This document shows, in pieces, positions 1 to 64,000 of a stretch of 64,000 nt of DNA. A program made the position numbers and the translations under genes. How positions within the stretch are numbered: position 1 is the first letter of the stretch; each line of letters begins with the position of its first letter. A model generated the notes under the pieces. The model saw nothing but the letters and a program-made list of their open reading frames with translations. It was not told the DNA's origin and ran no database searches. The stretch is from an uncultured Chloroflexia bacterium (GTDB lineage Bacteria; Chloroflexota; Limnocylindria; Limnocylindrales; CSP1-4): positions 99,487 to 163,486 of the forward strand of contig CAVZND010000011.1 of assembly GCA_963776545.1 (NCBI GenBank). The letters run 5' to 3'.

Positions 1-80
1 AGAACGACATCGCGTCATGACGCGGTGGCTGCGGATTCCCAGACTCGTTGGCCACGGGATCACAAGAGCGGTTGGGATAA

Positions 81-269
81 ATGCGGCAATCAACGGTTCC
101 GAAGAAGGGTGCGCCCGCTCGGCATCGGATCGTCCGATCCCTGCTGCTCGTGGGGATGATCCTCGGCGCACTGGCGGCTGGCTGCACGCCGAGCGACCCG
201 CGATTGGACGACTCGGACGTATTCGGATCCCCTTCTCCGTCCGCCGCGGCTCCGTCCGCGACGCCCTAG
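81..269 (+). CDS. small putative lipoprotein (62 aa)
   Basis: Lipoprotein-type signal (LLLVGMILGALAAGC, lipobox LAAGC). Third codon positions are mostly G/C, better than the overlapping 5' part of ORF 17..964. The mature part is very short, so this is tentative. Confidence 0.35.
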   Translation: MRQSTVPKKGAPARHRIVRSLLLVGMILGALAAGCTPSDPRLDDSDVFGSPSPSAAAPSATP

Positions 270-358
270 AAGATCGCCGACGGACGATCCGGGAGGCTGA
301 CATTTCCACGTCGCCGCTGTCGCGAATCGCAGGGCCACTCGCAGTCGTCGCGGGCGCC

Positions 359-964
359 TTGGTCGTGGCGACCCGGCTCCCGACCATCCTTCTAGTTCTT
401 GGCGATGACGACCTGACGGCGTACGTCCTTGGCCCGACACACGCGATCACCAGCGTCGCCTCGATCGTGGCGTTCGGATCGCTTGTGCTCGCCCTCGTCG
501 CCATCTACGATCACGAGGCACGAGATGCGGGCTGGTTCGGCCTGATCGGCTTCGCGGCCGCGTTGATGGGCACGATCTTCATGGCCGGGGACTGGTGGTA
601 CGAGGCGTTCGCGGTGCCTCGGATCGCCGAGGTCGTTCCCGAGGTGATCACCACCTTCGTGGGGGGCCGCCTGCTCATGGGCGGCCTCGCGAGCTTCGTT
701 CTGTTCGGTGTCGGCTGGGTCCTGTTCGGAGCCGCCAGCCTGCGAGCCCACGTGTTTCCAGCAGCCATCTCTGCCGCGATCCTTCTCGGCGGCCTCCTGT
801 CGGGGATCCCCATCGGCCTTGCCTACCTGAGCGGTGGCGTCATCCTGGGTCTCGCCATCGGCTGGCTCGGCGTCTGGCTCATTCGTGCGACCATCCCCGC
901 GAGCGAGGTCCTTGAGCCCGGCGCGACTGGATCGCCGCCGGGTCTGGCGGGGGGTCGGACCTGA
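359..964 (+). CDS. integral membrane protein, function unknown
   Basis: 3' two-thirds of ORF 17..964 is a multi-TM protein with good GC3. The start is uncertain: ATG 17 overlaps the lipoprotein ORF, ATT 302 lies 5 nt after GGGAGG (291-296), and TTG 359 / GTG 365 are the first canonical in-frame starts after that. Confidence 0.6.
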   Translation: MVVATRLPTILLVLGDDDLTAYVLGPTHAITSVASIVAFGSLVLALVAIYDHEARDAGWFGLIGFAAALMGTIFMAGDWWYEAFAVPRIAEVVPEVITTFVGGRLLMGGLASFVLFGVGWVLFGAASLRAHVFPAAISAAILLGGLLSGIPIGLAYLSGGVILGLAIGWLGVWLIRATIPASEVLEPGATGSPPGLAGGRT

Positions 965-1014
965 TCTCGACGACGGCAGGGCTGATCCGGCGCTACCCGC
1001 TGAGCGCGTACGTC

Positions 1015-1776
1015 GTGTTGGCGTACCTGTTCTCGATCACGCTCGGACTTCTTCTCTACGTCTCAGTCCTGTTCGGCCTGATCGCGCTCTTCGGGCCGGC
1101 CGCGGCGGCCTTCCTCGTGGCACGCATCTGGCGGGGCCGGGCCGGTGTCGGCGAACTGTGGGCGGTGACGAGCCGCTGGCGAGTCCATCCGCGCTGGTAC
1201 ATCGCCGCGCTGGCGTTGCCGATCGTGGGGACCGCCATCGGCCACGTGCTTTACGTTCTCGCGGGCCATGCGGCTCGCCCAGTGCCGGGCACGGTCGAAC
1301 CGATCCTGTTCGTGCTGTTCTTCCTGGTCATCGGCGAGGAGATCGGCTGGCGCGGATTCCTGCTGCGTGGCCTGCTGACCCGGCAGTCACCGCTCGTGGC
1401 GACCCTGGTCGTCGCCACCGTGTGGACGATGTGGCACAGCCCGCTGTACTTCATCCCCGGGATGCCGTTCAACGGACGCCCGTTCTGGGCCTTTGCGCTC
1501 TGGGTGTTCACGTTCTCGTTCCTTCTGACCTGGCTGTGGCTGGGGACCCGAAGCGCTTGGCTGGCAGCGATCATGCATGGCGCTGGGAACCTCGCCGCAT
1601 CGCTTGTGTTTCCGGTCGCGCTGGCTGAAGTTGCGGATCTGTACGTCTTCAGCGCCATCGGCTTCGCGATCGTCGCGATCCCACTGGTCCTCGCGTCTTG
1701 GTCGCGGTGGACCAGGGTTGAGAGCCAGGACCCGGACGCTTCATCCGATGCCGTCCCTGCAGCCCCGCCCGCCTAG
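1015..1776 (+). CDS. CPBP family intramembrane glutamic endopeptidase (CAAX protease-like)
   Basis: Motifs GEEIGWRGFL (EExxxR), WHSPLY (FxxxH-like) and HGAGN (HxxxN). Family-typical N-terminal sequence (GLIRRYPLSAYVVLAYLFS) continues upstream of GTG 1015 with no ATG/GTG/TTG, so a CTG start at 961 (CTGA overlap with the upstream stop) is possible. Confidence 0.85.
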   Translation: MLAYLFSITLGLLLYVSVLFGLIALFGPAAAAFLVARIWRGRAGVGELWAVTSRWRVHPRWYIAALALPIVGTAIGHVLYVLAGHAARPVPGTVEPILFVLFFLVIGEEIGWRGFLLRGLLTRQSPLVATLVVATVWTMWHSPLYFIPGMPFNGRPFWAFALWVFTFSFLLTWLWLGTRSAWLAAIMHGAGNLAASLVFPVALAEVADLYVFSAIGFAIVAIPLVLASWSRWTRVESQDPDASSDAVPAAPPA

Positions 1777-1832
1777 CAGTCGATCGCTCCGCATGCGAGT
1801 CGAGCCAGGTCCGGCCGAGCTGCTGGCGCGCC

Positions 1833-3572
1833 TCAGCGCCTGACGCGGAAGGTCGTCGCGTCGACCTTCTTGGACAGGAGCTTCTTGCCGCCGACGGTGT
1901 AGATGCGGATCGTCACGTGGTACTTTCCGAGGCGGCGCGCCGAGGAGACGTAGAAGGTCGGCTTGAAGGCGCGCGTCACGCCGGCCTTGAACGAGCGAGC
2001 GTCGTAGGCCTTGCGGAAGACCCGCTTGCCCTTCGGGTCGTAGATGCGGACATCGACCATGGCCTTGGTCGCGCGCGACGCCTTGACTCGGACCGTCAGC
2101 GTCACCGAGTGCTTGCGGTGGACCGTGGTCGGCTTGGCCGATGCGCTGCGCGACCAGGCGACGGGTGGGTTCGGGGGCGGGTTGGCGATCGGCGGTGCCG
2201 GGGTCCCGGCCACGAGGCTCAGGCCGCCCGACGCGTAGTACGCCCGGGCTCGCTCGCGGAAGTAGCCGCCGTCGTCATCGGCCGAGGTCGCGACCCGGCT
2301 GTTGCCATTGATCGCGGCCGGGTTGGTGACGCCATCCCCCCGGGCATCGCACGCGCACGTCGTCCCGTCGGCACCGCCGCCGAACAACAGGGCGATGACG
2401 CCCGCGTCGCGCCAGAGCGCCAGATGCGTCCCGCCCGGGTCCTCGAGGAACCACTCGGCCCGGTTGTCCTGGTAGTGACCCCAGGTGTTGTCGAGGGAGC
2501 GCATCTTCGTGTTGCCGAGCGGGATCTGCCAGACGACGACCCGGTGCCCGGTGCCGGCCACGTACCCCTTGATGAACCGGGCGTACCGGACGAAGTCGGC
2601 GTCGTCCCAGCGTGACGCGCCGCCGTCGCCGTACACGAGCTCCTTGAAGGCGGCGTCGCGATCGGCGATGTCGGTGAAGGTCAGGTCGAAGTCCGCGCCG
2701 AGCGACTGGTAGAAGTCGGCGGCCCGGCCGGCCAGCTCGTCGACCTGGGGGTCGGGGCTGTTCGAGTAGGCGATATCCCACATCGTGCCCCAGACCGACA
2801 GGTGGTAGGCCAGCAGGACGTTGGGCGCCAGCTGATCGCGCAGGCGGACGACCGCGCGGGCGAACCCGGCCGCGGTGTTCGGCAGGCCGGCGAGCGCCGG
2901 GTCGCCCGAGCTCGCGACCGACGCCGGGACCGTCGCGGCGTCGTCGCCGGTCGCGGCCTGCTGGATGTAGCCCCACAGGTCGGGCTCGACGTGGAGGACC
3001 ACTGTCGTGCTGCCGGCCGCCCGCTGGAAGAAGAGCCGCAGGTCGGCGTACAGGGCGGCCATCGTCGAGGCGTTGGCCAAGTTGGAGAGGTCCCGTGCCT
3101 TCTCGTCCGCGCCACTCGACGGCGTGGACTGCAGGAGCATGTAGTACGGGAAGACCGGGGTCATGCCGTGATCGGCCGAGTCCTGGACGTACCAGCTCAC
3201 GAACTGGCCATCGGTGTTCCACGTCGCCCAGCCGTCGCCCGTGTTGGCGCCACCGGCGAGGTACTGGTAGCGGAACTCGAAGCTTGCCGACGCGCGGAGC
3301 GCCGCGGCGCCGCCGGGGGCATCGGCCAGGCCGAGCTCGAGCCGCGTCGATGGCCACGCCGCGGGCGGGCTCGGCAACGTCGCGGCGCGCACGGGCGCGG
3401 CCGGGACCGTCAGCAGTCCGGCAGCCACCAATATGGCCACGACCAGCAGGCTCGGGAAGCGTCGGATGGAGGTGCCTCTCAACGTCGCGACATCGTCGCC
3501 GACCGGACGGGCGCCGTCACTCCCTCGCTCGTCCCGAACCCGGCCGTACCAAGGGGTGTGCGTCCGGGCCAC
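1833..3572 (-). CDS. secreted protein, possible glycoside-hydrolase-like catalytic domain plus C-terminal beta-sandwich domain
   Basis: N-terminal signal peptide (RRFPSLLVVAILVAAGLLTVPAAPVRA) and a long well-coded ORF with basic C-terminal repeats (KxxVxVRIYD... HVTIRIYT). The functional call is weak. The start may lie downstream of 3572. Confidence 0.7.
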   Translation of the reverse strand: MARTHTPWYGRVRDERGSDGARPVGDDVATLRGTSIRRFPSLLVVAILVAAGLLTVPAAPVRAATLPSPPAAWPSTRLELGLADAPGGAAALRASASFEFRYQYLAGGANTGDGWATWNTDGQFVSWYVQDSADHGMTPVFPYYMLLQSTPSSGADEKARDLSNLANASTMAALYADLRLFFQRAAGSTTVVLHVEPDLWGYIQQAATGDDAATVPASVASSGDPALAGLPNTAAGFARAVVRLRDQLAPNVLLAYHLSVWGTMWDIAYSNSPDPQVDELAGRAADFYQSLGADFDLTFTDIADRDAAFKELVYGDGGASRWDDADFVRYARFIKGYVAGTGHRVVVWQIPLGNTKMRSLDNTWGHYQDNRAEWFLEDPGGTHLALWRDAGVIALLFGGGADGTTCACDARGDGVTNPAAINGNSRVATSADDDGGYFRERARAYYASGGLSLVAGTPAPPIANPPPNPPVAWSRSASAKPTTVHRKHSVTLTVRVKASRATKAMVDVRIYDPKGKRVFRKAYDARSFKAGVTRAFKPTFYVSSARRLGKYHVTIRIYTVGGKKLLSKKVDATTFRVRR

Positions 3573-3617
3573 GGCGGCGCAACGGCAGGGTCGGCGACGC
3601 TGCTACGCTCGGCATCG

Positions 3618-4775
3618 ATGAGCGATCTTGCGCTTGACCGTGGCTCGCCCCCGGTCTACGACGCCCTCGACGCGGCGACCCGGGCCGTGGCCGGCGTGCT
3701 CTCGGTCGACGAGGTGCTCCAGGTCATCGTCGACCAGGTCCGCCCCCTGGTCGGGGCGCGCTACGCCGCCCTGGGGATCGTCGACGAGCACGGCATCGTC
3801 GAGCGATTCATCACGAGCGGCATCAGCGACGAGGTCCGCGCCAGCATCGGCCCGATCCCTCGCGGCCACGGCCTGGTCGGCCTGATCATCGAGGAGAACC
3901 GGGCGTTCCGGATCGACGACATCAACGTCGACCCGCGGCGCCATGGCTTCCCGCCGAACCACCCGCCGATGACGACGTTCCTCGGGGTGCCGATCACGGT
4001 GAAGGGGCGGTCGGTCGGCAATCTCTACCTGACCGACAAGGACGGCGGGAGCCCGTTCACCGAAGCGGACCAGGAGATCGTCGAGTTCTTCGCCCGACAC
4101 GCCGGGATCGCCATCGACAACGCCCGGCTGCACGAGTTGGTCATGAGCCTCGCGGTCATCGAGGAACGCGAGCGCATCAGCAAGGACCTGCACGACGGGA
4201 TCATCCAGAGCCTCTACGCGGTCGGCCTGTCGCTCGAGGACGTCCCCGACCTCATGGACGAGGACCCGGCCGAGGTGGTTCGCCGCGTCGAGCGGGCGAT
4301 CGACAACCTGCACATCGCGATCGGCGACATCCGGAACTTCATCTTCGGCCTGCGGCCGGATCTCCTCGGCGGCGTATCGCTCATCGTGGGTCTCGCGGCA
4401 CTGGTGGACGAGTTCCGGCACAACACGTTGATCGACATCGAGCTGGCGGGCGGTGGGCTCGAGCCCGAGCCGCCGGCCGAGGTGACGGCGCACCTGCTCG
4501 GGATCGTCAACGAGGCGCTGAGCAACGTGGCGCGCCATGCGGCGGCGTCGCGGGCCTGGGTCGATGCATCGAGCGGCCCCGACGGGAGCGTGGTGCTCCG
4601 AGTGCGCGACAATGGGCGCGGCTTCGATGCCTCGATCGGCGCGCCACTGGGTCACCAGGGACTCGCCAACATGCGATCTCGGGCCGCTGGGATCGATGCG
4701 ACCCTCGAGGTCGCGAGCGAACCCGGATCGGGAACGACCATCTCCATCACACTGCCCCGAACGAACCAGCCATGA
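3618..4775 (+). CDS. GAF domain-containing sensor histidine kinase (HisKA_3 / NarL-partner type, DevS/DosS-like)
   Basis: ATG at 3618 inside ORF 2802..4775; the upstream part of that ORF is antisense to the previous gene. GAF region present (RFITSGISD...GHGLVGLIIEE...FLGVPI), H-box ERERISKDLHDGIIQSLY, N-box NVARHA, G-boxes DNGRGF and GHQGLANMRSRA. Confidence 0.9.
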   Translation: MSDLALDRGSPPVYDALDAATRAVAGVLSVDEVLQVIVDQVRPLVGARYAALGIVDEHGIVERFITSGISDEVRASIGPIPRGHGLVGLIIEENRAFRIDDINVDPRRHGFPPNHPPMTTFLGVPITVKGRSVGNLYLTDKDGGSPFTEADQEIVEFFARHAGIAIDNARLHELVMSLAVIEERERISKDLHDGIIQSLYAVGLSLEDVPDLMDEDPAEVVRRVERAIDNLHIAIGDIRNFIFGLRPDLLGGVSLIVGLAALVDEFRHNTLIDIELAGGGLEPEPPAEVTAHLLGIVNEALSNVARHAAASRAWVDASSGPDGSVVLRVRDNGRGFDASIGAPLGHQGLANMRSRAAGIDATLEVASEPGSGTTISITLPRTNQP

Positions 4776-4788
4776 GGGACCCCCGGCG

Positions 4789-5463
4789 ATGACTTCCGAG
4801 CCGACCGCCCCGCGGACGCTGACCGTCGTCGTGGTGGACGACCACGAGGTCGTCCGCCAGGGCCTGGTCGCGATGCTCGATCGGCGCCCGGGCTTCCAGG
4901 TGGTCGGCGAGGCCGGGACCGTGGCCGAGGCCCTCGAGGTCACGACCCGATTCCAGCCCGACCTGGTGGTGATGGACGTGCGGCTGCCCGACGGATCGGG
5001 GATCGAGGCCTGCCGGGAGATCCGCGCCAGCCTGCCGGCGACGCGCGTCATGATGCTCACGAGCTACCCGGACGAGGAGGCCGTCCTCGCGGCGATCGTC
5101 GCCGGCGCCAGCGGCTACCTCCTCAAGCAGGTCCGGGCCCGCGACCTGGTGGCGGCCCTCGAAGCCGTCGGGCGCGGCGAGTCACTCCTCGACCCGGCCG
5201 TGACCGGCAAGGTCCTCGAGCGGATGCGCCGGATCGCCACCTCGGACCAACCGGACGAGCTGGCCGCCCTCACCCAGCAGGAGCGCAAGATCCTGGCCCT
5301 CGTCGCGGACGGCATGACGAACAAGGAGATCGCGGCGGAGATCTTCCTCTCCGACAAGACCGTGAAGAACTACGTCAGCTCGATCCTCGCCAAGCTGAAC
5401 CTGGAGCGGCGCGCCCAGGCGGCGGCCTTCGTCGCCCGCCTCAAGACGCATCCCGGCGACTGA
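4789..5463 (+). CDS. NarL/FixJ (LuxR-type) response regulator, DevR/DosR-like
   Basis: ATG 4789, 14 nt after the kinase stop. Receiver domain (VVVVDDHEVVRQGL...DLVVMDVRLPDGSG...MLTSY) and LuxR HTH (LTQQERKILALVADGMTNKEIAAEIFLSDKTVKNYVSSILAKL). Confidence 0.92.
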   Translation: MTSEPTAPRTLTVVVVDDHEVVRQGLVAMLDRRPGFQVVGEAGTVAEALEVTTRFQPDLVVMDVRLPDGSGIEACREIRASLPATRVMMLTSYPDEEAVLAAIVAGASGYLLKQVRARDLVAALEAVGRGESLLDPAVTGKVLERMRRIATSDQPDELAALTQQERKILALVADGMTNKEIAAEIFLSDKTVKNYVSSILAKLNLERRAQAAAFVARLKTHPGD

Positions 5464-5466
5464 CCG

Positions 5467-5970
5467 TCAGGTCGCGACCGGGACGGCCTGCAGCGTCGTG
5501 GCGATGGCCTGGGCCCACTCGGCGATCTCGTCCCACGGCCGGAAGTCACCGTAGGGCGCCCGCACGCCGGCCACGACGAGCTTCTCGCCGAAGCCCAGTT
5601 CGCTCTTGTCGAGACGTCCCGGGAACACCCGGTGCTCGAGCGCATGCGTCGTGCCTTCGATGGTGGCGACGTTGACCGGGTCGCCGGCGGGCTTCGGTGG
5701 CACGCCGAGCGGCCCGCTCGAGAAGAGCCAGACGGGGTGCTTCGGCAGCTCCTCGGCGAATCGATCGACGAACGCGGTGGCCGGTTCGAGCCATCGGCCC
5801 ATGTAGACCGCGCTGCCGAGGACGACCGCCCCGTAGCCGACGAGCGAGGTGACCTCCTCGGGCGGGAGGACGTCAGCCTCGATCTGCGCCTCCGCAAGGA
5901 CGCGGCCGATGGTGTGCGCGATGTCGGTGGTCGACCCGTGTCGTGAAGCCGCGCTGACCAGGACTCTCAT
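5467..5970 (-). CDS. flavodoxin domain-containing protein
   Basis: MRVLVSAASRHGSTTDIAHTI... and GAVVLGSAVYMGRW are typical of flavodoxin-like (HemG-type) proteins. Its ATG overlaps the USP stop (ATGA at 5967-5970). Confidence 0.85.
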   Translation of the reverse strand: MRVLVSAASRHGSTTDIAHTIGRVLAEAQIEADVLPPEEVTSLVGYGAVVLGSAVYMGRWLEPATAFVDRFAEELPKHPVWLFSSGPLGVPPKPAGDPVNVATIEGTTHALEHRVFPGRLDKSELGFGEKLVVAGVRAPYGDFRPWDEIAEWAQAIATTLQAVPVAT

Positions 5971-6899
5971 CGATGCGCTCCTTTCGATCCCGCCTCGGTC
6001 GTCACGTGCTCGGCGCGCACGATCAGGACGGACATAGGTGCGTGGTGCAGGATCTTGCGAGCGATGCTGCCGAGCAGGAACCGCTTGACGAGGCCGTGGC
6101 CACGCATCCCCACGACGATGACGTCCGCACCCCAGGCCATGGCCTCGGCGACGATGGCGGCGGCCGGATCGCCCTCCCGAACCACGGCATCGGCGACGAG
6201 GCCGTCGGCGGCCAGGCGGGCTGCGGCCGCGTCGGCCAGTTCATGACCGTGCCGGCTGGCCTCCGCCTGGACGGACACGTACGCCTGCGTGGACACCACC
6301 GCGTCCACCGGCGTGATGCCGAGCCACCAACCGGCCGGGACGTCGATGACCGTCGCGACGCGGACGGTCGCGCCGCCCCACAGTCGGGAGGTGGCCAGGA
6401 AGTCGAGCGCGAGCTGGGCGTCCGGTGAGCCGTCCGCACCGGCGAGGACCCGCCCGGAGGCGCTGTGTCGCGCGACCAGGACCGGGCACGGTGCCAGGTC
6501 GACGACCTCGGCCGACACCGAACCGACGAGCAGTCGCTCGATGGTCCCGTGACCTCGCGCGCCAAGGATGATCAGGTCCACGTGCTCGGCCGTCGCCGAG
6601 CGGACGATCTCGGAAGCCGGTCGGCCCTCGAGGAGCCGCGTGCTGACGACGAGCCCGTCGCGCTTGATGGCCGCAGCGGCCCGCACGAGACCGGCGCGGA
6701 GCTCGGCCTCCAACCGGTCGCGGACCTCGGACGATTGGGCATACGCCGCCGCCGGCCAGGGGCCCCCGAACAGCTCGACGTCGATCGGGATGACGCTGAC
6801 GATCTCGACCTCGGAGCCCTCGGGCCACGCCAGCGATCCGGCCGCCGTGACGGCGAGGTTCGATGCGTCGGATCCGTCGATCGCAAGCAGGGCTTTCAT
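5967..6899 (-). CDS. universal stress protein, tandem Usp domains
   Basis: Two Usp modules (MKALLAIDGSDAS...DLIILGARGHG...VLVAR and ...DVIVVGMRGHGLVKRFLLGSIARKILHHAPMSVLIVR). Confidence 0.9.
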   Translation of the reverse strand: MKALLAIDGSDASNLAVTAAGSLAWPEGSEVEIVSVIPIDVELFGGPWPAAAYAQSSEVRDRLEAELRAGLVRAAAAIKRDGLVVSTRLLEGRPASEIVRSATAEHVDLIILGARGHGTIERLLVGSVSAEVVDLAPCPVLVARHSASGRVLAGADGSPDAQLALDFLATSRLWGGATVRVATVIDVPAGWWLGITPVDAVVSTQAYVSVQAEASRHGHELADAAAARLAADGLVADAVVREGDPAAAIVAEAMAWGADVIVVGMRGHGLVKRFLLGSIARKILHHAPMSVLIVRAEHVTTEAGSKGAHR

Positions 6900-6950
6900 G
6901 GACGCCCTCCTTCAGGTTGATGGTCGCCCGACGCGACGGACCGGGCATCT

Positions 6951-6979
6951 GCCACACGGACCGTCCCCGCATGACCTGC
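6951..6979 (+). promoter_or_regulatory. candidate regulator-binding motif GCCACACGGACCG-N8-TGACC (copy 1)
   Basis: A 13-nt exact match plus TGACC at identical spacing to 10742..10770. Lies in the divergent USP / multicopper-oxidase intergenic region. Confidence 0.3.
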
Positions 6980-7117
6980 GGCCCGAGCGGGCTGGCGACT
7001 CGGACGGCGAGGCTCGGGCCCGGCCGGGTGTCGTTGCGTCAGTTGCCGGTCGGCCTGACACGAACGGGCCGACCGGCAGGTGGACCACGCGGGTCGCGTC
7101 CGGGGATACTCCGCGCC

Positions 7118-8392
7118 ATGGATATGCAGCCCGCCCCCGAAACCGTCGACCCCCAGCTCACCGTGCCGCTCGACCGGGCCATGACCCGCCGCGGCCTCCT
7201 GCGCGCCGGTGCCCTGACCGGCGGCGGCCTGGTGGCCGCGACGATCGCCGCGTGTGCCCCACCGGCCGCGAGTTCCTCATGGATCTACGGCACGACCACG
7301 AACCCGCCGGCCACGCCCACCCCGCCAGCCACCGTGGCACCGTCGGCGTCCGTCGCCCCGTCGCATGACGCGTCGCACGAGCCGAGCCCGTCGGCCTCGG
7401 CCGCTCCATCAGCGTCGCCGCCACCGGTCGACCACGATGCGATGGCGAAGGCGGCCGTCGACCAATTCCTGGGCGGCGAGGCGACCCAGGTCGAGGGCTA
7501 CGGGAACCAGCCGCTCGAGCCGCGGATCGAGGGCGGCGTGAAGGTCTTCGAGCTCACCGTCGAGGAGATGGACCATCGGATCGATGCGACGAAGGATCCG
7601 GTCAAGGCACTGGGCTTCAACGGGACGTGGCCGGGGCCGCGCTTGACGGTCACCGAGGGCGACCGGGTCCGAGCCATCTTCAAGAACAACATGCACGAGT
7701 CGACCGGCATCCACTTCCACGGCCAGCGGGTGCCGAACGCGATGGACGGCGTGCCGCACATCACCCAGGCACCGATCGAGCCCGGGGCCAGCTTCACCTA
7801 CGAATTCGAGGCCAGGGTGCCCGGCTCACACATGTACCACTCGCACCACAACGCGACCGACCAGGTGGGACGCGGGCTGCTCGGCGCGTTCATCGTCCAA
7901 CCGAAGGACCCTGGACAGCGCTACGACCGGCTGTACGGCGCGACCCAGGACATCGTCTGGATCAGCAACGACGCACTGGGCGGGTTCACGATCAACGGGC
8001 GCGGTTTCCCGGCGACGGCGCCGATCGTGGCCACGCTCGGCGAGAACATCGTCATCCGCTTCATGAACGAGGGCAACATGATGCATCCGTGGCACCTCCA
8101 CGGGATGCCGATGCGGGTCGTCGCGCGCGACGGCTACCCCCTCGGGTCGGCCGCGTTCACCTGCGACACGCTCGGCGTCAACCCCGGCGAGCGCTGGGAT
8201 GTCGTCATCGCCTGCGAAGAGCCGGGCGCCTGGGCGTTCCATTGCCACATCCTCCAGCACGTCGAGGGCCAGGACGGGATGTTCGGGATGGTGACCGCGC
8301 TGGTGGTCCAGGACGCGGCTGCCGCCGTGCCCCTGGAGCTCGCGGCCGCTCAGGCACCGGCCCTGGTCTGCGCGATCCCGGCGCGGATCTGA
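7118..8392 (+). CDS. multicopper oxidase, Tat-exported lipoprotein-like
   Basis: Twin-arginine signal (MTRRGLLRAGALTGGGLVAATIAAC). Copper motifs GIHFHG, HMYHSHH, HPWHLHG and WAFHCHILQHVEGQDGMFG. ATG 7118 chosen; ATG 7181 is an alternative. Confidence 0.9.
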   Translation: MDMQPAPETVDPQLTVPLDRAMTRRGLLRAGALTGGGLVAATIAACAPPAASSSWIYGTTTNPPATPTPPATVAPSASVAPSHDASHEPSPSASAAPSASPPPVDHDAMAKAAVDQFLGGEATQVEGYGNQPLEPRIEGGVKVFELTVEEMDHRIDATKDPVKALGFNGTWPGPRLTVTEGDRVRAIFKNNMHESTGIHFHGQRVPNAMDGVPHITQAPIEPGASFTYEFEARVPGSHMYHSHHNATDQVGRGLLGAFIVQPKDPGQRYDRLYGATQDIVWISNDALGGFTINGRGFPATAPIVATLGENIVIRFMNEGNMMHPWHLHGMPMRVVARDGYPLGSAAFTCDTLGVNPGERWDVVIACEEPGAWAFHCHILQHVEGQDGMFGMVTALVVQDAAAAVPLELAAAQAPALVCAIPARI

Positions 8393-8398
8393 TCCGCC

Positions 8399-8416
8399 GA
8401 CCGGCCGGCGCCGGTC
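8399..8416. terminator. short GC hairpin between convergent genes
   Basis: GACCGGC-cggc-GCCGGTC between the multicopper oxidase stop and the ldh stop. No U-tract. Confidence 0.3.
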
Positions 8417-9392
8417 AGTCCGTCGGCTCGCCGGTGTCCGACTCGCCGGCGGCCTGGTCGATGGCGGCGCGGACGACCGCGGCCGAGCGGCGAAGGCCCT
8501 CGAGCTCGGCGTCGTCGAGCGCCAGCGGGAGGATGCGTTCGATGCCGCCCCGACCGACCACCGTCGGCAGGCTCAGGCAGACGTCCGAGATGCCGAAGGG
8601 CCCGTCGATCAGGCTCGAGACCGACAGCACGGTGGCCTGGTCGCGCAGGATCGCCTCGGTGATGCGAACGAGGCCCGAGGCGACGGCGTAGTAGGTCGCG
8701 CCCTTCGCCTCGATGATGTGATAGGCCGCATCGCGGGTCCGCGCGTGGATGTCCTCGAGATCGGCTTGCGGGTAGGGTTCGCCCAACGCGTCGAAGTACT
8801 CGCGCAGGCGCGTCCCGGCGATGTTGGCCGACGACCAGACCGGGACCTCGCTGTCGCCGTGTTCGCCGATCATGAAGGCGTGGACGCTCCGGGCGTCGAT
8901 CCCGAATCGATCGGCCAGGAGGAACCTGAACCGGGCCGTGTCGAGGATCGTGCCGGATCCGAGGACCTGGCGCGGCGGCAGGCCCGAGGCGCGCAAGGCG
9001 ACATAGGTGAGGACGTCGACCGGGTTCGACGCGATCACGAAGATCGCGGACGGCGCCATGGCGGCCACGCGCGGCGCCACGTCACGCACGACCGCCGCAT
9101 TGCGCCGGGCGAGGTCGAGGCGTGATTGACCCGGCCGCTGTCCGGCGCCGGCCGCCATGACGACGACGCTGGCGCCCTCGACATCCGGCCAGTCGCCGGC
9201 GCGGACCCGCGTCGGCCGCTCGAACGGCACCGCGTGGCTGAGATCCATCGCCTCGCCATCGGCCCTCGCCCTGGCCGCGTCGATCAGCACGATCTCCGTC
9301 GCCAGGCCGGAACGGATCAGGCCGTAGGCGAACGTAGCCCCGACGTTGCCGGCGCCGATGACCACGACCTTGGCCGAGCGAGGACCGTCCAC
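8415..9392 (-). CDS. ldh: L-lactate dehydrogenase
   Basis: VVVIGAGNVGATFAYGL NAD-binding fold, IGEHGDSEVPVWS, and overall LDH/MDH layout. GTG start at 9392. Confidence 0.9.
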   Translation of the reverse strand: MDGPRSAKVVVIGAGNVGATFAYGLIRSGLATEIVLIDAARARADGEAMDLSHAVPFERPTRVRAGDWPDVEGASVVVMAAGAGQRPGQSRLDLARRNAAVVRDVAPRVAAMAPSAIFVIASNPVDVLTYVALRASGLPPRQVLGSGTILDTARFRFLLADRFGIDARSVHAFMIGEHGDSEVPVWSSANIAGTRLREYFDALGEPYPQADLEDIHARTRDAAYHIIEAKGATYYAVASGLVRITEAILRDQATVLSVSSLIDGPFGISDVCLSLPTVVGRGGIERILPLALDDAELEGLRRSAAVVRAAIDQAAGESDTGEPTD

Positions 9393-9408
9393 CCGGTCAG
9401 GGTAGTCG

Positions 9409-10680
9409 CTACCTGAGGTGCTCCGCGCGGGCTTCGGCGGCCAGCCGGTCGCGGAAGTCGGGGTGGGCGATCGCGATCATCGCGGCGGCGCGTTCCCGCA
9501 GGCTTCGCCCGAACAGTTCGGCGATCCCCCACTCGGTCACGACGGTCCGGACATGGGCTCGCGTGGTGACGACGCCGGCGCCCGGGTGCAGGATCGGCAC
9601 GATCCGTGACACCGTCCCGTTCGCCGCCGTCGACGGCATCGCGATGATCGAGCGGCCCTGCTCGGCAAGGGCCGCGCCACGGATGAAGTCCATCTGGCCG
9701 CCGACGCCCGAATACAGGCGTTGCCCGATCGAATCGGCCGCGACCTGGCCCGACAGGTCGACCTCGATCGCCGAGTTGATAGCCACCATCCGGTCGAACG
9801 TGCGGATGACCTGCGTGTCATTCGTGAAGTCGACAGAGCGCATCTCGACCATCGGGTTGTCATCGACGAAGTCGTACAGGCGCTTGGACCCCATCACGAA
9901 GGCAGTGACGAGCTTGCCCCGGTTGCGCTCCTTGCGGGTGCCGGTGACCACGCCCGCCTCGACGAGGTCCGCGACCGCGTCGGTGAACATCTCGGTGTGG
10001 ATGCCCAGCTCATGCTTGTCGCCGAGCGCCATCGCGGTGGCTGCCGGGATGGCCCCGATGCCAAGCTGCATCGTCGCTCCGTCGGGCACGAGCTCTGCGA
10101 CGAACTCGCCGATGCGCTGCTCGATGGCGCCGATCGGCCCGATCGAGTACTCGTAGGGCGGTTGGTCGACCTCGATCGCGAGGTCGATCGAATCGACGTG
10201 GATGAAGCTCTCGCCGAGCGTCCTCGGCATGGAGCGGTTGAACTGGACGACGACGACCTTGGCGGCGCGGATGGCGGCGTGCATCGCTTCGACGCTCGTG
10301 CCGAGCGAGCAGAACCCATGGCGGTCCGGCGGCGTGGCATTCACGAACACGACGTCGATCGGTAGCGCCCCGGAGTCGAACAGCCGCGGGACGTCTGACA
10401 GGAAGACCGGCACGTAGTCGGCCCGGCCCTCGTTGACCGCCGCCCGAGCGTTCGGTCCGATGAACAGCGCCCGGTGCCGGAAGTGGGTGGCCATCTCGGG
10501 TGCGAGGTGCGGCCCCGGCCCCTCGACGTGGAGGTGGACGATGCCGACGTCATGGAGTTCCGGCGCCCGCGCGACCAGGGCGTCGAGCAGGACCGATGGC
10601 ACCGCCGCCGCGCACTGCAGGTACACCTGCTCGCCCGAACGGACGCCGGATACGGCCTCGGCAGGCGTGACGATGCGCAT
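9409..10680 (-). CDS. acetyl-CoA hydrolase/transferase family protein (4-hydroxybutyrate CoA-transferase-like)
   Basis: Real start is ATG 10680 (MRIVTPAEAVSGVRSGEQV...) within the 1125-aa ORF. The rest of that ORF is antisense to the ATPase gene. Family-typical C-terminal blocks present (GGQMDFIRGA..., HPDFRD). Confidence 0.88.
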   Translation of the reverse strand: MRIVTPAEAVSGVRSGEQVYLQCAAAVPSVLLDALVARAPELHDVGIVHLHVEGPGPHLAPEMATHFRHRALFIGPNARAAVNEGRADYVPVFLSDVPRLFDSGALPIDVVFVNATPPDRHGFCSLGTSVEAMHAAIRAAKVVVVQFNRSMPRTLGESFIHVDSIDLAIEVDQPPYEYSIGPIGAIEQRIGEFVAELVPDGATMQLGIGAIPAATAMALGDKHELGIHTEMFTDAVADLVEAGVVTGTRKERNRGKLVTAFVMGSKRLYDFVDDNPMVEMRSVDFTNDTQVIRTFDRMVAINSAIEVDLSGQVAADSIGQRLYSGVGGQMDFIRGAALAEQGRSIIAMPSTAANGTVSRIVPILHPGAGVVTTRAHVRTVVTEWGIAELFGRSLRERAAAMIAIAHPDFRDRLAAEARAEHLR

Positions 10681-10741
10681 GTCCCGAAGTGTATGGGCGC
10701 CGACCTGGCGCAGCCGGCTGCCGAGCGGACCCTGGCCGCGG

Positions 10742-10770
10742 GCCACACGGACCGCCCGCAGGTGACCGAC
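10742..10770 (+). promoter_or_regulatory. candidate regulator-binding motif GCCACACGGACCG-N8-TGACC (copy 2)
   Basis: Same 13-mer and TGACC spacing as 6951..6979. Lies in the divergent CoA-transferase/ldh operon versus P-type ATPase intergenic region. Confidence 0.3.
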
Positions 10771-10812
10771 GGCTCCCACCGACTCCCGGGCGCCGGTGGC
10801 ACGATTCCCACC

Positions 10813-13359
10813 ATGCAGGAGCGAGGACCGGTGTGGGCCGTCGCGGACGCCCACGCCCGGCCCGCATCCGATGTCGCCGCAGCCCTCGAGCTCGATCCCG
10901 CCGTGGGCCTGTCGGCCGAAGACGTCCCTCGGCGACGAGCGGCCGTCGGAACCAACGAGTTGCAGGCGGCGCCTCCCCCGTCGCTGCTGAAGACGGTCCT
11001 CAAGGCCGTTTCCGAGCCGTTCGTCGTCCTGCTCTTCGTGGCCGGAGCCCTGGCGGTCGCGCTCGGTGAGGTCCGCGACGGCCTCCTGGTCCTCGTGGGG
11101 TTGCTCCCGATCGTCGGCGCGGACGTGGTCACGAGCTACCGCGGCGAGCACGCCCTCGCAGCGCTGCGCGACGCCACGGCCCCGCGCGCCCGGGTCCGCC
11201 GGGACGGGACCGTCGAGGACATCGCCGCCGCGGACCTCGTGCCAGGTGATCTCGTGCTGCTGCGCACGGGCGAGGTCGTGCCCGCGGACCTTCGGGTCAT
11301 CGGATCCGCGGGGCTGCTGGTGGATCGCAGCATCCTGACCGGCGAATCGGTCCCTGAGCTCGCGTCGATCGAGCCGGATCCGCCGGCTGCCACGGCGCCG
11401 GAACGCCGGTCCGTGGCGTTCGCCGGAACGGCGGTCGTCGGCGGTCGCGGTGAGGGCATCACGTTCGCCACCGGTCCTGCCACCGAACTCGGCCGCATCG
11501 CGCATGGCCTGGCGGCGACCGAGCGACGACGATCGCCGCTGCAGCGCGAGCTCGATCGGCTGGTGCGCATCCTCCTCGTCGTCGCGATCGGCCTCATCGC
11601 GATCACGGTCGGGCTCGGATTCGCCCGCGGCAATCCGGCGGGCGAGAACCTGATCGCGGGTATCTCGGCTGCGATCGCGGCGATCCCCGAGGAGCCGCCG
11701 GTCCTCCTCGCCGTCATCCTGGGCCTTGGCGCCTACCGACTCCTGCGTCGGGGCGTCCTGGTCCGACGACTGAGCGCCGAGGAGACGCTCGGGGCGGTCG
11801 ACCTGATCATCACCGACAAGACCGGGACACTCACGGAGAACCGCCTCGCGGTCCAGGCGATCCTGACCCCGGACGGCCCCGTCGCCGACCCCGTCCAGCG
11901 GCGCGTCGTCCTTGCGACCGCGCTTCGGGCCGAGGAAGACGCGTGGCACGTCGTGACTGGTGCGGCGGCGGGGTCGTTCACGCGCGCCCTGCTCGAAGCT
12001 GCCGACGAGGCCGGCGATGTCCCTCGACCGGATCCGCGCGACCTGCGCTCCGGGGAAGGACCGGTCGATGGTCGGCCGTACTCGATGACGTGGTGCGCGA
12101 CGGCTCCCGACGGTTCGGACGAGGGCCTGGCCATCGGCGCCCCCGAGGCCGTCCTCGCGCTCCCGCTGTGCGAGACCGTCGACGTCGAAGCCTGGTCCGC
12201 GCTCGTCGAGCGCGAGGCGGCCGGTGGCGGGCGGCTGCTGCTCCTCGCCCGGGCCGGGGCGTCCCGCCGCTGGGAGCCCCTGGCGATCATCGCGTTCGCC
12301 GACGGCCTGCGCGCCGGCGTCGCAGAGGCGATCGTGACGGCGAGGGCCGCCGGCATCCAGACCGTCGTGGTGACCGGCGACCACCCCGCGACGGCCGCCA
12401 CGATCGCGAACGCGGCCGGCATCCCGGCGGGAACGGCCGTGCTCGGCAGCGACCTGGGCGCGTGGAGCGATGACCGCCTGTCGGCCGAGCTCGGGCGACT
12501 GACGATCGTGGCGCGGGCTGTGCCCGAGGACAAGCTGCGGATCGTCGACGTCGCCAGGGAGGCCGGGCGGACCATCGCGGTGACCGGCGACGGGGTCAAT
12601 GACGCCCCGGCGCTCCAGCACGCCGACGTCGCGGTCGCGATGGGCAGCGGGACGGCCGTCGCCCGCGACGCCTCGGACCTCGTCCTCGGTGACGACTCGT
12701 TCGCCACGCTGATGTACGGCCTCCGTGAAGGCCGTCGGATCGTGGCCAACGTCCAGAAGGGCCTCGTCTTCATCGTCTCGACCCACGTCGCACTACTCGG
12801 CTTCATCCTGATCGCCACGGTCGTGGGGTACTCGCAGCCGCTGCTACCGATCCAGATCCTGTGGCTGGAGCTGTTCATCGACCTCTCTACGTCGGTGGCG
12901 TTCGAGCGGGAACCGGAGGAGCCCGGGGCGATGGCTCGACCACCGCGAGCCCGCGGGCGGCCGCTCCTCACCCGCGGCCTGTTAACGCGGACCGCGTTCG
13001 CCGGCGGGTTCACCGCCGTCGCGGCCCTCGCGCTGATGAGCTCGCACGGCGGATCGCCCGATGACGCTCGGTGGCTGGCGTACACGGCGCTCGTGGTCGG
13101 GCAGGTGGTGCGGGCCTACGGCAACCGGAGCCTCTCCCGCCCGGTGACCTCGTTGCGTCCCAACGGCCTGCTGGCCGCGGCGGTCCTGATCGTGATCGTG
13201 GTGCAGGCGTCGATCCCGCTGATCCCGCCGCTCGCCGAAGCGTTCCGTGCGACGCCACTCGACACCACGGAGTGGATCCTGGTCGCTGTGATCGCGCTCG
13301 CGCCGTTCCTGCTCGCCGAGGTCATCCGCCGGGCGACCGGCCGTGAGTGGGTGGCCTGA
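10813..13359 (+). CDS. cation-translocating P-type ATPase (P2/Ca2+-ATPase-like)
   Basis: ATG 10813 (MQERGPVWAVADAH...). N-terminal cation-ATPase domain (LSAEDVPRRRAAVGTNEL), TGES, phosphorylation site DKTGTLT, hinge TGDGVNDAPAL. Confidence 0.9.
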   Translation: MQERGPVWAVADAHARPASDVAAALELDPAVGLSAEDVPRRRAAVGTNELQAAPPPSLLKTVLKAVSEPFVVLLFVAGALAVALGEVRDGLLVLVGLLPIVGADVVTSYRGEHALAALRDATAPRARVRRDGTVEDIAAADLVPGDLVLLRTGEVVPADLRVIGSAGLLVDRSILTGESVPELASIEPDPPAATAPERRSVAFAGTAVVGGRGEGITFATGPATELGRIAHGLAATERRRSPLQRELDRLVRILLVVAIGLIAITVGLGFARGNPAGENLIAGISAAIAAIPEEPPVLLAVILGLGAYRLLRRGVLVRRLSAEETLGAVDLIITDKTGTLTENRLAVQAILTPDGPVADPVQRRVVLATALRAEEDAWHVVTGAAAGSFTRALLEAADEAGDVPRPDPRDLRSGEGPVDGRPYSMTWCATAPDGSDEGLAIGAPEAVLALPLCETVDVEAWSALVEREAAGGGRLLLLARAGASRRWEPLAIIAFADGLRAGVAEAIVTARAAGIQTVVVTGDHPATAATIANAAGIPAGTAVLGSDLGAWSDDRLSAELGRLTIVARAVPEDKLRIVDVAREAGRTIAVTGDGVNDAPALQHADVAVAMGSGTAVARDASDLVLGDDSFATLMYGLREGRRIVANVQKGLVFIVSTHVALLGFILIATVVGYSQPLLPIQILWLELFIDLSTSVAFEREPEEPGAMARPPRARGRPLLTRGLLTRTAFAGGFTAVAALALMSSHGGSPDDARWLAYTALVVGQVVRAYGNRSLSRPVTSLRPNGLLAAAVLIVIVVQASIPLIPPLAEAFRATPLDTTEWILVAVIALAPFLLAEVIRRATGREWVA

Positions 13360-13457
13360 GCGCCGTCGATGCGATCACTCGGCACCGGCCGTCGGACCCG
13401 GCGTCGCGTGACCTTCGGCATCTGGCGGTTCGATGGCTCGACTGCCACGCTCGAGCC

Positions 13458-13985
13458 ATGCCTGAGACCGCGACCATCCCCGCCGCCATCACGATCAGAC
13501 CCATCGAGCCTGGCGATCGGGTCGCGCTGACCCGGTTCTACGAAACGCTCTCCGCCGATAGCCTGAGCGACCGGTTCCATGGCGCCTGCCGAGGCATCGC
13601 CGACAGGGCCGCGGGACGGTTCTGCGGGCCAGATCACGAACACCGTGAAGGGATCGTGGCCGTCCTGCCGGGCGAGGGTGGCGGACCGCCGCGGATCGTC
13701 GGTCATCTGTGCCTCGAACCCAACGCGCCGGGAGAGGTCGAGATGGCGGTCGCCGTCGCGGACGCCTTCCACCGGCGCGGCATCGGTCGCGCGCTGCTCG
13801 CCGGGGCGATCCGCTGGGCTCACGGGCAAGGCATCCGTCGGCTCCGGGCATCGATGCGATGGAGCAATGGGGCGATCATCTCGCTCGTCCGTTCGAGCGG
13901 CCATGCGGTGACCTGGAGCACGCCACGCGACGGCGACCTCGACGCGGTCCTCGACGTCGAGGCCTCCATGTCCACGGCCGCCTGA
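13458..13985 (+). CDS. GNAT family N-acetyltransferase
   Basis: Acetyl-CoA binding block VADAFHRRGIGRALLAGAIRWA. ATG 13458 within ORF 13347..13985. Confidence 0.8.
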   Translation: MPETATIPAAITIRPIEPGDRVALTRFYETLSADSLSDRFHGACRGIADRAAGRFCGPDHEHREGIVAVLPGEGGGPPRIVGHLCLEPNAPGEVEMAVAVADAFHRRGIGRALLAGAIRWAHGQGIRRLRASMRWSNGAIISLVRSSGHAVTWSTPRDGDLDAVLDVEASMSTAA

Positions 13986-14009
13986 GCACATCAGACCCGC
14001 CGCGCATAC

Positions 14010-14040
14010 GAATGGGCCCGTCGGATCGACGGGCCCATTC
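14010..14040. terminator. perfect 14-bp stem hairpin between convergent genes
   Basis: GAATGGGCCCGTCG-gat-CGACGGGCCCATTC. Lies between the GNAT stop (13985) and the stop of the minus-strand membrane protein gene (14092). Confidence 0.5.
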
Positions 14041-14091
14041 CGTTCCGCCTGAGACCCCAGGTGCGTCAGGCGGATCTCCCCGCTGGAGTGT

Positions 14092-14406
14092 TCAAGCGGA
14101 CATCGCCCCGTGGGTGTAGTGACCGCCTGTGATATAGCGCGTGGCCACCTCGACGAGGAGGCCGACCGCAAGGCCGCCGATCAGGGCCGGCACGATCGCG
14201 AGGCCGTCCCACACGGGTCCGGCTGTCTGCCAGGCCACGATGAACTCACTCGCGAAGAGTGCGCCGATGCCCGCTGCGACCGCGTCGACGACCCACTCAA
14301 ATCCCGTCTTGGTCTCGCCGATGAACTGAGCGATGACGCCGAAGACGATCGATCCGACGATCAGCAACGCGGCACCCCACATTCCGAGCTCGATGGTGAA
14401 CTCCAT
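14092..14406 (-). CDS. small integral membrane protein (GlsB/YeaQ/YmgE-like)
   Basis: Three or four TM helices rich in G/A/I. ATG 14406 is preceded by GGAAGGAGG. Confidence 0.75.
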   Translation of the reverse strand: MEFTIELGMWGAALLIVGSIVFGVIAQFIGETKTGFEWVVDAVAAGIGALFASEFIVAWQTAGPVWDGLAIVPALIGGLAVGLLVEVATRYITGGHYTHGAMSA

Positions 14407-14665
14407 GGTCGTGCCTCCTTCCGAGGACATCGAGAACGCGTGCCTCGTGACCCCATGGTCAGCGGCACGTCGATCGACCGGCAGTGCCCGGAGTCATCGA
14501 TGCGCCGGGCGCCTCGGCCCGATCCGCACACCCGACAGATCCGGCCGATCACCCACGACGGGCTGCCCGGCTCCCGCGATCGTGACCGATGGCCCGTGCC
14601 CAGACCGTCGGGCCGTCACCACGATTCGGAGATCGAGCATCGAAATCGCCCGTTCGGAGGACGCC

Positions 14666-15235
14666 ATGGACACCGTGCTGGCGACCCGACCATCCATTCG
14701 GGATCTCGATATGGGACCTGGCAGGATCGTCAGCGCGCCCGCGACGATCAAGGTGGAAGTTCTCGCCTGCGGGGCCGCTGACCAGGGTGACGATGCCGCC
14801 CCGATCATCGCCATGGCCGCGCTCACCCCTCGGCTCCCCGATGACGTCGAGGTCCGGGCGATCGAGCGCCTCGACATCGACGATCTCCTGGCCGTGCCCG
14901 AAGGCGCGGGCGTGGTCGTCATCGACACGGTCGGCGGTGTCGATCCGGGCTGGGTGATCCAGATCCCGTTCGCCGGCCTGGTCGGCCGCGAGTCGGGCGT
15001 GATCCTGCGTTCGTCACGGGCCTTGTCCGTGCCCGGGACGATCGGACTGGCGTCGATGATCCATCGACTGCCGATGGTCGGGATCGCAGTGGTGATCGGC
15101 GGCGTGAACTTCGGGCTTGGCGACGCCCTCAGCTGGCCGGTGGTCGCTGGGCTGGGGACCTACCGGACGTCGATCCTCCAGGCGATCGACCACGTCCGCC
15201 GCGACGTCACGACCCGACCCCTCGCCGCGAGGTAG
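14666..15235 (+). CDS. hypothetical protein with weak, degenerate similarity to hydrogenase maturation endopeptidases (HycI/HyaD)
   Basis: ATG 14666, 5 nt after GGAGG. VEVLACGAADQGDDAAP resembles the GxGNxxxGDDGxG start of these proteases and VVVIDTV resembles the family's acidic strand. Other catalytic positions are not obvious. Confidence 0.55.
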   Translation: MDTVLATRPSIRDLDMGPGRIVSAPATIKVEVLACGAADQGDDAAPIIAMAALTPRLPDDVEVRAIERLDIDDLLAVPEGAGVVVIDTVGGVDPGWVIQIPFAGLVGRESGVILRSSRALSVPGTIGLASMIHRLPMVGIAVVIGGVNFGLGDALSWPVVAGLGTYRTSILQAIDHVRRDVTTRPLAAR

Positions 15236-15382
15236 CCGACCCGGGCCGGACGGCCCCGACCGCGTCCGAACCTCCCATTCGAATCGGGCCATGCGGCACG
15301 GTCGCGTGCCGGGTGCTCGCTCCCAGACTTCCGAAAACGATCCGTCCCGACTCCGGGTGAGGCCGAAAAGGAGCAGCCAGGC

Positions 15383-16786
15383 ATGCGTCGCGTCTCGTTG
15401 GTCTCCCTGCTCGTGCTGATCCTCGTCGGCTGCACGACCGTCACGTCCGGAGGCTGGACGTACGCGCCGCCGTCGGCCGCGACCGTGGCGGCTGCTCAGC
15501 CGTCCAGTCCGGCCAGCGCATCGCCCGCAGCGGCAGCCGCAGGCGGCTCCTTCACGGTCAAGGCCTTCGACCTCGGGTTCACGCCATCCAACGTGACGGT
15601 CCCGGCGGCCGGCACCTACGACGTGACGTTCGAGAACACCGGCGCCATGGCCCATGACCTCACGTTCGCGGACGGCACGAAGATCGCGGCCGACCCCGGG
15701 GCGACCGTCTCCGGCGCGGTGTCCATCCCGGAAGCCGGGCTTTCGTTCATCTGCTCCATCCCCGGCCATGAGGCGGCCGGCATGAAGGGAGCCGTGGCCG
15801 TCGGAGCGACCGCCGCCGCCTCGCCGGCCGCTTCACCCGCCGCCTCGCCGAGCGGTGACTCCCACGGCGGGCCGTTGCCGGCCGGCGACGTGCAGGCGGA
15901 CCCGAACGCGCCGGCATACGTGCCGAGGGACGCCACCGCACCCGCCCTGTTGCCGGGCACGGTCCATGACATCGACCTCGTCATCACCGAGCAGGAGAAG
16001 ACGATCGCGGCGGGCTTCGTCCAGAAGGTCTGGACATTCGGCGGGGACGTCCCGGGCCCGGTCATCCGCGTCAAGGTCGGCGACACCATCCGCGTCCACC
16101 TGAAGAACCCCAAGGAGAACCAGCTCTCGCACTCGGTCGACTTCCACGCGAGCCAGGTGGCCTGGAATGACGAGATGACCTCCATCAACCCCGGCGAGGA
16201 GAAGCTCTACGAATGGCGGGCCGACTACGCCGGCGTGTGGATGTACCACTGCGGGACGAACCCCGCCCTGCACCACATCGCCAACGGCATGTACGGCATG
16301 GTCATCGTCGAGCCGGCCGCGGGCCTGCCCAAGGTCGACAAGGAGTTCGCCATCGTCCAGAGCGAGTGGTACCTCGGTCCGCAGGGCAAGGAGACCGATC
16401 TCGCGAAGGCCATGGCCGCCGCGCCGGCGCCGGACCTCGTGTTGTTCAACGGGATCGCGAACCAGTACAAGGACCACCCCCTCGTGGTCGGGACCGGTGA
16501 GCGTGTCCGGATCTTCGTCCTCAACGCCGGCCCGTCGGTCGACAGCTCGTTCCACATCGTGGGCACGATCTTCGACACCGTCACCAAGGAGGGCGTCGCG
16601 CTCAAGCGTGGCAACGACGGCAACTGGGGCGGCCAGGCCATGGACCTGGCTCCGGCCCAGGGCGGCTATGTCGAGTTCATCACGGCCGAAGATGGGCTGT
16701 ACCCGATCGTCACCCACGCGTTCAACTTCGTCGGGCGTGGCGCGCTTGGTCTGGTCCAGGCGGGCGACGGCGACCCCAAGAACTGA
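15383..16786 (+). CDS. nirK: copper-containing nitrite reductase with N-terminal fused cupredoxin domain, lipoprotein
   Basis: Lipobox LILVGC. Cupredoxin module (FENTGAMAHDLTF...FICSIPGHEAAGMKG). NirK motifs SHSVDFHASQ and WMYHCGTNPALHHIANGMYG. RBS AAAAGGAG lies upstream. Confidence 0.88.
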   Translation: MRRVSLVSLLVLILVGCTTVTSGGWTYAPPSAATVAAAQPSSPASASPAAAAAGGSFTVKAFDLGFTPSNVTVPAAGTYDVTFENTGAMAHDLTFADGTKIAADPGATVSGAVSIPEAGLSFICSIPGHEAAGMKGAVAVGATAAASPAASPAASPSGDSHGGPLPAGDVQADPNAPAYVPRDATAPALLPGTVHDIDLVITEQEKTIAAGFVQKVWTFGGDVPGPVIRVKVGDTIRVHLKNPKENQLSHSVDFHASQVAWNDEMTSINPGEEKLYEWRADYAGVWMYHCGTNPALHHIANGMYGMVIVEPAAGLPKVDKEFAIVQSEWYLGPQGKETDLAKAMAAAPAPDLVLFNGIANQYKDHPLVVGTGERVRIFVLNAGPSVDSSFHIVGTIFDTVTKEGVALKRGNDGNWGGQAMDLAPAQGGYVEFITAEDGLYPIVTHAFNFVGRGALGLVQAGDGDPKN

Positions 16787-16813
16787 TCGCGATCGAGACG
16801 ACGACCAAGGCAG

Positions 16814-17386
16814 ATGGAGAACGCGCTCGTGGCCGATGATGCGAAGCCGGAGACGTCCATTCCGATGGAGGGACTGGACGACGCCCGGATCGACCGGGGG
16901 TCCGTGCCCTTGCGCGCCGAGGCGCGGGCGCGGGTCCGCGTCGAGGTCGTGCCACGGCTGCTTGACGGGCTGACCTGGCTCGGCGAGGAGATCGCGGCGG
17001 ACGAGCGCGGGATGCGGCGCGTGTCGAGCGATCTCGTGCTCGGTGTCGGTGCCGAGCGGCCGGTCACGTTCCACAAGTCGATGATCGTCAGCATCGGCCC
17101 GCCGCGACGCCAGTCCGACGGCTGGACCGCGGCGATCGAGTGGCAATCGGCCAGCCTCATGCCGCTCTTCCCGGTCTTCGTCGGCTACGTCAGGATCGAA
17201 CCCGAGCGAGTCGCGCTCGTCGGCCACTACGCCCCGCCCTTCGGGATCGTCGGGGCGGTCCTCGACCGGGCGCTGCTCGGGATCGCGGCCCGCGCGACCG
17301 CGAATGTCATCGTCGGCAAGTTCGTCGACGCGCTGACGGGCGATCCAGCCGACGACGAGCAGGCCCATCGGCACCGCCCCTCGTGA
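16814..17386 (+). CDS. hypothetical protein
   Basis: High GC3 and protein-like composition, immediately downstream of nirK. The overlapping 530-aa minus ORF looks like an antisense artefact. Confidence 0.65.
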   Translation: MENALVADDAKPETSIPMEGLDDARIDRGSVPLRAEARARVRVEVVPRLLDGLTWLGEEIAADERGMRRVSSDLVLGVGAERPVTFHKSMIVSIGPPRRQSDGWTAAIEWQSASLMPLFPVFVGYVRIEPERVALVGHYAPPFGIVGAVLDRALLGIAARATANVIVGKFVDALTGDPADDEQAHRHRPS

Positions 17387-17475
17387 CCTTGCGCTCTGGC
17401 TCACCCGGCGACGCCGTCCGACCATCGAAGGCGACCGCGCGTACGTCGTACTGAGGCAGCCAAGGGGAGATCGTC

Positions 17476-18390
17476 ATGGGTCACCGTCGAGTCGTCGCTC
17501 TCGTCGCCGGCATCGGCGGGCTCGCCGCCGTTGCGAGCGCCGCAGGCGTCTTCCTGCGCGGTGACCTCGCGACGATGCCGTTCGTCACGGTCCGGGGCGA
17601 AACGGTCGACGTCCTGACCGACGGCATCTACCGGTTCAACGGCAAGCCGGTGGCCGCCGAAGGCGTCGGGTGGGACGCGGTCACGTTGTTCCTCGTGCTC
17701 CCGGCCCTTGCCATGCTGCTGCCGGCGCTGTGGCGCGGCACGTTGCCCGCCCGTCTGGCCACGACCGGCATCCTCGCCTACCTCCTGTACCAGTACTTCG
17801 AGTACGCGACGTTCCTGGCCTACGGGCCGCTGTTCGCGGTGTACGTCGCGATCGCCGGGCTGAGTGTCGTCGCCATCGTGTTGCTTGTGGCCGAGATCGA
17901 GGTCGCCCGGCTGGGCGACCGGTTCACGGCGCGATTCCCGCGGCGGGGGGCCGTGGCGCTCGGGCTGTTCATGGCCGCATTGCTGTCCGTCATGTGGCTG
18001 CCACTGATCGCGCGAACGTTCGGCGACGAGGTCGTCGAGGAGCTGGCCGGAGCGACGACCCTCGTCGTCCAGGCCTTCGACCTCGCGCTCCTGGTCCCGC
18101 TCGGGCTCTTCATGGCGGTGAGCGTGTACCGGCGGCTCCCTGTCGGCTACCTCCTGGCCTCGGTCGTGGTCGTCAAGGCCATCGCGATGGCGACGGCGAT
18201 CGTCGCGATGCTCCTCTTCGAGGGGGCCGCGACCGGCGAACTCGCCGTGGTCCCGATCGCGATCTTCGCCCTGACCGCGCTCGCCAGTGCGGCGCTCGGG
18301 GCGCGCGTCTATCGCTCCATCTCACCAGAAGGAACACCGGTCCCGGCCGCACGCCCTGGCGATCGGGCGACGACCTCGGCGTTCGGGTAG
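17476..18390 (+). CDS. integral membrane protein, function unknown
   Basis: RBS AAGGGGAG upstream. Signal/anchor, a soluble loop, then about 6 TM helices. Confidence 0.8.
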   Translation: MGHRRVVALVAGIGGLAAVASAAGVFLRGDLATMPFVTVRGETVDVLTDGIYRFNGKPVAAEGVGWDAVTLFLVLPALAMLLPALWRGTLPARLATTGILAYLLYQYFEYATFLAYGPLFAVYVAIAGLSVVAIVLLVAEIEVARLGDRFTARFPRRGAVALGLFMAALLSVMWLPLIARTFGDEVVEELAGATTLVVQAFDLALLVPLGLFMAVSVYRRLPVGYLLASVVVVKAIAMATAIVAMLLFEGAATGELAVVPIAIFALTALASAALGARVYRSISPEGTPVPAARPGDRATTSAFG

Positions 18391-18492
18391 CCGCGGTTCG
18401 CGCGCTGGGGGACTGCTAGGCTCTCGGCTGGCGCAGCAGCGTCACGGCACCGACCTGCGGGAGCGCCTGTCGGCCGATCAGGGAGGTGTCCC

Positions 18493-19083
18493 GTGAGATC
18501 CCCGAAATCGATCGCCCTCGTGGCCGTCGCGATCGTCGCCGTCGCGGCGTGCAGCGGCTCTGGTGGTGCGACTGACGCCGGCGCTGGAACGGCGGCCGCC
18601 GCCCCGACGGCCGCACCCGGCGGTGGAACGACGGCCACCGCCGCCCCGACCGACGCGGCCAAACCGACCGGTGCCGCGGCCGCGACACCAGCTCCGCCTG
18701 CCGGCGCGGTCGATGTTTGCGGGCTGCTGACCGCCGCCGATCTCAAGTCGGCCACGGGCAAGGAATACGGAGAGGGCGTCGCCGACCCGGTCGGTGGCTG
18801 CGCCTGGAACGTGGGTACCTCGGGCGTCAATCAGGGTGATCTCGTCTATGCGATCACGCAGGACCAGACACTCGACTTCATCAAAGGCGCGTTCTTGGGT
18901 GGCAGCGATGTCACGGTGAACGGCCACGCCGGTTACTGGCACCCCGGGGTCGGGCTCGGGTCGATGTGGGTCGATATCGGTGGGCGCGTGTTCGTCCTCT
19001 CGTTCCCGCGATCCGAGGAGCTGACCGCCGAGGATCAGGCCGCCGCGCAGAAGCTCTCCGAGATCGCCGTCGGCAAGATGTGA
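18493..19083 (+). CDS. secreted lipoprotein (DUF3558-like)
   Basis: GTG start after GGGAGG. Lipobox VAACSG, Ala/Pro/Thr linker, Cys-containing globular domain. Confidence 0.8.
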   Translation: MRSPKSIALVAVAIVAVAACSGSGGATDAGAGTAAAAPTAAPGGGTTATAAPTDAAKPTGAAAATPAPPAGAVDVCGLLTAADLKSATGKEYGEGVADPVGGCAWNVGTSGVNQGDLVYAITQDQTLDFIKGAFLGGSDVTVNGHAGYWHPGVGLGSMWVDIGGRVFVLSFPRSEELTAEDQAAAQKLSEIAVGKM

Positions 19084-19128
19084 CCGGCTGATGCGGCGGA
19101 CAGCCACCAGCGCGATGGCCGGGGCGGG

Positions 19129-19422
19129 CTAGTCGCGACCGATCTTCGCGATCACGATCTCAGCGGCGTCGCCGACCGCGAGTCGTGACGCCGCCATCAT
19201 CGCCTTGCTCACGCTCAGGGCGAGCCGGCCTCCACCGGCAGGCATGACGTTCGAGGCGAACTCGACGCCACCGATCGTGCCGGCGACGTGCTGCTGGCGC
19301 AGGCCACCCAGCGCGTGGGCCGCCGCATCCGGGACATCGACGACGGCCAGACCACTCCCACGCGCCGGGTCCCAGTATCGGATCTGGCCAGTGAACCGGA
19401 TCGGCTCCACGCCACCAGCCAA
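19129..19422 (-). CDS. DUF1905 domain-containing protein
   Basis: IRFTGQIRYWDPARGSGLAVVDVP...GTIGGVEFASNVMPAGGGRLALSVSKAM matches the DUF1905 pattern as I recall it. TTG start. Confidence 0.75.
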   Translation of the reverse strand: MAGGVEPIRFTGQIRYWDPARGSGLAVVDVPDAAAHALGGLRQQHVAGTIGGVEFASNVMPAGGGRLALSVSKAMMAASRLAVGDAAEIVIAKIGRD

Positions 19423-19474
19423 GCGCCGATCGGCCCGGTTGTCAATCGCTGTTCTAAGCGAGGATCGGCGCTTG
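19420..19474 (-). terminator. 12-bp perfect inverted repeat downstream of the padR operon
   Basis: CAAGCGCCGATC ... GATCGGCGCTTG with a 31-nt loop, between the stop at 19493 and the DUF1905 start. Could be a terminator or a regulatory structure. Confidence 0.35.
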
Positions 19475-19492
19475 CCTTGCGGGTTTGCGCAT

Positions 19493-20251
19493 TCAAGCGG
19501 GCTTGAGCGCCGACGACGTTCGATCCAGACGAATTGCCGCCACGCCGAGCGTGAACCAACCGGCCACGAAGCTGACGATCCCGACGAGGAGTACGAGCAT
19601 GCCCAGCCCCCACAGATCCTGACCCACAGCGATCACGCCGATGGTCCCGAGCGCCGGGCCGATCACGAGGGCCGATGCTCCCTTGCGCGATAGAACGGAT
19701 GCACGGTACGTCGCGATCCCGAACATCGCCGAGCCGAGGGCCGCCGTGGCTGCCCCGATAGGGAGAAGGCCGTCACGCCAATCCGAAGGGCCGACGCCGG
19801 CCAGATCGCTGACGCCAGCGATGAGGATGACGACCGACCCGAACGCCGTCAGCCCGAAGGCGGTCCAGACAAGCAACGGGTTGGAACGAGCCTGGAACGC
19901 GCTCATGCCTGTCAGCGCCACCAGTAGCGCGACCAACGCGACGAGAAGCGCGATCGCGCCGGCCTCGTCGGAGCCTTGGGTGAGGCCACTGGTCAACGCG
20001 AAGACGATGACGATCAGCGATGCGCCGACGATGGCGGCGATGCCGCCGATGCGAAGAGACATCGTGAAACCCCTTCCGTGTGCGATGTGGGCGTCCCGTC
20101 CACGCTGCCGGAGCCGCGCGTCGAGGGCGCCGAGGAGGATGTCCGCCACATCGAACGGACCGAGCGGACGTTCCTCGAGGATCGCCAGGAACTCGTCGCC
20201 GTAGCGCTCCCGCCAGCGGGCGGGATAGCAGCGGACCAGGAACGATCTCAT
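19493..20251 (-). CDS. PadR-associated membrane protein
   Basis: N-terminus MRSFLVRCYPARWRERYGDEFLAILEE is typical of proteins encoded after padR, followed by 5-6 TM helices. ATGA overlap with the padR stop. Confidence 0.8.
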   Translation of the reverse strand: MRSFLVRCYPARWRERYGDEFLAILEERPLGPFDVADILLGALDARLRQRGRDAHIAHGRGFTMSLRIGGIAAIVGASLIVIVFALTSGLTQGSDEAGAIALLVALVALLVALTGMSAFQARSNPLLVWTAFGLTAFGSVVILIAGVSDLAGVGPSDWRDGLLPIGAATAALGSAMFGIATYRASVLSRKGASALVIGPALGTIGVIAVGQDLWGLGMLVLLVGIVSFVAGWFTLGVAAIRLDRTSSALKPA

Positions 20252-20571
20252 GGCTCGGACCGGCCGAGGTGCCGAAGGCCCATCTGTGCGAATTCGGCAA
20301 GGCCCCGTAGCTGTTCAGCGAGGTTCGACGCCCCGACCGCGGTCAGGCGATACGGGCGGCGCCGGTCGACGGCCGGGAGCGGCTCGACCAGGCCCTGTTC
20401 CTCGAGCCTCGCGAGCGCGGCATACAGGGTGCCGGCACCCATGGGCCGGCCCGTGGCCTGCTCGACGTCCTGCATGATCGCGTAGCCGTGCTTCGGCCCG
20501 TCGCTGAGGCTGACGAGGATGAGCAGGGACGGTTCGGCGAACCGTCCGAACGCGGGGGCGCTTGGTGCCAT
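20248..20571 (-). CDS. PadR family transcriptional regulator
   Basis: LLILVSLSDGPKHGYAIMQDVEQATGRPMGAGTLYAALARLEEQGLV winged-helix signature. Confidence 0.9.
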   Translation of the reverse strand: MAPSAPAFGRFAEPSLLILVSLSDGPKHGYAIMQDVEQATGRPMGAGTLYAALARLEEQGLVEPLPAVDRRRPYRLTAVGASNLAEQLRGLAEFAQMGLRHLGRSEP

Positions 20572-20592
20572 CCGACTCCATCCTTACGACTG

Positions 20593-20604
20593 TCGATATA
20601 TCGA
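20593..20604. promoter_or_regulatory. AT-rich perfect palindrome TCGATATATCGA upstream of padR (candidate operator)
   Basis: Perfect 12-bp palindrome 22 bp upstream of the padR ATG. CGATATAT is repeated again at about 20608. It is a local AT island in GC-rich DNA. Confidence 0.45.
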
Positions 20605-20775
20605 TAGCCGATATATACACCCGGTCGGAAAAGGTGTCAAGCCTCGCCGTGGGCGACCCGGGGCAAGCACGGAGCGCGGATCTTGACCTCGTCGACGAAA
20701 CGTCTCGGACAAGCACTGCCCAGTGCGATGCGTGTCTTTCGTACGAGGCGCATCACAGCTGATCGCGCCCCGCGC

Positions 20776-21366
20776 TCACGAGCGGCGCGGACCGCGCCCC
20801 AGACGCGCGTAGAAGCCGAACGTGCCGACGAGGCCGGCGACGAACCCGACGAGGGAGAGGGGATTCGTCATCCCTGACGTCGCGACGACGGCGGCGGTCA
20901 GCACGAGGCCGGCGCCACCGACCGTCCCGAACGCCGCGACGCTCCGCGAGGCCGGCGTCGAAGCGGCGGCGATGCCGGCGAGGATGAGCCAGCCGCCGAT
21001 GAGCGCCTGACCGCCCAGGACGCCGAGCAGGCTCTCCTCGAACGTCATCCGGCGGGTGATGAGCAGGAGCGTGAACGTCGTCGTGATGGCGACCCCCACG
21101 ACGTCGGACCCGGCGCCGAGCAGCAACGGGATCGACCGCTGGTTCAGGCGCGCCAGGCCGATCGCGACCGGCACGGTCGTCACGGCAAGCGCGATCGCGG
21201 TCCAGTCGTTGATCGTCCCCCATGGCTCGCCGACAGCGAAGAACGCGCTGATCGTGGCGGCACCGCCCATCGTCAGGCCGGCCGCCATCAGGGCAGCCAG
21301 GCGGCCCGGGCGCCCGAGAATCAGGTCACATGACGACGTCGTGGCCTGGAGCGTGCCGGTGGTCAT
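20776..21366 (-). CDS. integral membrane protein
   Basis: ATG 21366 preceded by GGGAGGA. 6 predicted TM helices. Last gene of the cupredoxin operon. Confidence 0.75.
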   Translation of the reverse strand: MTTGTLQATTSSCDLILGRPGRLAALMAAGLTMGGAATISAFFAVGEPWGTINDWTAIALAVTTVPVAIGLARLNQRSIPLLLGAGSDVVGVAITTTFTLLLITRRMTFEESLLGVLGGQALIGGWLILAGIAAASTPASRSVAAFGTVGGAGLVLTAAVVATSGMTNPLSLVGFVAGLVGTFGFYARLGRGPRRS

Positions 21367-21396
21367 CGCATCCTCCCGCCGTCGACCCGACGGCAC

Positions 21397-21906
21397 TCAG
21401 AATGGCTTGGTCTCCATCAGCCAGGTGATCAGGACGATCCCACCGATGGCGAGCGACGCGCCCACCGCCGGCCGACGATCTCGTAATAGTCGGTCGAGCT
21501 CGACGTCCTCCACCGGCGCGGGCACGATCCCCGCCTTCCGGTCGGCCTGGGTCGGCATGCCGAGACCGCGGCGCATCCCCGACATGGGGATCGCGACGAG
21601 TGGCGTCATCACCGACACGATCGCGACGAGCAGCCCGATCGAGACCCACAGCCACCACTGCCCGTTGAACCACCACGCCCCGGCGACACCGACCAGGATG
21701 CCGCTGACGATGAGCAGCAACCCCGCGAGGCTCATCGGCGTGATGAAGCCGACGGAGAGGTCGAGCAGTGGCACGAGCTTGGCTCGATCGCGTTCCCGAC
21801 GGACCCGCCACCACACGCCCATCGACACGCCGTGGATGGCCAGGAAGGCGAGGACGCTGACGACGTGGAACACGAGCAACCAGGGATAGACGCCGGCCCA
21901 GGTCAT
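21397..21906 (-). CDS. integral membrane protein (DUF2269-like)
   Basis: ATG 21906 preceded by GGGGAGGAAG. 4 TM helices. The upstream part of ORF 21397..22125 is out-of-frame overlap with the cupredoxin gene. Confidence 0.75.
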   Translation of the reverse strand: MTWAGVYPWLLVFHVVSVLAFLAIHGVSMGVWWRVRRERDRAKLVPLLDLSVGFITPMSLAGLLLIVSGILVGVAGAWWFNGQWWLWVSIGLLVAIVSVMTPLVAIPMSGMRRGLGMPTQADRKAGIVPAPVEDVELDRLLRDRRPAVGASLAIGGIVLITWLMETKPF

Positions 21907-21919
21907 CGGTCTTCCTCCC

Positions 21920-22690
21920 CTACTGGATCGAGATCGTGCCGACCATGCCGGCGTCCTTGTGGCCGGGGACGGCGCAATAGAACTCGAGGGCGCCCGGGGC
22001 GGTCGGCTTGAGCGCGACGAACGTCGTCGAGTTCGCCGGCACCGGGATATGGATCCCGAGGGCGTCGACGTCGAACGCGTGGGCGTAGCCGTCCTGGTTC
22101 GTGACGTAGACGCCAAGGACCTCACCCGCCCGGGCCTCGAGCGTCGTCTCGAGGAACCGCGTGTCCTTCGCCGTGACCGAGATCGTGGTCGCCGGAGGCT
22201 GGCTGAGCGCGGTACCGGCGCTCGTCGACGAAGCGGCGAGGAGCGATGTCAGACAGGCGCCGGTGACGGACCCGACGACCGCGACGACGACCAGCCCGGC
22301 GCGACCCCGCGACTCCCAGAGCGGCCGCCCGCGGCGGACCTCGAGGCATGCCGTCAGGCCGCCGAGCACGACGAGCATCCCCGCGACCAGGACGACCAGC
22401 GTCGTCACGAAGCTCACGGCATCGGCGGGATGACCGAGCGCGTACGCCGCGTAGAAGCCGTTGAACAGCAGGACCAGGACGCCAGGCACCATGGCCACGA
22501 GCCAGAACCACGGACGGCTGCGGGCGCCGGCCCACGCCATCGACGCCAGCCCGATCACCCCGAAGAGGACGACGAACCCGATGATGACGGCGATGAAGTC
22601 CGCCGCGAACGGCTGCGTCGCGTAGACGAGGAAGACGGCGATGATGACGATGTACGCGGCACCAACGAGGCGCATCGCAAAGGTCCGCAT
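21920..22690 (-). CDS. membrane-anchored cupredoxin (plastocyanin/azurin-like copper-binding) protein
   Basis: 5 N-terminal TM helices, then a cupredoxin domain with type-1 Cu ligands (YAHAFDVDALG ... FYCAVPGHKDAGMVGTISI). GGAGG RBS. Confidence 0.85.
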   Translation of the reverse strand: MRTFAMRLVGAAYIVIIAVFLVYATQPFAADFIAVIIGFVVLFGVIGLASMAWAGARSRPWFWLVAMVPGVLVLLFNGFYAAYALGHPADAVSFVTTLVVLVAGMLVVLGGLTACLEVRRGRPLWESRGRAGLVVVAVVGSVTGACLTSLLAASSTSAGTALSQPPATTISVTAKDTRFLETTLEARAGEVLGVYVTNQDGYAHAFDVDALGIHIPVPANSTTFVALKPTAPGALEFYCAVPGHKDAGMVGTISIQ

Positions 22691-22765
22691 CCGAAGCCTC
22701 CATCCAGGAACGGCGCCCGACGTCGCCGCGGGACGGTCAAGCTCGAGGCGAGCCTGGCGTCGAGA

Positions 22766-22800
22766 TGCTATATTGGTTGCATTGCTAAGTCAATAGAGTT
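22766..22800 (+). promoter_or_regulatory. AT-rich promoter/operator region for tetR (extended -10 TGCTATATT)
   Basis: TGcTATATT at 22766-22774, followed by the imperfect inverted repeat TATTGg...tCAATA. Lies between the divergent cupredoxin operon and tetR. Confidence 0.35.
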
Positions 22801-22816
22801 GTGAGGACCATGACGG

Positions 22817-23440
22817 TTGCCTAGGCGTTACGCCCTCGGGAAGCGAGCCACCCAGCAGGCCGAGACGCGTCAGCGGATCATCGACGCGGCGCTCGGGCTG
22901 TACCAGGAGCAGGGTGTCTCGGCGACGACGATGCTCGACGTCGCTCGCCGGGCGGACGTCGCCCCGGGCACCGTCGCCAACCACTTCGGATCCGCGGAGG
23001 CGCTCGCCACTGAGGCGATGACACGGCTCCTGGCCGACTTGCGGATGCCCGGGGTCGAACTTTTCGACGGCGTGGACGGACTCGCCGACCGCATCCGGCT
23101 CCTCGTGCACGAGATGAGTACGTTCTTTCGCCGCAGCCAATCCTGGTATTACGTAAGGGAACGCGAACCGGGCGTCCAGACGTGGGCCGACGCCGAGGCC
23201 CGCTTCGCTGCGGAACTCGACACCCTCGTTCGCGCGGCCATAGGCCCACTGGCGGACGATGCCGACGCGGTGGCGGTGGTCTCGGCCGTGCTCGGCACCT
23301 GGGTCCTGGGCACCATCGAGTCGACCGGGCGGAGCGCCGAGACGGCGGCGGACCTCGTCGCCGAGCTCCTGACGACGTGGCTCGCAACGCGATCCAACCG
23401 AGGCCCGTCGATGACCCGGCCAGCGAAACGACACAGCTGA
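22817..23440 (+). CDS. TetR/AcrR family transcriptional regulator
   Basis: TRQRIIDAALGLYQEQGVSATTMLDVARRADVAPGTVANHF HTH signature. TTG start. Confidence 0.9.
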   Translation: MPRRYALGKRATQQAETRQRIIDAALGLYQEQGVSATTMLDVARRADVAPGTVANHFGSAEALATEAMTRLLADLRMPGVELFDGVDGLADRIRLLVHEMSTFFRRSQSWYYVREREPGVQTWADAEARFAAELDTLVRAAIGPLADDADAVAVVSAVLGTWVLGTIESTGRSAETAADLVAELLTTWLATRSNRGPSMTRPAKRHS

Positions 23441-23515
23441 CCGCCGATCGCCTGATCGCGACTCAGCAGGGCGGCGGTATGCATCGGTCTCCGAAGTCTG
23501 CTGGTTCTGGGCTGG

Positions 23516-24010
23516 GTGAGCCCCAGGTCCACTCGACGAGAAGCGCATCTGCCCGTCTGGGACGCGCCCCCTGGATCATGGGCGTCGTCGGCGGCGACCC
23601 GACGGGCGATGCAGGGGAACCGGGCCCGGGACACGTTGCCCGAGCTGCGCGTCCGTCGGGCGGTCCACGCTTCGGGTCTGCGCTACCGCGTCTCGACCCG
23701 CCCGGTCGCCGACCTCCGGATCTCGGCGGACATGGTGTTTCGACGGTCGCGGGTCGCCGTCTTCATCGACGGCTGCTTCTGGCATGGATGTCCCGAGCAC
23801 TCATCGACGCCGCGGACGAACGTCGACTATTGGGCCGCCAAGATCGCGGCCAACCGGGACCGCGACGCGCGGGCTGGCCGTCTCCTCGCGGCGGCGGGGT
23901 GGAGGGTCGTGCGCGTCTGGGAGCACGAGGATCCGCGGCACGGCGTCGCCCGGATCAGGGATGCGGTCGGCGATGTGGGTCACTCAGCTGGGCAGCGAAC
24001 AGGCGGCTGA
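23516..24010 (+). CDS. vsr: very short patch repair endonuclease
   Basis: TRRAMQGNRARDTLPELRVRR, ADMVFRRSRVAVFIDGCFWHGCPEH, NVDYWAAKIAANRDRD and WRVVRVWEHE are canonical Vsr blocks. Confidence 0.85.
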   Translation: MSPRSTRREAHLPVWDAPPGSWASSAATRRAMQGNRARDTLPELRVRRAVHASGLRYRVSTRPVADLRISADMVFRRSRVAVFIDGCFWHGCPEHSSTPRTNVDYWAAKIAANRDRDARAGRLLAAAGWRVVRVWEHEDPRHGVARIRDAVGDVGHSAGQRTGG

Positions 24011-24070
24011 CGAGACGACCCGGGCGACCTGGCGACCATCGGCATCGTCGATCCTCGAACTGGGCTTGCG

Positions 24071-27000
24071 ATGGGCACGGCAGCCGCCCATCATCGCCGC
24101 GTGGCCAGGCGGGTGAGCAGCGACCGCTTCATCGGCCGAGCGAATGACCTCGGGCGACTGACGGCTGCGTACGCCGAGGCGACGGCCGGTCGGTCGCTGT
24201 TCGTCCTCGTCACCGGCGAGGCGGGTGTCGGGAAGTCCCGCCTCCTCAACGAAGCGCGCCGCGGCTTCGAGGCGGCCGGAGCCACGGTGCTCGTCGGGGG
24301 GTGCATCCAACTCGGGGACGAGCTTCCGTTCGGCCCCGTCGTCGAGGCGCTTCGACCCCTCGTCGCGACCCTGGGGCGGGATCGCGTCCTCGCGCTGGCC
24401 GGGCCGCATCGGCTGGCGCTCGAGCGGCTGATCCCCGAGCTCACCCCAACACCTGAGCGGGTCCCGGACGAGCACGCCAGTGGCGCCTGGCGCCTGTACG
24501 AGGCGGTCCGGACCCTCCTGACCAGGATGACTCGCGACGGCCCGGTCGTGCTGGCGATCGAGGACGTCCACTGGGCGGACGCGTCGACGAGAGCGCTGCT
24601 CCAATATCTCCTCGGGACGCTGGACCACAGTCCGATCCTCGTCGTGGCGACGTATCGAAGCGACGAGGTCTCCGCTCGCCACCCGCTGCTGCCGGTCCTC
24701 GCCGAACTCGGACGCTCAGGCGACATCGAGCGCCTCGACCTCGAGCCGTTCGGGCGAACCGACCTCGGCGACCTGGCGACGTCGATCCTCGGCCACCCGC
24801 TTGATGGCAGAGACCTCGACACACTCGTCGAGCGTTCCGATGGGAATCCGTTCCTGGCCGAAGAGCTCATGGCCGCGTCGGCCGCAGGGATGGGTCGACA
24901 GGAGATCCCGATCACGCTGGCCGACGTCCTCGCGGCCCGCCTCGCGGGCCTGTCCCCGGACGCGCGGCGCATCGTTCGCGCCGCGTCGGTGCTGGGTCGC
25001 CGCGTCGACCATCGGCTCCTCACGAGGATCCTTCCTGACCCTGAAGTTCAGGTGCTCGCGTGCCTTCGGGAGGCGGTCGATGAACGGATCCTGGTCCCAG
25101 CCGATGCGGGAGCCTCGGTCGCCTATGCCTTCCGTCACGCGCTGGTAGGCGAAGCGGCCTATGACGAGCTCCTGCCTGCGGAACGAGTCGCGCTGCATGG
25201 GGCCGTGGCACAGGCGCTCCAGGCGGAAACGGCGGATGACGAGCTCCCGGCCGAGGTCGCCGGGGAGATCGCCTATCACGCGTTCCGCGCACACGATCTT
25301 CCTCGAGCGCTCGTAACGGCGATCCGAGCCGCGGTGGCTGCCACCGCGATCTACGCGTACCCCGAAGCGCTCCGCCAGTACGAGCGGGCCATCGAGTGCT
25401 GGCCAGACGTCCCCGATGCCGGATCCCTGACGGGTCTGGAGCGCTGGGAGCTGCTGTTCCGGGCGGCGCGTTCGGCGGCGGCGGCGCACGACCCGGCGCG
25501 GGGTTGCCGGATCGCCGAGGCCGCACTCGAGACGCTCGGGCCGGGGCGCGAGCTGGAGGCGGGCGCGATCGTCGCGCAGTCGTTCTGGTTCGCCTGGGAG
25601 GCGGCCGACTACGAGACCCTGGAACGCTTTGGGTCGGCCGGCGTCAAGCTCGTGCCAGCCGGGACGCCAGGCGACCTCCGGGCGCAGGTCCTGGCCAACC
25701 TGGCGGCGCTCCGGCGCTACCACGGCCATCACGAGGAGGCGCTCGCGCTTGGCCGTGAAGCCGTCACCGCCGCTCGCCAGGCGAAGGCAAGGGGTGCCGA
25801 AGGTCGCGCCCTGGCGGTGGTCGCCGAGACGCTCAGCCACCTGGGTCGCCCCGATGCCGCCCTGGTGGCCTTCGGGGAAGCGGCCGAAGCAGCCGCCGAT
25901 GCCGGCGATCGGGAGGAACTCGTGCGCATCGCGCACGGCAGCACCTGGGCACATGAGATCGCGGGCCGGTTCGACCAGGGCCTCGAGATCGCGGAGCGGG
26001 CCCTCGAGGCGTCCGTCGCGGCTGGGTCCGAGAGTCGCCATGGGGACTTCCTGCGCGCGGTCATCATCGAATGCCTCGTCGAGCTCGGGCGATGGCAGGA
26101 GGTCGACGAGCTCATCCGCCGGGTGGACGAGCGATGGATCGCGAGCCCGGCGACCGCCTGGGCGGAAGTGATGGTGATGCGCATCCACATCAGCCGAGGC
26201 GAATTCACGGAGGCCGTCCGAATCCACGATCGGACCATCGACATCCCGGCGATCGCGTTCAACCTCGTGTGGGAAACGGAGGAGGGGTCCCACCTCGCCT
26301 ACGCCGAGGGGCGGGTGGCCGAGGCGCGGCGGATCGTCGACACGGCGATCGCCGCGTGCCCGACGCCGCATGACTCCGCGTTGTGGTGGATCCTCAGCAA
26401 GGCCGTTACCGGCGAGGCGGACGCCGCATCCGACGCGCGCGCGCGGCGACGCAAGCAGGAGGTCGATGCGGCCATAGGGTTCGGCACTCGATATGGCGAC
26501 TTGCTGCGACATTCGCTCGGTCTTGCCATCGCCACCGGCGAGGCCGGCCCGCTCGCGGAGGCATATCTCGTCTGGGAGACAGCGGAACGCAGTCGCCTCG
26601 TCGATCGGGCGGATCCGGCCGCCTGGGATCGCGCGGCGAGCACTCGGGAAGCGCTCCCGCAACCATACGAGGCCGCCTATGCGCGGTTCCGCCACGCCGA
26701 GGCGATCCTGGCCGCGGCTGGATCACGCGACGCCGCCGAGCGAGCGCTGCGGACCGCCCACGCGACGGCCACCGTCCTCGAGGCGAAGCCGCTCCTGCGG
26801 AGGATCGAGGAGCTCGCCAGGAGGGCTCGGCTCTCCGTCACCGCTCGACGCCCGGCCGGACGAGTCCGTGGTCGATCGACGGAGTTGACACCTCGGGAGC
26901 GCGAGGTCGTCGCGTATCTGGCCGAGGGACGGACGAACCGCGAGATCGCCGAGGCACTCTTCATGAGCGAGCGGACCGCCTCGGTCCATGTCTCGAATCT

Positions 27001-27106
27001 CATGGGCAAGCTCGACGCAAGGAGTCGATTCGAAGCCGCGGCCATCGCGACCCGGCGCGGACTCCTCGCCGGACCCTCGGACGAGCCCGGTGCGCCGGTC
27101 CCATAG
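24071..27106 (+). CDS. large ATP-binding LuxR-family (LAL) transcriptional regulator
   Basis: Walker A (VTGEAGVGKSRL), a long TPR-like helical middle, and a C-terminal LuxR HTH (LTPREREVVAYLAEGRTNREIAEALFMSERTASVHVSNLMGKL). Confidence 0.9.
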   Translation: MGTAAAHHRRVARRVSSDRFIGRANDLGRLTAAYAEATAGRSLFVLVTGEAGVGKSRLLNEARRGFEAAGATVLVGGCIQLGDELPFGPVVEALRPLVATLGRDRVLALAGPHRLALERLIPELTPTPERVPDEHASGAWRLYEAVRTLLTRMTRDGPVVLAIEDVHWADASTRALLQYLLGTLDHSPILVVATYRSDEVSARHPLLPVLAELGRSGDIERLDLEPFGRTDLGDLATSILGHPLDGRDLDTLVERSDGNPFLAEELMAASAAGMGRQEIPITLADVLAARLAGLSPDARRIVRAASVLGRRVDHRLLTRILPDPEVQVLACLREAVDERILVPADAGASVAYAFRHALVGEAAYDELLPAERVALHGAVAQALQAETADDELPAEVAGEIAYHAFRAHDLPRALVTAIRAAVAATAIYAYPEALRQYERAIECWPDVPDAGSLTGLERWELLFRAARSAAAAHDPARGCRIAEAALETLGPGRELEAGAIVAQSFWFAWEAADYETLERFGSAGVKLVPAGTPGDLRAQVLANLAALRRYHGHHEEALALGREAVTAARQAKARGAEGRALAVVAETLSHLGRPDAALVAFGEAAEAAADAGDREELVRIAHGSTWAHEIAGRFDQGLEIAERALEASVAAGSESRHGDFLRAVIIECLVELGRWQEVDELIRRVDERWIASPATAWAEVMVMRIHISRGEFTEAVRIHDRTIDIPAIAFNLVWETEEGSHLAYAEGRVAEARRIVDTAIAACPTPHDSALWWILSKAVTGEADAASDARARRRKQEVDAAIGFGTRYGDLLRHSLGLAIATGEAGPLAEAYLVWETAERSRLVDRADPAAWDRAASTREALPQPYEAAYARFRHAEAILAAAGSRDAAERALRTAHATATVLEAKPLLRRIEELARRARLSVTARRPAGRVRGRSTELTPREREVVAYLAEGRTNREIAEALFMSERTASVHVSNLMGKLDARSRFEAAAIATRRGLLAGPSDEPGAPVP

Positions 27107-27252
27107 AGCCGGCCGCCACGGGCGAGCGAGTTTACGTAGCCACACGGGCCTCAACTAAGTGTTTGCACGATGTTCGCGTGCATCGCGGTGCCTACCGTCC
27201 CGGGTGTCAAGGCGGCGACCAGCTGACCTGACCGATGGGAAGGAGAGGTGCG

Positions 27253-27603
27253 ATGAGCGCCGACATCAAGGCCGCGGTACGTCCGCCGAGTGGCATGCGA
27301 TGGGACCCGATGCGGTTCGCGATCGGGACGGCCCTCGCGATCAGTCTGACCGCAGGCGGCTTCGCCATCGGTCGGGCGAGTTTCGACCAGCCGGACACGG
27401 TCGTCTCCGGAGGACCGGTCGCCGCGGGAGCGGACCATCCCGAAGCCGGCGCCATCGCGGCTCCGCGGATCTCGCCGACGCAGCCGTCAGACGCGGCGAT
27501 CCGCGATCAGCAGCGCCACCACGGGTCGAGGCATCGGGCGAGCCCGGCCGAGCCCGAGCAGGCGATCAAGGACTGCGCGATCCATCGTAGCCAAGGCTGC
27601 TGA
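27253..27603 (+). CDS. hypothetical single-pass membrane protein
   Basis: ATG 27253 preceded by AGGAGAGG. One TM helix (FAIGTALAISLTAGGFAIG) and good GC3. Confidence 0.55.
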   Translation: MSADIKAAVRPPSGMRWDPMRFAIGTALAISLTAGGFAIGRASFDQPDTVVSGGPVAAGADHPEAGAIAAPRISPTQPSDAAIRDQQRHHGSRHRASPAEPEQAIKDCAIHRSQGC

Positions 27604-27633
27604 GCGAGCCGATCGTCGCGCTTGACCATCCCG

Positions 27634-28068
27634 TCATGGCCGGCGCGCCGGCGTCATCGCGTCGTGCCCGGGGAGTCCGCATTCGGACAGGGCGGCGGCG
27701 AACCCGTCGAGGTCGTCGACCGTCAGGTAGAGCGCCGGGACGCGCAGCCCCATCCGGGGGACCGGCTCACGGAAGTCGATGCGGACGCCGCCACGGTTGG
27801 TGCCACCAAATGTCAGGTCCCGATGGCGGACGCTGTAGCGGACGCCGATCGCGGTGATCCAGCGCCACGGACCCTCGATCCGCCACGAGGCGAGGTTGCT
27901 CGTCGGTGTCCGGAATCGGAAGAAGCCGAAGTGCGCATCGAGCTCGTCGTCGCCGAGATCGACGTAGGCGTTGGACGCCCGGACCCCGAACAACAGAAGG
28001 ACGAACCTCGACCGCCTGCCGAGTCGAAGCGGGAACCGATGGGTGCTCGCCGCGGCAGGCAGCGTCAC
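27634..28068 (-). CDS. hypothetical protein (144 aa), last gene of the CFA-synthase operon
   Basis: GTG 28068 overlaps the cfa stop (GTGA at 28065-28068). Good GC3. No motif recognised. Confidence 0.7.
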   Translation of the reverse strand: MTLPAAASTHRFPLRLGRRSRFVLLLFGVRASNAYVDLGDDELDAHFGFFRFRTPTSNLASWRIEGPWRWITAIGVRYSVRHRDLTFGGTNRGGVRIDFREPVPRMGLRVPALYLTVDDLDGFAAALSECGLPGHDAMTPARRP

Positions 28069-29306
28069 CCGATCCCGCGCCGCTTCTCGAACACGACCTG
28101 CAGATCCTGGCTGATCCCGGTCGCGAAGCCTGCCTCGCTCAGTGCGAGGTAGTACTCCCACATCCGGATGAACCGGTCGTCGAACCCCATCCGCCGGACG
28201 GACTCGAGCTGGGCCATGAACCGCGTCCGCCAGGCCCGCAGCGTCAGCACGTAGCTGGGGCCGATGTCTGTCACGCCGCGGACCAACAGCCGGGTGTCGC
28301 GGGTCGCGCGTTCGATGACCGAGAGCGATGGGCAGAGACCGCCCGGGAAGATGTACGTCTGGATCCAGTTGGCCCCCCGGCGCTGCGTCTCGTAGGCGGC
28401 GTCCGGGAACGTGATCGACTGGAGGCTCATCCGCCCGCCTGGGACCAGCGCCGCGTCGCAGGTCCGGAAGAATGTCTCGAAGTACTCGGCGCCGACCGCC
28501 TCGAGCATCTCGATCGAGACGATCGCATCGTACGTGCCGCTGATCTCGCGGTAGTCGCGCAGCTGGACATCGATGAGGCCGTCGAGACCCGCGTCGCGGA
28601 CGCGCTCGCGGGCGAGCTCGAACTGCTCACGCGAGATCGTGATCGAGGTGACACGGCAGCCGATCTCGCCGGCGGCATACAGGGCGAACCCGCCCCATCC
28701 GGTGCCGATCTCCAGGACGTGGTCGCCTCGGGTCAGGCCCGCCCCCTCGGCCACGAGCCGGTACTTGTTGCGCTGAGCGTCGGCGAGGGACTGGTCGGGC
28801 GATGCGAAGACCGCGCTCGAGTAGGTCATGGTCTCGTCCAGGAACAGCCGGTAGAAGTCGTTGCCGAGATCGTAGTGGGCGGCGATGTTGCGCTGGCTCT
28901 GCCGGCGGGTGTTGCGCCGCAATCGATGGGCAAGCGTCCGTCGGAGCTGGGCGGGCACGCGCCACCAGCCACTCGACAACGCCAGCGCCTCTCGATTCAA
29001 GGCGGCAACGCGCAGGAGAACTGCCAGGTCCGGGCTCGACCAGAGACCGTCCATGTACGCTTCGCCGCCGCCGGTCTCGCCGCCGACGAGCATCCGGACG
29101 AGCGCCTTGCGGTCATGGATGCGGATCTCGCCCCGTTCCGGCGCCGTCGGGTCGCCGAAGACCTGGCTCGATCCGTCGGGGAGCACGACGGTCAGGGCGC
29201 CGACGCGGATGCGGGCCAAACCGGCCAGCCCGATGCGCCAGGCGATGCGTGCAAGGAATGAGTCGTCGGTCGCGGGAGCGCCTCCCGCAGTGATTCGCGT
29301 GTTCAT
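28065..29306 (-). CDS. cfa: cyclopropane-fatty-acyl-phospholipid synthase family SAM-dependent methyltransferase
   Basis: SAM motif VLEIGTGWGGFALYAA and the CFA-synthase family layout (NIAAHYDLGNDFY...). ATG 29306 overlaps the DUF1365 stop (ATGA). Confidence 0.9.
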   Translation of the reverse strand: MNTRITAGGAPATDDSFLARIAWRIGLAGLARIRVGALTVVLPDGSSQVFGDPTAPERGEIRIHDRKALVRMLVGGETGGGEAYMDGLWSSPDLAVLLRVAALNREALALSSGWWRVPAQLRRTLAHRLRRNTRRQSQRNIAAHYDLGNDFYRLFLDETMTYSSAVFASPDQSLADAQRNKYRLVAEGAGLTRGDHVLEIGTGWGGFALYAAGEIGCRVTSITISREQFELARERVRDAGLDGLIDVQLRDYREISGTYDAIVSIEMLEAVGAEYFETFFRTCDAALVPGGRMSLQSITFPDAAYETQRRGANWIQTYIFPGGLCPSLSVIERATRDTRLLVRGVTDIGPSYVLTLRAWRTRFMAQLESVRRMGFDDRFIRMWEYYLALSEAGFATGISQDLQVVFEKRRGIG

Positions 29307-30043
29307 CGCGTGGCAGCTCCATGTCGATGGAAGGCGGCCCCGCGCCGCCACAGCCGCAGGGCATGCCAGTGGATGAGCCCGATCGTCTTCTGGGTGACGA
29401 AGGGGTGACGGACGAGCATCCGCGCGACGGCCCGATCCGTGAGCGGCCGGCGGGTGAGGTCGAGGCTTGTGTGCAGGAGCAGTTCGCTAGCCTGGTCCTC
29501 GTTGATCGAGATCCGTAGTCGCCCCGGCTCGTCGCGGACTCGGACCGTGTAGCGCCCGACCATCTCGATGAAGGGCGAAACGTAGAAGTCCTTGTCCATC
29601 GAGGCCGCGAAGTCAAGCTCGTTCGTCGGGCGGCGGAGGGTGTACAGGTGCCGTTCGCGATAGGTGTTGTGGACCTCGACGATGACGACCTGCAGCTCGC
29701 CGGCAGCATCCCGGCATAGATAGAAGCTCGCCGGGTTGAAGACATAGCCGAAGACCCGCAGGTTGGCGATGAGGGTGATCCGCCATCCGTCCGGATCGAT
29801 CCCCTCCGTTCGAAGGAGCGCGCGGGCCGCCTCGGACAGATCCACCGCCGGCGGGGCCAAGTGGTCCCCGTCCCGGAACGAGAGGAGATTGGGCCGGTTG
29901 CGGCTGACGAGCCGGACCTTGCGGGGCACCACATCGAGCTCATCGAGATCAAGCGCGACGTAGTAGACGTCGTGCTCGAGCGCGTACACGAACGGACGGG
30001 CGCGGCGGTGGCGCACCTTGCCCTCGAGCAAATGCGACCTCAC
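29303..30043 (-). CDS. DUF1365 domain-containing protein
   Basis: [32 protein letters not shown]... is the typical DUF1365 N-terminus. GTG 30043 overlaps the upstream stop (GTGA). Confidence 0.88.
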
Positions 30044-31311
30044 GCCGCACGCTCCTGGACGGCCGGTAACAGCAGCTCGGCTACCTCGAATCCGGATCGA
30101 CAACCGTCCTCGTGGAACCCGTAGCCAAGGTGGGCCCCGGCGTAGAAGGTGCGCCGTCGGCCCTGGAGTTCCCGTACGGCCCCCTGGGCATCCAGCGTGC
30201 GGAACGTGTAGAGCGGGTGACTGAAGCTCCGTTCCACGAGGACGCGCTCCCGATCCACCCGGTCGCCCGAATTCACTGATGTGAAGTACTGGACCGGCCC
30301 TGGCAGCGACTGCAACCGGTTCATGTGGTACGTCATAGCGAGCCCTTCGCCCGGTCGCCGGCAGTCCGCCTGGTCGACGTTCCAGGAAGCCCAGGCACGA
30401 CGTCGCCGGGGCATGAGCCGGGCGTCCGTGTGGAGCGTGACCTGGTTCCTGTTGTACTCGAATGCCCCGAGGACGGCTCGCTCGTGCGGATCGGCATCGC
30501 GCAGGACCGCCAGCGCGTCATCCGCATGCGTCGCGATGACGACCGCGTCGAACCGTTCGGTTGCGCCGGCGGCTGTCATGACGGTGACCCCCAGGTCGTC
30601 GCGAACCACGCCGACGACCGCATCCCCGGACCGCACCGACCCCGCCGGGAGCGCGGCGACGATGCGCCGGACGTACGCCATCGAACCACCGCTGATCGTC
30701 CGCCACTGGAAGGATCGGCCGACCCCGATCAGGCCGTGGTTGTCGAGGAACCGCAGGAGATAGTCGATCGGGAAGTCGAGGATCCGCTCCGGCGCCGTCG
30801 ACCACACCGCCGAGGTGATCGGGATGATGAAGTGGTTGCGGAAGCCCGACCCGTAGCCACCGTCGTCGAGGAAGTCGCCCAGCGTGGCGCGCGACAGCGT
30901 GTTCGCGTCGAGAAGCCGCCGAGCCTCGCCGTAGAACCGCAGGACATCCGTGATCATCCGCCAATGGGAGGGACGGACGACCGAATCGGTTCGCGCGAAA
31001 TAGCCGCGCGCACCGCGCGAGCTGAAGGCCACGCGACAGGCATGGCAAGCGGAGCCCAGGGACATGTCGCTCGGCTGCGTCTCCACGCCGAGTTCGGCCA
31101 GGAGTCCGGTGAAGCGCGGGTACGTGCGTTCGTTGTAGACGATGAATCCGGTGTCGACGGGAATGGCCCCACCATCGGCTTCCACGGGTACGGTCTTGAC
31201 ATGCCCGCCGACCGCCGGTTCCGATTCGAACAGCCGGACCTCGTGGTCCGTCCGCAGAGCGTATGCGGCGGTCAGCCCGCTCACGCCGCCCCCCACGACG
31301 GCGATCCTCAT
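30040..31311 (-). CDS. NAD/FAD-binding amine-oxidase-like oxidoreductase (partner of DUF1365/CFA synthase)
   Basis: ATG 31311 ([19 protein letters not shown]...[10 protein letters not shown] dinucleotide fold). The N-terminal 380 aa of listed ORF 30040..32460 is antisense to the SDR gene. Confidence 0.9.
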
Positions 31312-31781
31312 GACGGGTCCGCCTGGAACTGGCCACCCGCGGTATCGGCCCGAGCGTCGAGGGCGCGCTGCATCCCGGCGAGCGCATCGCGGCCAAGCTT
31401 CGCGAACGCCCGACCGAGGAACGGCTGGACGAGCCGCAGGACGCCGCCCAACCGGATGTCGGCCGAGTAGTCGATCCGGGTGCCGCTCCCGGATGGTTCG
31501 AAGCGGATCTCGTCGACCGCCGAGACCCCCGAACCCTGCCCCACGAGGACGACCCGGTGGGGCGGCTGGAAGGTGGAGATCCGGTACTCCATCGGGGCGA
31601 CCCGGCCCCCAAGTCGGACATCCAGTCGATAGCGGGCGCCGAGCCCGACAGGGCCGTCGTCGATCCGTTCGGAGGTGACGGTGCCGGGGTCCCAATGCAT
31701 CGCGTTCGCGAAGTCCGCGATGAAGGCGAACGCCGCCTCCGGTTCCAGCGGCGTTTCGATGTGCTCGGTGATCCTGGTCAC
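31308..31781 (-). CDS. SRPBCC family (polyketide cyclase/dehydrase-like) protein
   Basis: [30 protein letters not shown]... SRPBCC pattern. GTG 31781. Its stop overlaps the next ATG (ATGA at 31308-31311). Confidence 0.8.
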
Positions 31782-31867
31782 GGTCGACTCCGATCCGGGT
31801 GATACTCGGGCGCACGGGGGACCCATCCGGACCAAGCGATGGCCGGTCCGCCGGTGCGATCCGAGAG

Positions 31868-32866
31868 GTGTTGGTGGACGTCAGGACGCTCATCGACGGC
31901 GGCCTCGAGATGTCGGTCGTGGCGAGCTTCAGTCGGGTAGGCATCGCCGTTCGCCGACGGCTGTTCCGCTGGACTGCGCCACCGGCCGATGCGCTCGCGG
32001 GCCGGACGGTCCTGATCACGGGCCCGACGTCCGGCCTGGGCCGTGCGGCGACGGAAGCTTTCGCCGGACTCGGGGCGCGCGTGATCCTCGTCGGCCGCAG
32101 CCGGGAACGGCTCACAGCGGTTCGGGATGCCCTCGTGGCCGTCCACGGCGAGGACCGCTTCCCGATCGTCGTGGCCGACATGGGCTCGCTCGACTCGGTC
32201 CGCGCGGCCGTCGAGCGCGTGCTGGCCACCGAGTCGCGGCTCGACGTCCTCGTCGACAACGCGGGCGCGATCTTCCCCGAACGGACCGACGGGCCGGACG
32301 GGATCGAGGCCACCCTGGCGACCCTGGTCGTGGGGCCCTTCACCCTCGTGTCGGGCCTCCTGCCGCTGCTCCGGCAGACCGAGGGATCGCGGGTCATCGC
32401 CGTGACCTCGGGTGGCATGTACACGCAGGGCGTCCGCTTTGACGACCTGCAGTGGGTCACCGAGCCGTTCTCGGGCCCGCGGGCCTATGCCGGCGCCAAG
32501 CGGATCCAGGTCGCGCTCATGCGGGAGTGGGCGCGTCGGCTTACGCCGTCCAACGGCTCGTCCGGCATCACCGTCAACGCGATGCATCCCGGTTGGGCCG
32601 ACACGCCGGGACTCGCCGAGGCCCTGCCGGGCTTCTATCGCTTGATGGGTCCGGTCCTCCGAACCCCGGCCGAAGGGGTGGACACGCTCGTGTGGCTGGC
32701 TGCGTCGCCCGAAGCCGGAGTGCGGAGCGGCGAACTCTTCCTGGACCGCCGCCCGAGGCCCTTCGACCGCTTCCCGGGGACGCGTCTCTCGCCCGTCGAT
32801 CGCCGACGTCTTTGGCGAATGGTCGTGGAGTTGTCCGGTGTGCCCGACCCCCTTCCCGAAGGCTGA
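31868..32866 (+). CDS. SDR family oxidoreductase (DHRS12-like)
   Basis: [10 protein letters not shown] cofactor motif, NAG, and catalytic YAGAKR. Divergent from the SRPBCC operon. GTG 31868 chosen; ATG 31910 is an alternative. Confidence 0.88.
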
Positions 32867-33040
32867 GGCGGCGAACCTCGACGAAACCGCGCTGGGGGCA
32901 TGGTTTGCGGACACGGCGATAGGCGTGGTCTTCGGCTCGGATCGGCGATCCACTGACGGGGACTCCTGGTCGTGAACGAGGTGGCTCCGGGCCCCCTCGA
33001 GTCGAGGTTGGTGTTCACCCTTTGTTTAAGGTATGCCGAA

Positions 33041-33090
33041 CTGTAGCGGCAGTGTCCAGGGATTGTCAAGCTATTCTGGGTGCGTATACT
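33041..33090 (+). promoter_or_regulatory. promoter of the CarH/LitR gene with 11-bp-phased TGT repeats (candidate CarH operator); near-leaderless
   Basis: -35 TTGTCA (33063-33068), 16-nt spacer, -10 TATACT (33085-33090), ATG at 33100. TGT recurs at 33042, 33053 and 33064. tTGTcaAgcTa matches the reverse complement of the CarH direct-repeat pattern nAnnTnnACAn as I recall it. Confidence 0.45.
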
Positions 33091-33099
33091 CAACAAAGC

Positions 33100-34053
33100 A
33101 TGTACACAATCAAACAGGCCGCGGCCCGCACCGGCCTCAGCGTCCCGGTCATCCGGGTCTGGGAGCGCCGGTATGGCGTCGTGCAGCCGAGCCGTACTCC
33201 GGCCGGCTACCGGCTCTACGACGAGGAGTCGATCGCCCGCCTGGCCGCGATGCGCCGATTGGTCGCCGAGGAGGGCTGGCAGCCAAGGCAAGCGGCGCAA
33301 CGGGTGCTCGAGCCTGGGTTCGATCCGCTGGAGGCAGTCGGCGAAAGCGCGGGCCGGGCCGATCGGGCCGGATCGTCGATCGGCTTGGTCACCGGCGTCG
33401 GGCAGCGAGATCAAGAGGTGTCGCTAGTGCGCGCGTTCGTCGCCGCGGCCCACGACCTGGACGTTCCGGCCATGGAGCGGATCCTTGACGAGGGATTCGC
33501 GTCCCATCGCTTTGAGCTGGCGATCGAGGCTCTTGTCTCTCCGGCAATGCGAGCTATCGGCATCGCCTGGGCCCAGGACGAGATCGACGTCGGCGCTGAA
33601 CATGCGGCGAGCGAAACGGTCCGACGACGGCTGGCGCGCTTCTACGATGCGGCCGGGCTCGGTGACCGGGTACCACGTGTGGTCGTCGGCCTGCCCCCGG
33701 ATGGGCAGCACGAGATCGGGGCATTCGCCTTCGCCGTGGCCACCCGGCGGGCCGGGCTCGAAGTGCTCTATCTCGGTGCGAACGTGCCGCTGGAGAGCTG
33801 GCTCCGGACCGTCGATGAGACCATGGCGCCGGTCGTCGTCATGGGGGTGGTGACGCCGTCCGATGTCGTAGCGGCGGGCGTCGTGATCGACGCGCTCGGC
33901 CAGTCAGCCAGATCGCCGATCTGCCTCGTCGGCGGCCCGCTGTCCGCCGATTCGCTCGGCGGACTCGAGACCATCCGCCTTCCGACGCCACTCGACGACG
34001 CGGTGGCGGCGGTGGCCAGGCTCCTCGGCTCCGACGAACGGGCCCCCCGCTGA
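33100..34053 (+). CDS. MerR family, cobalamin-binding light-responsive transcriptional regulator (CarH/LitR type)
   Basis: MerR HTH (MYTIKQAAARTGLSVPVIRVWERRYGVVQPSRTPAGYRLY). B12-binding_2 helix bundle with W-x9-EH (AWAQDEIDVGAEH). B12-binding Rossmann domain with the His loop (PPDGQHEIG). Confidence 0.9.
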   Translation: MYTIKQAAARTGLSVPVIRVWERRYGVVQPSRTPAGYRLYDEESIARLAAMRRLVAEEGWQPRQAAQRVLEPGFDPLEAVGESAGRADRAGSSIGLVTGVGQRDQEVSLVRAFVAAAHDLDVPAMERILDEGFASHRFELAIEALVSPAMRAIGIAWAQDEIDVGAEHAASETVRRRLARFYDAAGLGDRVPRVVVGLPPDGQHEIGAFAFAVATRRAGLEVLYLGANVPLESWLRTVDETMAPVVVMGVVTPSDVVAAGVVIDALGQSARSPICLVGGPLSADSLGGLETIRLPTPLDDAVAAVARLLGSDERAPR

Positions 34054-34093
34054 GGCGACCCTGGTGTCAGGACGCCGGAGCGGCGTGCGTCCA

Positions 34094-34960
34094 TCACGGG
34101 ACCGGTCGAGCGCCGCGTCCCCTCAGCGCTTGGATCAAGTCGCCAAGCATTCGCGGGTCCGGGACCCATCCGTCCGCGCCGAGATCTAGCGCCGCCCGCT
34201 CGTCGGGGATCGCGTGTCCGCCGACCAACCGTGGAACCGACGGCCGTTCCCGACGGGCGGCGGCCAAGAGGCGCCCGGCTGCCGGTCGACGCTCGCTGTC
34301 GACGACACTCACGATGACCGCGGCCAACGATCCTGCATCGTGCATCGCAGCGGCAAACGACGCCGTCGGAGTGTCGGGGCCCAGGTTGAGGACGCCATAT
34401 CCGGCGTGGGCGAGGATGTCGGCGAGCATCGCGACCCCGAGTCCGTGACGTTCGCCGGGCGGCATCGCCACGATGACGACGCCCTTCTTGCGGCCTGGGC
34501 GCGCGAAGCGCGGGCCCAGGCGTCCGATCAGCGTCGCAGCCACACTGCTCGCGAGATGCTCCTGGTCGATGGAGATGTCGCCCGATCGCCACGACGCCCC
34601 GATGTCGCGGAGCGTCGGCGTGAGGATGCTCACGTAGATCTCGCCTGGCTCGAGTCCCGAGGCCATGGCCGCTTCGACGACTTGCCAGCTGCCCGCCGCG
34701 TCGCCGCTGAGCATTCGCGCCTGGAGACGCTCCTGCCAGGTCGATACCCGCGGATGACCAGTCCCGCGGCGGCGACGACCACGGTCGGGCGTTGTGGTCG
34801 TCCGCTCGAGATCGGCGGGATCGACCATCCACGTTCCGCCGACCTTCCGTGCCGGCAGGATCCCCAGCCGAACGCGCCGGTAGATCGTCATGTAGTGGAC
34901 GCCGACGCGTTCGGCCGCCTCGTGCAGGCTGAGATGACCGGACGCGTCGGATGGGGTCAA
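34094..34960 (-). CDS. excisionase-type HTH + cobalamin-binding domain protein (second CarH-type photoreceptor candidate)
   Basis: HTH (LSLHEAAERVGVHYMTIYRRVRLGILPARKVGGTWMV), W-x9-EH (SWRSGDISIDQEH), His loop (PPGERHGLG). TTG 34960 overlaps the heliorhodopsin stop (TTGA at 34957-34960). Confidence 0.85.
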   Translation of the reverse strand: MTPSDASGHLSLHEAAERVGVHYMTIYRRVRLGILPARKVGGTWMVDPADLERTTTTPDRGRRRRGTGHPRVSTWQERLQARMLSGDAAGSWQVVEAAMASGLEPGEIYVSILTPTLRDIGASWRSGDISIDQEHLASSVAATLIGRLGPRFARPGRKKGVVIVAMPPGERHGLGVAMLADILAHAGYGVLNLGPDTPTASFAAAMHDAGSLAAVIVSVVDSERRPAAGRLLAAARRERPSVPRLVGGHAIPDERAALDLGADGWVPDPRMLGDLIQALRGRGARPVP

Positions 34961-35727
34961 CCCGCCAGCGTCCCCGCGAACACCTGCCAGGCGAGCGCCG
35001 ACTTCGCGACCAGGCTGAGCATGAAATAGGCCCTCTCGCCGAAGACGTACGACTGCCAGCGACCGACCCGCCGGTACTGGAGCCACATGTTAAGCGCGAA
35101 TATGTTGAAGAAGACGAAGAGCGAAAGGAAGATCGCGTAGACGAAGGCGGGCGGCTCGGCCGCACTTCCTGGTGACCAAAGGTAGACACCAACGGCCAAC
35201 CACGGCGCGATCCCCACGACGCACCCAAGCCAGAACGGCCACAGCGAGCCGCCCGGCCGCTCGTATCGCTCCTGGACCGCACCGAAGAAGATCATCGCTG
35301 CGTTGGCGGCGAAGATGCCGATGAGTGCCGCGACATCGCTGATCCCGGTGAGCATCGCGATGAGCACGATCATCACCGACGATGAGAGCGAGTACTCGGC
35401 CCAGCGAAAGTAGTTGTGCTCCGCCCCCAGTCCGGCGATGTAGCGCCCGAACACGCCGGGCAGCGCCACGAGCCAGTGGAACACGGCCGACAGCAGGAGG
35501 AAGAGGGCGACGCCCCAAGCCACGGAGACTTCGAACAGCGGGATCGGCGCGCTGGCCGGGGTGCCCGGCGGCCCCTCCATGAACGTCGCCGTTACCGGCA
35601 GCGCGAAGGCGGTCGCGAGGGCGAGGACGGCGACGGCCTGGATGGCATGGACGAAGCCCAGCCCGATGTTCCAGCGCCGCAGGGAGGCGGCCCGGGTGAC
35701 AGGGAGGTCCAAGGTTGGCGAGATCAT
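34957..35727 (-). CDS. heliorhodopsin
   Basis: Blocks EGPPGT, SAVFHWLV, FRWAEYSLSSSVMIVLIA, PFWLGCVVGIAPW, FVFFNIFALNMWLQYR and GERAYFMLSLVAKSALAWQVFAGTL (TM7 Lys) match heliorhodopsin 48C12 almost residue for residue as I recall it. ATG 35727 chosen; GTG 35748 (after AAAGGAA) is an alternative. Confidence 0.92.
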   Translation of the reverse strand: MISPTLDLPVTRAASLRRWNIGLGFVHAIQAVAVLALATAFALPVTATFMEGPPGTPASAPIPLFEVSVAWGVALFLLLSAVFHWLVALPGVFGRYIAGLGAEHNYFRWAEYSLSSSVMIVLIAMLTGISDVAALIGIFAANAAMIFFGAVQERYERPGGSLWPFWLGCVVGIAPWLAVGVYLWSPGSAAEPPAFVYAIFLSLFVFFNIFALNMWLQYRRVGRWQSYVFGERAYFMLSLVAKSALAWQVFAGTLAG

Positions 35728-35775
35728 GCGTTGGTCGGTGGCGATCACAGACTGAGTTCCTTTGCATGGGGATGC

Positions 35776-35807
35776 GGGTGGAGCCCGGAGGAGAACGGGC
35801 CCCACCC
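35776..35807 (-). terminator. 12-bp stem hairpin between the fasciclin gene and heliorhodopsin
   Basis: Minus-strand RNA GGGUGGGGCCCG-uucuccuc-CGGGCUCCACCC (one G-U pair). No U-tract. It sits 28 nt after the fasciclin stop and 28-48 nt before the heliorhodopsin start. Confidence 0.45.
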
Positions 35808-35834
35808 TGGGACTGGGCTGGGTGGTTCGCTGGG

Positions 35835-36430
35835 TCAGTCGGCCGGCGGCAGGATGACAGCGTCGATGACGTGGATGACGCCATTGGACGCCAACACGTC
35901 GGCGGTGACGACCTTGGCGCTACCGTTCAGGAAGACGGTTCCGTCCTTGACGGACGACAGCTGATGGGCGATCCCTCGACCGAGTCGGCAGAGGTGAGTC
36001 CGACGACCTTGTCGGCCGTCACGGCCGCGGGGACGACGTGATACAGCAGGACCTTCTTGAGGGCTTCCTTGTCGGCGAGCAACCCCTCGAGCGTGCCGGC
36101 AGGCAGCGCGGCGAACGCCTCGTCGGTCGGGGCGAAGACGGTGAACGGACCGTCGCCCTGGAGCGTCTCCACGAGACCGGCGGCCTTGGCCGCGGTCAGC
36201 AGGGTGGTGAACGAGCCCGCTTCGGTGGCGGTCTCGACGATGTCCTTTGCCATGGCGTCAGCCGACGGCGAAGGCGCCATGCTCGGGGATGCGGCGTTGG
36301 TCGATGCCGGGCTCGGAGTGGACACGACGGTTGGCGCTGCGCTCGGCGACGCGGCGGACGAGCAGGCCGCGATCGCGATCGCGAGCGCTGGCACGAGGAG
36401 GACGATGGATCGCTTCATGGTCGATGACAT
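35835..36430 (-). pseudogene. fasciclin (FAS1) domain lipoprotein, reading frame broken by an apparent 1-nt deletion near 35958-35965
   Basis: Lipobox AIAACSS and FAS1 blocks [13 protein letters not shown] and LLYHVV. ORF 35927..36430 ends in ...[17 protein letters not shown]. The conserved FAS1 C-terminus ([41 protein letters not shown], stop at 35835-35837) continues in another frame. Confidence 0.8.
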
Positions 36431-36479
36431 TCCTTCAGGCTTCGGCTTGTTGTGTCGGGCAGCCCGACGTTGCCCGCGA

Positions 36480-36508
36480 AGTATTTAGCACTAAATACAA
36501 TCTGTCAA
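36480..36508 (-). promoter_or_regulatory. sigma70-like promoter of the fasciclin gene with an embedded 18-bp palindrome
   Basis: Minus strand: TTGACA (36503-36508), 17-nt spacer, AATACT (36480-36485). The palindrome GTATTTAG-ca-CTAAATAC (36481-36498) fills the spacer and -10. A second palindrome GTCGGGCaGCCCGAC (36454-36468) lies in the 5' UTR. Confidence 0.5.
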
Positions 36509-36629
36509 GCATGGCCGTGAGGACGTGTCTTGGATGACGTGGCGGACCGCAGGCGGCGGTCTGGGTCTCGGAGGACGCGCAGCGCACGTGGATCGACGCC
36601 TTGGACGCGAGAGGGCCTAGCCCGTCAGG

Positions 36630-37178
36630 CTGGGCGCCACTTCCGGTCAGTGCTCGACGACCTGCTCCAGGTTGCCGGCCGCCTCGATCCAGGCGGTGAT
36701 CTCGGCCTCGCTCGGTAGACGGCGGACGATCCCAGGCCGGGCGGCGACGACCTCCTGGACGGTCACCGCGAGGTTCGCCGGGTTGCGCTGGGCCAACTCG
36801 GCCGGTGAGCCGACGCCGGCGGCCCCGAGCAGGTCGCTGTACTGCGGCCCGACGCCCGGGACCCGCATGAGATCGACGTTGTCGACCCAATCGAGGATGA
36901 GCTTGCTGCTGATCCCGGTCGCCTCGGCGAGCCGCTCGCGGTCGTATGGCCGAGCACCAGCCGCGAGCAGGTCGTCGGTCGTCCGGATACCCGCGCCGGC
37001 GAGCGTCTCGCCATAGGCCGGTCCGATCCCCTCGACGTCCTCGATCTTCTTCGAGCGGGCGGCTTGGGGCTCCTCGACGTCTGCCGCCGCGACCACGGCA
37101 GGCGGGCGCCTCGACGGGCTCCGGAGCTGCCGCCTCGATCGCGACCGCAGCGACGGCCGCGGCCGCGACAGGAGCCGG
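36630..37178. repeat. 549-bp direct repeat, copy 1 (3' part of a DUF4332 gene plus 17 bp downstream)
   Basis: Aligned by eye to 39839..40386, it differs by 3 substitutions and one 1-nt indel (extra G near 37100-37103). Confidence 0.95.
36647..37096 (-). CDS. DUF4332 domain protein, truncated duplicate (possible gene remnant)
   Basis: The 149-aa ORF is identical to the C-terminus of the 39856..40845 product. It starts at an internal GTG. The upstream Ala/Pro linker remnant is out of frame because of the indel and there is no N-terminal membrane domain. Confidence 0.55.
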   Translation of the reverse strand: MVAAADVEEPQAARSKKIEDVEGIGPAYGETLAGAGIRTTDDLLAAGARPYDRERLAEATGISSKLILDWVDNVDLMRVPGVGPQYSDLLGAAGVGSPAELAQRNPANLAVTVQEVVAARPGIVRRLPSEAEITAWIEAAGNLEQVVEH

Positions 37179-37188
37179 CCACCCCAGG

Positions 37189-38478
37189 TCAGGTACCGTC
37201 GCCGGGGTCGTACAGCTCGACCGCTCGGCTGTTCTTGCTGTAGTCGCCCGCCAGGAGGACCCTGCCGTCGAGGAGCACGGTCGCGCTGTAGCCGACTCGG
37301 GCCCGGACCGGTTTCGCGGTACTGGTCCAGCGGTCGCTGCTCGGGTCGTAGAGCTCTGCGGAGGGAGGCCTGTCCCAGAGGCCCTCATTGACGACGAGCA
37401 CGGTGCCATCCGTCAGGAGCGTCGCCGTGTGGAAGATGCGGGCCGTCCCCATGCTGCCGGTCGCGGTCCATCGCCCGCTGACCGGGTCGTACAGCTCGGC
37501 GGTGGCCCATGCGCCGGGCTCACTGCAGGCGCAACCGCCCGTGACCAGCACCGTCCCGTCGGTCAGGAGCGTCGCCGTGTGACCGAAGCGACCGTCGGCC
37601 ATGCTCCCGGTGGCGGTCCATCGGCCCGTGTCGGGGTCGAACAGCTCCGCGGACGTGTAGCCACCGTCGCCGCCAGCGACGAGGACCCGGCCGTCGGGCA
37701 GCAGCGTCGCGGTGAAGCCCTTGCGAGCCTCGGTCATGCTTGCGATCGTCATCCAGCTACCGGTGATGGGGTCGTACAGCTCAGCGGTCGCGCTTCGCGG
37801 CCCGCCTTCCAGCTCCGTGTCCTCGGCACCGCCGCCCACCACGAGCACCTTCCCGTCGAGCAGCAGCGTGGCGGTGTGTCCACCGCGGCCATGGCGCATC
37901 GTCCCGGTGGCGGTCCATCGCCCCGTGCCCGGGTCGTACAGCTCGGCCGTTGCCAGCGGATCGGCGCTGTTGATGTAGCTGCCCGCCACAAGCACCTTGC
38001 CATCCGGTAGCAGCGTCGCGGTATGCCCCCAGCGGGCCCCCGCCATCTTCCGAGTGGCCGTCCATTTGCCGACGCTCGGGTCGAACAGCTCGGCGGAGGC
38101 GGAAACCTGACCATCCAGTCGGTCGTTGACCAGGCCGCCGGCGACGAGCACGCGGCCGTCGGGGAGCAGCGTCGCCGTGTGATAGGCGTGGGGCGCGATC
38201 ATCTTCCCGGTCGCATGCCACGCAGCGGTCGCGGTCACGGGTGGTGTCACCGGCTGGACCGATGCCGGTGCGATCGATGCCTGCAGGGGGCTCGGGGACG
38301 CTTCGGCGGACCGCACCGAGCTCACCGTCGGCGACGGGTACGGCGACGGCGAGGGTGTCGCGACCGAACCCAGTGACGCCGGCAGAGGCGACGTCGTCGC
38401 ACCGGCAACACATCCGCCCAGCAACGCCAGCGAGGCGAGACCCACCCCGAGTCGTGCGGTCCTCGTGTGACGATGCAT
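37189..38478 (-). CDS. Kelch-repeat (7-bladed beta-propeller) lipoprotein
   Basis: ATG 38478 after GGAGG. Lipobox LLGGC. Seven regular repeats of the form HTATLLPDGxVLVAGG...AELYDPxTGxWTATGxM. Confidence 0.88.
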   Translation of the reverse strand: MHRHTRTARLGVGLASLALLGGCVAGATTSPLPASLGSVATPSPSPYPSPTVSSVRSAEASPSPLQASIAPASVQPVTPPVTATAAWHATGKMIAPHAYHTATLLPDGRVLVAGGLVNDRLDGQVSASAELFDPSVGKWTATRKMAGARWGHTATLLPDGKVLVAGSYINSADPLATAELYDPGTGRWTATGTMRHGRGGHTATLLLDGKVLVVGGGAEDTELEGGPRSATAELYDPITGSWMTIASMTEARKGFTATLLPDGRVLVAGGDGGYTSAELFDPDTGRWTATGSMADGRFGHTATLLTDGTVLVTGGCACSEPGAWATAELYDPVSGRWTATGSMGTARIFHTATLLTDGTVLVVNEGLWDRPPSAELYDPSSDRWTSTAKPVRARVGYSATVLLDGRVLLAGDYSKNSRAVELYDPGDGT

Positions 38479-38602
38479 CGCGTCTGCCTCCGGGTCCACC
38501 CCGAGCGCCTTCGATCGCCTGGTGCTTTCGAGCCTAGGACGCGTCGCCGGGTCGGATGTTTCGGCCGGTCGCGTGCGTCACAGCGAGTCGTAGGATGCAA
38601 CG

Positions 38603-39793
38603 GTGCGGCGCTTGCTGGACCAAGCCCTGTCCATCGCGGCGGAGGCGGGCGACGACGACGATCTGCGCCTTCGCAAGCGCGTGGCCGTCATCGCCGGCTA
38701 CGTCACGATCGGTGCTGTCCTCATCCTCCCACTCGTTGGGACCGCGACCTTCCTGACGGTGGTCGCGGCGCTCGCGATCGCGATGGCCATGGCGGGCAAC
38801 CTCATCCTCCTCGCCCGCACGCGTCGCTTCACCCGCTTCGTCATCGTGAGCTTGTTGGCGGGAGCCGCCTACACGCTCTTCGCCGACACTGCCGAGGGAG
38901 GACTCGCAGCCTCCGGAGGCTGCGTCGTCTGGGCGTTGCTGATCCCCGTATTCGCCATCCTGTTCCTCGGCCCACGGCAAGCGATCCCGTGGTACGGGCT
39001 CTTCGTTGGCGTCCTCGTGACGATCATCCTCATCGATCCGCTGGTGAGCGCTCGACCGGCGCCAGCCCCGTACTGGATCCAGCTGACCTACTGGTTCGAG
39101 AACATCGCGGTGCCGGGAACGATCATCTTCCTCCTCCTCCGATACACGGACATCCGGCGTCTCGGCGCCCAGGCCCGGTCGGACGAGCTCCTGACCAACG
39201 CCATCCCGGCCTCGATCGCCGCGCGACTCAAGCACGGCGAACAACGGATCGCGGAACGGTATTCGGATACGACCATCCTGTTCTCGGACATCGTCGGTTT
39301 CACCCCGTGGGCGCTTCGAACCGATCCGGACCGGGTCGTTGCCCTCCTGGACCAGCTCTTCACCAGCTTCGACGAGCTGGCTTCCACGCACGGCATCGAG
39401 AAGATCAAGACCATCGGCGACGCGTACATGGCCGCCTCCGGTGCGCCGGAGGCGCGGTCAGACCACGCGGAAGCAGCCCTGGCGATGGCGTCCGCCATGC
39501 TCGTCGCGTTCAACGACTGGCGAGCGGACAATGCGCCGGACTTGGCCCTGCGCATCGGGCTCGCATCAGGAGACGTCGTGGCGGGGGTCATTGGGGAGCA
39601 GCGCGCCCAGTTCGACCTGTGGGGTGACGCGGTCAATCTCGCCTCCCGCATGGAGGCGACCGGGGTGCCCGGGCGGATCCAGGTCGCGCAGTCGACATGG
39701 GCGCTGTTGCGCGATCGGCATGCGTTCGAGGCGCGGAAGCCGATGGAGATCAAGGGGCTGGGCCTGACGCCGACCTACCTGCTCGCGCCGTGA
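38603..39793 (+). CDS. membrane-anchored class III adenylate/guanylate cyclase
   Basis: 6 TM helices, then a cyclase homology domain (TILFSDIVGFT...KIKTIGDAYMAASG...RIGLASGDVVAGVIG...DLWGDAVNLASRME). GTG 38603 lies 6 nt after TAGGAT, so the transcript is possibly leaderless. Confidence 0.9.
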   Translation: MRRLLDQALSIAAEAGDDDDLRLRKRVAVIAGYVTIGAVLILPLVGTATFLTVVAALAIAMAMAGNLILLARTRRFTRFVIVSLLAGAAYTLFADTAEGGLAASGGCVVWALLIPVFAILFLGPRQAIPWYGLFVGVLVTIILIDPLVSARPAPAPYWIQLTYWFENIAVPGTIIFLLLRYTDIRRLGAQARSDELLTNAIPASIAARLKHGEQRIAERYSDTTILFSDIVGFTPWALRTDPDRVVALLDQLFTSFDELASTHGIEKIKTIGDAYMAASGAPEARSDHAEAALAMASAMLVAFNDWRADNAPDLALRIGLASGDVVAGVIGEQRAQFDLWGDAVNLASRMEATGVPGRIQVAQSTWALLRDRHAFEARKPMEIKGLGLTPTYLLAP

Positions 39794-39838
39794 TCGCTTG
39801 GTCGGGATCGCCCGCCCGCGAGGCGCTCAAGCACACGC

Positions 39839-40386
39839 CTGGGCGCCACTTCCCGTCAGTGCTCGACGACCTGCTCCAGGTTGCCGGCCGCCTCGATCCA
39901 GGCGGTGATCTCGGCCTCGCTCGGTAGACGGCGGACGATCCCAGGCCGGGCGGCGACGACCTCCTGGACGGTCACCGCGAGGTTCGCCGGGTTGCGCTGG
40001 GCCAACTCGGCCGGTGAGCCGACGCCGGCGGCCCCGAGCAGGTCGCTGTACTGCGGCCCGACGCCCGGGACCCGCATGAGATCGACGTTGTCGACCCAAT
40101 CGAGGATGAGCTTGCTGCTGATCCCGGTCGCCTCGGCGAGCCGCTCGCGGTCGTATGGCCGAGCACCAGCCGCGAGCAGGTCGTCGGTCGTCCGGATACC
40201 CGCGCCGGCGAGCGTCTCGCCATAGGCCGGTCCGATCCCCTCGACGTCCTCGATCTTCTTCGAGCGGGCGGCTTGGGGCTCCTCGACGTCTGCCGCCGCG
40301 ACCACAGCAGCGGGCGCCTCGACGGGCTCCGGAGCTGCCGCCTCGATCGCGACCGCAGCGACGGCCGCGGCCGCGACGGGAGCCGG
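39839..40386. repeat. 548-bp direct repeat, copy 2 (within the intact DUF4332 gene)
   Basis: See copy 1. The period is 3209 bp. Confidence 0.95.
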
Positions 40387-40845
40387 AGCGGCGACCGGTG
40401 GTGCGACCGGCGCTGGCGCCGGAGCGACGGGCGGCGCAGCCGCCGCCTGCGCGGGCGCCCGCTCGCCGAAGGCCGCCTTGACTTCAGCGGTCATCAGGTA
40501 CCAGAGGATGACTCCGGGCATGAGCGCCATCGCGAAGCCGACGCCGGTGCCGGGGAAATGGAGGAATGCCAGCCCCGCCTCGAGGAGCGCGAAGGCTGCA
40601 ACGACGATCGCGAAGATGCGAGCCCACTGCTGGAGTGCCCAGAGACCCCCGGCCACGAGCAGCCAGACGATCCCGGTGGCAACGGCAAGCCAGCCCCAGA
40701 GTCCGACGTTCTCGAAGGCGGGAAGGTCGCCGAGCGCCCCGAACCAGTCGAAGCCGAGGAGCTGGATGCCGAAGAACAGGAGACCGAAGCCTGCTAAGGC
40801 CGCGAAGAAGCCAAGGATCGCGATCAGGATGGGCGGGTTCTTCAT
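39856..40845 (-). CDS. membrane protein with Ala/Pro-rich linker and C-terminal DUF4332 (helix-hairpin-helix-like) domain
   Basis: ATG 40845 (MKNPPILIAILGFF...). 4 TM helices, an APAPAPVAPPVAAPAP linker, then a DUF4332-type block IEDVEGIGPAYGETLAGAGIRTTDDLL...LMRVPGVGPQYSDLL. Confidence 0.85.
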   Translation of the reverse strand: MKNPPILIAILGFFAALAGFGLLFFGIQLLGFDWFGALGDLPAFENVGLWGWLAVATGIVWLLVAGGLWALQQWARIFAIVVAAFALLEAGLAFLHFPGTGVGFAMALMPGVILWYLMTAEVKAAFGERAPAQAAAAPPVAPAPAPVAPPVAAPAPVAAAAVAAVAIEAAAPEPVEAPAAVVAAADVEEPQAARSKKIEDVEGIGPAYGETLAGAGIRTTDDLLAAGARPYDRERLAEATGISSKLILDWVDNVDLMRVPGVGPQYSDLLGAAGVGSPAELAQRNPANLAVTVQEVVAARPGIVRRLPSEAEITAWIEAAGNLEQVVEH

Positions 40846-41008
40846 CGGTGGGTCCTTTCGGCACTGCCAACGCGCGCCAACGTGGGGCGAACGACCGCCG
40901 GCTTCCGTCTCCGCAAGTCTCCGGCGGACACCACGAATACTAGACAACCAGACCGCTCGCGTGCACGAGCGCCGCCCATGATCGTGACGCTCGTGGCACC
41001 GTAGCCCG

Positions 41009-41674
41009 GTGAACACCGCGCGAGCCGCCGCCCTGCCCGAGACCGCGCTCTACGGCCCCGTGAAGGCGCTGCTCGAGGCCCAGGGGTACGACGTCAAGGG
41101 CGAGATCGTCGGCTGCGACGTCGTCGGCGTCCGGGACGACGAACCGCCGGTGGTCGTTGAGCTGAAGCGCACCTTCGGGCTCGCACTCGTGCTCCAGGGC
41201 ATCGACCGGCTGGCGATGACCGATGCTGTCTACCTCGGCGTCGGAGCATGGCCGAGCCGGCCCGCCGCCGTCCGGCGACTTTGCCGTCGCCTCGGTCTGG
41301 GGCTCATCGTGATCGCCGACGGCCGCGCCGAGGCCGTGCTGGATCCGCTGCCGTACCGGCCGCGCAAGACCCGAGCTCGAACGGCGCGTCTGCTCGATGA
41401 GCACCGCCGGCGGGTCGGCGATCCGACCAGCGGTGGCTCGGTTCGGCGACCGATCATGACCGCGTACCGGCAGGAAGCGCTGCGCTGCGCCGCCCGGCTC
41501 GAGGCCGGTCCGGCGACACCGCGCGCCATCCGAGCCGAGGGCGACGCGCCGCATGCGGGCCGGATCCTGCGATCGAACGTCTACGGCTGGTTCGAGCGGG
41601 TCGGACGCGGCGTCTACGCCCTGACGCCTCAGGGACGACGCGCCCTCGAGGACGACCTGGCTGGCGGGACATGA
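41009..41674 (+). CDS. DUF2161-like protein (nuclease-fold N-domain plus winged helix)
   Basis: ETALYGPVKALLEAQGYDVKGEIVGCDVVGVRDDEPPVVVELKRTF resembles a PD-(D/E)xK-like core. The C-terminal part resembles wHTH. Its stop overlaps the next ATG. Confidence 0.7.
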   Translation: MNTARAAALPETALYGPVKALLEAQGYDVKGEIVGCDVVGVRDDEPPVVVELKRTFGLALVLQGIDRLAMTDAVYLGVGAWPSRPAAVRRLCRRLGLGLIVIADGRAEAVLDPLPYRPRKTRARTARLLDEHRRRVGDPTSGGSVRRPIMTAYRQEALRCAARLEAGPATPRAIRAEGDAPHAGRILRSNVYGWFERVGRGVYALTPQGRRALEDDLAGGT

Positions 41675-44421
41675 CGACGCCGAACACCACAGGCCCGCTG
41701 CTCGAGACCAAGCTCTTCGTCCCGAAGCCGACGCGCGGACTGGTCGCGCGTCCGAGACTGATCGAACGCCTGGACCGGGGGGCCGAGTCGAAGCTGACGC
41801 TCATCTCCGCTCCGGCCGGCTTCGGCAAGACGACCCTCCTGGCGGAGTGGCTCGCCGCCTCGCCGACCGGTGGACGGTCGGTGGCGTGGCTGTCGCTCGA
41901 CCAGGCCGACAACGAGCCCTTGTCGTTCTGGACCTACCTGATCACGGCCTTGCAGACGATGGTCCCCGGGATCGGCGCCGGTGCACTCTCCTTGTTGCAG
42001 GAGCGCCAACCGCCACCGATCGAGACGGTCCTCACGACCTTGCTCAACGACCTCAATGCGGTGCCGAACGACATCGCGCTGGTGCTCGACGACGACCACG
42101 TGGTCGACGCCCTCGACGTCCAGACGGGGATGGCGTACCTGCTGGAGCATCTTCCCTCCCAGATCCACCTGGTGATCGCCACGCGCGCCGATCCGGCGCT
42201 GCCGCTCGGTCGCATGCGCGGGCGCGGCGAGCTCACCGAGATCCGCGCGACCGATCTGCGCTTCACGCCGGAAGAAGCCGCCGCCTATCTCGACGACGTG
42301 ATGGGATTGAGCCTTGCCGCGTCGGATGTGGCCGCCCTGGAGGCGCGCACCGAGGGCTGGATCGCTGCCCTCCAGCTCGCGGCGCTCTCGATGCAGGGGC
42401 GAGACGATGTCGCCCGCTTCATCGCCGACTTTGCCGGGGACGATCGCTACATCGTCGACTTCCTGATCGAGGAGGTCTTGAACCGACAGCCCGAACCGGT
42501 CCGGGACTTCCTGCTCCAAACGGCCATCCTGCGCCGGCTGAACGGCGCACTGTGCGATGCCGTCACCGGGCACGACGGCGGCACGGCCATGCTGGAGGCG
42601 CTGGATCGAGGGAACCTGTTCCTGGTCCCGCTTGACGACCGCCGTCGCTGGTATCGCTACCACCAGCTCTTCGCCGACGTCCTGCACGTGCGCCTCCTGG
42701 ACGAGCAGCCGGATCGTGTCCCGGACCTGCACCGGCGAGCCAGCGAGTGGTACGAGCACAACGGAGAGCCAGCCGAGGCCATCCGCCACGCGCTGGCCGC
42801 CGACGACGTCTCGCGAGCAGCCGACCTGATCGAGCAAGCCATCCCCGACCTGCGCAGCAGCCGGCAGGAGGCGGTCATGCTCTCGTGGCTCCAGGCGCTG
42901 CCCGAAGACGTGATCGCGGCGAGGCCCGTGCTGAGCGTTCACTTCGCCGGGGCGCTGCTCGTCAATGCCCGGGTCGACGGCGTGGAGGCGCACCTGCGGA
43001 ACGCCGAACGGTGGCTGGATCCGGCGGCTGACAGCCATGACCGGCCTTCAGGCCCTTCGGCTCCGATCGTCGTGGACGAGGACGAGTACCGTCGTCTACC
43101 GCGTTCGATCGCGGTCTACCGAGCGGCGCTGGCGATGGCCGCCGGCGACGTCAACACGACGCTCGCCCATGCCCGGCGCGCGCTGGACCTCGTCGAGGCG
43201 GACGACCACATCGGCCGCGGGTCCGCTGCCGGGTTCCTCGGCCTCGTCAACTGGACGAGCGGGGATCTCGAGGCGGCCAGCGAGTCGTGGGCCGCTGCGA
43301 TCGCCAGCCTGCTGCGGGCAGGCCACGTGTCGGACGCCATCGGCTGCACGATCGCGCTCGGGGATATCCGGACGGCGCAAGGTCGACTCGGCGACGCGAT
43401 GGCCGCGTACGAACGGGGACTGGACCTCGTCGCCCGGCCGGGCGAGCCCGTGCTACGCGGGGCGGCGGACATGCACGTCGCGATGAGCGAGGTGAACCGC
43501 GAGCGGAACGATCTCGCCGCGGCAACGCAGCACCTGCAGTCGAGCGAGGTCCTGGGCGAGCCGATGGGCCTGGCTCAGTACCCCTATCGCTGGCGTGTCT
43601 CGATGGCCCGGGTCCGGGAGGCTGAGGGCGACCTCGACACGGCCCTCGAACTCCTGGACGAGGCGGAACGCCGGTACACGAGCGACTACTTCCCGAACGT
43701 CCGGCCGATCCCAGCGATGAAGGCCCGGGTGTGGATCGCGCAGGGACGGCTCGACCGGGCGATGACCTGGGCCAGAGAGCATGGCGTCTCGGTCGAGGAC
43801 GACCTCAGCTACCTGCGGGAGTTCGACCACATCACGCTCGCCAGGCTGCTCGCCAGGTCCGGGCGCGACGGTGCCGATCGCTCGGCGACGGAGGGAGCGG
43901 GCCTTGTGGAGCGCCTCCTGGAGGCGGCGGAGGCAGGGCAGCGGACGCGGAGCGTCATCGAGCTCCACGTGCTGCAGGCGCTCGATCGTCAGCGGCATGG
44001 CGACGTCGCGGCCGCCCTTGTGCCACTGGGACGCGCCCTCGCCCTTGCCGAGCCGGAGGGGTACGTCCGCATCTTCGTCGACGAGGGAGAACCGATGGTC
44101 GGCCTGCTCGAGTCGGCCGCCAGGCACGGCGTCGCTCCGGGCTACGTCGGCCGGCTGCTGGCGACCGTGGGCCAGGCCACGAACGCCGCACCCGGCAACC
44201 AGGCGCTGGTGGAGCCGCTGAGCGCGCGGGAGCTCGACGTACTTCGGCTGCTGGCGACCGAGCTTGGCGGCCCGGACATCGCCCGAGAGCTCGTCGTGTC
44301 GCTGCACACCGTTCGGAGCCACACCAAGAACATCTACGCGAAGCTCGGCGTGAACAACCGACGGGCGGCGGTCCGCCGAGCGCAGGAACTCGACCTGTTG
44401 TCGGCGTCGGGCGACCGTTAG
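41671..44421 (+). CDS. MalT-like large ATP-binding LuxR-family (LAL) regulator
   Basis: LETKLFVPKPTRGLVARPRLIERL, Walker A SAPAGFGKTTL, TPR-like middle, LuxR HTH LSARELDVLRLLATELGGPDIARELVVSLHTVRSHTKNIYAKL. Confidence 0.9.
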   Translation: MTTPNTTGPLLETKLFVPKPTRGLVARPRLIERLDRGAESKLTLISAPAGFGKTTLLAEWLAASPTGGRSVAWLSLDQADNEPLSFWTYLITALQTMVPGIGAGALSLLQERQPPPIETVLTTLLNDLNAVPNDIALVLDDDHVVDALDVQTGMAYLLEHLPSQIHLVIATRADPALPLGRMRGRGELTEIRATDLRFTPEEAAAYLDDVMGLSLAASDVAALEARTEGWIAALQLAALSMQGRDDVARFIADFAGDDRYIVDFLIEEVLNRQPEPVRDFLLQTAILRRLNGALCDAVTGHDGGTAMLEALDRGNLFLVPLDDRRRWYRYHQLFADVLHVRLLDEQPDRVPDLHRRASEWYEHNGEPAEAIRHALAADDVSRAADLIEQAIPDLRSSRQEAVMLSWLQALPEDVIAARPVLSVHFAGALLVNARVDGVEAHLRNAERWLDPAADSHDRPSGPSAPIVVDEDEYRRLPRSIAVYRAALAMAAGDVNTTLAHARRALDLVEADDHIGRGSAAGFLGLVNWTSGDLEAASESWAAAIASLLRAGHVSDAIGCTIALGDIRTAQGRLGDAMAAYERGLDLVARPGEPVLRGAADMHVAMSEVNRERNDLAAATQHLQSSEVLGEPMGLAQYPYRWRVSMARVREAEGDLDTALELLDEAERRYTSDYFPNVRPIPAMKARVWIAQGRLDRAMTWAREHGVSVEDDLSYLREFDHITLARLLARSGRDGADRSATEGAGLVERLLEAAEAGQRTRSVIELHVLQALDRQRHGDVAAALVPLGRALALAEPEGYVRIFVDEGEPMVGLLESAARHGVAPGYVGRLLATVGQATNAAPGNQALVEPLSARELDVLRLLATELGGPDIARELVVSLHTVRSHTKNIYAKLGVNNRRAAVRRAQELDLLSASGDR

Positions 44422-44456
44422 CTCTGCCCTTCGTCGCTTGGCCGTCCGGATCGAAG

Positions 44457-44500
44457 TTTCACCACTCCTTTCACCACACGTGGTGATGCCCGCTCACCAC
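44457..44500 (+). promoter_or_regulatory. cluster of TCACCAC repeats (3 direct + 1 inverted), candidate operator
   Basis: TTTCACCAC at 44457 and 44469, inverted GTGGTGA at 44480, TCACCAC at 44494. Located between the LAL gene and the downstream 3-gene operon. Confidence 0.4.
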
Positions 44501-44564
44501 ATCCGCTCCTAGCTTCGTCATCACGCCGGCACGACAGACCCGCACCGCCGGCGGAAAGGAGCAG

Positions 44565-44867
44565 ATGAGCGGAGCGAGCGACACCGATCGACACGAGGCC
44601 GGACGCTACGAGGTCCGCCTCAGGGGGCACCTCGATTCCCGATGGGCGGCCTGGTTCGACGGGCTGAGCCTCACCCACCAGAGCGATGGCACCACCGTGA
44701 TCGGCGGCGAGGTCGCCGACCAGTCGGCGCTCCACGGCCTGCTTCAGAGGGTTCGGGACACCGGCCTGCCCCTGGTCTCGGTCACACGCCACGAACCCGG
44801 CCAGACCGGCCCCCGACCACCGAGCCTCGATGGCTCATCCACCGACGACACAAGGAGATCGACATGA
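44565..44867 (+). CDS. small conserved hypothetical protein
   Basis: RBS GGAAAGGAG. YEVRLRGHLDSRWAAWFDGLSLTHQSDGTTVIGGEVADQSALHGLLQRVRDTGLPLVSV is a recurrent actinobacterial small-protein pattern as I recall it. Confidence 0.7.
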   Translation: MSGASDTDRHEAGRYEVRLRGHLDSRWAAWFDGLSLTHQSDGTTVIGGEVADQSALHGLLQRVRDTGLPLVSVTRHEPGQTGPRPPSLDGSSTDDTRRST

Positions 44868-45658
44868 CGAACACAGCCACGAACGGAGTCCCCACGGACG
44901 GCTGGCGGAAGCTCTCGCTCGCCGGGGGCGTGCTGTACCTGATGACCTTCATCTTCTCGATCCCGGCCGTCTTCCTGTATGGCCCCGTGCTCAGCGATCC
45001 GGCGTACATCGTCAGTGCCGGCGCCGACTCCCAGGTGCTCCTGGGCGCGCTCTTCGACATCATCACCGCCCTCGCCTGCATCGGGACCGCCGTCGCGCTG
45101 TATCCGGTCATCAGGCGCCAGAGCGAAGCCGCCTCCATCGGGTTCGTCACGACACGGATCTTCGAAGGGGCCGTCATCGTCATCGGCGTCGTGAGCCTCA
45201 TGGCCGTCGTGTGGCTGCGCCAGGCCGGGGCCGCTGCGGGGACCGACGCGTCCGCGCTGGTCGCCGTGGGCCAGGGCCTCGTCGCCGTCCGGGACGTGAC
45301 CTTCCTGGTCGGCCCCGGCGTCATGCCCGGCTTGAACGCCCTGCTGCTCGGCTACGTGCTGTACCGCTCCCGACTCGTGCCGCGAGCGATCCCCGCGATG
45401 GGGCTCGTCGGGGCCCCGGTATTCCTGGTCTCTGCGGGCCTGTCGATCCTCGGCCTGAACGAGCAGGTGTCGGTGTTGTCCCTGATCGCGCTGCCCCTGA
45501 TCTTCGTGTGGGAGCTGACGCTCGGCCTGTGGCTGACCTTCAAGGGCTTCCGACCCGCGGCGGTGGTCGCCCTTGCCGCTGGCACGAACGACGCGCAGGC
45601 GTCGGCGGCGGCTCGTCCGTCACCGACCGCGGCCGCGACGACGGCCGGTGCGGCATGA
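44864..45658 (+). CDS. DUF4386 domain-containing membrane protein
   Basis: ATG 44864 after AAGGAG, with an ATGA overlap with the upstream stop. 6 TM helices with a DUF4386-like pattern (LAGGVLYLMTFIFSIPAVFLY...). Confidence 0.8.
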   Translation: MTNTATNGVPTDGWRKLSLAGGVLYLMTFIFSIPAVFLYGPVLSDPAYIVSAGADSQVLLGALFDIITALACIGTAVALYPVIRRQSEAASIGFVTTRIFEGAVIVIGVVSLMAVVWLRQAGAAAGTDASALVAVGQGLVAVRDVTFLVGPGVMPGLNALLLGYVLYRSRLVPRAIPAMGLVGAPVFLVSAGLSILGLNEQVSVLSLIALPLIFVWELTLGLWLTFKGFRPAAVVALAAGTNDAQASAAARPSPTAAATTAGAA

Positions 45659-46122
45659 CCGCCGACCTGGAGCGGACGGCAACGATCCCTCCCCGCCTCC
45701 TCGTTCGGACCGCCTGGGTGCTGCATCGTGCCCTCTACCGGTTCACCGGTGGGCGGATCGGGCTCCGGCCGCCCGGCAAGGCGTTCGGGATGATGCGCCT
45801 CATGACGCTCGGGCGACGCTCGGGCGAGCCACGAGTCGCGATCGTCGGGTACTACGAGGACGGTCCGAACCTGGTCACGCTGGCCATGAACGGCTGGGCC
45901 GAGGCCGAGCCCGCCTGGTGGCTGAATCTACAGGCGCACCCGGACACGACGGTCGAGCTGAACGATGGTGTTCGTGCCGTCCGGGGTCGCGCGGCTGTGG
46001 GTGAGGAACGTGACCGGCTCTGGGCGCGATGGGGCGAGTTCAGCGAGAACTACGACTCGTGGGCGGCCAGGCGTTCCGTGCAGACCGCCGTTGTCGTCCT
46101 CGAGCCCCGCGCCGCCGCCTGA
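45655..46122 (+). CDS. nitroreductase/deazaflavin (F420)-dependent oxidoreductase family protein (DDN/DUF385-like)
   Basis: RTAWVLHRALYRFTGGRIGL...LMTLGRRSGEPRV...AEPAWWLNLQAHPDTTVEL. ATGA overlap with the upstream gene. Confidence 0.85.
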   Translation: MTADLERTATIPPRLLVRTAWVLHRALYRFTGGRIGLRPPGKAFGMMRLMTLGRRSGEPRVAIVGYYEDGPNLVTLAMNGWAEAEPAWWLNLQAHPDTTVELNDGVRAVRGRAAVGEERDRLWARWGEFSENYDSWAARRSVQTAVVVLEPRAAA

Positions 46123-46175
46123 CCGCGAACGGCTCCGGAGCCGGTCTAGGAGGCTCCCACTCGACACGTGCCAAC

Positions 46176-46202
46176 GATCCCGCTCCGCCGAGGAGCGGGA
46201 TC
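46176..46202 (+). terminator. 11-bp perfect stem hairpin after the DDN gene
   Basis: GATCCCGCTCC-gccga-GGAGCGGGATC, followed by GTGTCGTCGTCG. Confidence 0.6.
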
Positions 46203-46351
46203 GTGTCGTCGTCGACCCATGGACGACCCTCGTTCACTCGCGATCAGGGACTCGAATGGCCGGTGCGCACCGGTACCGATGGTGCTTGTCGCACCGGTCA
46301 CCGCTTGGGTAGCGTGGCCCTCGCCGTCCATCGCAGGAGTCGATCGCGCCG

Positions 46352-47944
46352 ATGCCACACCCGCGCCGCACCGTGTTCGCCCTCACCCTCGTGCTCGTCA
46401 CGCTCGCGATCGTGCCGCCGGCGAGCGTCGCCGCCGCGGGACGCTTCACGGACGACAACGGATCGCGCTACGAGAAGGCGATCGAGGCGGTCGCCGCCGT
46501 GGGGGTGATGCCCGGCTGCACGACCCGCCACTTCTGCCCCAAGACCGTGGTCACCAAGGGCAAGCTGGCCGTGTACCTCGCTCGCGCGCTCCACCTGAAG
46601 GCGACCGTCAAGATCAAGTTCCGCGACGTCCCGAAGTCGCAGAGGACCGGGGTGAAGAGGGTCGTGGCGGCCGGCATCATGAAGGGCTGCGCCACGACGC
46701 GCTTCTGTCCGAAGACGGCGATCACCCGGGGACGGATGGCCGCCTACCTGGTCAAGGCGTTGCACCTGACGGCCATCGGCAAGGGCAAGTTCAAGGACGT
46801 CCCGAAGCGACACAAGTACGCCAAGGCCATCGATCGTCTCGCGACGGCCGGGCTGGCCGTCACGTGTCGGAAGAGCCACTTCTGTCCGGACCGCAAGATC
46901 ACCCGGGCCGAGACCGCCGCGTTCCTGGCCAAGGTCATGGCACGGACCGTCGTCACCCCGCCGCCCCCACCGCCGGGCAACCCGGGTGGTGGGGCAACGA
47001 TCCCGCCGGAAGCGCAGCCCGTGGATACGACGCATCCCGACCACGTCGTCGGAACGGGCACCCCGGCGAGCTGCACCGGCGCGGCGGTCGCGGCAGCGGT
47101 CGCCCAGGGCGGGATCATCACGTTCGCGTGCGGCCCGAACCCGGTGACGATCCCGATGACCGTGACCGCCAAGGTCTTCAACGACCGGCCCGACGTCGTC
47201 CTCGACGGAGGCGGCCTCGTCACGCTCGACGGACAGGGCGCCCGCCGGATCCTGTACCAGAACACCTGCGACCCGGCGCAGGTCTGGACCACGAGCCACT
47301 GCCAGGACCAGGCCAGCCCGGTCCTGACGGTGCAGCGCCTCGTCTTCGCCAACGGCAAGGCGTCGGGCACGGAGACGATGGACGGCGGCGGGGCGATCTT
47401 CGTCCGCGGGGGGCGGTTCCGGGTGATCGACAGCCAGTTCTACGGCAACCGCTGCGCCCCGACCGGGCCGGATGTCGGCGGCGCCGCGATCCAGGTCTTC
47501 TCGCAGTACCAGGGCCTCCCGGTCTATGTCGTCCGGAGCACCTTCGGTGGGGCTGGAGCCCTGCGCAACGAATGCTCGAATGGCGGCGCCATCTCGAGCA
47601 TCGGCGTCTCCTGGACGATCCTCGACAGCCGGTTCGAGGGCAACAACGCGATCGGCACCGGCGCCAATCCGGCGAAGGCCGGGACGCCGGGCGGCGGCAA
47701 CGGCGGGGCCATCTACAACGACGGCAACGAGATGCTCCTGCACGTGGAAGGCACAGTCATCGAGGGCAACACCTCGAACCACGAGGGCGGGAGCGCGATC
47801 TTCTTCGTGAGCAACAACCGGTCGGGCTCGGTCGAGATCGTCGACTCGACCCTTCGCAACAACACCGGCGACGGCTTCTCGACCCACCCGGGAATCTTCT
47901 TCCTGGGCGACTCGATCACGTTCGTCAACTCGACGGTGGAGTAG
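46352..47944 (+). CDS. secreted surface protein: three SLH-like repeats, poly-Pro linker, right-handed beta-helix (pectin-lyase-fold-like) domain
   Basis: Signal peptide. Three ~55-aa repeats (F[TRK]D[DV]...GCxTxxFCPKTxxTRGxxAxYLxxAL). PPPPPPGNPGGG linker. Repeated GGAI(F/Q/S/Y) turns. Confidence 0.85.
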   Translation: MPHPRRTVFALTLVLVTLAIVPPASVAAAGRFTDDNGSRYEKAIEAVAAVGVMPGCTTRHFCPKTVVTKGKLAVYLARALHLKATVKIKFRDVPKSQRTGVKRVVAAGIMKGCATTRFCPKTAITRGRMAAYLVKALHLTAIGKGKFKDVPKRHKYAKAIDRLATAGLAVTCRKSHFCPDRKITRAETAAFLAKVMARTVVTPPPPPPGNPGGGATIPPEAQPVDTTHPDHVVGTGTPASCTGAAVAAAVAQGGIITFACGPNPVTIPMTVTAKVFNDRPDVVLDGGGLVTLDGQGARRILYQNTCDPAQVWTTSHCQDQASPVLTVQRLVFANGKASGTETMDGGGAIFVRGGRFRVIDSQFYGNRCAPTGPDVGGAAIQVFSQYQGLPVYVVRSTFGGAGALRNECSNGGAISSIGVSWTILDSRFEGNNAIGTGANPAKAGTPGGGNGGAIYNDGNEMLLHVEGTVIEGNTSNHEGGSAIFFVSNNRSGSVEIVDSTLRNNTGDGFSTHPGIFFLGDSITFVNSTVE

Positions 47945-48007
47945 CTCCCGTGATCAGGAAGCGAGCAAGGCCTCGGGGCCGCACCACGCGAACCCCGACG
48001 TGACGTC

Positions 48008-48298
48008 CTACATCGCCAGTGCCTCGTACAGGCGGACACCCGAGACATACGGGCAGTCCGCGAGCAGGGCCTCCGCTTCCTCGCGGCTGGCGGCTGAGAT
48101 GATCGAATAGCCGGTCGCGGCGACATCGGTCGGTGACAGCTCGCGCGTGCCCGAGCGCGTGACCTCCACGCCGCCGCGCAGCGGCGTGCCGCTGTCCACG
48201 AACCGATCCCCGACACTCGCAAACCACGCCTGCCAGGCGTCCATGACCTCTTGCTTCGGCTCCCACTGGTCGTGGAAGAGCACCAGGTACTTGTTCAT
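48008..48298 (-). CDS. small alpha/beta-barrel-like protein (YCII-related?)
   Basis: ATG 48298 (MNKYLVLFHDQWEP...) overlaps the arsR-type gene stop (ATGA). Only the C-terminal 96 aa of listed ORF 48008..48706 is in this gene. Confidence 0.7.
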   Translation of the reverse strand: MNKYLVLFHDQWEPKQEVMDAWQAWFASVGDRFVDSGTPLRGGVEVTRSGTRELSPTDVAATGYSIISAASREEAEALLADCPYVSGVRLYEALAM

Positions 48299-48642
48299 GT
48301 CTCCTCCTCTGCATTGGTCGGGTCGCTTGCCAGGAAGCGCTCGTAGTTCTCGAGGGTCTCCTTCTCGGTCCCCCAGTAAGCGTGGAACTGGAAGAGCCAC
48401 GCCTGCACGTCGCGGATCGCCCCCCGGTCGAGCGTCAGGAACGTGGTCCGACCCAGCTTCCGGCGCGCGACGAGTCCGGCGGACTCGAGAATCCCGACAT
48501 GCTTGTTCATCGCCGGCAGCGACAGTCCGACGTCGCTGGCGAGCCGGCTGATCGAGGATGGCTGGAGCCCCAGCTGATACACCATCTGGCGCCGGTTCCG
48601 ATTCGCGAGGGCCGCGAACCGGCGGTCCAGATCGTCGGGCAC
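48295..48642 (-). CDS. ArsR/SmtB family transcriptional regulator
   Basis: FAALANRNRRQMVYQLGLQPSSISRLASDVGLSLPAMNKHVGILESAGLV wHTH. GTG 48642 after GGAGG. Confidence 0.88.
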   Translation of the reverse strand: MPDDLDRRFAALANRNRRQMVYQLGLQPSSISRLASDVGLSLPAMNKHVGILESAGLVARRKLGRTTFLTLDRGAIRDVQAWLFQFHAYWGTEKETLENYERFLASDPTNAEEET

Positions 48643-48661
48643 CTCGGATCGACCTCCAATA

Positions 48662-48679
48662 GTTCACCGATCGGTGAAC
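48662..48679. promoter_or_regulatory. perfect 18-bp palindrome GTTCACCGATCGGTGAAC, candidate ArsR-family operator
   Basis: Perfect palindrome 20-37 bp upstream of the regulator start. Confidence 0.5.
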
Positions 48680-48712
48680 CTTAGGAGATCGGGCGTGCGG
48701 CGTCAACTCCTC

Positions 48713-49000
48713 CTACGGCAGGCCGACGACGATGTCCTGCGTCTCGGGGTGCCGTTCGACATACGCCCGGACATACGGGCAGGCCGCGATCACTCGCAAG
48801 CCGCGCCGCCGGGCGTCGTCGAGCGCGAATTGAACCAGCCGCTCGCCGATCCCCTGCCCCTGGTGGGCGGGCAGCACCTCGGTGTGGACGAGCGCGATCC
48901 GGTCCGACTTCACGACATAGTCGATGAATCCAGCGAGTGCGTCATCCTGGATCGCTTCGTACCGCTGGACGTCCTCGGCATCGACGATCCTCGGTCCCAT
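48713..49000 (-). CDS. GNAT family N-acetyltransferase (short YjdJ-like type)
   Basis: LVHTEVLPAHQGQGIGERLVQFALDDARRRGLRVIAACPYVRAYVERHPE. ATG 49000 chosen; ATG 49024 is an alternative. Confidence 0.75.
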   Translation of the reverse strand: MGPRIVDAEDVQRYEAIQDDALAGFIDYVVKSDRIALVHTEVLPAHQGQGIGERLVQFALDDARRRGLRVIAACPYVRAYVERHPETQDIVVGLP

Positions 49001-49040
49001 CGCTTCCGATGGTAATGGCGGCATATGCTTCGGCGATCCC

Positions 49041-49664
49041 ATGGACACGACCGCCCTCGTCATCCGCCTGCTCGATGTCATCGAAACCGACATCGCTGGG
49101 AAGACCCGTCAGGGAGTGGCGGGCGGAAACAAGCTGTTCGGGGCGGCGATCCTGCGCAAGTCGGACCTGTCCGTGGTGGTCGCGGAGACCAACAACGAGA
49201 CCGAGAATCCGCTCTGGCACGGCGAGATCCACGCCATCAAGCGCTTCTACGAACTGCCCGTCGACCAGCGTCCCGCGACCAGGGACTGCCTCTTCCTTGC
49301 CACGCACGAGCCCTGCTCGCTTTGCCTATCGGGCATCACCTGGACCGGGTTCGACAACTTCTACTACCTCTTCAGCTACGCGGACACCCGCGACAGCTTC
49401 GGCATCCCGCACGACATCGCCATCCTCCGGGAGGTCTTCGCCGTGGCGGACCCTGGAACCGGATCGGTCCCGCCCGATCGCCCGCTCTACAACCGGGTGA
49501 ACGAGTTCTGGCACAGCCACGACATCAGGCAGATGATCGCCAGCCTCGACCGGGATGATCGCGAGCCGCTGTTCTCGCGCCTCGAACGCATCAGCGACTT
49601 CTACAACGACGTCTCCGCGACGTACCAGCGGGACAAGGGCTCTAAGGGCATCCCGCTGGCCTGA
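49041..49664 (+). CDS. nucleoside/nucleotide deaminase (CDA-fold zinc deaminase)
   Basis: HGEIHAI (HxE) and PCSLCLSGI (PCxxC) zinc motifs. ATG 49041. Confidence 0.85.
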   Translation: MDTTALVIRLLDVIETDIAGKTRQGVAGGNKLFGAAILRKSDLSVVVAETNNETENPLWHGEIHAIKRFYELPVDQRPATRDCLFLATHEPCSLCLSGITWTGFDNFYYLFSYADTRDSFGIPHDIAILREVFAVADPGTGSVPPDRPLYNRVNEFWHSHDIRQMIASLDRDDREPLFSRLERISDFYNDVSATYQRDKGSKGIPLA

Positions 49665-49696
49665 GGCTCGCCGCCCCGGCCTGGCTTCTGCCGAAG

Positions 49697-50722
49697 TCAG
49701 CCGTTCGTGAACAGGCTGGCGTAGGCGTTGAGCGCCGGCTGTCCGCCGAGGTGCGCGTAGAGGACGTTCGAATCCTTGGCGATCTCGCCGCGCGCGACCA
49801 TATCGACAAGGCCGGCCATCGACTTCCCCTCGTAGACCGGGTCCGTGATCATGCCCTCGAGGCGCGCGGCAAGGCGCATCGCCTCGAGCGTGGCCTCGTC
49901 CGGGATGCCGTACACGCCGGCGTGATAGCGGTCGTCCAGGACGATCTCGTCCTCGCGCAGGTCTCGACCAAGGCCGATGGCGGCGGCCGTCCGTCGCGCG
50001 ATCCGCGCGACCTGGTCACGCGTCTGGGCCGGAGTCGCGGAACCGTCCACGCCGACCACGCGCCGCGACCGGCCGCCCGCGTCCTCCAGGATGGCGAACC
50101 CGGCGATCATCCCGGCCTGCGTCGAGCCCGTGACGGAGCACACGACGATGGTGTCGAAGAAGACATCCAGCTCGCGCTCCTGATCCGCGACCTCCATCGC
50201 CCAGCCGGCGAAGCCGTGGCCGCCGAGCGGATGGTCAGAGGCGCCGGCCGGGATCGCGTAGGGCTTGCCGCCGGCCGCGGTCACGTCCGCGAGCGCCTGC
50301 TCCCAGCTCGCCTTGAACCCGATGCCGAAGCCCGCCGGGTCGAGGTGGACATCCGCGCCCATGAGCCGGCTCATCAGGATGTTGCCCGTGCGGTCGTACG
50401 TGACGTCCGGCCACTCCACCCAGTGCTCCTGGACGAGAACGCACTTGAGGCCCGCGTGCGCAGCAACGGCGGCGACCTGGCGCGTGTGGTTGGATTGGAC
50501 GCCGCCGATGGACACGAGGGTATCGCAGCCCTGGGCGAGCGCGTCCGCGAGGAGGTACTCCAGCTTTCGCACCTTGTTGCCGCCGAAGGCGAGGCCGCTG
50601 TTGCAGTCCTCGCGCTTGGCCCACAGGGTCGCGCCGCGGAGGTGCGTCGTGAGGCGGTCCAGCCGCTGGATGGGCGACGGGCCGAACAGGAGCGGCGTCC
50701 GAGGGAACTCGGCGAGCGACAT
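49697..50722 (-). CDS. acdS: 1-aminocyclopropane-1-carboxylate deaminase
   Basis: Near-collinear with canonical AcdS: [85 protein letters not shown] 50722. Confidence 0.9.
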
Positions 50723-50852
50723 GGGCAGGCTCCGACGGTCGTAAGGCCTAGGATGGACGGCCACCTACGGTAGGCGGTGGGGTGGGCTCACACAAGCGCG
50801 CGCCGATCGTCCGCGCGTACCCTGACGTCCGACATCCACGCAGAGGGGACCC

Positions 50853-51461
50853 GTGAGCGAAAGCGCGCTGGCCGCAGCAAGGACCGCGTTCGATCGCATC
50901 CTGGTCGAGCCCACGCCGGCGGACCTGTGGCAGCTCCAGAAGGCGCTCCTCGTGATCGGTGGCGAGCCCGCGGCGAAAGCGCGCGCCGTCGCACGCGCCT
51001 TCCACGGTTGCCTCCGAAACCTCGAGAGCAAGTCTGCGTCGCGCGAGGCCAGCCGCTGGGGCGCCGTACTCGGGACCGCGGCCGTCGGCGCAGTCAGCCT
51101 CGGCGAGATGGGCCAGCAAGAGGACGCCCTGCACCGCCTGCTGCAGAGCGGCGTGCCGGCGATGCTCGAGATCGGCGCCGCCGTGAAATCGGCCCAGGCC
51201 TGGGAAGTCGAGGCCGGGCTGCTCTATGACGACCTGGCATGGTTCCTAAATGACGAGCTCTGGGAGGTCTCGGCGATCGCCCGGCCCGACCTTTCCCCCG
51301 CCGAGCGCGGCGATCAGATCGACCTGCTCCTCGACCCGTTGCTCGACGCCGCGGTGTCCGACGGCGAACGGGCGATCCTTGTGGTGAATGTCTTCCGGGC
51401 GGTGCTCGCCGCGCGCATGGCGCCACTGGTCACTGGGCCTGTGCGATCGACGTTTGAGTAG
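50853..51461 (+). CDS. hypothetical protein
   Basis: GTG after GAGGGGA. Good GC3, helical-looking composition, no motif recognised. Confidence 0.65.
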   Translation: MSESALAAARTAFDRILVEPTPADLWQLQKALLVIGGEPAAKARAVARAFHGCLRNLESKSASREASRWGAVLGTAAVGAVSLGEMGQQEDALHRLLQSGVPAMLEIGAAVKSAQAWEVEAGLLYDDLAWFLNDELWEVSAIARPDLSPAERGDQIDLLLDPLLDAAVSDGERAILVVNVFRAVLAARMAPLVTGPVRSTFE

Positions 51462-51524
51462 ATCCCAGCGCGGCGGCCACAGCCGAGCTGTCGATGGGTC
51501 AGTTTGGTCGGGTGCCGGCGTATG

Positions 51525-52013
51525 TCACGCTAAGGGCCGCGGCTCGAGGATGACGACCGCGGTTTCCCGCGGTCGGCGCGCTGCCCAGCTCGCGAGCGCC
51601 TCCTCGCCGTCGTACTCGGCCCAGCGCGCCCACAGGCGGGGCCGCTCCTCCGGTGTGGCCGCACGGCCACGGACCTCGCGCGGGCCGTCGGTCAGCTCGA
51701 CCATGGTGTCGGGGTTCGCCTGGAGATTGAGCCACCACGCCGGCTCCGCTTCGCCCCAGCCGTTCATGGCCATCGTGACCAGGTTCGGACCGTCCTCGAA
51801 GTAGCCGAGGATGGCGTGCCGCTCGATGCCCGAGCGGCGGCCGAACGTCTTGAGCCGCATCATCCCCCACTGCTCGGGCGTCTGGCGGCGGAGGCCCATT
51901 CGGCCGCGCGTGAGGGCGTAGATCGCCCGATGGATCGTCCAGGCGGTTCGGATGACCCAGCGCGGTGGGAGGGGTGCCAGGCGACCGTGATCAGTGGTGG
52001 TCGGAGTGGTCAT
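51525..52013 (-). CDS. nitroreductase/deazaflavin (F420)-dependent oxidoreductase family protein, paralog of 45655..46122
   Basis: RTAWTIHRAIYALTRGRMGL...EDGPNLVTMAMNGWGEAEPAWWLNLQANPDTMVEL. Confidence 0.85.
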   Translation of the reverse strand: MTTPTTTDHGRLAPLPPRWVIRTAWTIHRAIYALTRGRMGLRRQTPEQWGMMRLKTFGRRSGIERHAILGYFEDGPNLVTMAMNGWGEAEPAWWLNLQANPDTMVELTDGPREVRGRAATPEERPRLWARWAEYDGEEALASWAARRPRETAVVILEPRPLA

Positions 52014-52243
52014 GGAGTGCCTCCTTCGAGTGACTCGTATCGAAAGACGTCGTCGAGCGTCACGTCGAATGCGTGGGCGATCTGGAACGCCATCTCCAGG
52101 GATGGCGAGTAGCGACCCTGCTCGATGGCGATGATCGTCTGGCGCGTGACCCCGATCCGCTGGGCGAGCTCGGCCTGCGTCATCTCGCCGTGCTCGAACC
52201 GCAACCGCCGGATCTGATTGCTGACCTTCGTGGGCTTGCCCAT
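52010..52243 (-). CDS. XRE family (YozG-like) helix-turn-helix transcriptional regulator
   Basis: IRRLRFEHGEMTQAELAQRIGVTRQTIIAIEQGRYSPSLEMAFQIAHAF. ATG 52243. Confidence 0.88.
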   Translation of the reverse strand: MGKPTKVSNQIRRLRFEHGEMTQAELAQRIGVTRQTIIAIEQGRYSPSLEMAFQIAHAFDVTLDDVFRYESLEGGTP

Positions 52244-52247
52244 CGGC

Positions 52248-52691
52248 CTAGAAACCTCGTCGATACGCGACGAGCTTGACGGCCGCCCCGACGAGCGCCG
52301 ACAGGACGAACGCCAGGTACATCGCATTCGCGATCCAGAAGTAGTCGAACTCTGCCAACGTCAGGACGAACGGCACGACCATGCCGACACCGAGCAGAGT
52401 CCCAGCGAAGTACTCGCCGAAGCGGCCGATGTCGCGGTCGCGGACGTCCGCCTCATGGCTTTCAGCGTGACCCGCCATCTCGGCCGAGATGCCGCCGACG
52501 ATCTCGACCACGATGCGACCGACGATGGCGAGTGCGATGCCGATGCCGATCGACCACAGCATCGTCGGCACGTAGTCGATGTCAGCCGGCGCGGTCTTAC
52601 CGAGCTCCCCGAGGGTGATGACGAGGTACGCGGCGTACGTGACCACGATGACGACGAGGTAGACCCATTGGCCCCTCTCCTCGCTGGACAT
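52248..52691 (-). CDS. DUF2178-like membrane protein (usual partner of YozG-type regulators)
   Basis: 4 TM helices, first gene of the operon. GGAG lies 8 nt before ATG 52691. Confidence 0.8.
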   Translation of the reverse strand: MSSEERGQWVYLVVIVVTYAAYLVITLGELGKTAPADIDYVPTMLWSIGIGIALAIVGRIVVEIVGGISAEMAGHAESHEADVRDRDIGRFGEYFAGTLLGVGMVVPFVLTLAEFDYFWIANAMYLAFVLSALVGAAVKLVAYRRGF

Positions 52692-52704
52692 GGATCCGCT
52701 CCGA

Positions 52705-52769
52705 TGTAAAGAGTGCTTGACATCGGCGAATGTACGGTGTGCCTGACATCATGTCAAGGGTGATTTACA
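52705..52769 (-). promoter_or_regulatory. promoter (TTGACA-17-TACATT) with nested inverted repeats for the DUF2178/XRE operon
   Basis: Minus strand: -35 TTGACA (52752-52757) and -10 TACATT (52729-52734). The 13-bp palindrome TGACATcATGTCA (52744-52756) overlaps the -35. An outer inverted pair TGTAAA-N6-TTGACAT lies at 52705-52723 and 52751-52769. Confidence 0.5.
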
Positions 52770-52877
52770 CGCCCGAGGTGAATCCGCCTAACGAATCGGC
52801 GAATGCACGGGGGGCTACACCGAGGGCTACCCAGGCGTCAGCGTGGGATAGTGCCTGGTAGCACACGGAGGTTCTCC

Positions 52878-53270
52878 ATGCAGACCCGCCCGTTCCCCGT
52901 CACCCCCGATGCCCGCTCCCCTGCAGGGGCCGAGATCCGGTATCTGATCGAGGGCGAGACCGGCAACATGATCCACTCCACCGTCCCGCCAGGTCAGGTG
53001 AATCGGGCGACCGTCCACGCCACGGTGAGCGAGTTCTGGCATGTGCTCTCGGGCGAGGGGCAGATCTGGCGACGAGACGCCACTGGTGAGGAGACGACCG
53101 TTCTGGGGAGAGGCGTTTCCATCGACATTCCCGTTGGGACCGCATTCCAGTATCGCTGCACCGGTGTCGACCCGCTCGAGTTCCTCTGCATCTCGATGCC
53201 GCGCTGGCCCGGCGACAGGGAGGCGACGGTCATCGAGGGGCCCTGGAAGCCGACTGCTCCCGAAGGCTGA
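52878..53270 (+). CDS. cupin domain-containing protein
   Basis: ATG 52878 after GGAGG. Cupin-like beta-barrel pattern (HATVSEFWHVLSGEGQIW...IPVGTAFQYR). Confidence 0.8.
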   Translation: MQTRPFPVTPDARSPAGAEIRYLIEGETGNMIHSTVPPGQVNRATVHATVSEFWHVLSGEGQIWRRDATGEETTVLGRGVSIDIPVGTAFQYRCTGVDPLEFLCISMPRWPGDREATVIEGPWKPTAPEG

Positions 53271-53337
53271 CGACAGGCGTCACGCGGCGCGGGTACGCAT
53301 CGACCTTGATGGACGTCCACGATCCCCGACTTCGGGC

Positions 53338-53721
53338 TCAGGCAGGGCCAGCCCGGCGCAGGCGCTCGAGCTCGCGCCGGAGGCGCTTGCTCGGCCGACC
53401 CTCCCCGCGTACTGGCGAGATCTCAGGCCCGGTCTGCCGCACCACCGGCGGACTATGGTCCACGTAGCAGGTCGCGGCGACGGGAGCCCCGACACGCGAC
53501 TCGATCGGCCGCACGACCTCGACGAAGCGCTGGCGATCGGCGATGAACGCCTCCACCCGATCGCCCGCGCGAATCTTCGTCGACGGCTTCGCCGGCGATC
53601 CATTCACGACGACGTGGCCGCCCTCGCACAACCGGGTCGCAAGCGGGCGGGTCTTCACGAGGCGCACCGCGCACAGCCAGCGATCGATGCGCGTCTCGTC
53701 GGTCGCCAGGGGATCCGTCAC
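53338..53721 (-). CDS. RNA-binding S4 domain protein (Hsp15-like)
   Basis: RIDRWLCAVRLVKTRPLATRLCEGGHVVVNGSPAKPSTKIRAGDRV S4 motif. Confidence 0.85.
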   Translation of the reverse strand: MTDPLATDETRIDRWLCAVRLVKTRPLATRLCEGGHVVVNGSPAKPSTKIRAGDRVEAFIADRQRFVEVVRPIESRVGAPVAATCYVDHSPPVVRQTGPEISPVRGEGRPSKRLRRELERLRRAGPA

Positions 53722-53851
53722 GCGTTACAGGATGGCAGGGCTCAGAAGCGTCGCGACGATCGGTGCCGCCGGCCCGCGTTTGCTGACATCGTCGAGGTCT
53801 CGCCGATCGTTCGTCTGGGCTACTCCATGCGGCCGCCGCCGAACTCCTGCG

Positions 53852-54199
53852 TCAGCCTCGGCCGAGCACCACGTCGATGCCGGCAAGGATGAGTTCGAGG
53901 TTCGACGCCGAGAGGCGGCCAGTCCGCTCCGAGAGCGCGTCGCGGTCGAGCGTCACCAGTTGGGACACGTTGGCGACGGACGGCTTCGGGAGGCCCGTGG
54001 CGCGGGCGGGCAGGAGCACGTTGCCAGGTGCCCCTGCCCATTTCGCATTGCTCGTGAGCACGACGCAGACGACGGTTCGCAACGAGCTCGCGTTAAAGGC
54101 GTCGCCCTGGACCACGGCAACCGGTCGCCGGAAGCCGGGCTCCGAGCCGGCGGGCTCGGCGAGATCGGCCCACCAGACCTCGCCCTGGGCGATCACCAC
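53852..54199 (-). CDS. mazF: type II toxin, PemK/MazF family endoribonuclease
   Basis: GEVWWADLAEPAGSEPGFRRPVAVVQGDAFN...VVCVVLTSN...VANVSQLVTLD. Confidence 0.9.
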   Translation of the reverse strand: MVIAQGEVWWADLAEPAGSEPGFRRPVAVVQGDAFNASSLRTVVCVVLTSNAKWAGAPGNVLLPARATGLPKPSVANVSQLVTLDRDALSERTGRLSASNLELILAGIDVVLGRG

Positions 54200-54432
54200 T
54201 CGCCAGCCTCGAGCGTTCGTCCGGCGGCGCGAGCTGCAAAGTCGCGCGCACCGGCGTCGCCCGCCTCGGCCACGACGGCGTCGAGCCGCGCCGTCACCTC
54301 GTCTGGGGCGTGCCGGGCAACGTACTCGCGGAGCGCGGCGCTGTACACCTCGCTCCTGGAACGGCGTGAGCGACGGGCGAGGCGGTCCACCTGGGCGAAG
54401 AGGTCGTCGGGGACGGACACGGCAGTCTTCAT
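54193..54432 (-). CDS. ribbon-helix-helix (CopG-type) antitoxin
   Basis: MKTAVSVPDDLFAQVDRLARRSRRSRSEVYSAALREY. Overlaps the toxin start by 7 nt. Confidence 0.85.
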   Translation of the reverse strand: MKTAVSVPDDLFAQVDRLARRSRRSRSEVYSAALREYVARHAPDEVTARLDAVVAEAGDAGARDFAARAAGRTLEAGEW

Positions 54433-54438
54433 ACCCGG

Positions 54439-54444
54439 AGTATA
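54439..54444 (-). promoter_or_regulatory. -10 box TATACT 6 nt upstream of the antitoxin ATG (leaderless transcript candidate)
   Basis: Minus strand ...GAGTTATACTccgggtATG. The small palindrome GAGTataACTC overlaps it. Confidence 0.35.
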
Positions 54445-54677
54445 ACTCTATGGAGTCGCCGCGCAGGGCACGCCGGCGTCATCCGCGTGCGACGCCCCCA
54501 TCTCGACGAGCTGCGAGCGCCGAGCCCCTGGCCCTAGCGCGCTGTCCGTGTCCCGACGGTCATCAGATACCGGTGCGGCCCCCCGGCCGTACGCCAAAAG
54601 GACGCCCATCATGGGGGGCCGAGCTTCACCCGCCGCACCGGGTCGGGGGCGAGGATCTCGAGGCCGCTCGCAATGCC

Positions 54678-55370
54678 TTAATGTCGGCGCCGGCGAAGGT
54701 GGATCAACGGAAGGGCCAGCGCAAGAAACGTCATGACGAGGTACACCCCTACGGCAGCGGCCGGCGCCACCACGGCGAGGGCGATGGCAGCGACATTCAG
54801 AGCGATCAGGATCCACCGCTGTCGGACCTTCGCATCCAGCGTCTCGTCGGCGACGCCGTCGACCACCAGCGATCGCTCACTTGCGATGTAGAACATCAGC
54901 AGGCTCAGAGCGAGCGACGCCAGGAGGACGTTGACCCCGTAGATGACGACCGCGGCCTCGACGTCCGGACCCGACAGATGGGTGACCAGCAGGTTGGTCG
55001 AGAACGGAAGGAGGCCGACGAAGAGCAGCATTAGGAGGTCGATCCCATAGGCCAAGGTGTCGGCGTGCCGCATCAACTTCGTCATCCCCGCGTGGCTCAC
55101 CCAGATCCCCCCGATGAAGGCGAAGCTGATCAGGTAGCCGAGGAACTCCTGCCACTGCTCGGCGAGGGCGGGCAGGAGGCGCCCGCCGACAGCCGGGACC
55201 GAGAGCTCGAGGACGAGGAGCGTGATCGCGATCGCGAAGACGCCGTCAGTGAACGCGTTGAACCGGTCAAGCGGCAGGACATCTGCGGCGCGGGAAGTAC
55301 GACGCTCCCTGACCGATCGTTGGACGGGCTGATCGGTCATCGCCTCATCGACACGTCGGTCAGGCTCCAT
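54678..55370 (-). CDS. TMEM175 family potassium channel (DUF1211)
   Basis: DRFNAFTDGVFAIAITLLVLEL signature. 6 TM helices. ATG 55340 is an alternative start. Confidence 0.85.
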   Translation of the reverse strand: MEPDRRVDEAMTDQPVQRSVRERRTSRAADVLPLDRFNAFTDGVFAIAITLLVLELSVPAVGGRLLPALAEQWQEFLGYLISFAFIGGIWVSHAGMTKLMRHADTLAYGIDLLMLLFVGLLPFSTNLLVTHLSGPDVEAAVVIYGVNVLLASLALSLLMFYIASERSLVVDGVADETLDAKVRQRWILIALNVAAIALAVVAPAAAVGVYLVMTFLALALPLIHLRRRRH

Positions 55371-55382
55371 CGATCGGACTCG

Positions 55383-55910
55383 TCACGCGGTCGTCTTGAC
55401 AGACGGGTCGGCTGGAGCCGTCATCGAAGCGGCGTCGACCTCGGCAACCGCGCTGTCGTCGAGCTCATGGGTCTCGGCTTGACCGCCGAGGGCGGTGAGC
55501 TCGACGGAAATGGCGGCGGCGCTGGACTTATCGGTCATCACCCCGAGAGCAGCCTTGCCCCCCTGCAGCTCGCGACCGAGACGCTCCTGGTCGTCCTTGG
55601 AGGTGAACAGGCTCCTATGGTGCAGCGCGCCAAGGATCCCGCCGCCGATGATCCCCACGGCCAGGCCGATCGGGGTGAGCATGGCCAGCATGACCCCGAT
55701 CCCGGCACCTGTCCCCATGCTTCGAGGGCCGAGCTTCTCGGTCTTGAGTTTGCCGTTCGCGTCGAGTACGAGGACACCCATCGCCTGGATCTGATGCGTA
55801 TCGAGCATCTTGGCGGCGGCTTCCTGTCCCGCCCATCGGTTGAGCCCATCGGCCGCCGCATCCGCGGACGCCTCGTCGGCAAAGATCGCCAGGACCAACT
55901 GTCGGAGCAT
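55383..55910 (-). CDS. membrane protein (DUF1269-like)
   Basis: ATG 55910 after GGGAGAGGA. Soluble N-domain, a Gly-rich TM pair (GTGAGIGVMLAMLTPIGLAVGIIGGGILGAL), then a C-terminal domain. Confidence 0.7.
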   Translation of the reverse strand: MLRQLVLAIFADEASADAAADGLNRWAGQEAAAKMLDTHQIQAMGVLVLDANGKLKTEKLGPRSMGTGAGIGVMLAMLTPIGLAVGIIGGGILGALHHRSLFTSKDDQERLGRELQGGKAALGVMTDKSSAAAISVELTALGGQAETHELDDSAVAEVDAASMTAPADPSVKTTA

Positions 55911-56103
55911 GATCCTCTCCCTGTGCCGATGGGTGACCGAATTGCTCTCTGCGTGGCGACCCAGTTCGGTATCACGCCAGAGTAGGCTCGCCGACGGCGC
56001 CCAGCGCATCCTCCGTGACGGATGACGCCCACCGACACGGAGTGCCGCGCCCAAGTCGCGGCATCGCGACGAACGCGACCTGACGGGGGCATTCGACCCC
56101 CGG

Positions 56104-57738
56104 CTAAGCCGTCGCTTGGGGGGCACCGTCGGGGGCGGCGGCACCGTCGTCGGGCGCTGGCATGCTCACCGGCACCTTCCCTGGCAGGCCCCCGGTGAAC
56201 GCTAGCGAGATGAGAGCGAGGAGCGCGGCTGCGAGTAAGCCAGCCTTCAGTGACTTGAGTTGTGCCTGCTCGTAATCATCCACGATGGCGGCCGTCTCGG
56301 CCGCGTCAAGCCCAGCCTTCTGAGCCGCAGCCTCGACAGACGCAGACGAGACGAAATCGATCCCTGAGCCAACCGCAGTCCCGACCTGTCCGGCAACCGC
56401 TTGGCTGATGCGTGGGTCGGCCTGGATGGTGGAGACGAAGGTGGTCGTCAGGCCCGCCAGGACGATCGCCCCGATAAGGGCGACCCCGAGGGACGAGCCC
56501 AGCTGCTGTCCGGTGAATTGCAGGCCGCCGGCCTCACCGCGTCCGGAGGCGTCGACCGACGACTGGACCACGAGGCCGAGCTGCGACGCCATCAGCCCCA
56601 TCCCGGCCCCGAGCACGGCCATCGACGCGGCGAAGGCGAGATCGGCGAGGTCGGGCTTGATCGTCGCGAGCAGCATCACGCAGGCGATGCCGGAGAGGAT
56701 GAGCCCCGTCCTCGTGATCGAGCGGACGGAGTAGCGGGTCGAGAGGCGCGAACCTGCGGCGGACGCCGCGAACATCGCGACGGAGACCGGCAGCATCTTG
56801 AGGCCCGTCTGGAGAGCATCGAGGCCGAGGACGAGCTGGAGATAGAGGGGGACGGTGAAGAAGACGCCCATCAACAAGAGGTTCTGCGTGAAGAGACCGG
56901 CGAGGCCCGATCGGAGCGGCAGGATCTTGAGCAGGTCGAGGTGGACCAGCGGGTCACTTCCGATCGCCTCGCGGTGCCGCTGCCAGGTCACGAACGCCCA
57001 CAACATGACCCCGCCCGCGGCGATCACGAAGAGGGTCGGCGCAAGACCGAAGGGTTCGACCGGCGCGTCCTTCGGCTCGATCAGGCCCCAGACACTGGAT
57101 TGGAGGGTCCCCAGAACGATCAGCCCGAGGCCAGTGGCAGACAGCACAGCACCGACGATGTCGAGCCGTGGCTTCGGGCCACTCCGGAGCGCGTCCGCGA
57201 CGAAACGGGTCATGACGAAGATCCCGATGACGAGGACGACCTCGCCGGCGAAGACGACCCGCCAGCTGAGCACGGTGGTGGCCCAGCCACCAAGGATCGG
57301 TCCGACAGCGATGCCGGCCCCCGCGACGCCACCGATCACCGCGTAGGCGACCTTGCGGTCCTTGCCCTCGAAGTTGCCGGCGATCAGTGCGACCATCGCC
57401 GGGAGCACGAGGGAGGCACCGATGCCCTCGAGGATCGACCAGCCGAGGGTCAGGATCGCCACGGTCGGGGCCAGCGCCGTCATCGCGGACCCGCAACCGT
57501 AAATGACGAGGCCGATCTTGAAGGCGCGCCGGCGCCCGATGATGTCGCCGATCTTGCCGCCCGCGAGCATGAGCATCGCCATCACGAGGCAGTACAGGGT
57601 GATGATCGCCTGGATGGTCGTGACGGTCGTGTCGAAGTCGGCCACCAGCTGACTGATCGAAACCCCCATGACCGTCTGGTCGAGCACCATGACGAACTGC
57701 GCGCCTGCAAGGGCGATCAGGGCTGAACGTCGCTTCAT
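56104..57738 (-). CDS. MFS transporter, DHA2 (EmrB/QacA, 14-TMS) family
   Basis: GKIGDIIGRRRAF motif A. 14 predicted TM helices, 544 aa. Confidence 0.9.
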   Translation of the reverse strand: MKRRSALIALAGAQFVMVLDQTVMGVSISQLVADFDTTVTTIQAIITLYCLVMAMLMLAGGKIGDIIGRRRAFKIGLVIYGCGSAMTALAPTVAILTLGWSILEGIGASLVLPAMVALIAGNFEGKDRKVAYAVIGGVAGAGIAVGPILGGWATTVLSWRVVFAGEVVLVIGIFVMTRFVADALRSGPKPRLDIVGAVLSATGLGLIVLGTLQSSVWGLIEPKDAPVEPFGLAPTLFVIAAGGVMLWAFVTWQRHREAIGSDPLVHLDLLKILPLRSGLAGLFTQNLLLMGVFFTVPLYLQLVLGLDALQTGLKMLPVSVAMFAASAAGSRLSTRYSVRSITRTGLILSGIACVMLLATIKPDLADLAFAASMAVLGAGMGLMASQLGLVVQSSVDASGRGEAGGLQFTGQQLGSSLGVALIGAIVLAGLTTTFVSTIQADPRISQAVAGQVGTAVGSGIDFVSSASVEAAAQKAGLDAAETAAIVDDYEQAQLKSLKAGLLAAALLALISLAFTGGLPGKVPVSMPAPDDGAAAPDGAPQATA

Positions 57739-57741
57739 CGA

Positions 57742-59877
57742 CTACACCTCACGCTGGCTACGGGCGGCCTTTATGACCCCAACAGGCACAGGGCCATCTC
57801 CCAGGACCAGCAGCCCCGTCCGCCACGTCGTCGCGATCACGCCGATGAACGGCACCACCAGGAACATCCCGGCGATCCCCGCCAGTGCGGCGCCGGCCGG
57901 GATCGCGAGCAACACGATGGCCGGATGGATGTTGACGGCTCGGCCATACACGATGGGCGCGACGAAGTTGCCCTGCACCACGTTGAACACGACCGTGTAG
58001 ATGCCCATGATCGCGGCGTCCTGCGGGGTCCCGAGGGCCAAGGTCACGAAGAACGCCAACCCAGTCGTCAGGATGCTGCCGATGTATGGGACGAACCCGC
58101 CGAAGAACGACAGCACCGCGAGGGGCAGCGCGAGCGGGACCCCGAGGATCTCCATGATCACGAACTGCGTGACCGCCCCGAAGAGTGAGATCGCTCCGGT
58201 TCCGATCATGTAACCGCCGAGGACCCCGATCGCCCGACCACCCGCCGCATCCACTTCGGCCCGCCGCCACTCGGCGAGGTGGGACGTCGCGAACGACCAG
58301 AAACCGGGGCCGTCGCGCATGAAGTCGAAAATCAGCAGGGCGCCGATGACGATGGCCACGGCCAGCCCGAGGGAACCGGCGAGGATCGCCTGGGCAGCCT
58401 GCGCGAGGGAGTCGGAGGCGCTCGAGACGAGCGGTTGCAACCAGGCGAGGACCTGGGGATTCGAGGCGGCCGCTTGCCCGGCACCGTTGCTGGCGGCAAC
58501 GACGATCGGCCCCATCTGGGTCGCCAGGCTCGCGACGGTGAGGACGACGACGACAGTGGTGATGACGATCGACACCACGGTCACCGTCCCGGCTGCGCTC
58601 GTGGGGCTCCAGCCCCTGGCCCGGAGCAAATGGTAGATCGGGGAGAGTGTCGCCGCGAGGATGATGGCGAGGGTGACCGGGATGAGGACGATCGGGACCT
58701 GGACCGCCAGGAGGACCGCCACGCCCAGGAACGCGAGCCCGATCAGGAGGCGCCAGCTCCATTGCGCAAGGCGGTCCAGCCACAGGGGCACGATCGAGCT
58801 CGACTCACCACGAGCACCCGCGACGTCCATACCGATGACGTCGACGAGGGAACCAGCGACGGCGTACCCGAAGGCGACGGCCGGGACCGCCAGGAACAGG
58901 CCCACGAACCCAGCCATCGCGGCCCCGATCGGGAGGGCGATGAGCATCGCGGGCCGCGGCATCCGAACGGCTCGTCGGAAGACCCTCGGGGCGACGACGG
59001 AAGTCTGAAGGACGTGGACCAGGATCACGGCGACGAAGATGACGCCAGCTGCGGCCAGGCCGCCGGAGGCATAGGTCACGGCGAGCAGGACGGTCATCAG
59101 CAGGAGGCCGCCGAGATAGGGGATGAAGCCGGCGAAGAAGGCAATGATCGACAGGGCGAGGGCAGCGGGAACGCCCAGCACAGAGAGGATGGCGAAGGTG
59201 GTCGCCGCGTCGATCGCCGCTTGCGTCGCCGTCCCACGGAGCCAGACCCCGACTCCCCTCAGTGCCTCGTCGCCACTGGATAGGATCACTTCACGCCGGC
59301 GATCACCCGTCGCCTGGAGCGCCCAGGCCCAGGCTTTGTCCCCGTCCTGGAGAAGGAAGAACGTCAGGATGCTCCCGAGGATCGTCACGGTGACGGCGGT
59401 CGCCAGCCAGGACGCGACACTCGCGAGCTGGGCGCCGATCCACGCCTCCGCATTCGATCGAGTCTGACCGAGGGCGTCGCCCAGCTGACCGCCCTGGCCG
59501 CCTGCATTCGCGTCCGCCTGGAGTCTGGTCAGCCCCGACTGGATCGCCTCGACGATCCCGGGAATGAGCGGCACGACTGCGACCGCGATGAGGATCGCGA
59601 TCATGCCGATCACGAGGACAGCCAGGAGGGTCACGGCGCCAGCTGTCTTCGTCCGAGACCAGCCCCGTCCGCGCAACCGCGTCGCGACCGGCGCGAACAG
59701 GACGGCGACGATCAGGGCGAACAGGATCGAGGCGACCACCGTCCCAAGGATCACAGCGAGTTCGACAACGACGACGATCAGTGCGAATACGACCAGAACG
59801 CGCCAGCCGATCGCGGCCGCATTGCTCAGCCAGGTCGGGATGAGCGGCGCACGCGTCTCGGGCCGCGAGCCGATCAT
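57742..59877 (-). CDS. AI-2E family transporter, fused tandem (two PerM-like modules)
   Basis: Two complete modules, each ending in the family block (FFAGFIPYLGGLL and FFGGFVPYIGSIL). ATG 59877 overlaps the upstream stop (ATGA). Confidence 0.88.
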   Translation of the reverse strand: MIGSRPETRAPLIPTWLSNAAAIGWRVLVVFALIVVVVELAVILGTVVASILFALIVAVLFAPVATRLRGRGWSRTKTAGAVTLLAVLVIGMIAILIAVAVVPLIPGIVEAIQSGLTRLQADANAGGQGGQLGDALGQTRSNAEAWIGAQLASVASWLATAVTVTILGSILTFFLLQDGDKAWAWALQATGDRRREVILSSGDEALRGVGVWLRGTATQAAIDAATTFAILSVLGVPAALALSIIAFFAGFIPYLGGLLLMTVLLAVTYASGGLAAAGVIFVAVILVHVLQTSVVAPRVFRRAVRMPRPAMLIALPIGAAMAGFVGLFLAVPAVAFGYAVAGSLVDVIGMDVAGARGESSSIVPLWLDRLAQWSWRLLIGLAFLGVAVLLAVQVPIVLIPVTLAIILAATLSPIYHLLRARGWSPTSAAGTVTVVSIVITTVVVVLTVASLATQMGPIVVAASNGAGQAAASNPQVLAWLQPLVSSASDSLAQAAQAILAGSLGLAVAIVIGALLIFDFMRDGPGFWSFATSHLAEWRRAEVDAAGGRAIGVLGGYMIGTGAISLFGAVTQFVIMEILGVPLALPLAVLSFFGGFVPYIGSILTTGLAFFVTLALGTPQDAAIMGIYTVVFNVVQGNFVAPIVYGRAVNIHPAIVLLAIPAGAALAGIAGMFLVVPFIGVIATTWRTGLLVLGDGPVPVGVIKAARSQREV

Positions 59878-61759
59878 TCGGCGACCGCCCGCAGGTTCTC
59901 CCAGGTCAGGTAGATCCCAGCCGCCAGAAGCAATCCCAACAGAAGCAGCTGCCAGAACGTCCACAGCAGGATCGCCGCGGCGGCGACGGTGAGGACGACC
60001 GCCAGCGTGTTCACGAACTGCTCGGCCACGCCCCGGAACAGGGCGTCGATGAAGAGTGTCAGACCGATTAGGAAGGCGGCGGTCGGCAGGAACTCCGCGG
60101 GCGCCAGCAGGACGACAGCCACCAAGGAGATGAGGACCAGGCCGATGCTTATCCCGGCCCAGACCTCCGCGGCGCGCCCAAAGCGAGCCTGACGGGAGGT
60201 CGTCGGTTCGTTCGCATGCCGGATGTGGGCCTGCGGGCCGTCCATGACGCCCTCCCGGAGGCGCTGGATCCTGAGGTCGATCGCCTCGAGGCTTGCCGTG
60301 TTCTCGGCAAACGCGCGGTGGAGTTTCCGGAGGTCGGCCACAAGCTCCTTCACCCGGCCCGATACCGTGTCGTATTCGCGTTCGACGTACGGGTTGCCTG
60401 CGAGCGCCGCCAGCTCCTCGTTCTGCAGCCGAAGCTCGTCCGTCTTCGTGTCCGTCTCGAGCACAAGCGCGTCGTTGGCCTCGACCAGTTCGGTGCGTTG
60501 TCGTTCAAGAAGCGGCAGGACCTCGGTCGGTGGGGCGACCTTGTCGAGGCCGGCGAACCCGAACGGGTCGTACCACGCCTGGCGGACCGTGCCGTCGCGG
60601 TTGAACATGGGGCCCGCGGGTGCGTCCTCGCCCCCCAGCTGGTCTCCCGTGAACAGGCCCCACAACCCTCGATACTTGGTGACCCAGTCGGGGACCGGGT
60701 CGAGGTTGACCGGTGTCCATTCCTTCGCCTCGCCCGGCCCGATCGATACGCCGTCGCCGCGGGCGTAGTCGACGAAGGGCACCGTGAACACGCTGAGACT
60801 TCCGCGCCCGGCCGAACCCTGGCGCAGGGTCCCGCTCCAGAACCGGCTCAAGGCCGCGCCGACCCGCCTGAGCGACCTCGTAATGGGCAGCTCGATCTGC
60901 AGGATGTACTCGCCGGGCTTGAAGTACGAGGCATGTGACCCGCCACCGGCGAAGATCACCGGGTGGTCGCCGACCCGGATCAGCCCCTCGCCATCATCCC
61001 AGCGCCGCCGAAGGTCGTCCCCGCTGAAGTCGTGACACGCGTAGGCGACCCACTCGGGTTCCAGCTCGCCGTCCGGACGGTCGACAGATAGACGAGGGCC
61101 ATCTCCCAGTCGGCCTCGTGATCGTCGACGCCGTCGAACGTCGAGCGGTAATCGTTGAAGTAGAAGAAGAAGCGGTACTGCAGGGCGACCCATCCGCCGC
61201 CCCGCACGACCCGGCCGTAGTAGACGTACCGTTCGTCCTCGGCGAGCGCGTCGCGGTACGCGCGCGCCGAGGCCGCCACGACGGCGCCCGGCGTGTGGCC
61301 CCGGACGAGCAGGCTGAGCGTGAAGACGGCGTCGATCAGGCGGGAGACGTAGCCGACCCGCGCCAGGCGGCCCGCTCCGGGGTGGAATCGCTCGGATTCG
61401 GGCAGGTCCTGCGCGGATCCGGCGAGCAGGGCACGAGCCTGCGTCGCCAGGTCGACGTCCTCGACGCGCCGGAGGAACTCGACCGCGCCGAACTCCGTCG
61501 TGCGAGGCTCGGCCAGGTTGTCGACCGACAGGCTCCCGGCGGGCACGAGGAGCTCGTTCCGACCGGTGCTCGGGCGGTGCGCCCAGAGCGAACTCCGGGC
61601 GACGTACTGATCGACCTCGGTGGGGAAGAACAGCTCACCCTTCGTGTAATGGACGATCGGCTCGTAGCGGCGCAGGAGCGCCAGGTCCGCTTCCCGGTCG
61701 GCGGCGGGCTCCGTGGCGGTCGCGGCAGGACCGGGCGCGGGCTGCGGCGGGATCAGGGG
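59874..61759 (-). pseudogene. Vps62-like domain / coiled-coil / C-terminal 4-TM protein, frame broken near 61085 (and no canonical start for the N-terminal part)
   Basis: ORF 60980..61546 (...YVYYGRVVRGGGWVALQYRFFFYFNDY...DDHEADWEMALVYLS) continues in ORF 59874..61193 (SVDRPDGELEPEWVAYACHDFSG...) after a 1-nt frame change. Conserved-looking sequence (LALLRRYEPIVHYTKGELFFPTEVDQYV) extends upstream to 61759 without an ATG/GTG/TTG. Confidence 0.6.
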
Positions 61760-62018
61760 TCATCGTGGCGTCGCTCACGCCGTGCGCTTCCTCGCCGAAT
61801 GCGTCGCGCACTTCGGCCTGGTTCATGAGGAGGACGATGGCGACCGCGAAGGTCATGAGGACGTAGTTGGGCGTCGCGTCGTACCAGGAGACGAGCTGCA
61901 CCGCGAGGACGATGACCGCGGCGACCATGCCCAGGAGCCAGCCGCGCGGGTGCATCCGGAGGAGTGCGATGCCGGCCACGAAGGCCGTCACGCCGACGGC
62001 CGTCTGCCGCACCGCCAC
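61635..62018 (-). CDS. small membrane protein ORF (2 TM), C-terminal tail looks out of frame
   Basis: TM helices VGVTAFVAGIALL and LLGMVAAVIVLAVQLV / YVLMTFAVAIVLLM. After ...GVSDATMTPDP the sequence turns Arg-rich while the Vps62-like frame opens. The same frame stays open upstream past 62126. Confidence 0.45.
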   Translation of the reverse strand: MAVRQTAVGVTAFVAGIALLRMHPRGWLLGMVAAVIVLAVQLVSWYDATPNYVLMTFAVAIVLLMNQAEVRDAFGEEAHGVSDATMTPDPAAARARSCRDRHGARRRPGSGPGAPAPLRADRPLHEG

Positions 62019-62104
62019 GATGCCGCCGAGGAGCGTGAAGTCGCTCCGCAGTGACTCCGTGTCGAGGACGCCGCCGCCCGGCGGGAGAAGGATCTGGGCG
62101 GAGA

Positions 62105-62308
62105 TCAGTGCCGGATCGCGATCGCCGCCCAGGCGACGGACAGGACGAGGTAGGTGACCGCCACGACGGTGACGGCCGACGGCCGACGTCGATGTCCCCG
62201 AGCCGAACCGCCCTGGGGAATGGCGCCATCACCGGCGGGCGTCGCCCGACGCGCTTCCGGCCCTGGATCCGCTCCTCTGCTCGAAGACTCATCCTCGGTC
62301 ATCGACAT
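62105..62308 (-). CDS. small ORF with one TM helix, possibly the N-terminus of the 61635..62018 membrane protein
   Basis: MSMTEDESSS...AVTVVAVTYLVLSVAWAAIAIRH stops at 62105. The following membrane-protein frame is open across this point, which is consistent with another 1-nt frame disruption. Confidence 0.35.
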   Translation of the reverse strand: MSMTEDESSSRGADPGPEARRATPAGDGAIPQGGSARGHRRRPSAVTVVAVTYLVLSVAWAAIAIRH

Positions 62309-62386
62309 GGTCCTTTTCGGCGCTCACCGGCACGGAGGACTGAACGCCCGCAGCCTCACGCCCACTGCCATGGGTCGAGCGCACGT

Positions 62387-64000
62387 CTATTTCGGTCTTC
62401 CCGACGGCGGGAACATCCTCCCCTTCGGAGGAGACGCTCGATCTCGCGTGTCGTCAGTCCGTGGAGGGTGATCACGTCGGCGCCGGGACGTTTCGACCGG
62501 CCAGAAGCGCTCGAGGAGCCCGGCGTCGACGGCCAGGTCGACGGCGTCGCTGCGGGTCGCCGCGCCCAGCTTCTGGTAGATGGCAAGCGCTTGCGACTTG
62601 ATCGTCGTCTCCTTGACGCCGAGGCGCTGCCCGATCTCCTTGAACGAGAGGTAATACGGCAGGAATGACAGGACGCGGAGCTCGGCCACCGAGAGGCTCG
62701 TGGCGCCCCCGCCGCGCACGGGCGCCCGTGCGTCCAGGAGTCCCTGGAATGCGTCCACCTCGGCAGGGAGGACGCCCAGATCGGGCCGATCGCGGATCAC
62801 GTCGTTCGCCTGGGCAACGAGGGCGCGTGCGCCGGCCGGGTCGTCGATCGCGACATGGGCGCGGGCGAACGCGAGAAGGAGCTGGACTGCTCCAGCTGGG
62901 GCAGCAGCAGTCAGGAGTGGTCGCAGGCCGGTCGCTCGAGCGAGCTCGCGACGCGCACCAGCGATGTCGCCGCCATGGATCATCAGCCTGATGCGGACCG
63001 CCCGAGACGGGACGCTCGACAGATACCCGTCGATCTGCGGAGCCGGGGTGATCGCATCGCTCTCCGCGATAGAGGCAGCCGCGGCATCCCAGGCGCCTTG
63101 TTCGGCGGCCAAGAGAGCGCGGTGGCCGAGCACGCAGTACCAGAGCGCGACGTGGCCCGCCGATCTGGCCGCGATGACCGCGGCGGCCAAGGCGGCGTCA
63201 GCGCCCACGAGATCGCCGATCGTGAGGCGCGCGATGGCCAGCTGCCAGAGCGCGAAGTCTCGCCACGAGCCGTCGTCCCCTTCGAGCTCGACCGCTCGAG
63301 TGGCGTTCACCAGCGCGTCGTCTGCCCCCCTGCGGGCCATGCCGGCGCGGAGCATCGCACGCCCGGCCTCGAAGGAAGCGGTCCCGTCTGGCGGCCTGCC
63401 CTCGAACGTCCCGCGTTCGGCGACATCCGCGAAGCGCACCGTCGCCGCCACATCGCCCGCGGCGATCTCCTCCCAGGCCGCCAGCACGGCCAGCCAAGGG
63501 CGCGCCTCCAGGACGTCCGAACCCAGACGCCGGGCCCATGCTCGGATCGTCGCACGGTGGCCGGACCAGTGATAGTGGACGAAGCCGTTGCCGACCAGCG
63601 TGGCGACGAGGTCGGGGTCGTCCGCCGCGAAGGCGTGGTCGACGGCGCGCTCGATGGCGTTGCTCGCCTGATACCACGCGGCAGCTCGCCGGTGCAGGGC
63701 CGTCACCCGATCAGGCTCGCGGATCGCGAGCTCACGCTGGAGGAAGTCGCGGAGGAGCGTGTGGTAGCGGTACGACCCCCCGTAGTCGTCCATAAGCAGG
63801 GTCGATCGTGCAAGCTGCCGCAGGACATCGGTCGACCCTTGACGATCTGCCACGACATCGCACAGCGGCGCGGACAGCTGGCCGAGGATCGAGGTGCGGG
63901 TCATGAACGTGATCTCGGCCGTGGATCGGCGCTCGAGCACCTCGGATCGCAGGTAGTCGTCGATGAGATGTTCAGTACCGGCATCGCTCCCGCGAGATCC
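62387..64000 (-). CDS. MalT-like LAL LuxR-family regulator, 5' end outside the window
   Basis: The frame is open to the window edge. Has the MalT-like middle (YRYHTLLRDFLQREL...HRRAAAWY), TPR-like repeats and a LuxR HTH (LSVAELRVLSFLPYYLSFKEIGQRLGVKETTIKSQALAIYQKL). Confidence 0.85.
   Translation of the reverse strand, partial: GSRGSDAGTEHLIDDYLRSEVLERRSTAEITFMTRTSILGQLSAPLCDVVADRQGSTDVLRQLARSTLLMDDYGGSYRYHTLLRDFLQRELAIREPDRVTALHRRAAAWYQASNAIERAVDHAFAADDPDLVATLVGNGFVHYHWSGHRATIRAWARRLGSDVLEARPWLAVLAAWEEIAAGDVAATVRFADVAERGTFEGRPPDGTASFEAGRAMLRAGMARRGADDALVNATRAVELEGDDGSWRDFALWQLAIARLTIGDLVGADAALAAAVIAARSAGHVALWYCVLGHRALLAAEQGAWDAAAASIAESDAITPAPQIDGYLSSVPSRAVRIRLMIHGGDIAGARRELARATGLRPLLTAAAPAGAVQLLLAFARAHVAIDDPAGARALVAQANDVIRDRPDLGVLPAEVDAFQGLLDARAPVRGGGATSLSVAELRVLSFLPYYLSFKEIGQRLGVKETTIKSQALAIYQKLGAATRSDAVDLAVDAGLLERFWPVETSRRRRDHPPRTDDTRDRASPPKGRMFPPSGRPK

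Follow-up and report, generated by a model that had tools for sequence, protein, structure and literature searches.

A translationally coupled operon resembling the furan-fatty-acid pathway, beside CarH and heliorhodopsin genes in a soil Chloroflexota genome

Five minus-strand genes in a 64-kb window of a soil Chloroflexota genome (the window being the whole stretch of DNA that was analysed) are chained by 4-nt ATGA/GTGA start/stop overlaps. We consider it rather probable that these genes form a translationally coupled operon for lipid modification, resembling the furan fatty acid (FuFA) pathway and situated in a light-response island, and that its terminal gene, orf144, is an optional accessory. 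Furan fatty acids are membrane-bound scavengers of singlet oxygen. Clusters of this type have been described before.

The chain had been described as five ORFs joined by four overlaps, and all four junctions were found on the minus strand: SRPBCC/FAD oxidoreductase (ATGA, 31308-31311), FAD oxidoreductase/DUF1365 (GTGA, 30040-30043), DUF1365/CFA (ATGA, 29303-29306) and CFA/orf144 (GTGA, 28065-28068). Because the same 4-nt overlaps recur across related loci, kept in 15, 22 and 21 of 22 loci for the first three junctions and in 7 of 10 for the last, they exceed what chance would produce. Pfam matched each of the gene identities proposed earlier (SRPBCC, FAD oxidoreductase, DUF1365, CFA synthase, SDR, CarH and heliorhodopsin). 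The oxidoreductase, DUF1365, CFA and SDR genes had also been called a conserved set, and the SDR/SRPBCC/FAD oxidoreductase/DUF1365/CFA block was indeed present in every related cluster examined. Synteny upheld the core gene order and its overlaps in relatives but not the membership of orf144, which accompanied the cluster in no more than 12 of 80 related loci, a sample biased towards Limnocylindria.

Judged by composition and conservation, orf144 (27634..28068, minus strand, 144 aa) is a real gene. The preliminary description had treated a lack of conservation or of coding signal as grounds for doubting it; instead, the ORF has a normal coding composition (GC by codon position 0.68/0.55/0.86) and thousands of homologues in Chloroflexota and Actinomycetota (1681 close ones when clustered at 90%, and 568 clusters when the identity level is 50%). 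The absence of a recognisable motif held up, since the protein belongs to no Pfam family and had no Pfam match at E 0.01 or better. HMM and structure searches, which had been recommended for this protein, thus gave no family assignment but did give a confident AF2 model (pLDDT 85, pTM 0.80), with nine strands followed by a helix at 120-129, and weak PH-like signals. The best Foldseek matches were all PH domains (hSac2, Spt16, dynamin), albeit weak (E of at least 8e-3, TM 0.35-0.46), and 40 family members yielded seven weak bacterial PH matches, four to bPH_4 (best E 6.3e-4), two to bPH_5 and one to bPH_2. Searching PDB sequences with a profile of the family returned only noise. The model suggests that orf144 is probably a stand-alone, bacterial-PH-like beta-sandwich with a C-terminal helix. 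Its size, its stand-alone state, its lack of known function and, as far as the model goes, its helix-capped beta-sandwich recall the bacterial PH domains (bPH_1 to bPH_6), although the window protein stays below the threshold of every Pfam bPH model. Among distant homologues, one lies after RudS beside carotenoid genes and one lies ahead of a fatty-acid desaturase. The domains to which distant homologues are fused, DUF1990 and a DCC1-like domain, offered no lead in this genome: DUF1990 was not found, and the DCC1-like gene lay on another contig.

The neighbourhoods of orf144 do not bear out its place as an integral pathway gene. Within the genus, 13 genomes carry DUF1365 and only 2 of them, the window's own included, have orf144 linked to the cluster; no association was detected between the presence of orf144 and that of DUF1365 (both in 7 genomes, only orf144 in 4, only DUF1365 in 5, neither in 8). 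In sister genomes (loci L034 and L039 and the P0028 contigs) it directly follows an operon of heliorhodopsin (HeR) and a B12 regulator, again with a 4-nt overlap between the regulator and orf144. On this arrangement of genes, orf144 is an optional final cistron, its translation probably coupled to that of whatever gene lies ahead of it.

There is a substantial chance, short of even, that orf144 is functionally unrelated to the lipid operon and was simply compacted onto the end of an upstream operon, with the FuFA cassette repeatedly inserted, lost or moved beside it. About 60 of the 80 homologous loci place orf144 in other contexts (GMC oxidoreductase, rhodanese, ThDP enzyme), yet in the orf144 tree the members linked to the cassette fall into three separate clades. 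In six genomes of the genus orf144 and DUF1365 are both present but unlinked, the slot after CFA in unlinked clusters holds other genes or none, and actinobacterial homologues have diverse neighbours; where CFA and orf144 are joined, however, the 4-nt overlap is maintained at 62-83% protein identity and in two separate clades. One locus, L040, keeps a CFA relic beside orf144, which indicates cassette decay and suits independent histories, whereas the alternative partners in the window's own clade are again light-related (HeR/B12 regulator) and the distant homologues near RudS or a desaturase also point towards a shared role. As an accessory of the operon, orf144 would most likely be a non-enzymatic, membrane- or lipid-associated component of the light/oxidative-stress response. 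A bolder proposal, which we regard as a long shot, is that the family comprises stand-alone PH-like effectors of bacterial light responses, for example a membrane-binding partner linking the module of B12 photoregulator and heliorhodopsin to lipid remodelling. Such effectors would explain the coupling to an HTH_17/B12 regulator or to a CFA-like enzyme within one clade, as well as the distant homologue that follows the light-associated RudS beside carotenoid genes.

The other four cistrons are readily recognised enzymes or enzyme-like proteins. The first encodes a 157-aa SRPBCC (START-like) protein (31308..31781, minus strand; PF10604, Polyketide_cyc2, E 6e-20), present in every related cluster examined. 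The second is an FAD-dependent amine-oxidase/phytoene-desaturase-like oxidoreductase (30040..31311, minus strand; PF01593, Amino_oxidase, plus PF13450, NAD_binding_8, E 8e-21), a candidate UfaD whose likeness to UfaD is at the domain level only. The DUF1365 gene (29303..30043, minus strand; PF07103, E 1.4e-74, spanning 232 of 235 profile positions), a candidate ufaO, is single-copy in the genome; its product is 38-41% identical to proteobacterial DUF1365 proteins, and a search for a solved DUF1365 structure found none. The CMAS-family SAM methyltransferase (28065..29306, minus strand; PF02353, E 1.1e-81), a candidate UfaM and here also called CFA, is the sole clear copy in the genome. It has the two-domain architecture of phospholipid CFA synthases, gives full-length alignments to the CFA synthases 7QOS, 5Z9O and 6BQC, and falls below the cut-offs of the NCBIfam Cfa equivalogs (NF053839, 309.7 versus 600 bits; NF008686, 263.4 versus 400 bits). 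Its sequence does not distinguish between a methyl-alkene and a cyclopropane as the product.

The UfaD-, UfaO- and UfaM-like genes are contiguous in the same order as in RPA2571-2569. The known UfaM/UfaD/UfaO genes are RPA2569-2571 of Rhodopseudomonas palustris and, in Rhodobacter sphaeroides, RSP2144 with the RSP1091-1087 operon; UfaM makes 11-methyl-12-trans-18:1 from a phospholipid-bound cis-vaccenate chain, the accessory genes RSP1087-1089 are dispensable for FuFA, and FuFA levels in R. sphaeroides are highest in cells without the anti-sigma factor ChrR (PMC7380195). The window shares with that pathway the FAD phytoene-desaturase-like enzyme, DUF1365 and the CMAS methylase in identical order, as well as extra small genes after the methylase. 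It differs in its Chloroflexota host, in having SRPBCC as first cistron and SDR as a fixed partner, in a terminal gene of a different, unannotated family, and in a CarH gene beside the block instead of sigmaE/ChrR.

It is possible, though we think it improbable, that the operon modifies acyl chains to something other than a furan, such as a cyclopropane, a mid-chain methyl or methylene (tuberculostearate-like) chain or an oxidised lipid of another kind, with different chemistry performed by the FAD enzyme and DUF1365 in this monoderm phylum. The methylase has its best model matches, under cut-off, among cyclopropane synthases, and it aligns in full to solved CFA synthases; among solved structures the FAD enzyme comes closest to LkcE (E 4e-39), an amine oxidase/cyclase of polyketide biosynthesis; and both SRPBCC and SDR lie outside the defined FuFA pathway. 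Against this, FuFA synthesis is the only experimentally defined role for DUF1365 beside such an FAD enzyme and CMAS methylase, and the overlap of the ufaD-ufaO-ufaM-like trio in 21-22 of 22 loci fits a single pathway.

Pfam also confirmed that the block lies beside a CarH/LitR gene and a heliorhodopsin. The carH promoter and gene (33063..34053, plus strand; promoter TTGTCA-16-TATACT at 33063-33090, ATG at 33100) encode a MerR HTH followed by B12-binding_2 and B12-binding domains. The cobalamin motifs Wx9EH and HxxG can be read in the translation as WAQDEIDVGAEH and QHEIG, and the protein scores below the NCBIfam CarH cut-off (152.6 versus 400 bits). Beyond it lies an operon of a fasciclin gene, heliorhodopsin and an HTH_17/B12 regulator (34094..36430, minus strand), the heliorhodopsin matching Pfam at E 7e-96 and the fasciclin gene being assigned by homology to Pfam-annotated genes. 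CarH adjoins the enzyme block in 14 of 23 Limnocylindria loci, and a HeR/B12 sequence lies beside it in 5 of 23. A scan of ten ORFs from 27.2 to 35.8 kb found no ECF sigma factor or ChrR.

CarH operators consist of tandem 11-bp repeats containing ACA. Facing the operon, the minus strand carries a promoter, TTGACA-18-TACAGT at 33069-33040 (scan score 10/12), overlapped by three ACA repeats in 11-bp phase (33042-33066) and followed by ACAAAGGGTGAACA at 33012-33025. This is the only threefold ACA-N8 arrangement in the 64 kb (0.07 expected), and it overlaps both back-to-back promoters. The back-to-back promoter with its ACA repeats is conserved in the three closest relatives (L036, L033 and L041), where it stands directly ahead of SDR-SRPBCC-...-orf144; a ACAAAGGGT..ACA motif also precedes SRPBCC in L042 and L122, and the ACA motif is absent from the type B and C spacers of relatives. 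On this pattern, the site at 33012..33069 (minus strand) is a candidate CarH operator. The domain order and the cobalamin motifs match, and the candidate operator with its 11-bp-phased ACA over the promoter and its self-regulation geometry resembles, what is seen in CarH and class I LitR, AdoCbl photoreceptor-repressors of Thermus, Myxococcus, Bacillus and Streptomyces, whose usual targets are carotenoid genes, whereas the predicted target here is a lipid-modification operon.

In the window, this promoter is separated from the operon by the SDR gene (31874..32866, plus strand, 330 aa; PF00106, adh_short, E 5e-26). Window positions 31878-32850 align in reverse to the three closest relatives, with both flanks collinear. 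At 32925..32953 (minus strand), GTG plus eight codons, with GGAG just upstream, align with the SDR start region of those relatives; from this alignment the segment is what remained of the original SDR 5' end after the inversion. Comparison with relatives also placed the SRPBCC start at GTG 31781, behind a conserved GGAG Shine-Dalgarno, and the SDR start at GTG 31874, behind GAGAGG; starts at TTG 31835 and 31799, respectively, were discarded. With these corrections the divergent genes do not overlap and are separated by a GC-rich spacer of 92 bp (31782..31873). No recognisable promoter or operator was found in this spacer, so that the inversion of the SDR gene body leaves the operon without a recognisable promoter of its own, and control by CarH would require read-through over antisense SDR or an unseen promoter. 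A GGACC...GGTCC palindrome in the spacer was not enriched (5 found versus 2.3 expected), and its RNA folds no better than shuffled sequences (z 0.38). A 391-codon antisense ORF across SDR was rejected as a shadow frame, its GC1 (0.84) exceeding its GC3 (0.73). A search for inverted repeats flanking the inversion found none that was convincing, and an invertible switch was rejected on that ground. The inverted segment is 78% similar to relatives, compared with 78-82% for the flanks; having diverged about as much as its surroundings, it is best regarded as an evolutionary rearrangement.

These observations qualify the earlier picture of a single photo-oxidative lipid island, which gains from the adjacency of CarH and the conserved promoter and loses from the inverted SDR between promoter and operon in the window. 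That CarH and HeR are mere neighbours, and that the operon is constitutive or answers to a different cue, such as oxidative stress, envelope stress or growth phase, seems unlikely to us. Although no operator lies in the spacer just upstream of the window's operon, the type B/C spacers lack the motif and the DNA examined around several related clusters contains no CarH, CarH adjoins the block in 14 of the 23 Limnocylindria loci, an operator-bearing promoter directly precedes the operon in five related loci, and light or singlet oxygen induces the orthologous gene sets of Proteobacteria.

Both proteobacterial links named in the preliminary description hold. Annotated alphaproteobacterial records show the cluster genes beside a sigma factor and the ChrR anti-sigma-E factor. 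The light-induced genes under class II LitR control in Pseudomonas include phrB, ufaM and their neighbours, in a region that also encodes an SDR, an FAD oxidoreductase and hypothetical proteins (PMC9758184). The P. putida/mendocina cluster resembles ours in an enzyme set adjoining a MerR/LitR-family regulator, with light induction shown in Pseudomonas, but class II LitR does not use B12 and acts through a short LOV protein, whereas CarH here keeps its Wx9EH/HxxG motifs and the block contains no photolyase. The sigK locus of Mycobacterium tuberculosis provides a further parallel: it comprises Rv0449c (FAD amine oxidase), Rv0448c (DUF1365) and Rv0447c (UfaA1), and MPT70 and MPT83, of its regulon, are fasciclin-domain proteins. 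sigK is autoregulated via the Rv0449c promoter, and mpt70/83 belong to its regulon (PMC7509140). There too the enzyme triad occurs in a monoderm and is co-regulated with fasciclin-domain proteins, while here the adjacent HeR operon begins with a fasciclin gene; the regulator there is an ECF sigma/anti-sigma pair.

The scheme that we propose follows the experimentally established FuFA pathway by analogy. Methylation of a monounsaturated phospholipid acyl chain would fall to the methyltransferase and introduction of a second double bond, conjugated with the first, to the FAD enzyme, and the DUF1365 protein would close the furan ring using O2, giving methylated or furan fatty acids that could quench singlet oxygen in the membrane. 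CarH of the AdoCbl type would bind the phased ACA repeats over the back-to-back promoter in the dark and release them in the light. The ACA-repeat promoter would directly drive SDR-SRPBCC-...-orf144 in the closest relatives, and in the window the SDR inversion has put 1.1 kb of antisense SDR between promoter and operon. Co-translation would tie orf144 to CFA here and to the B12 regulator in sister genomes.

To our knowledge, furan-fatty-acid genes have been defined only in Proteobacteria, and their presence in conserved, tightly coupled form in soil Limnocylindria would mean that the FuFA pathway reaches into a monoderm phylum. The cassette there would be tied to a cobalamin photoreceptor, with a heliorhodopsin operon physically joined to it. 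Around the SDR gene, repeated rearrangements have reshuffled one promoter/operator module. We know of no function for the heliorhodopsin of this light-sensing island, for which the lipid operon is a concrete candidate output. Finally, orf144 defines a widespread family, with its thousands of members across two phyla, that is annotated by no database.

Five minus-strand ORFs are chained by 4-nt overlaps (ATGA 31308-31311, GTGA 30040-30043, ATGA 29303-29306 and GTGA 28065-28068) in this window, which has a G+C content of approximately 70% and derives from a soil Limnocylindria MAG that is 85.6% complete. Pfam assignments agree with the gene identities given in the preliminary description: SRPBCC/Polyketide_cyc2, Amino_oxidase with NAD_binding_8, DUF1365 and CMAS in the operon, and an SDR as the divergent gene. 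Past the SDR, Pfam identified a MerR/B12 CarH, a second HTH_17/B12 regulator and a heliorhodopsin. Comparison with relatives placed the SRPBCC start at GTG 31781, with GGAG upstream, and the SDR start at GTG 31874, so that a 92-bp spacer separates the two genes. Their recurrence across 22 related loci shows that the overlaps are not accidental; that between the FAD oxidoreductase and DUF1365 was retained in all 22, DUF1365/CFA in 21 and SRPBCC/oxidoreductase in 15. The set had been described as widely conserved, and the SDR together with SRPBCC-oxidoreductase-DUF1365-CFA was present in every related cluster examined, the SDR being divergent from SRPBCC in 16 of 20 loci.

The product of UfaM in R. 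sphaeroides, 11Me-12t-18:1, is converted to 9M5-FuFA, a furan fatty acid, by two proteins: UfaD (RSP1091), a FAD-dependent relative of phytoene desaturases, and the DUF1365 protein UfaO (RSP1090). The three genes downstream, RSP1089-1087, are dispensable (PMC7380195). The adjacent R. palustris genes RPA2571 (ufaD), RPA2570 (ufaO) and RPA2569 (ufaM) are both necessary and sufficient (PMC7380195), and the window carries the identical three families in the identical order. The source genome was found to contain a single DUF1365 gene and a single clear CMAS gene, making the in-cluster methylase the sole UfaM candidate. This protein shows both domains of phospholipid-acting CFA synthases (7QOS, 5Z9O, 6BQC) in full, and it falls under the NCBIfam Cfa equivalog cut-offs; its sequence cannot tell a methyl-alkene from a cyclopropane product. 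The closest solved relative of the FAD enzyme was LkcE, and none was found for DUF1365. The cluster is a variant of the known ufaD-ufaO-ufaM type, with a presumed product.

The links to LitR and to σE/ChrR given in the preliminary description were both upheld. Orthologous gene sets in Pseudomonas are light-induced via class II LitR (PMC9758184), and those in annotated Shinella and Azospirillum replicons adjoin a sigma factor and a ChrR anti-sigma-E factor. Among the Limnocylindria loci, carH adjoins the lipid block in 14 of 23. Sequence of the operon encoding fasciclin, heliorhodopsin and the HTH_17/B12 regulator (34094..36430, minus strand) adjoins it in the window and in the related loci L036, L124, L042 and L121, the last with a heliorhodopsin fragment. 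The translated CarH retains both the Wx9EH (WAQDEIDVGAEH) and the His-x-x-Gly motifs that mark the cobalamin-using class in Thermus CarH, and is consistent with membership in that class.

The region between carH and the SDR contains a candidate operator. At 33042-33066, three ACA triplets follow one another at 11-bp phase, an arrangement found nowhere else in the 64 kb (0.07 such sites expected). These repeats are overlapped by two back-to-back promoter-like sites, one directed towards carH (33063-33090) and one, TTGACA-18-TACAGT, towards the operon (33069-33040). Positions 33012-33025 carry one more element, ACAAAGGGTGAACA. The whole module is kept in the three closest relatives (L036, L033 and L041), where it is directly followed by a Shine-Dalgarno sequence and the SDR start, then by the SDR, SRPBCC and the remaining genes to orf144, the 144-aa ORF (27634..28068, minus strand) that ends the operon. 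In L042 and L122, the spacer between the SDR and SRPBCC contains a TTGACA promoter that is overlapped by the same ACAAAGGGT..ACA element, and the module there has a relic of the carH start (ATGTACAC) beside it. L036 (G020:C3) is the relative with the closest synteny; its alignments to the B12 regulator, CarH, SDR, oxidoreductase and CFA are all broken into two or three frame-shifted segments, reflecting either an error of long-read assembly or a decaying island.

In the window, the SDR gene body (31878-32850) is inverted with respect to L036, L033 and L041, between two flanks that remain collinear. The breakpoints fall at approximately 31798-31878 and 32850-32937, with about 80 bp per junction that align to nothing in the three relatives, and the former SDR leader, with its GTG and eight codons, is still present on the minus strand at 32953. 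The inversion thereby separates SRPBCC from the operator-bearing promoter by 1.1 kb, across an antisense SDR, and no promoter, operator, enriched palindrome or unusual RNA structure was found in the 92-bp spacer. CarH control of the operon in the source genome is thus something we only infer; it would require read-through from the minus-strand promoter or an unseen promoter. A terminator-like hairpin past the SDR (32995-33007) is formed on the plus strand; read on the minus strand, it has no T-tract. That the inversion acts as a switch was rejected since no convincing inverted repeats were found flanking it, and we read it as an evolutionary rearrangement. Given the position of the module between the SDR and SRPBCC in L042 and L122, a different inversion, of module and SDR together, must have taken place in that lineage, and the surroundings of the SDR are a rearrangement hotspot.

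A 391-codon ORF (31778-32953, minus strand) begins at the relic SDR GTG, runs antisense through the SDR and terminates in a TGA overlapping the SRPBCC GTG start. It was dismissed as a gene, being a shadow ORF of non-coding composition (GC1 0.84, GC3 0.73); its in-frame junctions may be due to chance, or may retain ribosomes on a read-through transcript. Convergent with orf144 is a 122-aa membrane-anchored ORF (27235-27603, plus strand). In L033 (3719-4129), this ORF flanks the block at its carH end, indicating that the whole block from carH to orf144 is reversed relative to that flank.

The terminal orf144 has coding composition (GC by codon position 0.68/0.55/0.86) and abundant homologues, with 1681 at 90% clustering and 568 clusters at 50% identity; those in public records belong to Candidatus Limnocylindrales or Chloroflexota. 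Beyond these, Micromonospora, Nonomuraea and metagenomes supply 2657 more distantly related proteins. As first noted, it has no recognised motif: the Pfam search was empty, and the homologues are all annotated as hypothetical, none with a Pfam domain. By these sequence criteria orf144 represents a real, widespread and unannotated family. Its close homologues share 28 invariant columns, including SW..GPW.W.T.IG.R. The AlphaFold2 model (pLDDT 85, pTM 0.80) is a sandwich made wholly of beta strands and capped by a helix at the C-terminus. The best Foldseek PDB matches were all PH domains, although weak (E at least 8e-3, TM 0.35-0.46), and the bacterial PH families bPH_4, bPH_5 and bPH_2 gave sub-threshold matches in 7 of 40 family members, so that orf144 is a probable, rather than a demonstrated, divergent bacterial PH-like domain. 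Distant homologues are fused to DUF1990 (three times), a DCC1-like domain, DUF2795, an ATP10-like region and a domain with a GNSLGS serine motif that we read as hydrolase-like; these partners define no function.

Coupling of orf144 to cfa holds in that the 4-nt overlap persists in 7 of the 10 loci that have the two genes adjacent and co-directional, but the linkage is facultative. Across 80 named loci, orf144 is co-directional after CFA in 10, convergent with CFA in 2, after the heliorhodopsin/B12-regulator operon in 6-7 and in unrelated contexts in about 60. Among the genomes of the genus, which are incomplete MAGs, seven have both orf144 and DUF1365 (unlinked in six), four only orf144, five only DUF1365 and eight neither. 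Where the two are unlinked, the slot after CFA is empty or occupied by other small genes.

Chance does not explain the association, however. The clade of the orf144 tree that contains the window (15 rows, support 100/98) comprises six cassette-linked, six heliorhodopsin/B12-linked and three other rows, and cassette-linked rows also occur in two further clades. The CFA/orf144 overlap (GTGA/ATGA) is retained down to 62% identity. The P0028 lineage has the order fasciclin, heliorhodopsin, B12 regulator, orf144, and the final pair of genes overlap by 4 nt. In the related locus L040 (9907-10017), a 37-residue relic of a CFA-like N-terminal region (GGGEAYMDGLWSSPDLA...) lies immediately upstream of orf144, and the rest of the lipid cassette is gone from the site. 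The simplest reading would be an ancestral island, HeR-B12reg / carH-SDR-SRPBCC-ufaD-ufaO-ufaM-orf144, from which loss or relocation of the cassette occurred repeatedly, with orf144 ending up coupled to whichever gene precedes it. In the pathway orf144 is only a facultative member, an optional passenger with a putative role.

The commonest immediate downstream neighbour of orf144 is a same-strand GMC-family oxidoreductase (11 of 80 loci, L074 and L090 among them; median gap 81 nt), with or without the lipid cassette upstream. Among distant homologues, one in Nonomuraea (L127:5037-6429) follows a RudS-type gene (2-thiour_desulf and DUF1722) with carotenoid synthesis genes alongside, another (L129:5717-7432) is flanked by an acetyltransferase and by a fatty-acid desaturase, which it precedes (gaps of 2 and 26 nt), and a third follows a TetR gene, with others placed elsewhere. 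Any light or lipid theme here is faint and no proof. A 1011-aa ORF lies two genes past orf144 in the window (24071-27106, plus strand), and in Micromonospora (L126) a regulator with AAA_16 and GerE (LuxR-type HTH) lies two genes upstream of the homologue; the parallel is probably a coincidence.

The observed gene arrangement was thus confirmed, and its interpretation as a photo-oxidative-stress lipid island is partly supported. The genes, their neighbours and the conserved module favour it, while the inverted SDR cuts off the promoter and orf144 is facultative; we infer what the cassette makes, that light controls it, and what orf144 does. What is new in this cluster is the phylum, the SRPBCC and SDR partners, the cobalamin-type CarH with a conserved candidate operator module, and the union with a heliorhodopsin operon.

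Follow-up and report, generated by a model that had tools for sequence, protein, structure and literature searches.

Two genes in the window (the whole 64,000-nucleotide stretch of DNA that was analysed), here called A and B, encode regulators with CarH-like B12-binding modules and belong to separate modules. It is probable that these are two independent light-response modules placed tail to tail, in which B represses an operon containing a heliorhodopsin gene and A controls a module of its own.

Gene A (33100..34053, plus strand) starts with ATG and encodes a 317-aa protein with a MerR-type HTH and a CarH-like B12-binding module. Gene B (34094..34960, minus strand) starts with TTG and encodes a 288-aa protein in which a CarH-like B12-binding module follows an HTH_17 (excisionase-type) head. 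The public gene calls P0121 (317 aa) and P0001 (288 aa) are 100% identical to A and B, respectively, and agree with both reading frames of the preliminary description. The different heads claimed there are borne out by Pfam, which places MerR_1 (PF13411, E 1.8e-14) in A and HTH_17 (PF12728, 1.2e-8) in B; the NCBIfam 'excise' domain (TIGR01764) also exceeds its cut-off in B. B12-binding_2 was found in A (8e-9, above the cut-off) and in B (5e-12). The B12-binding domain reached 5e-11 in B and 2e-7 in A, where 31.2 bits fall slightly short of the 32.1-bit cut-off. Gene A is a candidate regulator of the class I LitR/CarH type, of the ordinary MerR-headed kind. It matches TtCarH in the PDB (5C8D, phmmer E 2.9e-30), its best NCBIfam match is CarH at 150 bits (under the 400-bit equivalog cut-off), and 2926 relatives were found at E<=1e-10. 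Its MerR_1 DNA-binding head (residues 2-65; 33103..33294, plus strand; Pfam and PDB alignment) aligns with residues 26-102 of the TtCarH DNA-binding domain and also with the CarA DNA-binding domain 2JML.

The four-helix-bundle B12-binding_2 domain of A (33430..33639, plus strand) contains G154xxW157 (W codon 33568-33570) and E167-H168 (33598-33603). Its Rossmann B12-binding domain (33682..33942, plus strand) contains the axial-His candidate H204 (33709-33711) in PPDGQHEIG, and G226xxxP230. In B, the four-helix bundle (34520..34735, minus strand) carries G121xxW124 (W codon 34589-34591) and E134-H135 (34556-34561), and the Rossmann domain (34169..34480, minus strand) carries G169ERH172 (His codon 34445-34447) and G194PDTP198. 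The W-x9-EH motif reported earlier for both proteins, AWAQDEIDVGAEH in A and SWRSGDISIDQEH in B, aligns onto AWHRGEIGVAEEH of TtCarH (phmmer against the PDB). With the codons checked, W157, E167, H168 and H204 of A and W124, E134, H135 and H172 of B align to TtCarH W131, E141, H142 and H177. Because the PDB alignments reach homology E-values of 1e-16 to 1e-30, these are not chance motifs, and the W, E, H and axial His are correctly assigned. The published signature of light-responsive B12 domains (SignatureFinder) consists of GxxW, EH, GxxH and GxxxP (PMC11796333). All four elements are present in B (G121ASW, E134H, G169ERH, G194PDTP). The His loops proposed earlier, DGQHEIG in A and GERHGLG in B, do align onto GERHEIG, but the loop of A departs from the published G-x-x-H. 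A contains GIAW, EH and GANVP and, in place of GxxH, G-x-H (DGQH), in which the Gly is displaced by one position. This Gly202 is at least 90% conserved in the family of A, which makes the G-x-H loop the usual form there.

The AF2 model of B (pLDDT 86) shows a winged-helix HTH_17 head at residues 10-53 (34802..34933, minus strand; also found by Pfam and NCBIfam), followed by a disordered Arg-rich linker at residues 53-68. In a Foldseek search with this model, the best 50 PDB matches were all B12 photoreceptor modules (photocobilin, CarH, CtMerR). The target-normalised TM is ~0.8 against the isolated B12-binding domains of TtCarH and CtMerR, and the rmsd to that of TtCarH is ~2.8 Å. By sequence, the best PDB match of B is CtMerR (8JBS, E 2e-16). 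The head alone gave noise only when compared with PDB sequences and matched neither the CarH nor the CtMerR head. The combined HTH_17 and B12-binding architecture forms a family of 217 clusters at 50% identity (E<=1e-30); in 33 sampled representatives, HTH_17 was found in all 33 and both B12 domains in 32. B would work like CarH, yet it is not a class I LitR, as its head is HTH_17 and not MerR-type.

The predicted operon runs from a fasciclin (FAS1) lipoprotein gene through the heliorhodopsin gene to B, which is last. The fasciclin gene (35834..36418, minus strand; Pfam) encodes a signal peptide with the lipobox IAAC. It is frameshifted near 35955-35960: in tblastn, the match to the intact L005 orthologue divides between frames -1 and -3. 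Either the operon is decaying or the sequence contains an error at this point. The heliorhodopsin gene (34957..35748, minus strand) has a GTG start with AGGA 9 nt upstream and encodes 263 aa, 100% identical to P0241 (263 aa). It matches Pfam PF18761 with E 6.7e-96 over profile positions 1-242 of 242, and the NCBIfam HeR equivalog NF038020 with 308 bits against a cut-off of 100. The protein carries the motifs RWAEY (E118) and SLVAK (K249), which we take to hold the counter-ion Glu of helix 3 and the Schiff-base Lys of helix 7, equivalent to E107 and K241 of 48C12. The heliorhodopsin TGA stop overlaps the TTG start of B (GGTTGA), and the same overlap was found in the closest relatives. Of the roughly 61 loci in which B reaches at least 52% identity, about 44 have a full heliorhodopsin gene directly upstream, and most of these also have the fasciclin gene. 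Sampling from the heliorhodopsin side gave the fasciclin-heliorhodopsin-B array in 4/4 places. The operon is distributed among soil Chloroflexota (Limnocylindrales-like) and Acidimicrobiia. Distant homologues of B in Acidimicrobiia adjoin an ECF sigma/anti-sigma pair, a photolyase and an SDR.

A near-consensus, sigma-70-type promoter, TTGACA-17-AATACT (36480..36508, minus strand; promoter scan), stands at the head of the operon. An 18-bp inverted repeat, GTATTTAG-TG-CTAAATAC (36481-36498), covers the promoter spacer and the -10 element and is unique within the window, against 0 expected. Its core, TTTAG(T/C)(G/A)CTAAA, heads the B-containing operon in 56/80 loci, with the core TTTAGTGCTAAA placed between a conserved TTGACA and the -10. 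The palindrome precedes fasciclin where fasciclin is present, heliorhodopsin where fasciclin is absent (L017, L024, L025, L026, L033) and fasciclin alone where heliorhodopsin has been lost (L004, L041, L042, L050, L059, L061). A related motif lies directly before B in the distant loci L058, L062 and L077. In L067 and L069, a B-type palindrome precedes a gene that is similar at its N-terminus to the ECF sigma factor beside B in L071. The palindrome is proposed as the candidate operator of B. The 17-bp spacing and the consensus -35 favour repression over MerR-style activation. CarH occupies three direct repeats in tetrameric form; one palindrome with two-fold symmetry would imply a different DNA-binding geometry for B.

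Heliorhodopsins were discovered in 2018, and their function has been debated since. The operon could mean that heliorhodopsin and B are a functional pair, in which the membrane protein binds or modulates B through sequestration or a conformational relay upon illumination, so that retinal and AdoCbl signals are integrated and B is the transcriptional output of heliorhodopsin. The overlap of stop and start codons suggests coupled translation and, as it holds in the closest relatives, is consistent with such a pair. The same is true of L087, in which a second heliorhodopsin, only 48% identical, was inserted independently between an A-type promoter and the A orthologue. This insertion indicates that heliorhodopsins joined B12 regulators of both head types. 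For heliorhodopsins, binding to soluble proteins of their own operon (glutamine synthetase, photolyase, ABC transporter) is the reported mode of action. A 'MerR family regulator' is among ten recurrent heliorhodopsin operon neighbours (PMC11109279), and an adjacently encoded LOV photoreceptor acts through a class II LitR regulator (PMC9758184). However, the photoreceptor signature of B itself is complete, so external light input is not needed. Moreover, heliorhodopsin is reduced to a C-terminal remnant or gone in at least ten related loci in which B, the promoter and the palindrome remain, and among the 80 loci heliorhodopsin is missing altogether beside B homologues at <=50% identity. The co-occurrence is already accounted for if light gates the expression of a protein that itself uses light, and a functional pair is unlikely. 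A retinal and AdoCbl two-chromophore unit, with heliorhodopsin gating B and the outer-face FAS1 lipoprotein perhaps supplying a carotenoid or retinoid, is likewise a long shot. If it were true, the recruitment of heliorhodopsin beside a MerR-headed regulator in L087 would point to association with the B12 module and not with a particular head. The data favour a regulator that controls the heliorhodopsin gene over a heliorhodopsin that controls an enzyme.

Photoreception by A and B can also be questioned. One or both could sense cobalamin availability or redox, or could no longer bind the cofactor, in the manner of Myxococcus CarA, which is independent of B12. B12-binding domains are common in non-photoreceptor roles, the Rossmann score of A is marginal, and its loop is GxH and not GxxH. 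The equivalent of TtCarH H132 is missing in both proteins, with Ala158 in A (Ala, Ser or Val in its orthologues) and R125 in B; for this reason the photochemistry after Co-C cleavage may differ. Among the 33 distant HTH_17-B12 representatives, ~28 keep all signature residues and some lack W, H or the axial His. Within both close families, however, these residues are invariant: W157, E167, H168 and H204 across 14 A orthologues, and the W, E, H and H172 in 49 B relatives. A first 14-sequence alignment of B had W124 alone below invariant, owing to the frameshifted P0119. GxxW-x9-EH is kept in 80/80 B loci, and those inspected for GxxH and GxxxP have both stretches. The fold of the B model matches photoreceptor modules before any corrinoid methyltransferase protein, and the neighbours are consistently light-related (heliorhodopsin, photolyase, UfaM-like cluster). 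A decoy domain without the signature failed to bind AdoCbl in a published test (PMC11796333), and a published comparison found that the H132 position varies among light-responsive B12 domains. A role other than light sensing is improbable on these grounds.

It is similarly doubtful that the palindrome at 36481-36498 serves a regulator other than B, such as the MerR-type A. MerR proteins classically bind palindromes within the promoter spacer, and the position seen here is typical of operators of that family; A-type genes may also sit elsewhere in genomes where they are not near B. Nevertheless, the motif follows B across two phyla, through gain and loss of cargo genes, and A-type promoters show different conserved boxes and no such palindrome. 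MerR-activated promoters have an over-long spacer of 19-20 bp, and the spacing here is 17 bp.

The regulatory region of A (33013..33099, plus strand) was defined by a promoter scan and conserved blocks. It contains a conserved box, GTTCACCCTTTGT (33013-33025), a -35 element TTGTCA (33063-33068) and a -10 element TATACT (33085-33090), and ACAAAG (33093-33098) abuts the ATG of A. Since these predicted elements lie directly before the ATG, the mRNA would be nearly leaderless. A second, divergent promoter-like site lies on the minus strand (33069..33040), and a palindromic -35 is common to both directions; the scan gave 3 sites against 0.3 expected. The promoter blocks (TTTGT/ACAAA boxes around the -35 and the start) are kept in 11 A-type upstream regions. 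The operator pattern of TtCarH consists of 11-bp direct repeats, and TGT occurs three times at 11-bp spacing near A (33044, 33055, 33066). A TtCarH-style set of three 11-bp direct repeats was rejected for this promoter: orthologues do not keep the pattern, and only one repeat fits the consensus.

The gene cluster linked to A (28065..32866, both strands; Pfam) is of the photo-oxidative-stress type. It comprises genes for a CMAS/UfaM-like methyltransferase (28065-29486), DUF1365 (29303-30103), an FAD amine oxidase (30040-31404) and SRPBCC (31308-~31790), all on the minus strand, and an SDR gene (~31910-32866) on the plus strand. The same SDR-SRPBCC-amine oxidase-DUF1365-CMAS cluster adjoins A orthologues in 11 loci (L001, L011, L018, L032, L033, L052, L081, L086, L087, L088, L089), and it adjoins 4/4 A orthologues that were sampled independently. 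This cluster and the heliorhodopsin and fasciclin operon of B were overlooked in the preliminary description. Of the three promoter regions named there, 33041-33090 and 36480-36508 are relevant, but promoter and motif scans of the divergent region between SRPBCC and SDR (31782-31867) found neither A-type boxes, a shared motif nor a promoter-like site. Control of the whole cluster by A is therefore less certain in the arrangement of this genome.

A and B are convergent, as first described, with their stops 40 bp apart. A hairpin or terminator in the 40-bp spacer (34054..34093) is no better than in shuffled sequence (z -0.1 and -1.2). Outside the window, this junction is seen only in L081, the closest relative (91% identity). 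Only 7/80 loci have an A homologue less than 8 kb away from B, and there both distance and orientation vary. The B12 modules of A and B are ~25% identical, and each is nearer to TtCarH (A 32%, B 30%) than to the other, so the two genes are neither close paralogues nor recent duplicates. A comparison of B12 modules places A beside TtCarH, and B beside CtMerR. The A promoter lacks the palindrome, and the operon promoter lacks the TTTGT boxes. Because the genomic distributions of A and B are largely independent, the hetero-oligomers once suggested are without support. Mixed B12-dependent oligomers, with the tail-to-tail placement for joint control of targets, are very unlikely: both modules hold the residues for AdoCbl contacts across the dimer interface and the genes are adjacent here and in L081, but the modules belong to different clades, the association of the genes is inconstant and their conserved operators differ (palindrome versus TTTGT boxes). 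Separate regulons, the other suggestion made earlier, fit the data, since A and B each have a separate, conserved promoter/operator architecture.

For the two independent modules, we infer from the sequence AdoCbl binding, a light-dependent oligomer change, the pairing of protein and DNA site and repression in the dark. Most likely, AdoCbl-bound B keeps the 36480..36508 promoter repressed in the dark until light relieves the repression. The first module (minus strand, 36508 to 34094) would express the FAS1 lipoprotein, heliorhodopsin and B from the near-consensus promoter, and B would be an AdoCbl-dependent, CarH-type photoreceptor-repressor with an excisionase-type head. In the dark, oligomeric AdoCbl-bound B would occupy the palindrome and block RNA polymerase. 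Green, blue or UV light would photolyse the Co-C bond, the oligomer would dissociate, and B would come off the DNA. The lipoprotein, heliorhodopsin and B would then be produced, and fresh B would re-repress the operon in the dark. Under such light-released repression, heliorhodopsin would be a light-induced cargo gene. In the second module (plus strand), A would be a MerR-headed CarH/LitR-type repressor that controls itself from a separate, bidirectional promoter marked by TTTGT/ACAAA boxes. The adjacent SDR-SRPBCC-amine oxidase-DUF1365-CMAS cluster would probably be under its control as well. The 64-kb window contains no genes for cobalamin synthesis or uptake, retinal, carotenoid or photolyase. 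An Rfam scan of the whole window gave no match, hence no cobalamin riboswitch.

A resembles CarH and class I LitR (CarH of Thermus thermophilus and Myxococcus xanthus; LitR of Bacillus and Streptomyces) in its MerR head-helix bundle-Rossmann architecture, in the Wx9EH motif and axial His, in adjoining light-protective genes and probably in autoregulation. B shares their B12 module and presumably the dark-bound, light-released logic. Unlike these proteins, A and B lack the H132 of the bis-His light state. A adjoins the cluster described above instead of carotenoid genes and fits the 11-bp direct-repeat pattern of TtCarH weakly, whereas B differs from CarH by its HTH_17 head and palindromic candidate operator. 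LitR-LitS of Streptomyces combines a B12 regulator with an ECF sigma factor. The Acidimicrobiia homologues of B, with an ECF sigma/anti-sigma pair and then a photolyase, resemble this system, but the sigma factor is absent from the module in the window and the head domain differs.

CtMerR of Chloracidobacterium thermophilum (8JBS/8JBT) is reported to bind AdoCbl and to change from tetramer to monomer in light, and its head is described as MerR-family (PMC11796333). It has the same four signature elements as B, with Arg at the H132 position in both, and the two B12 modules are ~27% identical. As its head is MerR-family and the head of B has no PDB counterpart, B is not simply an orthologue of CtMerR. 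No heliorhodopsin context is reported for CtMerR, unlike B.

The pmlR1 region of Pseudomonas, which encodes a class II LitR, contains SDR, FAD oxidoreductase, the furan-fatty-acid synthase UfaM and photolyase, and light induces genes close to pmlR1 and pmlR2 (PMC9758184). The cluster of A resembles this region in having SDR, FAD oxidoreductase and UfaM/CMAS beside a LitR-family regulator. PmlR2 and PmSB-LOV of Pseudomonas mendocina likewise place a LitR-family regulator beside a separate photoreceptor gene. Class II LitR proteins have the helix bundle only and presumably cannot bind B12, which is why their light input comes from the LOV protein (PMC9758184). A and B differ in having complete B12 modules.

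Reports on heliorhodopsin neighbours mention 'cobalamin-binding proteins' (bioRxiv 10.1101/2021.02.16.431466) and catalogue a 'MerR family regulator' group (PMC11109279). As in the heliorhodopsin-partner operons with glutamine synthetase, photolyase or the ABC transporter OmrDE, a soluble protein is co-transcribed. These reports (PMC11109279; bioRxiv 10.1101/2021.02.16.431466) do not identify the neighbour as a CarH-like photoreceptor, and they describe no operator, autoregulation model or fasciclin partner, unlike the operon analysed here. A literature search found no genuine pairing of heliorhodopsin with CarH, LitR or adenosylcobalamin; the sole match was false ('litre').

Several LitR/CarH-family regulators per genome are already known, as shown by the three PplR proteins of Pseudomonas putida (PMC9758184) and by the CarA/CarH paralogues of Myxococcus. 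The pairing of A and B is the less surprising part of these results. The head of B and its operator could serve CarH-based green-light optogenetic tools. At least ~200 clusters (50% identity) of excisionase-headed, uncharacterised B12 regulators gain a predicted DNA site and regulon. If the two-chromophore unit were true, heliorhodopsins would have in B their first known transcriptional output. The heliorhodopsin gene seems to owe its induction to a B12 photoreceptor-repressor, and this compact and conserved operon, with its sharply defined candidate operator, gives a testable handle on heliorhodopsin function.

A heliorhodopsin operon on the minus strand ends in the regulator gene B (34094..34960, -). 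The first gene of this operon encodes a FAS1 lipoprotein (fasciclin; 36418..35834, -) with the lipobox IAAC, and it is followed by a full-length heliorhodopsin gene (34957..35748, -; PF18761, E 6.7e-96; NCBIfam HeR equivalog, 308 bits) in which the RWAEY and SLVAK motifs are both found. The TGA of heliorhodopsin and the TTG of B overlap in the sequence GGTTGA. A promoter scan of 6.5 kb returned three promoter-like sites against 0.3 expected, including that of the operon, TTGACA-17-AATACT, at 36508..36480 (-). Its spacer and -10 are covered by an 18-bp palindrome, GTATTTAG-TG-CTAAATAC (36481..36498, -), which is single in the window even with up to three mismatches (0 expected). The fasciclin gene is frameshifted near 35955-35960 and divided between two reading frames, which reflects either a sequencing error or a pseudogene; the copy in the related locus L005 is intact. 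Similar frame breaks are seen in four related assemblies (L011, L028, L032, and L052). This fasciclin-heliorhodopsin-B operon, with its sharply conserved palindromic operator candidate, is the more interesting result and lies just beyond the region covered by the preliminary description, which did not mention the heliorhodopsin gene that immediately precedes B in the same orientation.

B has 288 amino acids and a TTG start, and its neighbor A (33100..34053, +) has 317 amino acids and an ATG start; the public gene calls P0001 and P0121 are identical to B and A, respectively. The base composition of the window is approximately 70% G+C, and its nearest relatives are Chloroflexota assembled from soil metagenomes, under the label "Chloroflexia" or "Candidatus Limnocylindrales". 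Pfam assigns MerR_1/MerR, B12-binding_2, and B12-binding domains to A, the last with a score of 31.2 bits (cut-off, 32.1), and HTH_17, B12-binding_2, and B12-binding domains to B, where the excisionase-type "excise" domain of NCBIfam also scores above its cut-off. When all PDB sequences were searched with phmmer, both proteins aligned to Thermus thermophilus CarH (TtCarH). Residues W131, E141, H142, and H177 of TtCarH correspond to W157, E167, H168, and H204 of A and to W124, E134, H135, and H172 of B (codons checked). No variation at these positions was seen among 14 orthologues of A (identity as low as 56%) or 49 relatives of B (as low as 66%). The alignment and this conservation bore out the earlier claim that both proteins carry the CarH-type W-x9-EH motif and His, with W, E, H, and the axial His correctly assigned. 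The different DNA-binding heads and the tail-to-tail arrangement, with 40 bp between the stop codons, were also confirmed.

B is a CarH-like module joined to an excisionase-type head. Its top PDB sequence match by phmmer was 8JBS, the B12 domain of a Chloracidobacterium thermophilum regulator (CtMerR) that is reported to bind AdoCbl, respond to green light, and change from tetramer to monomer (SignatureFinder paper, PMC11796333). The light-responsive B12 signature is defined there as GxxW, EH, GxxH, and GxxxP (PMC11796333); all four elements are found in B, and three in A, together with the G-x-H variant usual in the A family. Neither protein has an equivalent of TtCarH H132, a position at which CtMerR carries Arg, as does B. 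In the AlphaFold2 model of B (mean pLDDT 86), residues 12-52 form a winged-helix head, 53-68 a disordered linker rich in Arg, 70-152 a four-helix bundle, and 161-283 a Rossmann domain. The best 50 PDB fold matches of this model were without exception B12 photoreceptor modules, from photocobilins, CarH, or CtMerR. A sequence counterpart of the head was sought in the PDB and none was found; therefore, B as a class I LitR/CarH was ruled out. The HTH_17 + B12 architecture is a large family of 217 clusters at 50% identity (E<=1e-30). In a family sample, HTH_17 was present in 33/33 members, both B12 domains in 32/33, and the complete W/EH/H set in about 28/33. The SignatureFinder database mining names "HTH" fusions only generically (PMC11796333), and no paper mentioning CarH along with "excisionase" was found in the open-access literature.

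A belongs to the standard MerR-headed CarH/LitR type and has 2926 relatives at E<=1e-10, many of them annotated as "light-induced transcriptional regulator". Its left-hand neighbors encode, according to Pfam, an SDR, an SRPBCC protein, an FAD amine oxidase, a DUF1365 protein, and a CMAS-type methyltransferase. Except for a partial copy in L028, all A homologues near B adjoin this cluster, as do the A homologue of L081, the closest relative, and all four independently sampled A orthologues (57-81% identity); in the orthologue at L089, a photolyase gene comes next. The cluster resembles the pmlR1 region of Pseudomonas, which contains SDR, FAD oxidoreductase, furan-fatty-acid synthase UfaM, and photolyase, and genes near pmlR1 and pmlR2 are light-induced (PMC9758184). 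The scan placed the A promoter, TTGTCA-16-TATACT, at 33063..33090 (+), which makes the mRNA nearly leaderless. It is overlapped by a strong divergent promoter-like site, TTGACA-18-TACAGT (33040..33069, -), with which it has a palindromic -35 in common. This divergent site is aimed away from A, and the divergent SDR cluster of relatives would be transcribed from it; in the window, the SDR gene is inverted, and what lies ahead of the site is a non-coding stretch of approximately 170 bp, followed by the SDR antisense strand. Eleven A-type upstream regions have in common the blocks GTTCACCCTTTGT, the palindromic -35 TTGTCAA, TAnnnT, and ACAAAcCATG, which are good but tentative operator candidates.

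Direct BLASTP of A against B gave only 29% identity over 113 residues. For comparison of the B12 modules, 14 members of the A family and 13 of the B family were aligned with segments of TtCarH and CtMerR. Module identity is 24.6% (range 20-28) between A and B, 31.9% between A and TtCarH, 29.8% between B and TtCarH, and 27.3% between B and CtMerR. A neighbor-joining tree grouped A with TtCarH and B with CtMerR. These identities and the tree ruled out A and B as recent duplicates, and their B12 modules are old, separate lineages. Of the earlier interpretation, the part that stands is a pair of B12 photoreceptor-type regulators whose heads differ and whose regulons are separate; the part that fails is paralogues that may hetero-oligomerise.

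Species-representative genomes were scanned with the B alignment, which yielded 80 loci in Chloroflexota and Acidimicrobiia, and the window proteins were mapped onto them. B occurs at >=52% identity in approximately 61 loci; a full heliorhodopsin lies directly upstream in approximately 44, most of these with fasciclin as well. When places were sampled from the heliorhodopsin side, the fasciclin-heliorhodopsin-B array was present in 4/4. The heliorhodopsin stop and the B start overlap or abut in the closest relatives and are 44-71 bp apart in more distant loci. The palindrome core TTTAG(T/C)(G/A)CTAAA is found in 56/80 loci, always preceded by TTGAC(A/T), and the palindrome is the head of whichever operon has B as its final gene. 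It lies 5' of fasciclin in most loci, 5' of heliorhodopsin where fasciclin is absent (L017, L024, L025, L026, and L033), and 5' of fasciclin alone where heliorhodopsin is absent (L004, L041, L042, L050, L059, and L061). Among distant loci, a related motif stands immediately 5' of B in L058, L062, and L077, and the palindrome stands 5' of a gene resembling a B-adjacent ECF sigma factor in L067 and L069. In L002, L004, L009, L010, and L020, only a decayed C-terminal remnant of heliorhodopsin (helices 6-7) is left in the approximately 250 bp upstream of B; it still abuts the B start codon, and fasciclin, promoter, and palindrome are intact. These losses look repeated and independent because the deletion end-points differ.

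Since the palindrome heads every type of B-ending operon, the constant pair is B and the palindrome, with heliorhodopsin and fasciclin as cargo, and the palindrome was assigned to B for this reason. B would act as a repressor at the palindrome-bearing promoter, with no MerR-style activation; repression is proposed because the promoter has a consensus -35 and 17-bp spacing. We infer all mechanistic steps that go past sequence, fold, and conservation. Other members of the B regulon would be marked by TTTAGTGCTAAA sites.

B homologues at <=50% identity have no heliorhodopsin. Those in L068 and L071 stand alongside a photolyase and an SDR, and L071 also has an ECF sigma/anti-sigma pair, a grouping that recalls Streptomyces LitR-LitS. 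Two tandem B-type palindromes (TTAGTGCTAAA) precede a gene downstream of B in L067 (~2874-2930) and L069 (~9030-9075), from MAGs labelled Gammaproteobacteria and Acidimicrobiaceae, respectively. The N-terminus of this gene product is like that of the ECF sigma factor adjoining B in L071. A LitR-LitS-like cascade is suggested in these two lineages.

On one MAG contig, CAVYZQ010000011.1, two complete fasciclin-heliorhodopsin-B operons (L011 and L018) lie approximately 37 kb apart, each with an A-type gene and an SDR-SRPBCC-amine oxidase-DUF1365 cluster nearby. Beyond the operon, the window contains two DUF4332 + helix-hairpin-helix genes (36647..37096 and 39856..41049, both -), with a Kelch-repeat protein (37189..38499) and an adenylate/guanylate cyclase (38594..39793) between them. 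The first DUF4332 gene is also found upstream of the operon in L081, but none of the 80 genome loci has it there. A Vsr-type mismatch endonuclease gene (23456..24010) and three LuxR-family (GerE) regulator genes (24011..27106, +; 41401..44421, +; 62387..64000, -) are also present; the first two LuxR-family products have approximately 1000 amino acids, with AAA_16 and TPR regions of MalT-like type.

"Cobalamin-binding proteins" have been named among heliorhodopsin neighbors, with no further analysis (bioRxiv 10.1101/2021.02.16.431466). In 2024, "MerR family transcriptional regulator" was listed as one of ten recurrent heliorhodopsin operon neighbors, and protein-protein interactions were suggested (PMC11109279). 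In the searchable literature, no paper genuinely linked CarH, LitR, or adenosylcobalamin to heliorhodopsin; the sole co-occurrence was a false match. A FAS1 lipoprotein as pigment feeder of heliorhodopsin is only a lead, because a 2025 preprint proposes external xanthophylls for heliorhodopsins and leaves fasciclins unmentioned.

The conserved operon and its conserved palindromic operator candidate together imply that the heliorhodopsin gene is probably under B12-photoreceptor control. A second link is found at L087 (5975..7939), where an A-type promoter and an A orthologue are separated by a heliorhodopsin only 48% identical to that of the window. The promoter retains every conserved block, and the old ATG is mutated to ATT; a trace of the A start context, ACAAACCAT(T), is still seen upstream of heliorhodopsin. 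In L087, a heliorhodopsin was recruited independently to a B12 regulator with a MerR head. Therefore, autoregulated units of either regulator type have taken in a heliorhodopsin, which fits light-gated heliorhodopsin expression and keeps alive the idea that heliorhodopsins and B12 modules are functionally connected.

Follow-up and report, generated by a model that had tools for sequence, protein, structure and literature searches.

Can a heliorhodopsin be tied to gene regulation, and if so, does it act on a transcription factor or is its gene the target of one? This question is raised by two neighboring genes in a 64,000-nucleotide stretch of DNA from an uncultured Chloroflexia bacterium, referred to here as the window. 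A heliorhodopsin gene is followed, with overlapping stop and start codons, by a gene encoding a helix-turn-helix (HTH) protein with a B12-binding module. To our knowledge, heliorhodopsins are widespread and few partner-specific functions have been reported for them. That cobalamin-binding and MerR genes occur near heliorhodopsin genes is already known from published neighbor surveys: Chazan et al. list cobalamin-binding proteins among the light-using neighbors, and the accessible part of a 2024 survey counts a “MerR family transcriptional regulator” as one of ten neighbors often found in the same operon. The literature that we found on heliorhodopsins with B12/MerR-type or fasciclin genes consists of such survey mentions, and we found no operator or regulatory logic described there.

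The heliorhodopsin gene (34957..35748, minus strand) encodes a protein of 263 amino acids that matches the Pfam family Heliorhodopsin (PF18761) over the complete profile (positions 1-242 of 242), with an E-value of 6.7e-96 and 320.8 bits compared to a cutoff of 26.7 bits. Its closest solved relatives are the 48C12 structures 6su3, 9ljj and 6uh3 (E ~1e-82). A phmmer alignment to 6su3 revealed that the Schiff-base Lys in TM7 (K241 of 48C12, within SLVAKSALAWQ) and the counter-ion Glu in TM3 (E107, within FRWAEYSLSSS) are kept, as are the two His residues of TM1 and TM2 (H23 in GFVHAIQ and H80 in SAVFHWLV). At the level of sequence, the gene is thus confirmed as that of a genuine heliorhodopsin, in agreement with the original prediction. 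The accompanying statement that the signature blocks are nearly identical to 48C12 holds for the segments with the counter-ion Glu and with the Schiff-base Lys but not for the whole protein, which is 56% identical (135 of 243 positions). The reading frame had been extended to position 35805, giving 282 amino acids. Instead, translation starts at the GTG at 35748, which is preceded by a ribosome-binding site (AAGGA, 35762-35758), and the public gene call for the source contig is identical to the 263-residue protein. The longer frame is a mechanical artefact, and its GTG at 35805 lies inside the stem of a conserved hairpin described below. Pfam scans of ∼50 open reading frames of the window found no crt or blh genes, in line with the absence of retinal-synthesis genes noted previously.

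The downstream gene (34094..34960, minus strand) encodes a 288-amino-acid regulator, again identical to the public gene call. Three Pfam domains score above their cutoffs: HTH_17 (33.2 bits, cutoff 27), B12-binding_2 (PF02607; 46.6 bits, cutoff 23) and B12-binding (PF02310; 43.3 bits, cutoff 32.1). The protein contains both the W-x9-EH motif (GASWRSGDISIDQEH) and the lower-axial His loop (PPGERHGLG), which align with W131, E141, H142 and H177 of TtCarH and with the corresponding residues of CtMerR (8jbs). The predicted architecture of an excisionase-type HTH fused to a B12 module with the CarH motif was therefore borne out. The light-response signature published for B12 domains (GxxW, EH, GxxH, GxxxP; PMC11796333) is complete, represented by GASW...QEH, GERH and GPDTP. 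Setting aside one or two frameshifted sequences, GxxW and EH never vary among 43 orthologues, and GxxH and GxxxP hardly ever do. Sequence searches returned the light-responsive B12 domains of CtMerR (8jbs) and TtCarH (5c8d). An AF2 model built with database homologues (pLDDT 82) retrieved TtCarH (5c8f/5c8d), photocobilins and CtMerR as top Foldseek matches, and the best 50 listed were all B12 photoreceptors. The model aligned with full-length TtCarH over ∼285-300 columns and with the CarH B12-binding domain at a TM-score of ∼0.8 on the target and an rmsd of 2.5-2.9 Å. Together, alignment and model support the view that the regulator has all the sequence and fold hallmarks of a CarH-type light sensor.

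Its DNA-binding domain gives a mixed picture. No Pfam MerR model reached an E-value of 0.01, and a relative gave a MerR match of E 0.0027, below the cutoff. Structurally, the N-terminus aligns within full-length CarH chains. JGI labels of the orthologues are divided between “MerR family, light-induced transcriptional regulator” and “excisionase family”. The DNA-binding helix of the family carries the motif VHYMTxYR, and the linker is rich in Arg. Moreover, the residue following the signature Trp is Arg (GASWR) and varies among orthologues (R/Q/L/A/E/K), whereas TtCarH has His132 at this position, which supplies the second His of the bis-His light state. CtMerR likewise has Arg after the Trp, yet it monomerizes in the light (PMC11796333).

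The TGA of the heliorhodopsin gene (34959-34957) and the TTG of the regulator gene (34960-34958) share the tetranucleotide TTGA at 34957..34960 on the minus strand, as originally described. The relatives of the window are metagenome-assembled genomes that carry the labels Chloroflexia or Candidatus Limnocylindrales. A survey of related loci showed that ∼28 loci in the clade of the window keep an overlap, either as TTGA (4 nt) or as TGATG (1 nt), and that the two forms are homologous. The overlap is thus conserved, but only within this one clade. The recurrence of the B12-HTH neighbor, which the original prediction had called for, is pronounced. The regulator gene lies directly downstream of heliorhodopsins at least 73% identical to that of the window in 45 of 46 species genomes. 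Conversely, a heliorhodopsin gene lies directly upstream of 10 of 11 regulators that are at least 70% identical and of 14 of 18 that are 53-70% identical. This adjacency is far above chance, and the data support a conserved, co-oriented and translationally coupled pair of two photoreceptor-type genes. In a sister clade, the genes form a three-cistron chain that is coupled at both ends through a mini-ORF of 15 codons, which is conserved (MxxxxPWHDAPxVxx). The Acidimicrobiia have the regulator gene next to the heliorhodopsin gene, with an apparent promoter of its own (TTTAGTGATAATAT, 6-10 nt upstream of the start codon). The heliorhodopsin genes of L044 and L045 have the operator described below and no adjacent regulator gene. 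L084 retains the fasciclin and regulator genes and has lost the heliorhodopsin gene. More distant regulators (42-52% identical) precede SDR or ECF sigma genes instead. Two sequences combining heliorhodopsin and B12 Pfam domains (P0004 and P0115) were rejected as gene fusions; in both, a frameshifted or deleted heliorhodopsin sequence is read on into the overlapping frame, an assembly error.

The first gene of the operon lies upstream of the heliorhodopsin gene and encodes a fasciclin-domain lipoprotein (35835..36430, minus strand); its synteny is kept in most loci. The product has a signal peptide and a lipobox (AIAAC) and matches the Fasciclin profile with an E-value of 3.6e-25, over only 88 of 123 positions. 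The gene is frameshifted in the window: the listed reading frame stops at 35927, while the conserved C-terminus (...NGVIHVIDAVILPPAD) runs on in another frame to a TGA at 35837-35835. Between this stop codon and the ribosome-binding site of the heliorhodopsin gene, a GC-rich RNA hairpin is encoded (35776..35807, minus strand; arms GGGTGGGGCCCG and CGGGCTCCACCC, with one G-U pair). It can be folded in every locus, and 11 of the 12 pairs of its consensus show compensatory double changes among 16 diverse loci. No T-run follows the hairpin on its 3′ side. We discarded the idea that it serves as a protein operator: its sequence varies between clades while the stem is kept and the recognition helix of the regulator is invariant.

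Upstream of the fasciclin gene, a promoter scan and a comparison of loci identified a –35 hexamer (TTGACA, 36503..36508, minus strand) and, after a 17-bp spacer, a –10 hexamer (AATACT, 36480..36485, minus strand; AATAAT in some relatives). With 10 of 12 matches (0.1 expected), this is the only σ70-like promoter between 33900 and 36700; within this region, none was found between the fasciclin and heliorhodopsin genes or between the heliorhodopsin and regulator genes. TTGAC[AT] at the same spacing is kept in most related loci. A palindrome, TTTAGTGCTAAA (36484..36495), overlaps the spacer and the beginning of the –10 hexamer. It extends to the 14-mer ATTTAGTGCTAAAT (36483-36496), an inverted repeat of the type TTTAGT-N-CTAAA that we consider a candidate operator of the HTH_17-B12 regulator. 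The window contains it only once (0.14 occurrences expected), whereas 100 copies are present in 1.28 Mb of related loci, compared to 0-2 in dinucleotide shuffles. Nearly all of these sites lie upstream of a heliorhodopsin operon or, where heliorhodopsin is missing, upstream of a regulator or ECF sigma gene. In heliorhodopsin operons the palindrome is single, and its distance to the TTGACA is fixed in both Chloroflexota and Acidimicrobiia. In loci without the fasciclin gene (L003, L008, L015, L030, L033 and L036), the palindrome-bearing promoter directly precedes the heliorhodopsin gene. Where heliorhodopsin is absent and the regulators (42-52% identical) keep VHYMTxYR, the palindrome lies 30-100 nt upstream of the regulator gene; further sites occupy divergent SDR/regulator intergenic regions or are doubled upstream of ECF sigma genes. 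In L133 and L148, the order is regulator, palindrome, ECF sigma, zf-HC2 anti-sigma and heliorhodopsin. The VHYMTxYR helix and the palindrome travel together, with or without heliorhodopsin. At up to one mismatch, no palindrome was found in 30 of 57 heliorhodopsin-less regulator loci, some of which are short contigs while others may have diverged sites.

A second B12 regulator with the canonical MerR-HTH (CarH/LitR) architecture is encoded on the plus strand (33100..34053), convergent with the first and with 41 nt between the two stop codons. It contains W-x9-EH and matches MerR_1 (E 1.8e-14), B12-binding_2 (E 8e-9) and B12-binding (31.2 bits, just under the cutoff of 32.1); a promoter-like sequence, TTGTCA-16-TATACT, ends 9 nt upstream of its ATG. 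Such a MerR-type gene also adjoins the pair in L001, L024, L053, L067 and L081. Next to it, Pfam identified genes for a CFA-synthase (28065-29351, minus), DUF1365 (29303-30103, minus), a flavin amine oxidase (30040-31260, minus), an SRPBCC protein (31308-31835, minus) and an SDR protein (31799-32866, plus). This cluster, the CFA-synthase, DUF1365, oxidase and SDR genes of which we take to be part of photo-oxidative-stress regulons, also lies beside the heliorhodopsin-regulator pair in L001, L024, L027, L033, L053 and L081 and beside heliorhodopsin-less regulators in L152 and L160. The palindrome was not found near the MerR-B12 and SDR promoters of the window. Rfam searches of the window detected no cobalamin riboswitch or other known RNA family, and Pfam scans detected no genes for B12 synthesis or uptake. 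The original prediction had overlooked this convergent regulator, the fasciclin gene, the promoter with its operator and the inter-cistronic hairpin.

We propose, with a probability of roughly 60%, that the regulator is a light-released autorepressor similar to CarH and LitR, with heliorhodopsin as its light-induced cargo. The fasciclin lipoprotein, heliorhodopsin and HTH_17-B12 regulator genes would form a three-gene operon served by the single promoter at 36480-36508. In the dark, the regulator would oligomerize with adenosylcobalamin (AdoCbl) and bind the palindrome over the spacer and the –10 region, thereby blocking RNA polymerase. Green or blue light would break the Co-C bond, the oligomer would dissociate, and the operon would be transcribed. 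The B12 switch would regulate its own gene, and the heliorhodopsin would be a light-induced product of this switch. The GC-rich hairpin probably reduces read-through or stabilizes the upstream mRNA, so that less heliorhodopsin and regulator would be made, and the stop/start overlap would link translation of the regulator to that of heliorhodopsin. Binding of the palindrome by the regulator, its dependence on AdoCbl, its relief by light and the role of the hairpin are inferred.

Some observations count against such an autorepressor. The regulator has an HTH_17 instead of a MerR domain, and its presumed site is a single palindrome as opposed to the tandem direct repeats bound by TtCarH; the geometry of the oligomer on DNA must therefore differ from that of TtCarH. 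The replacement of His132 by Arg and the heliorhodopsin-less regulator loci lacking a palindrome also speak against it. Finally, the model assigns no function to heliorhodopsin and leaves the strict translational coupling unexplained.

That coupling is the starting point for a different explanation, in which the two proteins form a complex at the membrane and heliorhodopsin sequesters or releases the B12 regulator in a light-dependent manner, instead of or on top of autoregulation. Heliorhodopsin would then control the activity of the regulator, and retinal and B12 inputs would be integrated. The maintenance of the overlap in ∼28 species in two interconvertible forms, the almost invariable pairing within the clade (45 of 46) and the chain coupled at both ends by a mini-ORF in the sister clade would all suit such an arrangement, and published heliorhodopsins do bind and modulate products of adjacent genes, namely glutamine synthetase (PMC9529153) and an ABC transporter (PMC11109279). 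We nevertheless consider it unlikely, and the original prediction went too far in taking the overlap as evidence of a signalling pair or two-chromophore switch: the comparative data better fit a regulator and a regulated gene, since the recognition helix and the operator co-travel in many loci without heliorhodopsin, the overlap is limited to one clade, diverged regulators precede SDR or ECF sigma genes, L044 and L045 have no adjacent regulator gene, and the Acidimicrobiia gene appears to have its own promoter. Loss of heliorhodopsin in L084, the ECF sigma and anti-sigma genes inserted between both partners in L133 and L148, and the dismissal of the two apparent fusions as frameshift artefacts point in the same direction. 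A weak argument is added by the Arg-rich linker of the regulator, as published partner binding uses positively charged heliorhodopsin loops. The most novel version, a physical two-chromophore module in which the rhodopsin, held at a fixed ratio by translational coupling, captures or releases the regulator depending on light, seems to us distinctly unlikely. It could reset photolysed, B12-damaged repressor or add a second channel for color or intensity and, if true, would give heliorhodopsins their first transcriptional output and bring a rhodopsin and a cobalamin photoreceptor together in one complex for the first time.

The neighboring MerR-B12 protein, which adjoins the pair in the window and some relatives, or a global factor might bind the palindrome while the HTH_17-B12 protein acts elsewhere. 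We regard this as very unlikely: the MerR-type gene is missing from most palindrome-bearing loci, the palindrome is absent near the MerR-B12 and SDR promoters of the window, and the one constant companion of the site is the HTH_17-B12 gene, including heliorhodopsin-less loci that carry it in the upstream region of that gene. Alternatively, the B12 domain could sense cobalamin availability or redox state instead of light, so that the operon would answer to B12 supply and the adjacent rhodopsin would be incidental. Light-independent roles of B12-binding domains exist, and the SignatureFinder paper includes one B12 domain that binds only hydroxocobalamin. This reading strikes us as highly improbable. 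All four parts of the signature by which photoreceptor domains are told apart from enzyme-type ones are present and conserved, each of the nearest solved relatives is a photoreceptor, and the genes keep light-related company (heliorhodopsin, a second CarH-type gene, ECF sigma/anti-sigma modules).

The autorepressor model would have several consequences. In a large and coherent clade of soil Chloroflexota and Acidimicrobiia, the heliorhodopsin gene is linked to a defined promoter with a candidate operator, which offers a testable handle on heliorhodopsin function and a clean system for asking if heliorhodopsins communicate with transcription factors at all. The model predicts that the rhodopsin is made only in the light, under a green/blue B12 sensor, which would suggest a photo-stress response rather than constitutive sensing. 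A subfamily of B12 photoreceptors in which an excisionase-type HTH is combined with a short palindromic operator could also serve as a compact green-light switch in synthetic biology. If the regulatory reading alone holds, it extends the CarH/LitR paradigm in an informative way but adds no new principle.

Reportedly, according to the paper on the CarH-DNA structure, the site of CarH comprises three tandem 11-bp direct repeats, unlike the single 12-14-bp palindrome of the window. CarH is described in the accessible text of PMC4557120 as a B12-dependent tetramer that occupies its operator in darkness and falls apart upon illumination. CarH and LitR of Thermus thermophilus, Myxococcus xanthus and Bacillus megaterium (PDB 5C8D/5C8E) have an N-terminal winged HTH. 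With them the window regulator shares an N-terminal HTH, the four-helix bundle, the Rossmann B12 domain, W-x9-EH, the lower-axial His and a fold that superposes over the full length. In both cases the genes presumed to be regulated lie beside the regulator gene, and the promoter is overlapped by the presumed operator. The window regulator differs in its DNA-binding domain, which scores as HTH_17 and not as MerR, in the Arg replacing His132 of TtCarH, and in its cargo of heliorhodopsin and fasciclin lipoprotein genes in place of carotenoid genes. CtMerR of Chloracidobacterium thermophilum (PDB 8JBS/8JBT; PMC11796333), the best PDB sequence match of the regulator, shares GxxW/EH/GxxH/GxxxP and the Arg after the Trp; the B12 domains alone align (residues 76-236), and CtMerR has a divergent MerR-type DNA-binding domain. 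The accessible text of PMC11796333 gives no description of its operator or targets. A further parallel is LitR, which according to the accessible text of PMC11519972 controls the ECF sigma factor LitS: in the related loci L116, L124, L136, L133 and L148, an ECF sigma gene adjoining the regulator gene is preceded by the palindrome, in many cases as two copies, which recalls the LitR-LitS system of Streptomyces. The window operon contains no sigma gene, and the DNA-binding domains belong to different families.

Among rhodopsins, SRII-HtrII likewise represents co-transcription of a rhodopsin with a signalling protein, which is predicted for the window pair; Htr is a membrane transducer without chromophore, whereas the window regulator is a candidate B12 photoreceptor. 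Heliorhodopsins paired with glutamine synthetase (PMC9529153), photolyase (PMC9769723) or the ABC transporter OmrDE (PMC11109279) resemble the window in sharing an operon with a cytoplasm-facing protein. These partners are enzymes or transporters modulated by the rhodopsin, whereas the neighbor in the window is a transcription factor of the photoreceptor type that, judging by the evidence, probably controls the rhodopsin gene.

The heliorhodopsin gene of the window (G+C content 69.5%) lies on the minus strand at 34957-35748 and matches Pfam profile PF18761 over its entire length (E 6.7e-96). Structures of the reference heliorhodopsin 48C12 are its closest solved relatives in a PDB sequence search (E ~1e-82), and the alignment retains the positions matching 48C12 H23, H80, E107 and K241, the TM7 lysine, in agreement with the original prediction from signature blocks. 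The near identity to 48C12 proposed at the same time holds for these motif blocks but not for the full protein, which is 56% identical across 243 residues. The coding region had also been drawn too long, up to 35805: translation starts at GTG 35748, behind an AAGGA motif, and the resulting 263-aa protein equals the public gene call on the 172-kb source contig. We rejected the GTG at 35805, offered by a mechanical ORF list, because this codon lies within a hairpin stem. Pfam scans of ~50 ORFs found no carotenoid or retinal genes within the window, as already noted from the sequence, and no cobalamin riboswitch was found there.

The adjacent gene (34094-34960, minus strand) encodes a regulator of 288 aa, exactly as in the public gene call, in which HTH_17, B12-binding_2 and B12-binding all exceed the Pfam thresholds. 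Its best PDB sequence matches are the B12 domain of CtMerR from Chloracidobacterium thermophilum (8jbs), Thermus thermophilus CarH (TtCarH)/LitR (5c8d, 3whp) and photocobilins. With 26 homologues as input, an AlphaFold2 model reached a mean pLDDT of 82, and the best 50 Foldseek matches listed for it are all B12 photoreceptors; the alignments with full-length TtCarH chains span ~285-300 columns and thus include the N-terminal domain. According to a 2024 study (PMC11796333), the motifs GxxW, EH, GxxH and GxxxP distinguish light-responsive cobalamin domains from others. All four are complete in the window regulator (GASW, QEH, GERH and GPDTP), including the CarH photochemistry motif and lower-axial histidine loop recognized earlier. 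Apart from one or two frameshifted sequences, 43 orthologues drawn from related loci all keep GxxW and EH, and almost all keep GxxH and GxxxP. Motifs and model both suggest a photoreceptor rather than an enzyme module. The signature Trp is followed by Arg, as in 8jbs, whereas TtCarH has His132 at this position. The helix VHYMTxYR is common to more than 530 metagenome stretches, and the SignatureFinder paper describes various HTH domains fused to light-responsive B12 domains.

To follow the pairing, we scanned the heliorhodopsin query against one genome per GTDB species and obtained 80 loci, mostly from soil MAGs that carry the label Chloroflexia or Candidatus Limnocylindrales, the remainder mainly from Acidimicrobiia and other Actinomycetota. 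Pairing was scored by tblastn of the window proteins against these loci, with at least 300 nt required downstream. The regulator follows directly on the same strand in 45 of 46 loci with at least 73% heliorhodopsin identity (none elsewhere in the locus), in 4 of 17 at 60-73% (two elsewhere) and in none of 16 below 60% (none elsewhere), confirming that the predicted 3' neighbour recurs. In the reverse scan of the regulator alignment against metagenome contigs, with at least 200 nt required upstream, heliorhodopsin directly precedes the regulator in 10 of 11 loci at 70% identity or more (none elsewhere), 14 of 18 at 53-70% (one elsewhere) and none of 45 below 53% (two elsewhere). By these identity-graded results, the heliorhodopsin-linked regulators form a single branch within a larger HTH_17-B12 family. 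Apparent heliorhodopsin-B12 fusion proteins were rejected as frameshift artefacts. In L084, a metagenome contig (related loci from other genomes or contigs carry such L numbers), positions 1655-3413 contain the promoter and palindrome described below, a fasciclin gene, a regulator gene (81% identical) and only ~350 nt at the heliorhodopsin position, an apparent case of natural rhodopsin loss.

At the junction, the TGA of the heliorhodopsin gene (34959-34957) overlaps the TTG of the regulator (34960-34958), the 4-nt overlap originally described. About 28 loci of the window clade carry either this TTGA form or TGATG, a 1-nt overlap with an ATG start. The two are homologous ([C/T]TG-A[T/C]N), so a stop-overlapping start codon was retained through sequence change. 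The sister Chloroflexota clade has instead a spacer of ~41-58 nt, mostly 46 nt, usually readable as a mini-ORF of 15-16 codons (MxxxxPWHDAPxVxx; L019, L022, L026, L035, L038, L040, L043, L052, L093, L095, L100, L106, L125), whose ATG overlaps the heliorhodopsin TGA and whose stop overlaps the regulator start codon; loci of the window clade lack this mini-ORF. Its ATG is missing in L034, so the conserved spacer could be an RNA element instead. In Acidimicrobiia the two genes are 50-64 nt apart, and TTTAGTGATAATAT stands 6-10 nt before the regulator start codon (L042, L047-L050, L094, L096-L098). Although the regulator gene comes right after heliorhodopsin, this element, which contains an operator-like half-site, resembles a separate, autoregulated promoter from which the regulator would be transcribed as a leaderless mRNA. 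The predicted overlap is thus conserved in the window clade but not in the other two groups: tight coupling is clade-specific, and the adjacency is older.

Upstream of both genes in most loci lies a fasciclin-domain lipoprotein gene, in the window from 36430 to ~35835 on the minus strand. The window copy carries a 2-nt insertion at ~35950-35960 relative to all relatives: its ORF stops at 35927, and the conserved C-terminus ...NGVIHVIDAVILPPAD ends at the stop codon 35835-35837. The insertion is either an assembly indel or the mark of a pseudogene, and probably the former because frameshifts are common in these MAGs. The gap from the fasciclin stop to the ribosome-binding site of heliorhodopsin holds a GC-rich hairpin (35776-35807, minus strand) at every locus; its structure is conserved across Chloroflexota and Acidimicrobiia, whereas the stem sequence varies by clade. 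When 16 diverse loci are aligned, 11 of 12 consensus pairs show compensatory double changes. No T-run follows the hairpin, and the distances to AAGGA (~15 nt) and GTG (~28 nt) leave insufficient room for a promoter. Within the operon it would serve as an attenuator or help to set mRNA stability, or possibly act as a terminator.

The operon promoter lies upstream of the fasciclin gene (minus strand; TTGACA 36508-36503, 17 nt, AATACT 36485-36480). With 10 of 12 sigma-70-like matches (0.1 expected), it is the only such site in 33900-36700. Within its spacer and -10 region we identified the palindrome ATTTAGTGCTAAAT (36483-36496), a candidate operator that occurs once in the 64-kb window (0.14 expected). 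Allowing up to one mismatch, TTTAGTNCTAAA occupies 100 distinct positions in 1.28 Mb of related loci, compared with 0-2 in ten dinucleotide shuffles. The palindrome is present in 57 of the 74 loci having both heliorhodopsin and regulator, the others including several contigs cut short upstream, and is single in each except L133 and L148, which have at least two. Its distance to TTGAC[AT] is fixed, and the fasciclin start follows ~70 nt further on. Where fasciclin is missing (L003, L008, L015, L030, L033, L036), promoter and palindrome stand 50-110 nt before the heliorhodopsin start, and in L044 and L045 the palindrome just precedes heliorhodopsin with no regulator gene nearby. In loci without heliorhodopsin, it stands 30-100 nt before the gene of the regulator itself (e.g., L108, L110, L111, L114, L118, L120-L123, L130, L134, L136, L145, L147, L152) and also within divergent SDR/regulator intergenic regions (e.g., L108, L109). 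Paired palindromes 26-34 nt apart precede an ECF sigma-factor gene in L116, L124 and L136. The HTH_17-B12 gene is the single constant companion of the palindrome across loci, the pattern expected of an autoregulated repressor and its operator. L144, L149 and L155 have two palindromes 18 nt apart at ~750 nt before the regulator gene, and the conserved gene in between, for a 226-229-aa protein with no Pfam match, is presumably a member of the regulon.

A second B12 regulator of the canonical MerR-HTH (CarH/LitR) type (33100-34053, plus strand) converges on the HTH_17-B12 gene, with stop codons 41 nt apart and a promoter-like TTGTCA-16-TATACT ending 9 nt before its ATG, so that two distinct B12 photoreceptor-type regulators are encoded side by side. 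Beyond it, at 28065-32866, Pfam identifies CFA-synthase, DUF1365, flavin amine oxidase, SRPBCC and SDR genes, a set that resembles photo-oxidative-stress and light-inducible regulons: such genes are part of the sigmaE-ChrR response to singlet oxygen in alpha-proteobacteria and, in Pseudomonas, of the light-inducible genes under LitR control. This cluster also stands beside the heliorhodopsin-regulator pair in L001, L024, L027, L033, L053 and L081, while in L152 and L160 it accompanies regulators that have no heliorhodopsin. As the palindrome does not occur in this region of the window, each of the two B12 regulators probably controls promoters of its own. Just upstream of the operon are genes for a secreted Kelch-repeat beta-propeller (37189-38499, minus strand; six ~145-nt repeats) and a membrane-anchored class III adenylate/guanylate cyclase (38603-39793, plus strand). 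An exact 467-nt direct duplication (36630-37096 and 39839-40305), either recent or an assembly artefact, spans a DUF4332/helix-hairpin-helix ORF; one copy is a stand-alone 149-aa ORF (36647-37096), the other the C-terminus of a 386-aa membrane protein, and the nearer copy ends ~120 nt from the operon promoter.

CarH forms B12-dependent tetramers that are operator-bound in the dark and dissociate in the light (PMC4557120). By analogy, the AdoCbl-loaded regulator would sit on the palindrome in darkness, keeping the promoter blocked; light would release it, allowing production of fasciclin lipoprotein, heliorhodopsin and fresh repressor. Heliorhodopsin would then be a target of the B12 photoreceptor, and the stop/start overlap would set the repressor dose without being proof of a protein-protein partnership. 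Such a partnership, the signalling pair of the original prediction, could draw on the strict coupling and on published heliorhodopsins that modulate proteins of neighbouring genes (PMC9529153, PMC11109279). We consider it the less likely reading, and as the primary logic it is opposed by operator-bearing regulators without heliorhodopsin, operator-bearing heliorhodopsins without an adjacent regulator, the regulator's apparent own promoter in Acidimicrobiia, the sigma/anti-sigma genes separating the two in L133 and L148, and the loss of heliorhodopsin in L084. The palindrome could possibly be bound by some other protein, but no candidate co-occurs with it, and B12 sensing independent of light is unlikely given the complete light-response signature.

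The raw association has been noticed in two neighbour surveys: Chazan et al. list "cobalamin-binding proteins" among light-using families near, but not unique to, heliorhodopsins, and Cho et al. (2024) name a "MerR family transcriptional regulator" as one of ten frequent neighbours in the same operon; the main text of Bulzu et al. (2021) does not mention it. In the searchable literature we found no description of an operator for the HTH_17-type subfamily, of the fasciclin-heliorhodopsin-regulator operon or of its hairpin, nor the idea of heliorhodopsin as a regulated target of a B12 photoreceptor. The locus is of real interest to specialists in rhodopsins and B12 photobiology; a new principle would emerge only if heliorhodopsin and regulator prove to interact. 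TtCarH binds tandem direct repeats, whereas the candidate site here is a single inverted repeat, and together with the HTH_17 assignment this leads us not to class the regulator as a plain CarH family member. LitR governs the ECF sigma factor LitS (PMC11519972); L133 (4953-7529) and L148 resemble this module in their order of regulator, palindrome promoter, ECF sigma and zf-HC2 anti-sigma genes, and end with a heliorhodopsin gene (54-55% identical). Set against the earlier surveys and literature, the system would be a light switch of the CarH/LitR type whose DNA-binding module, operator and cargo are new.
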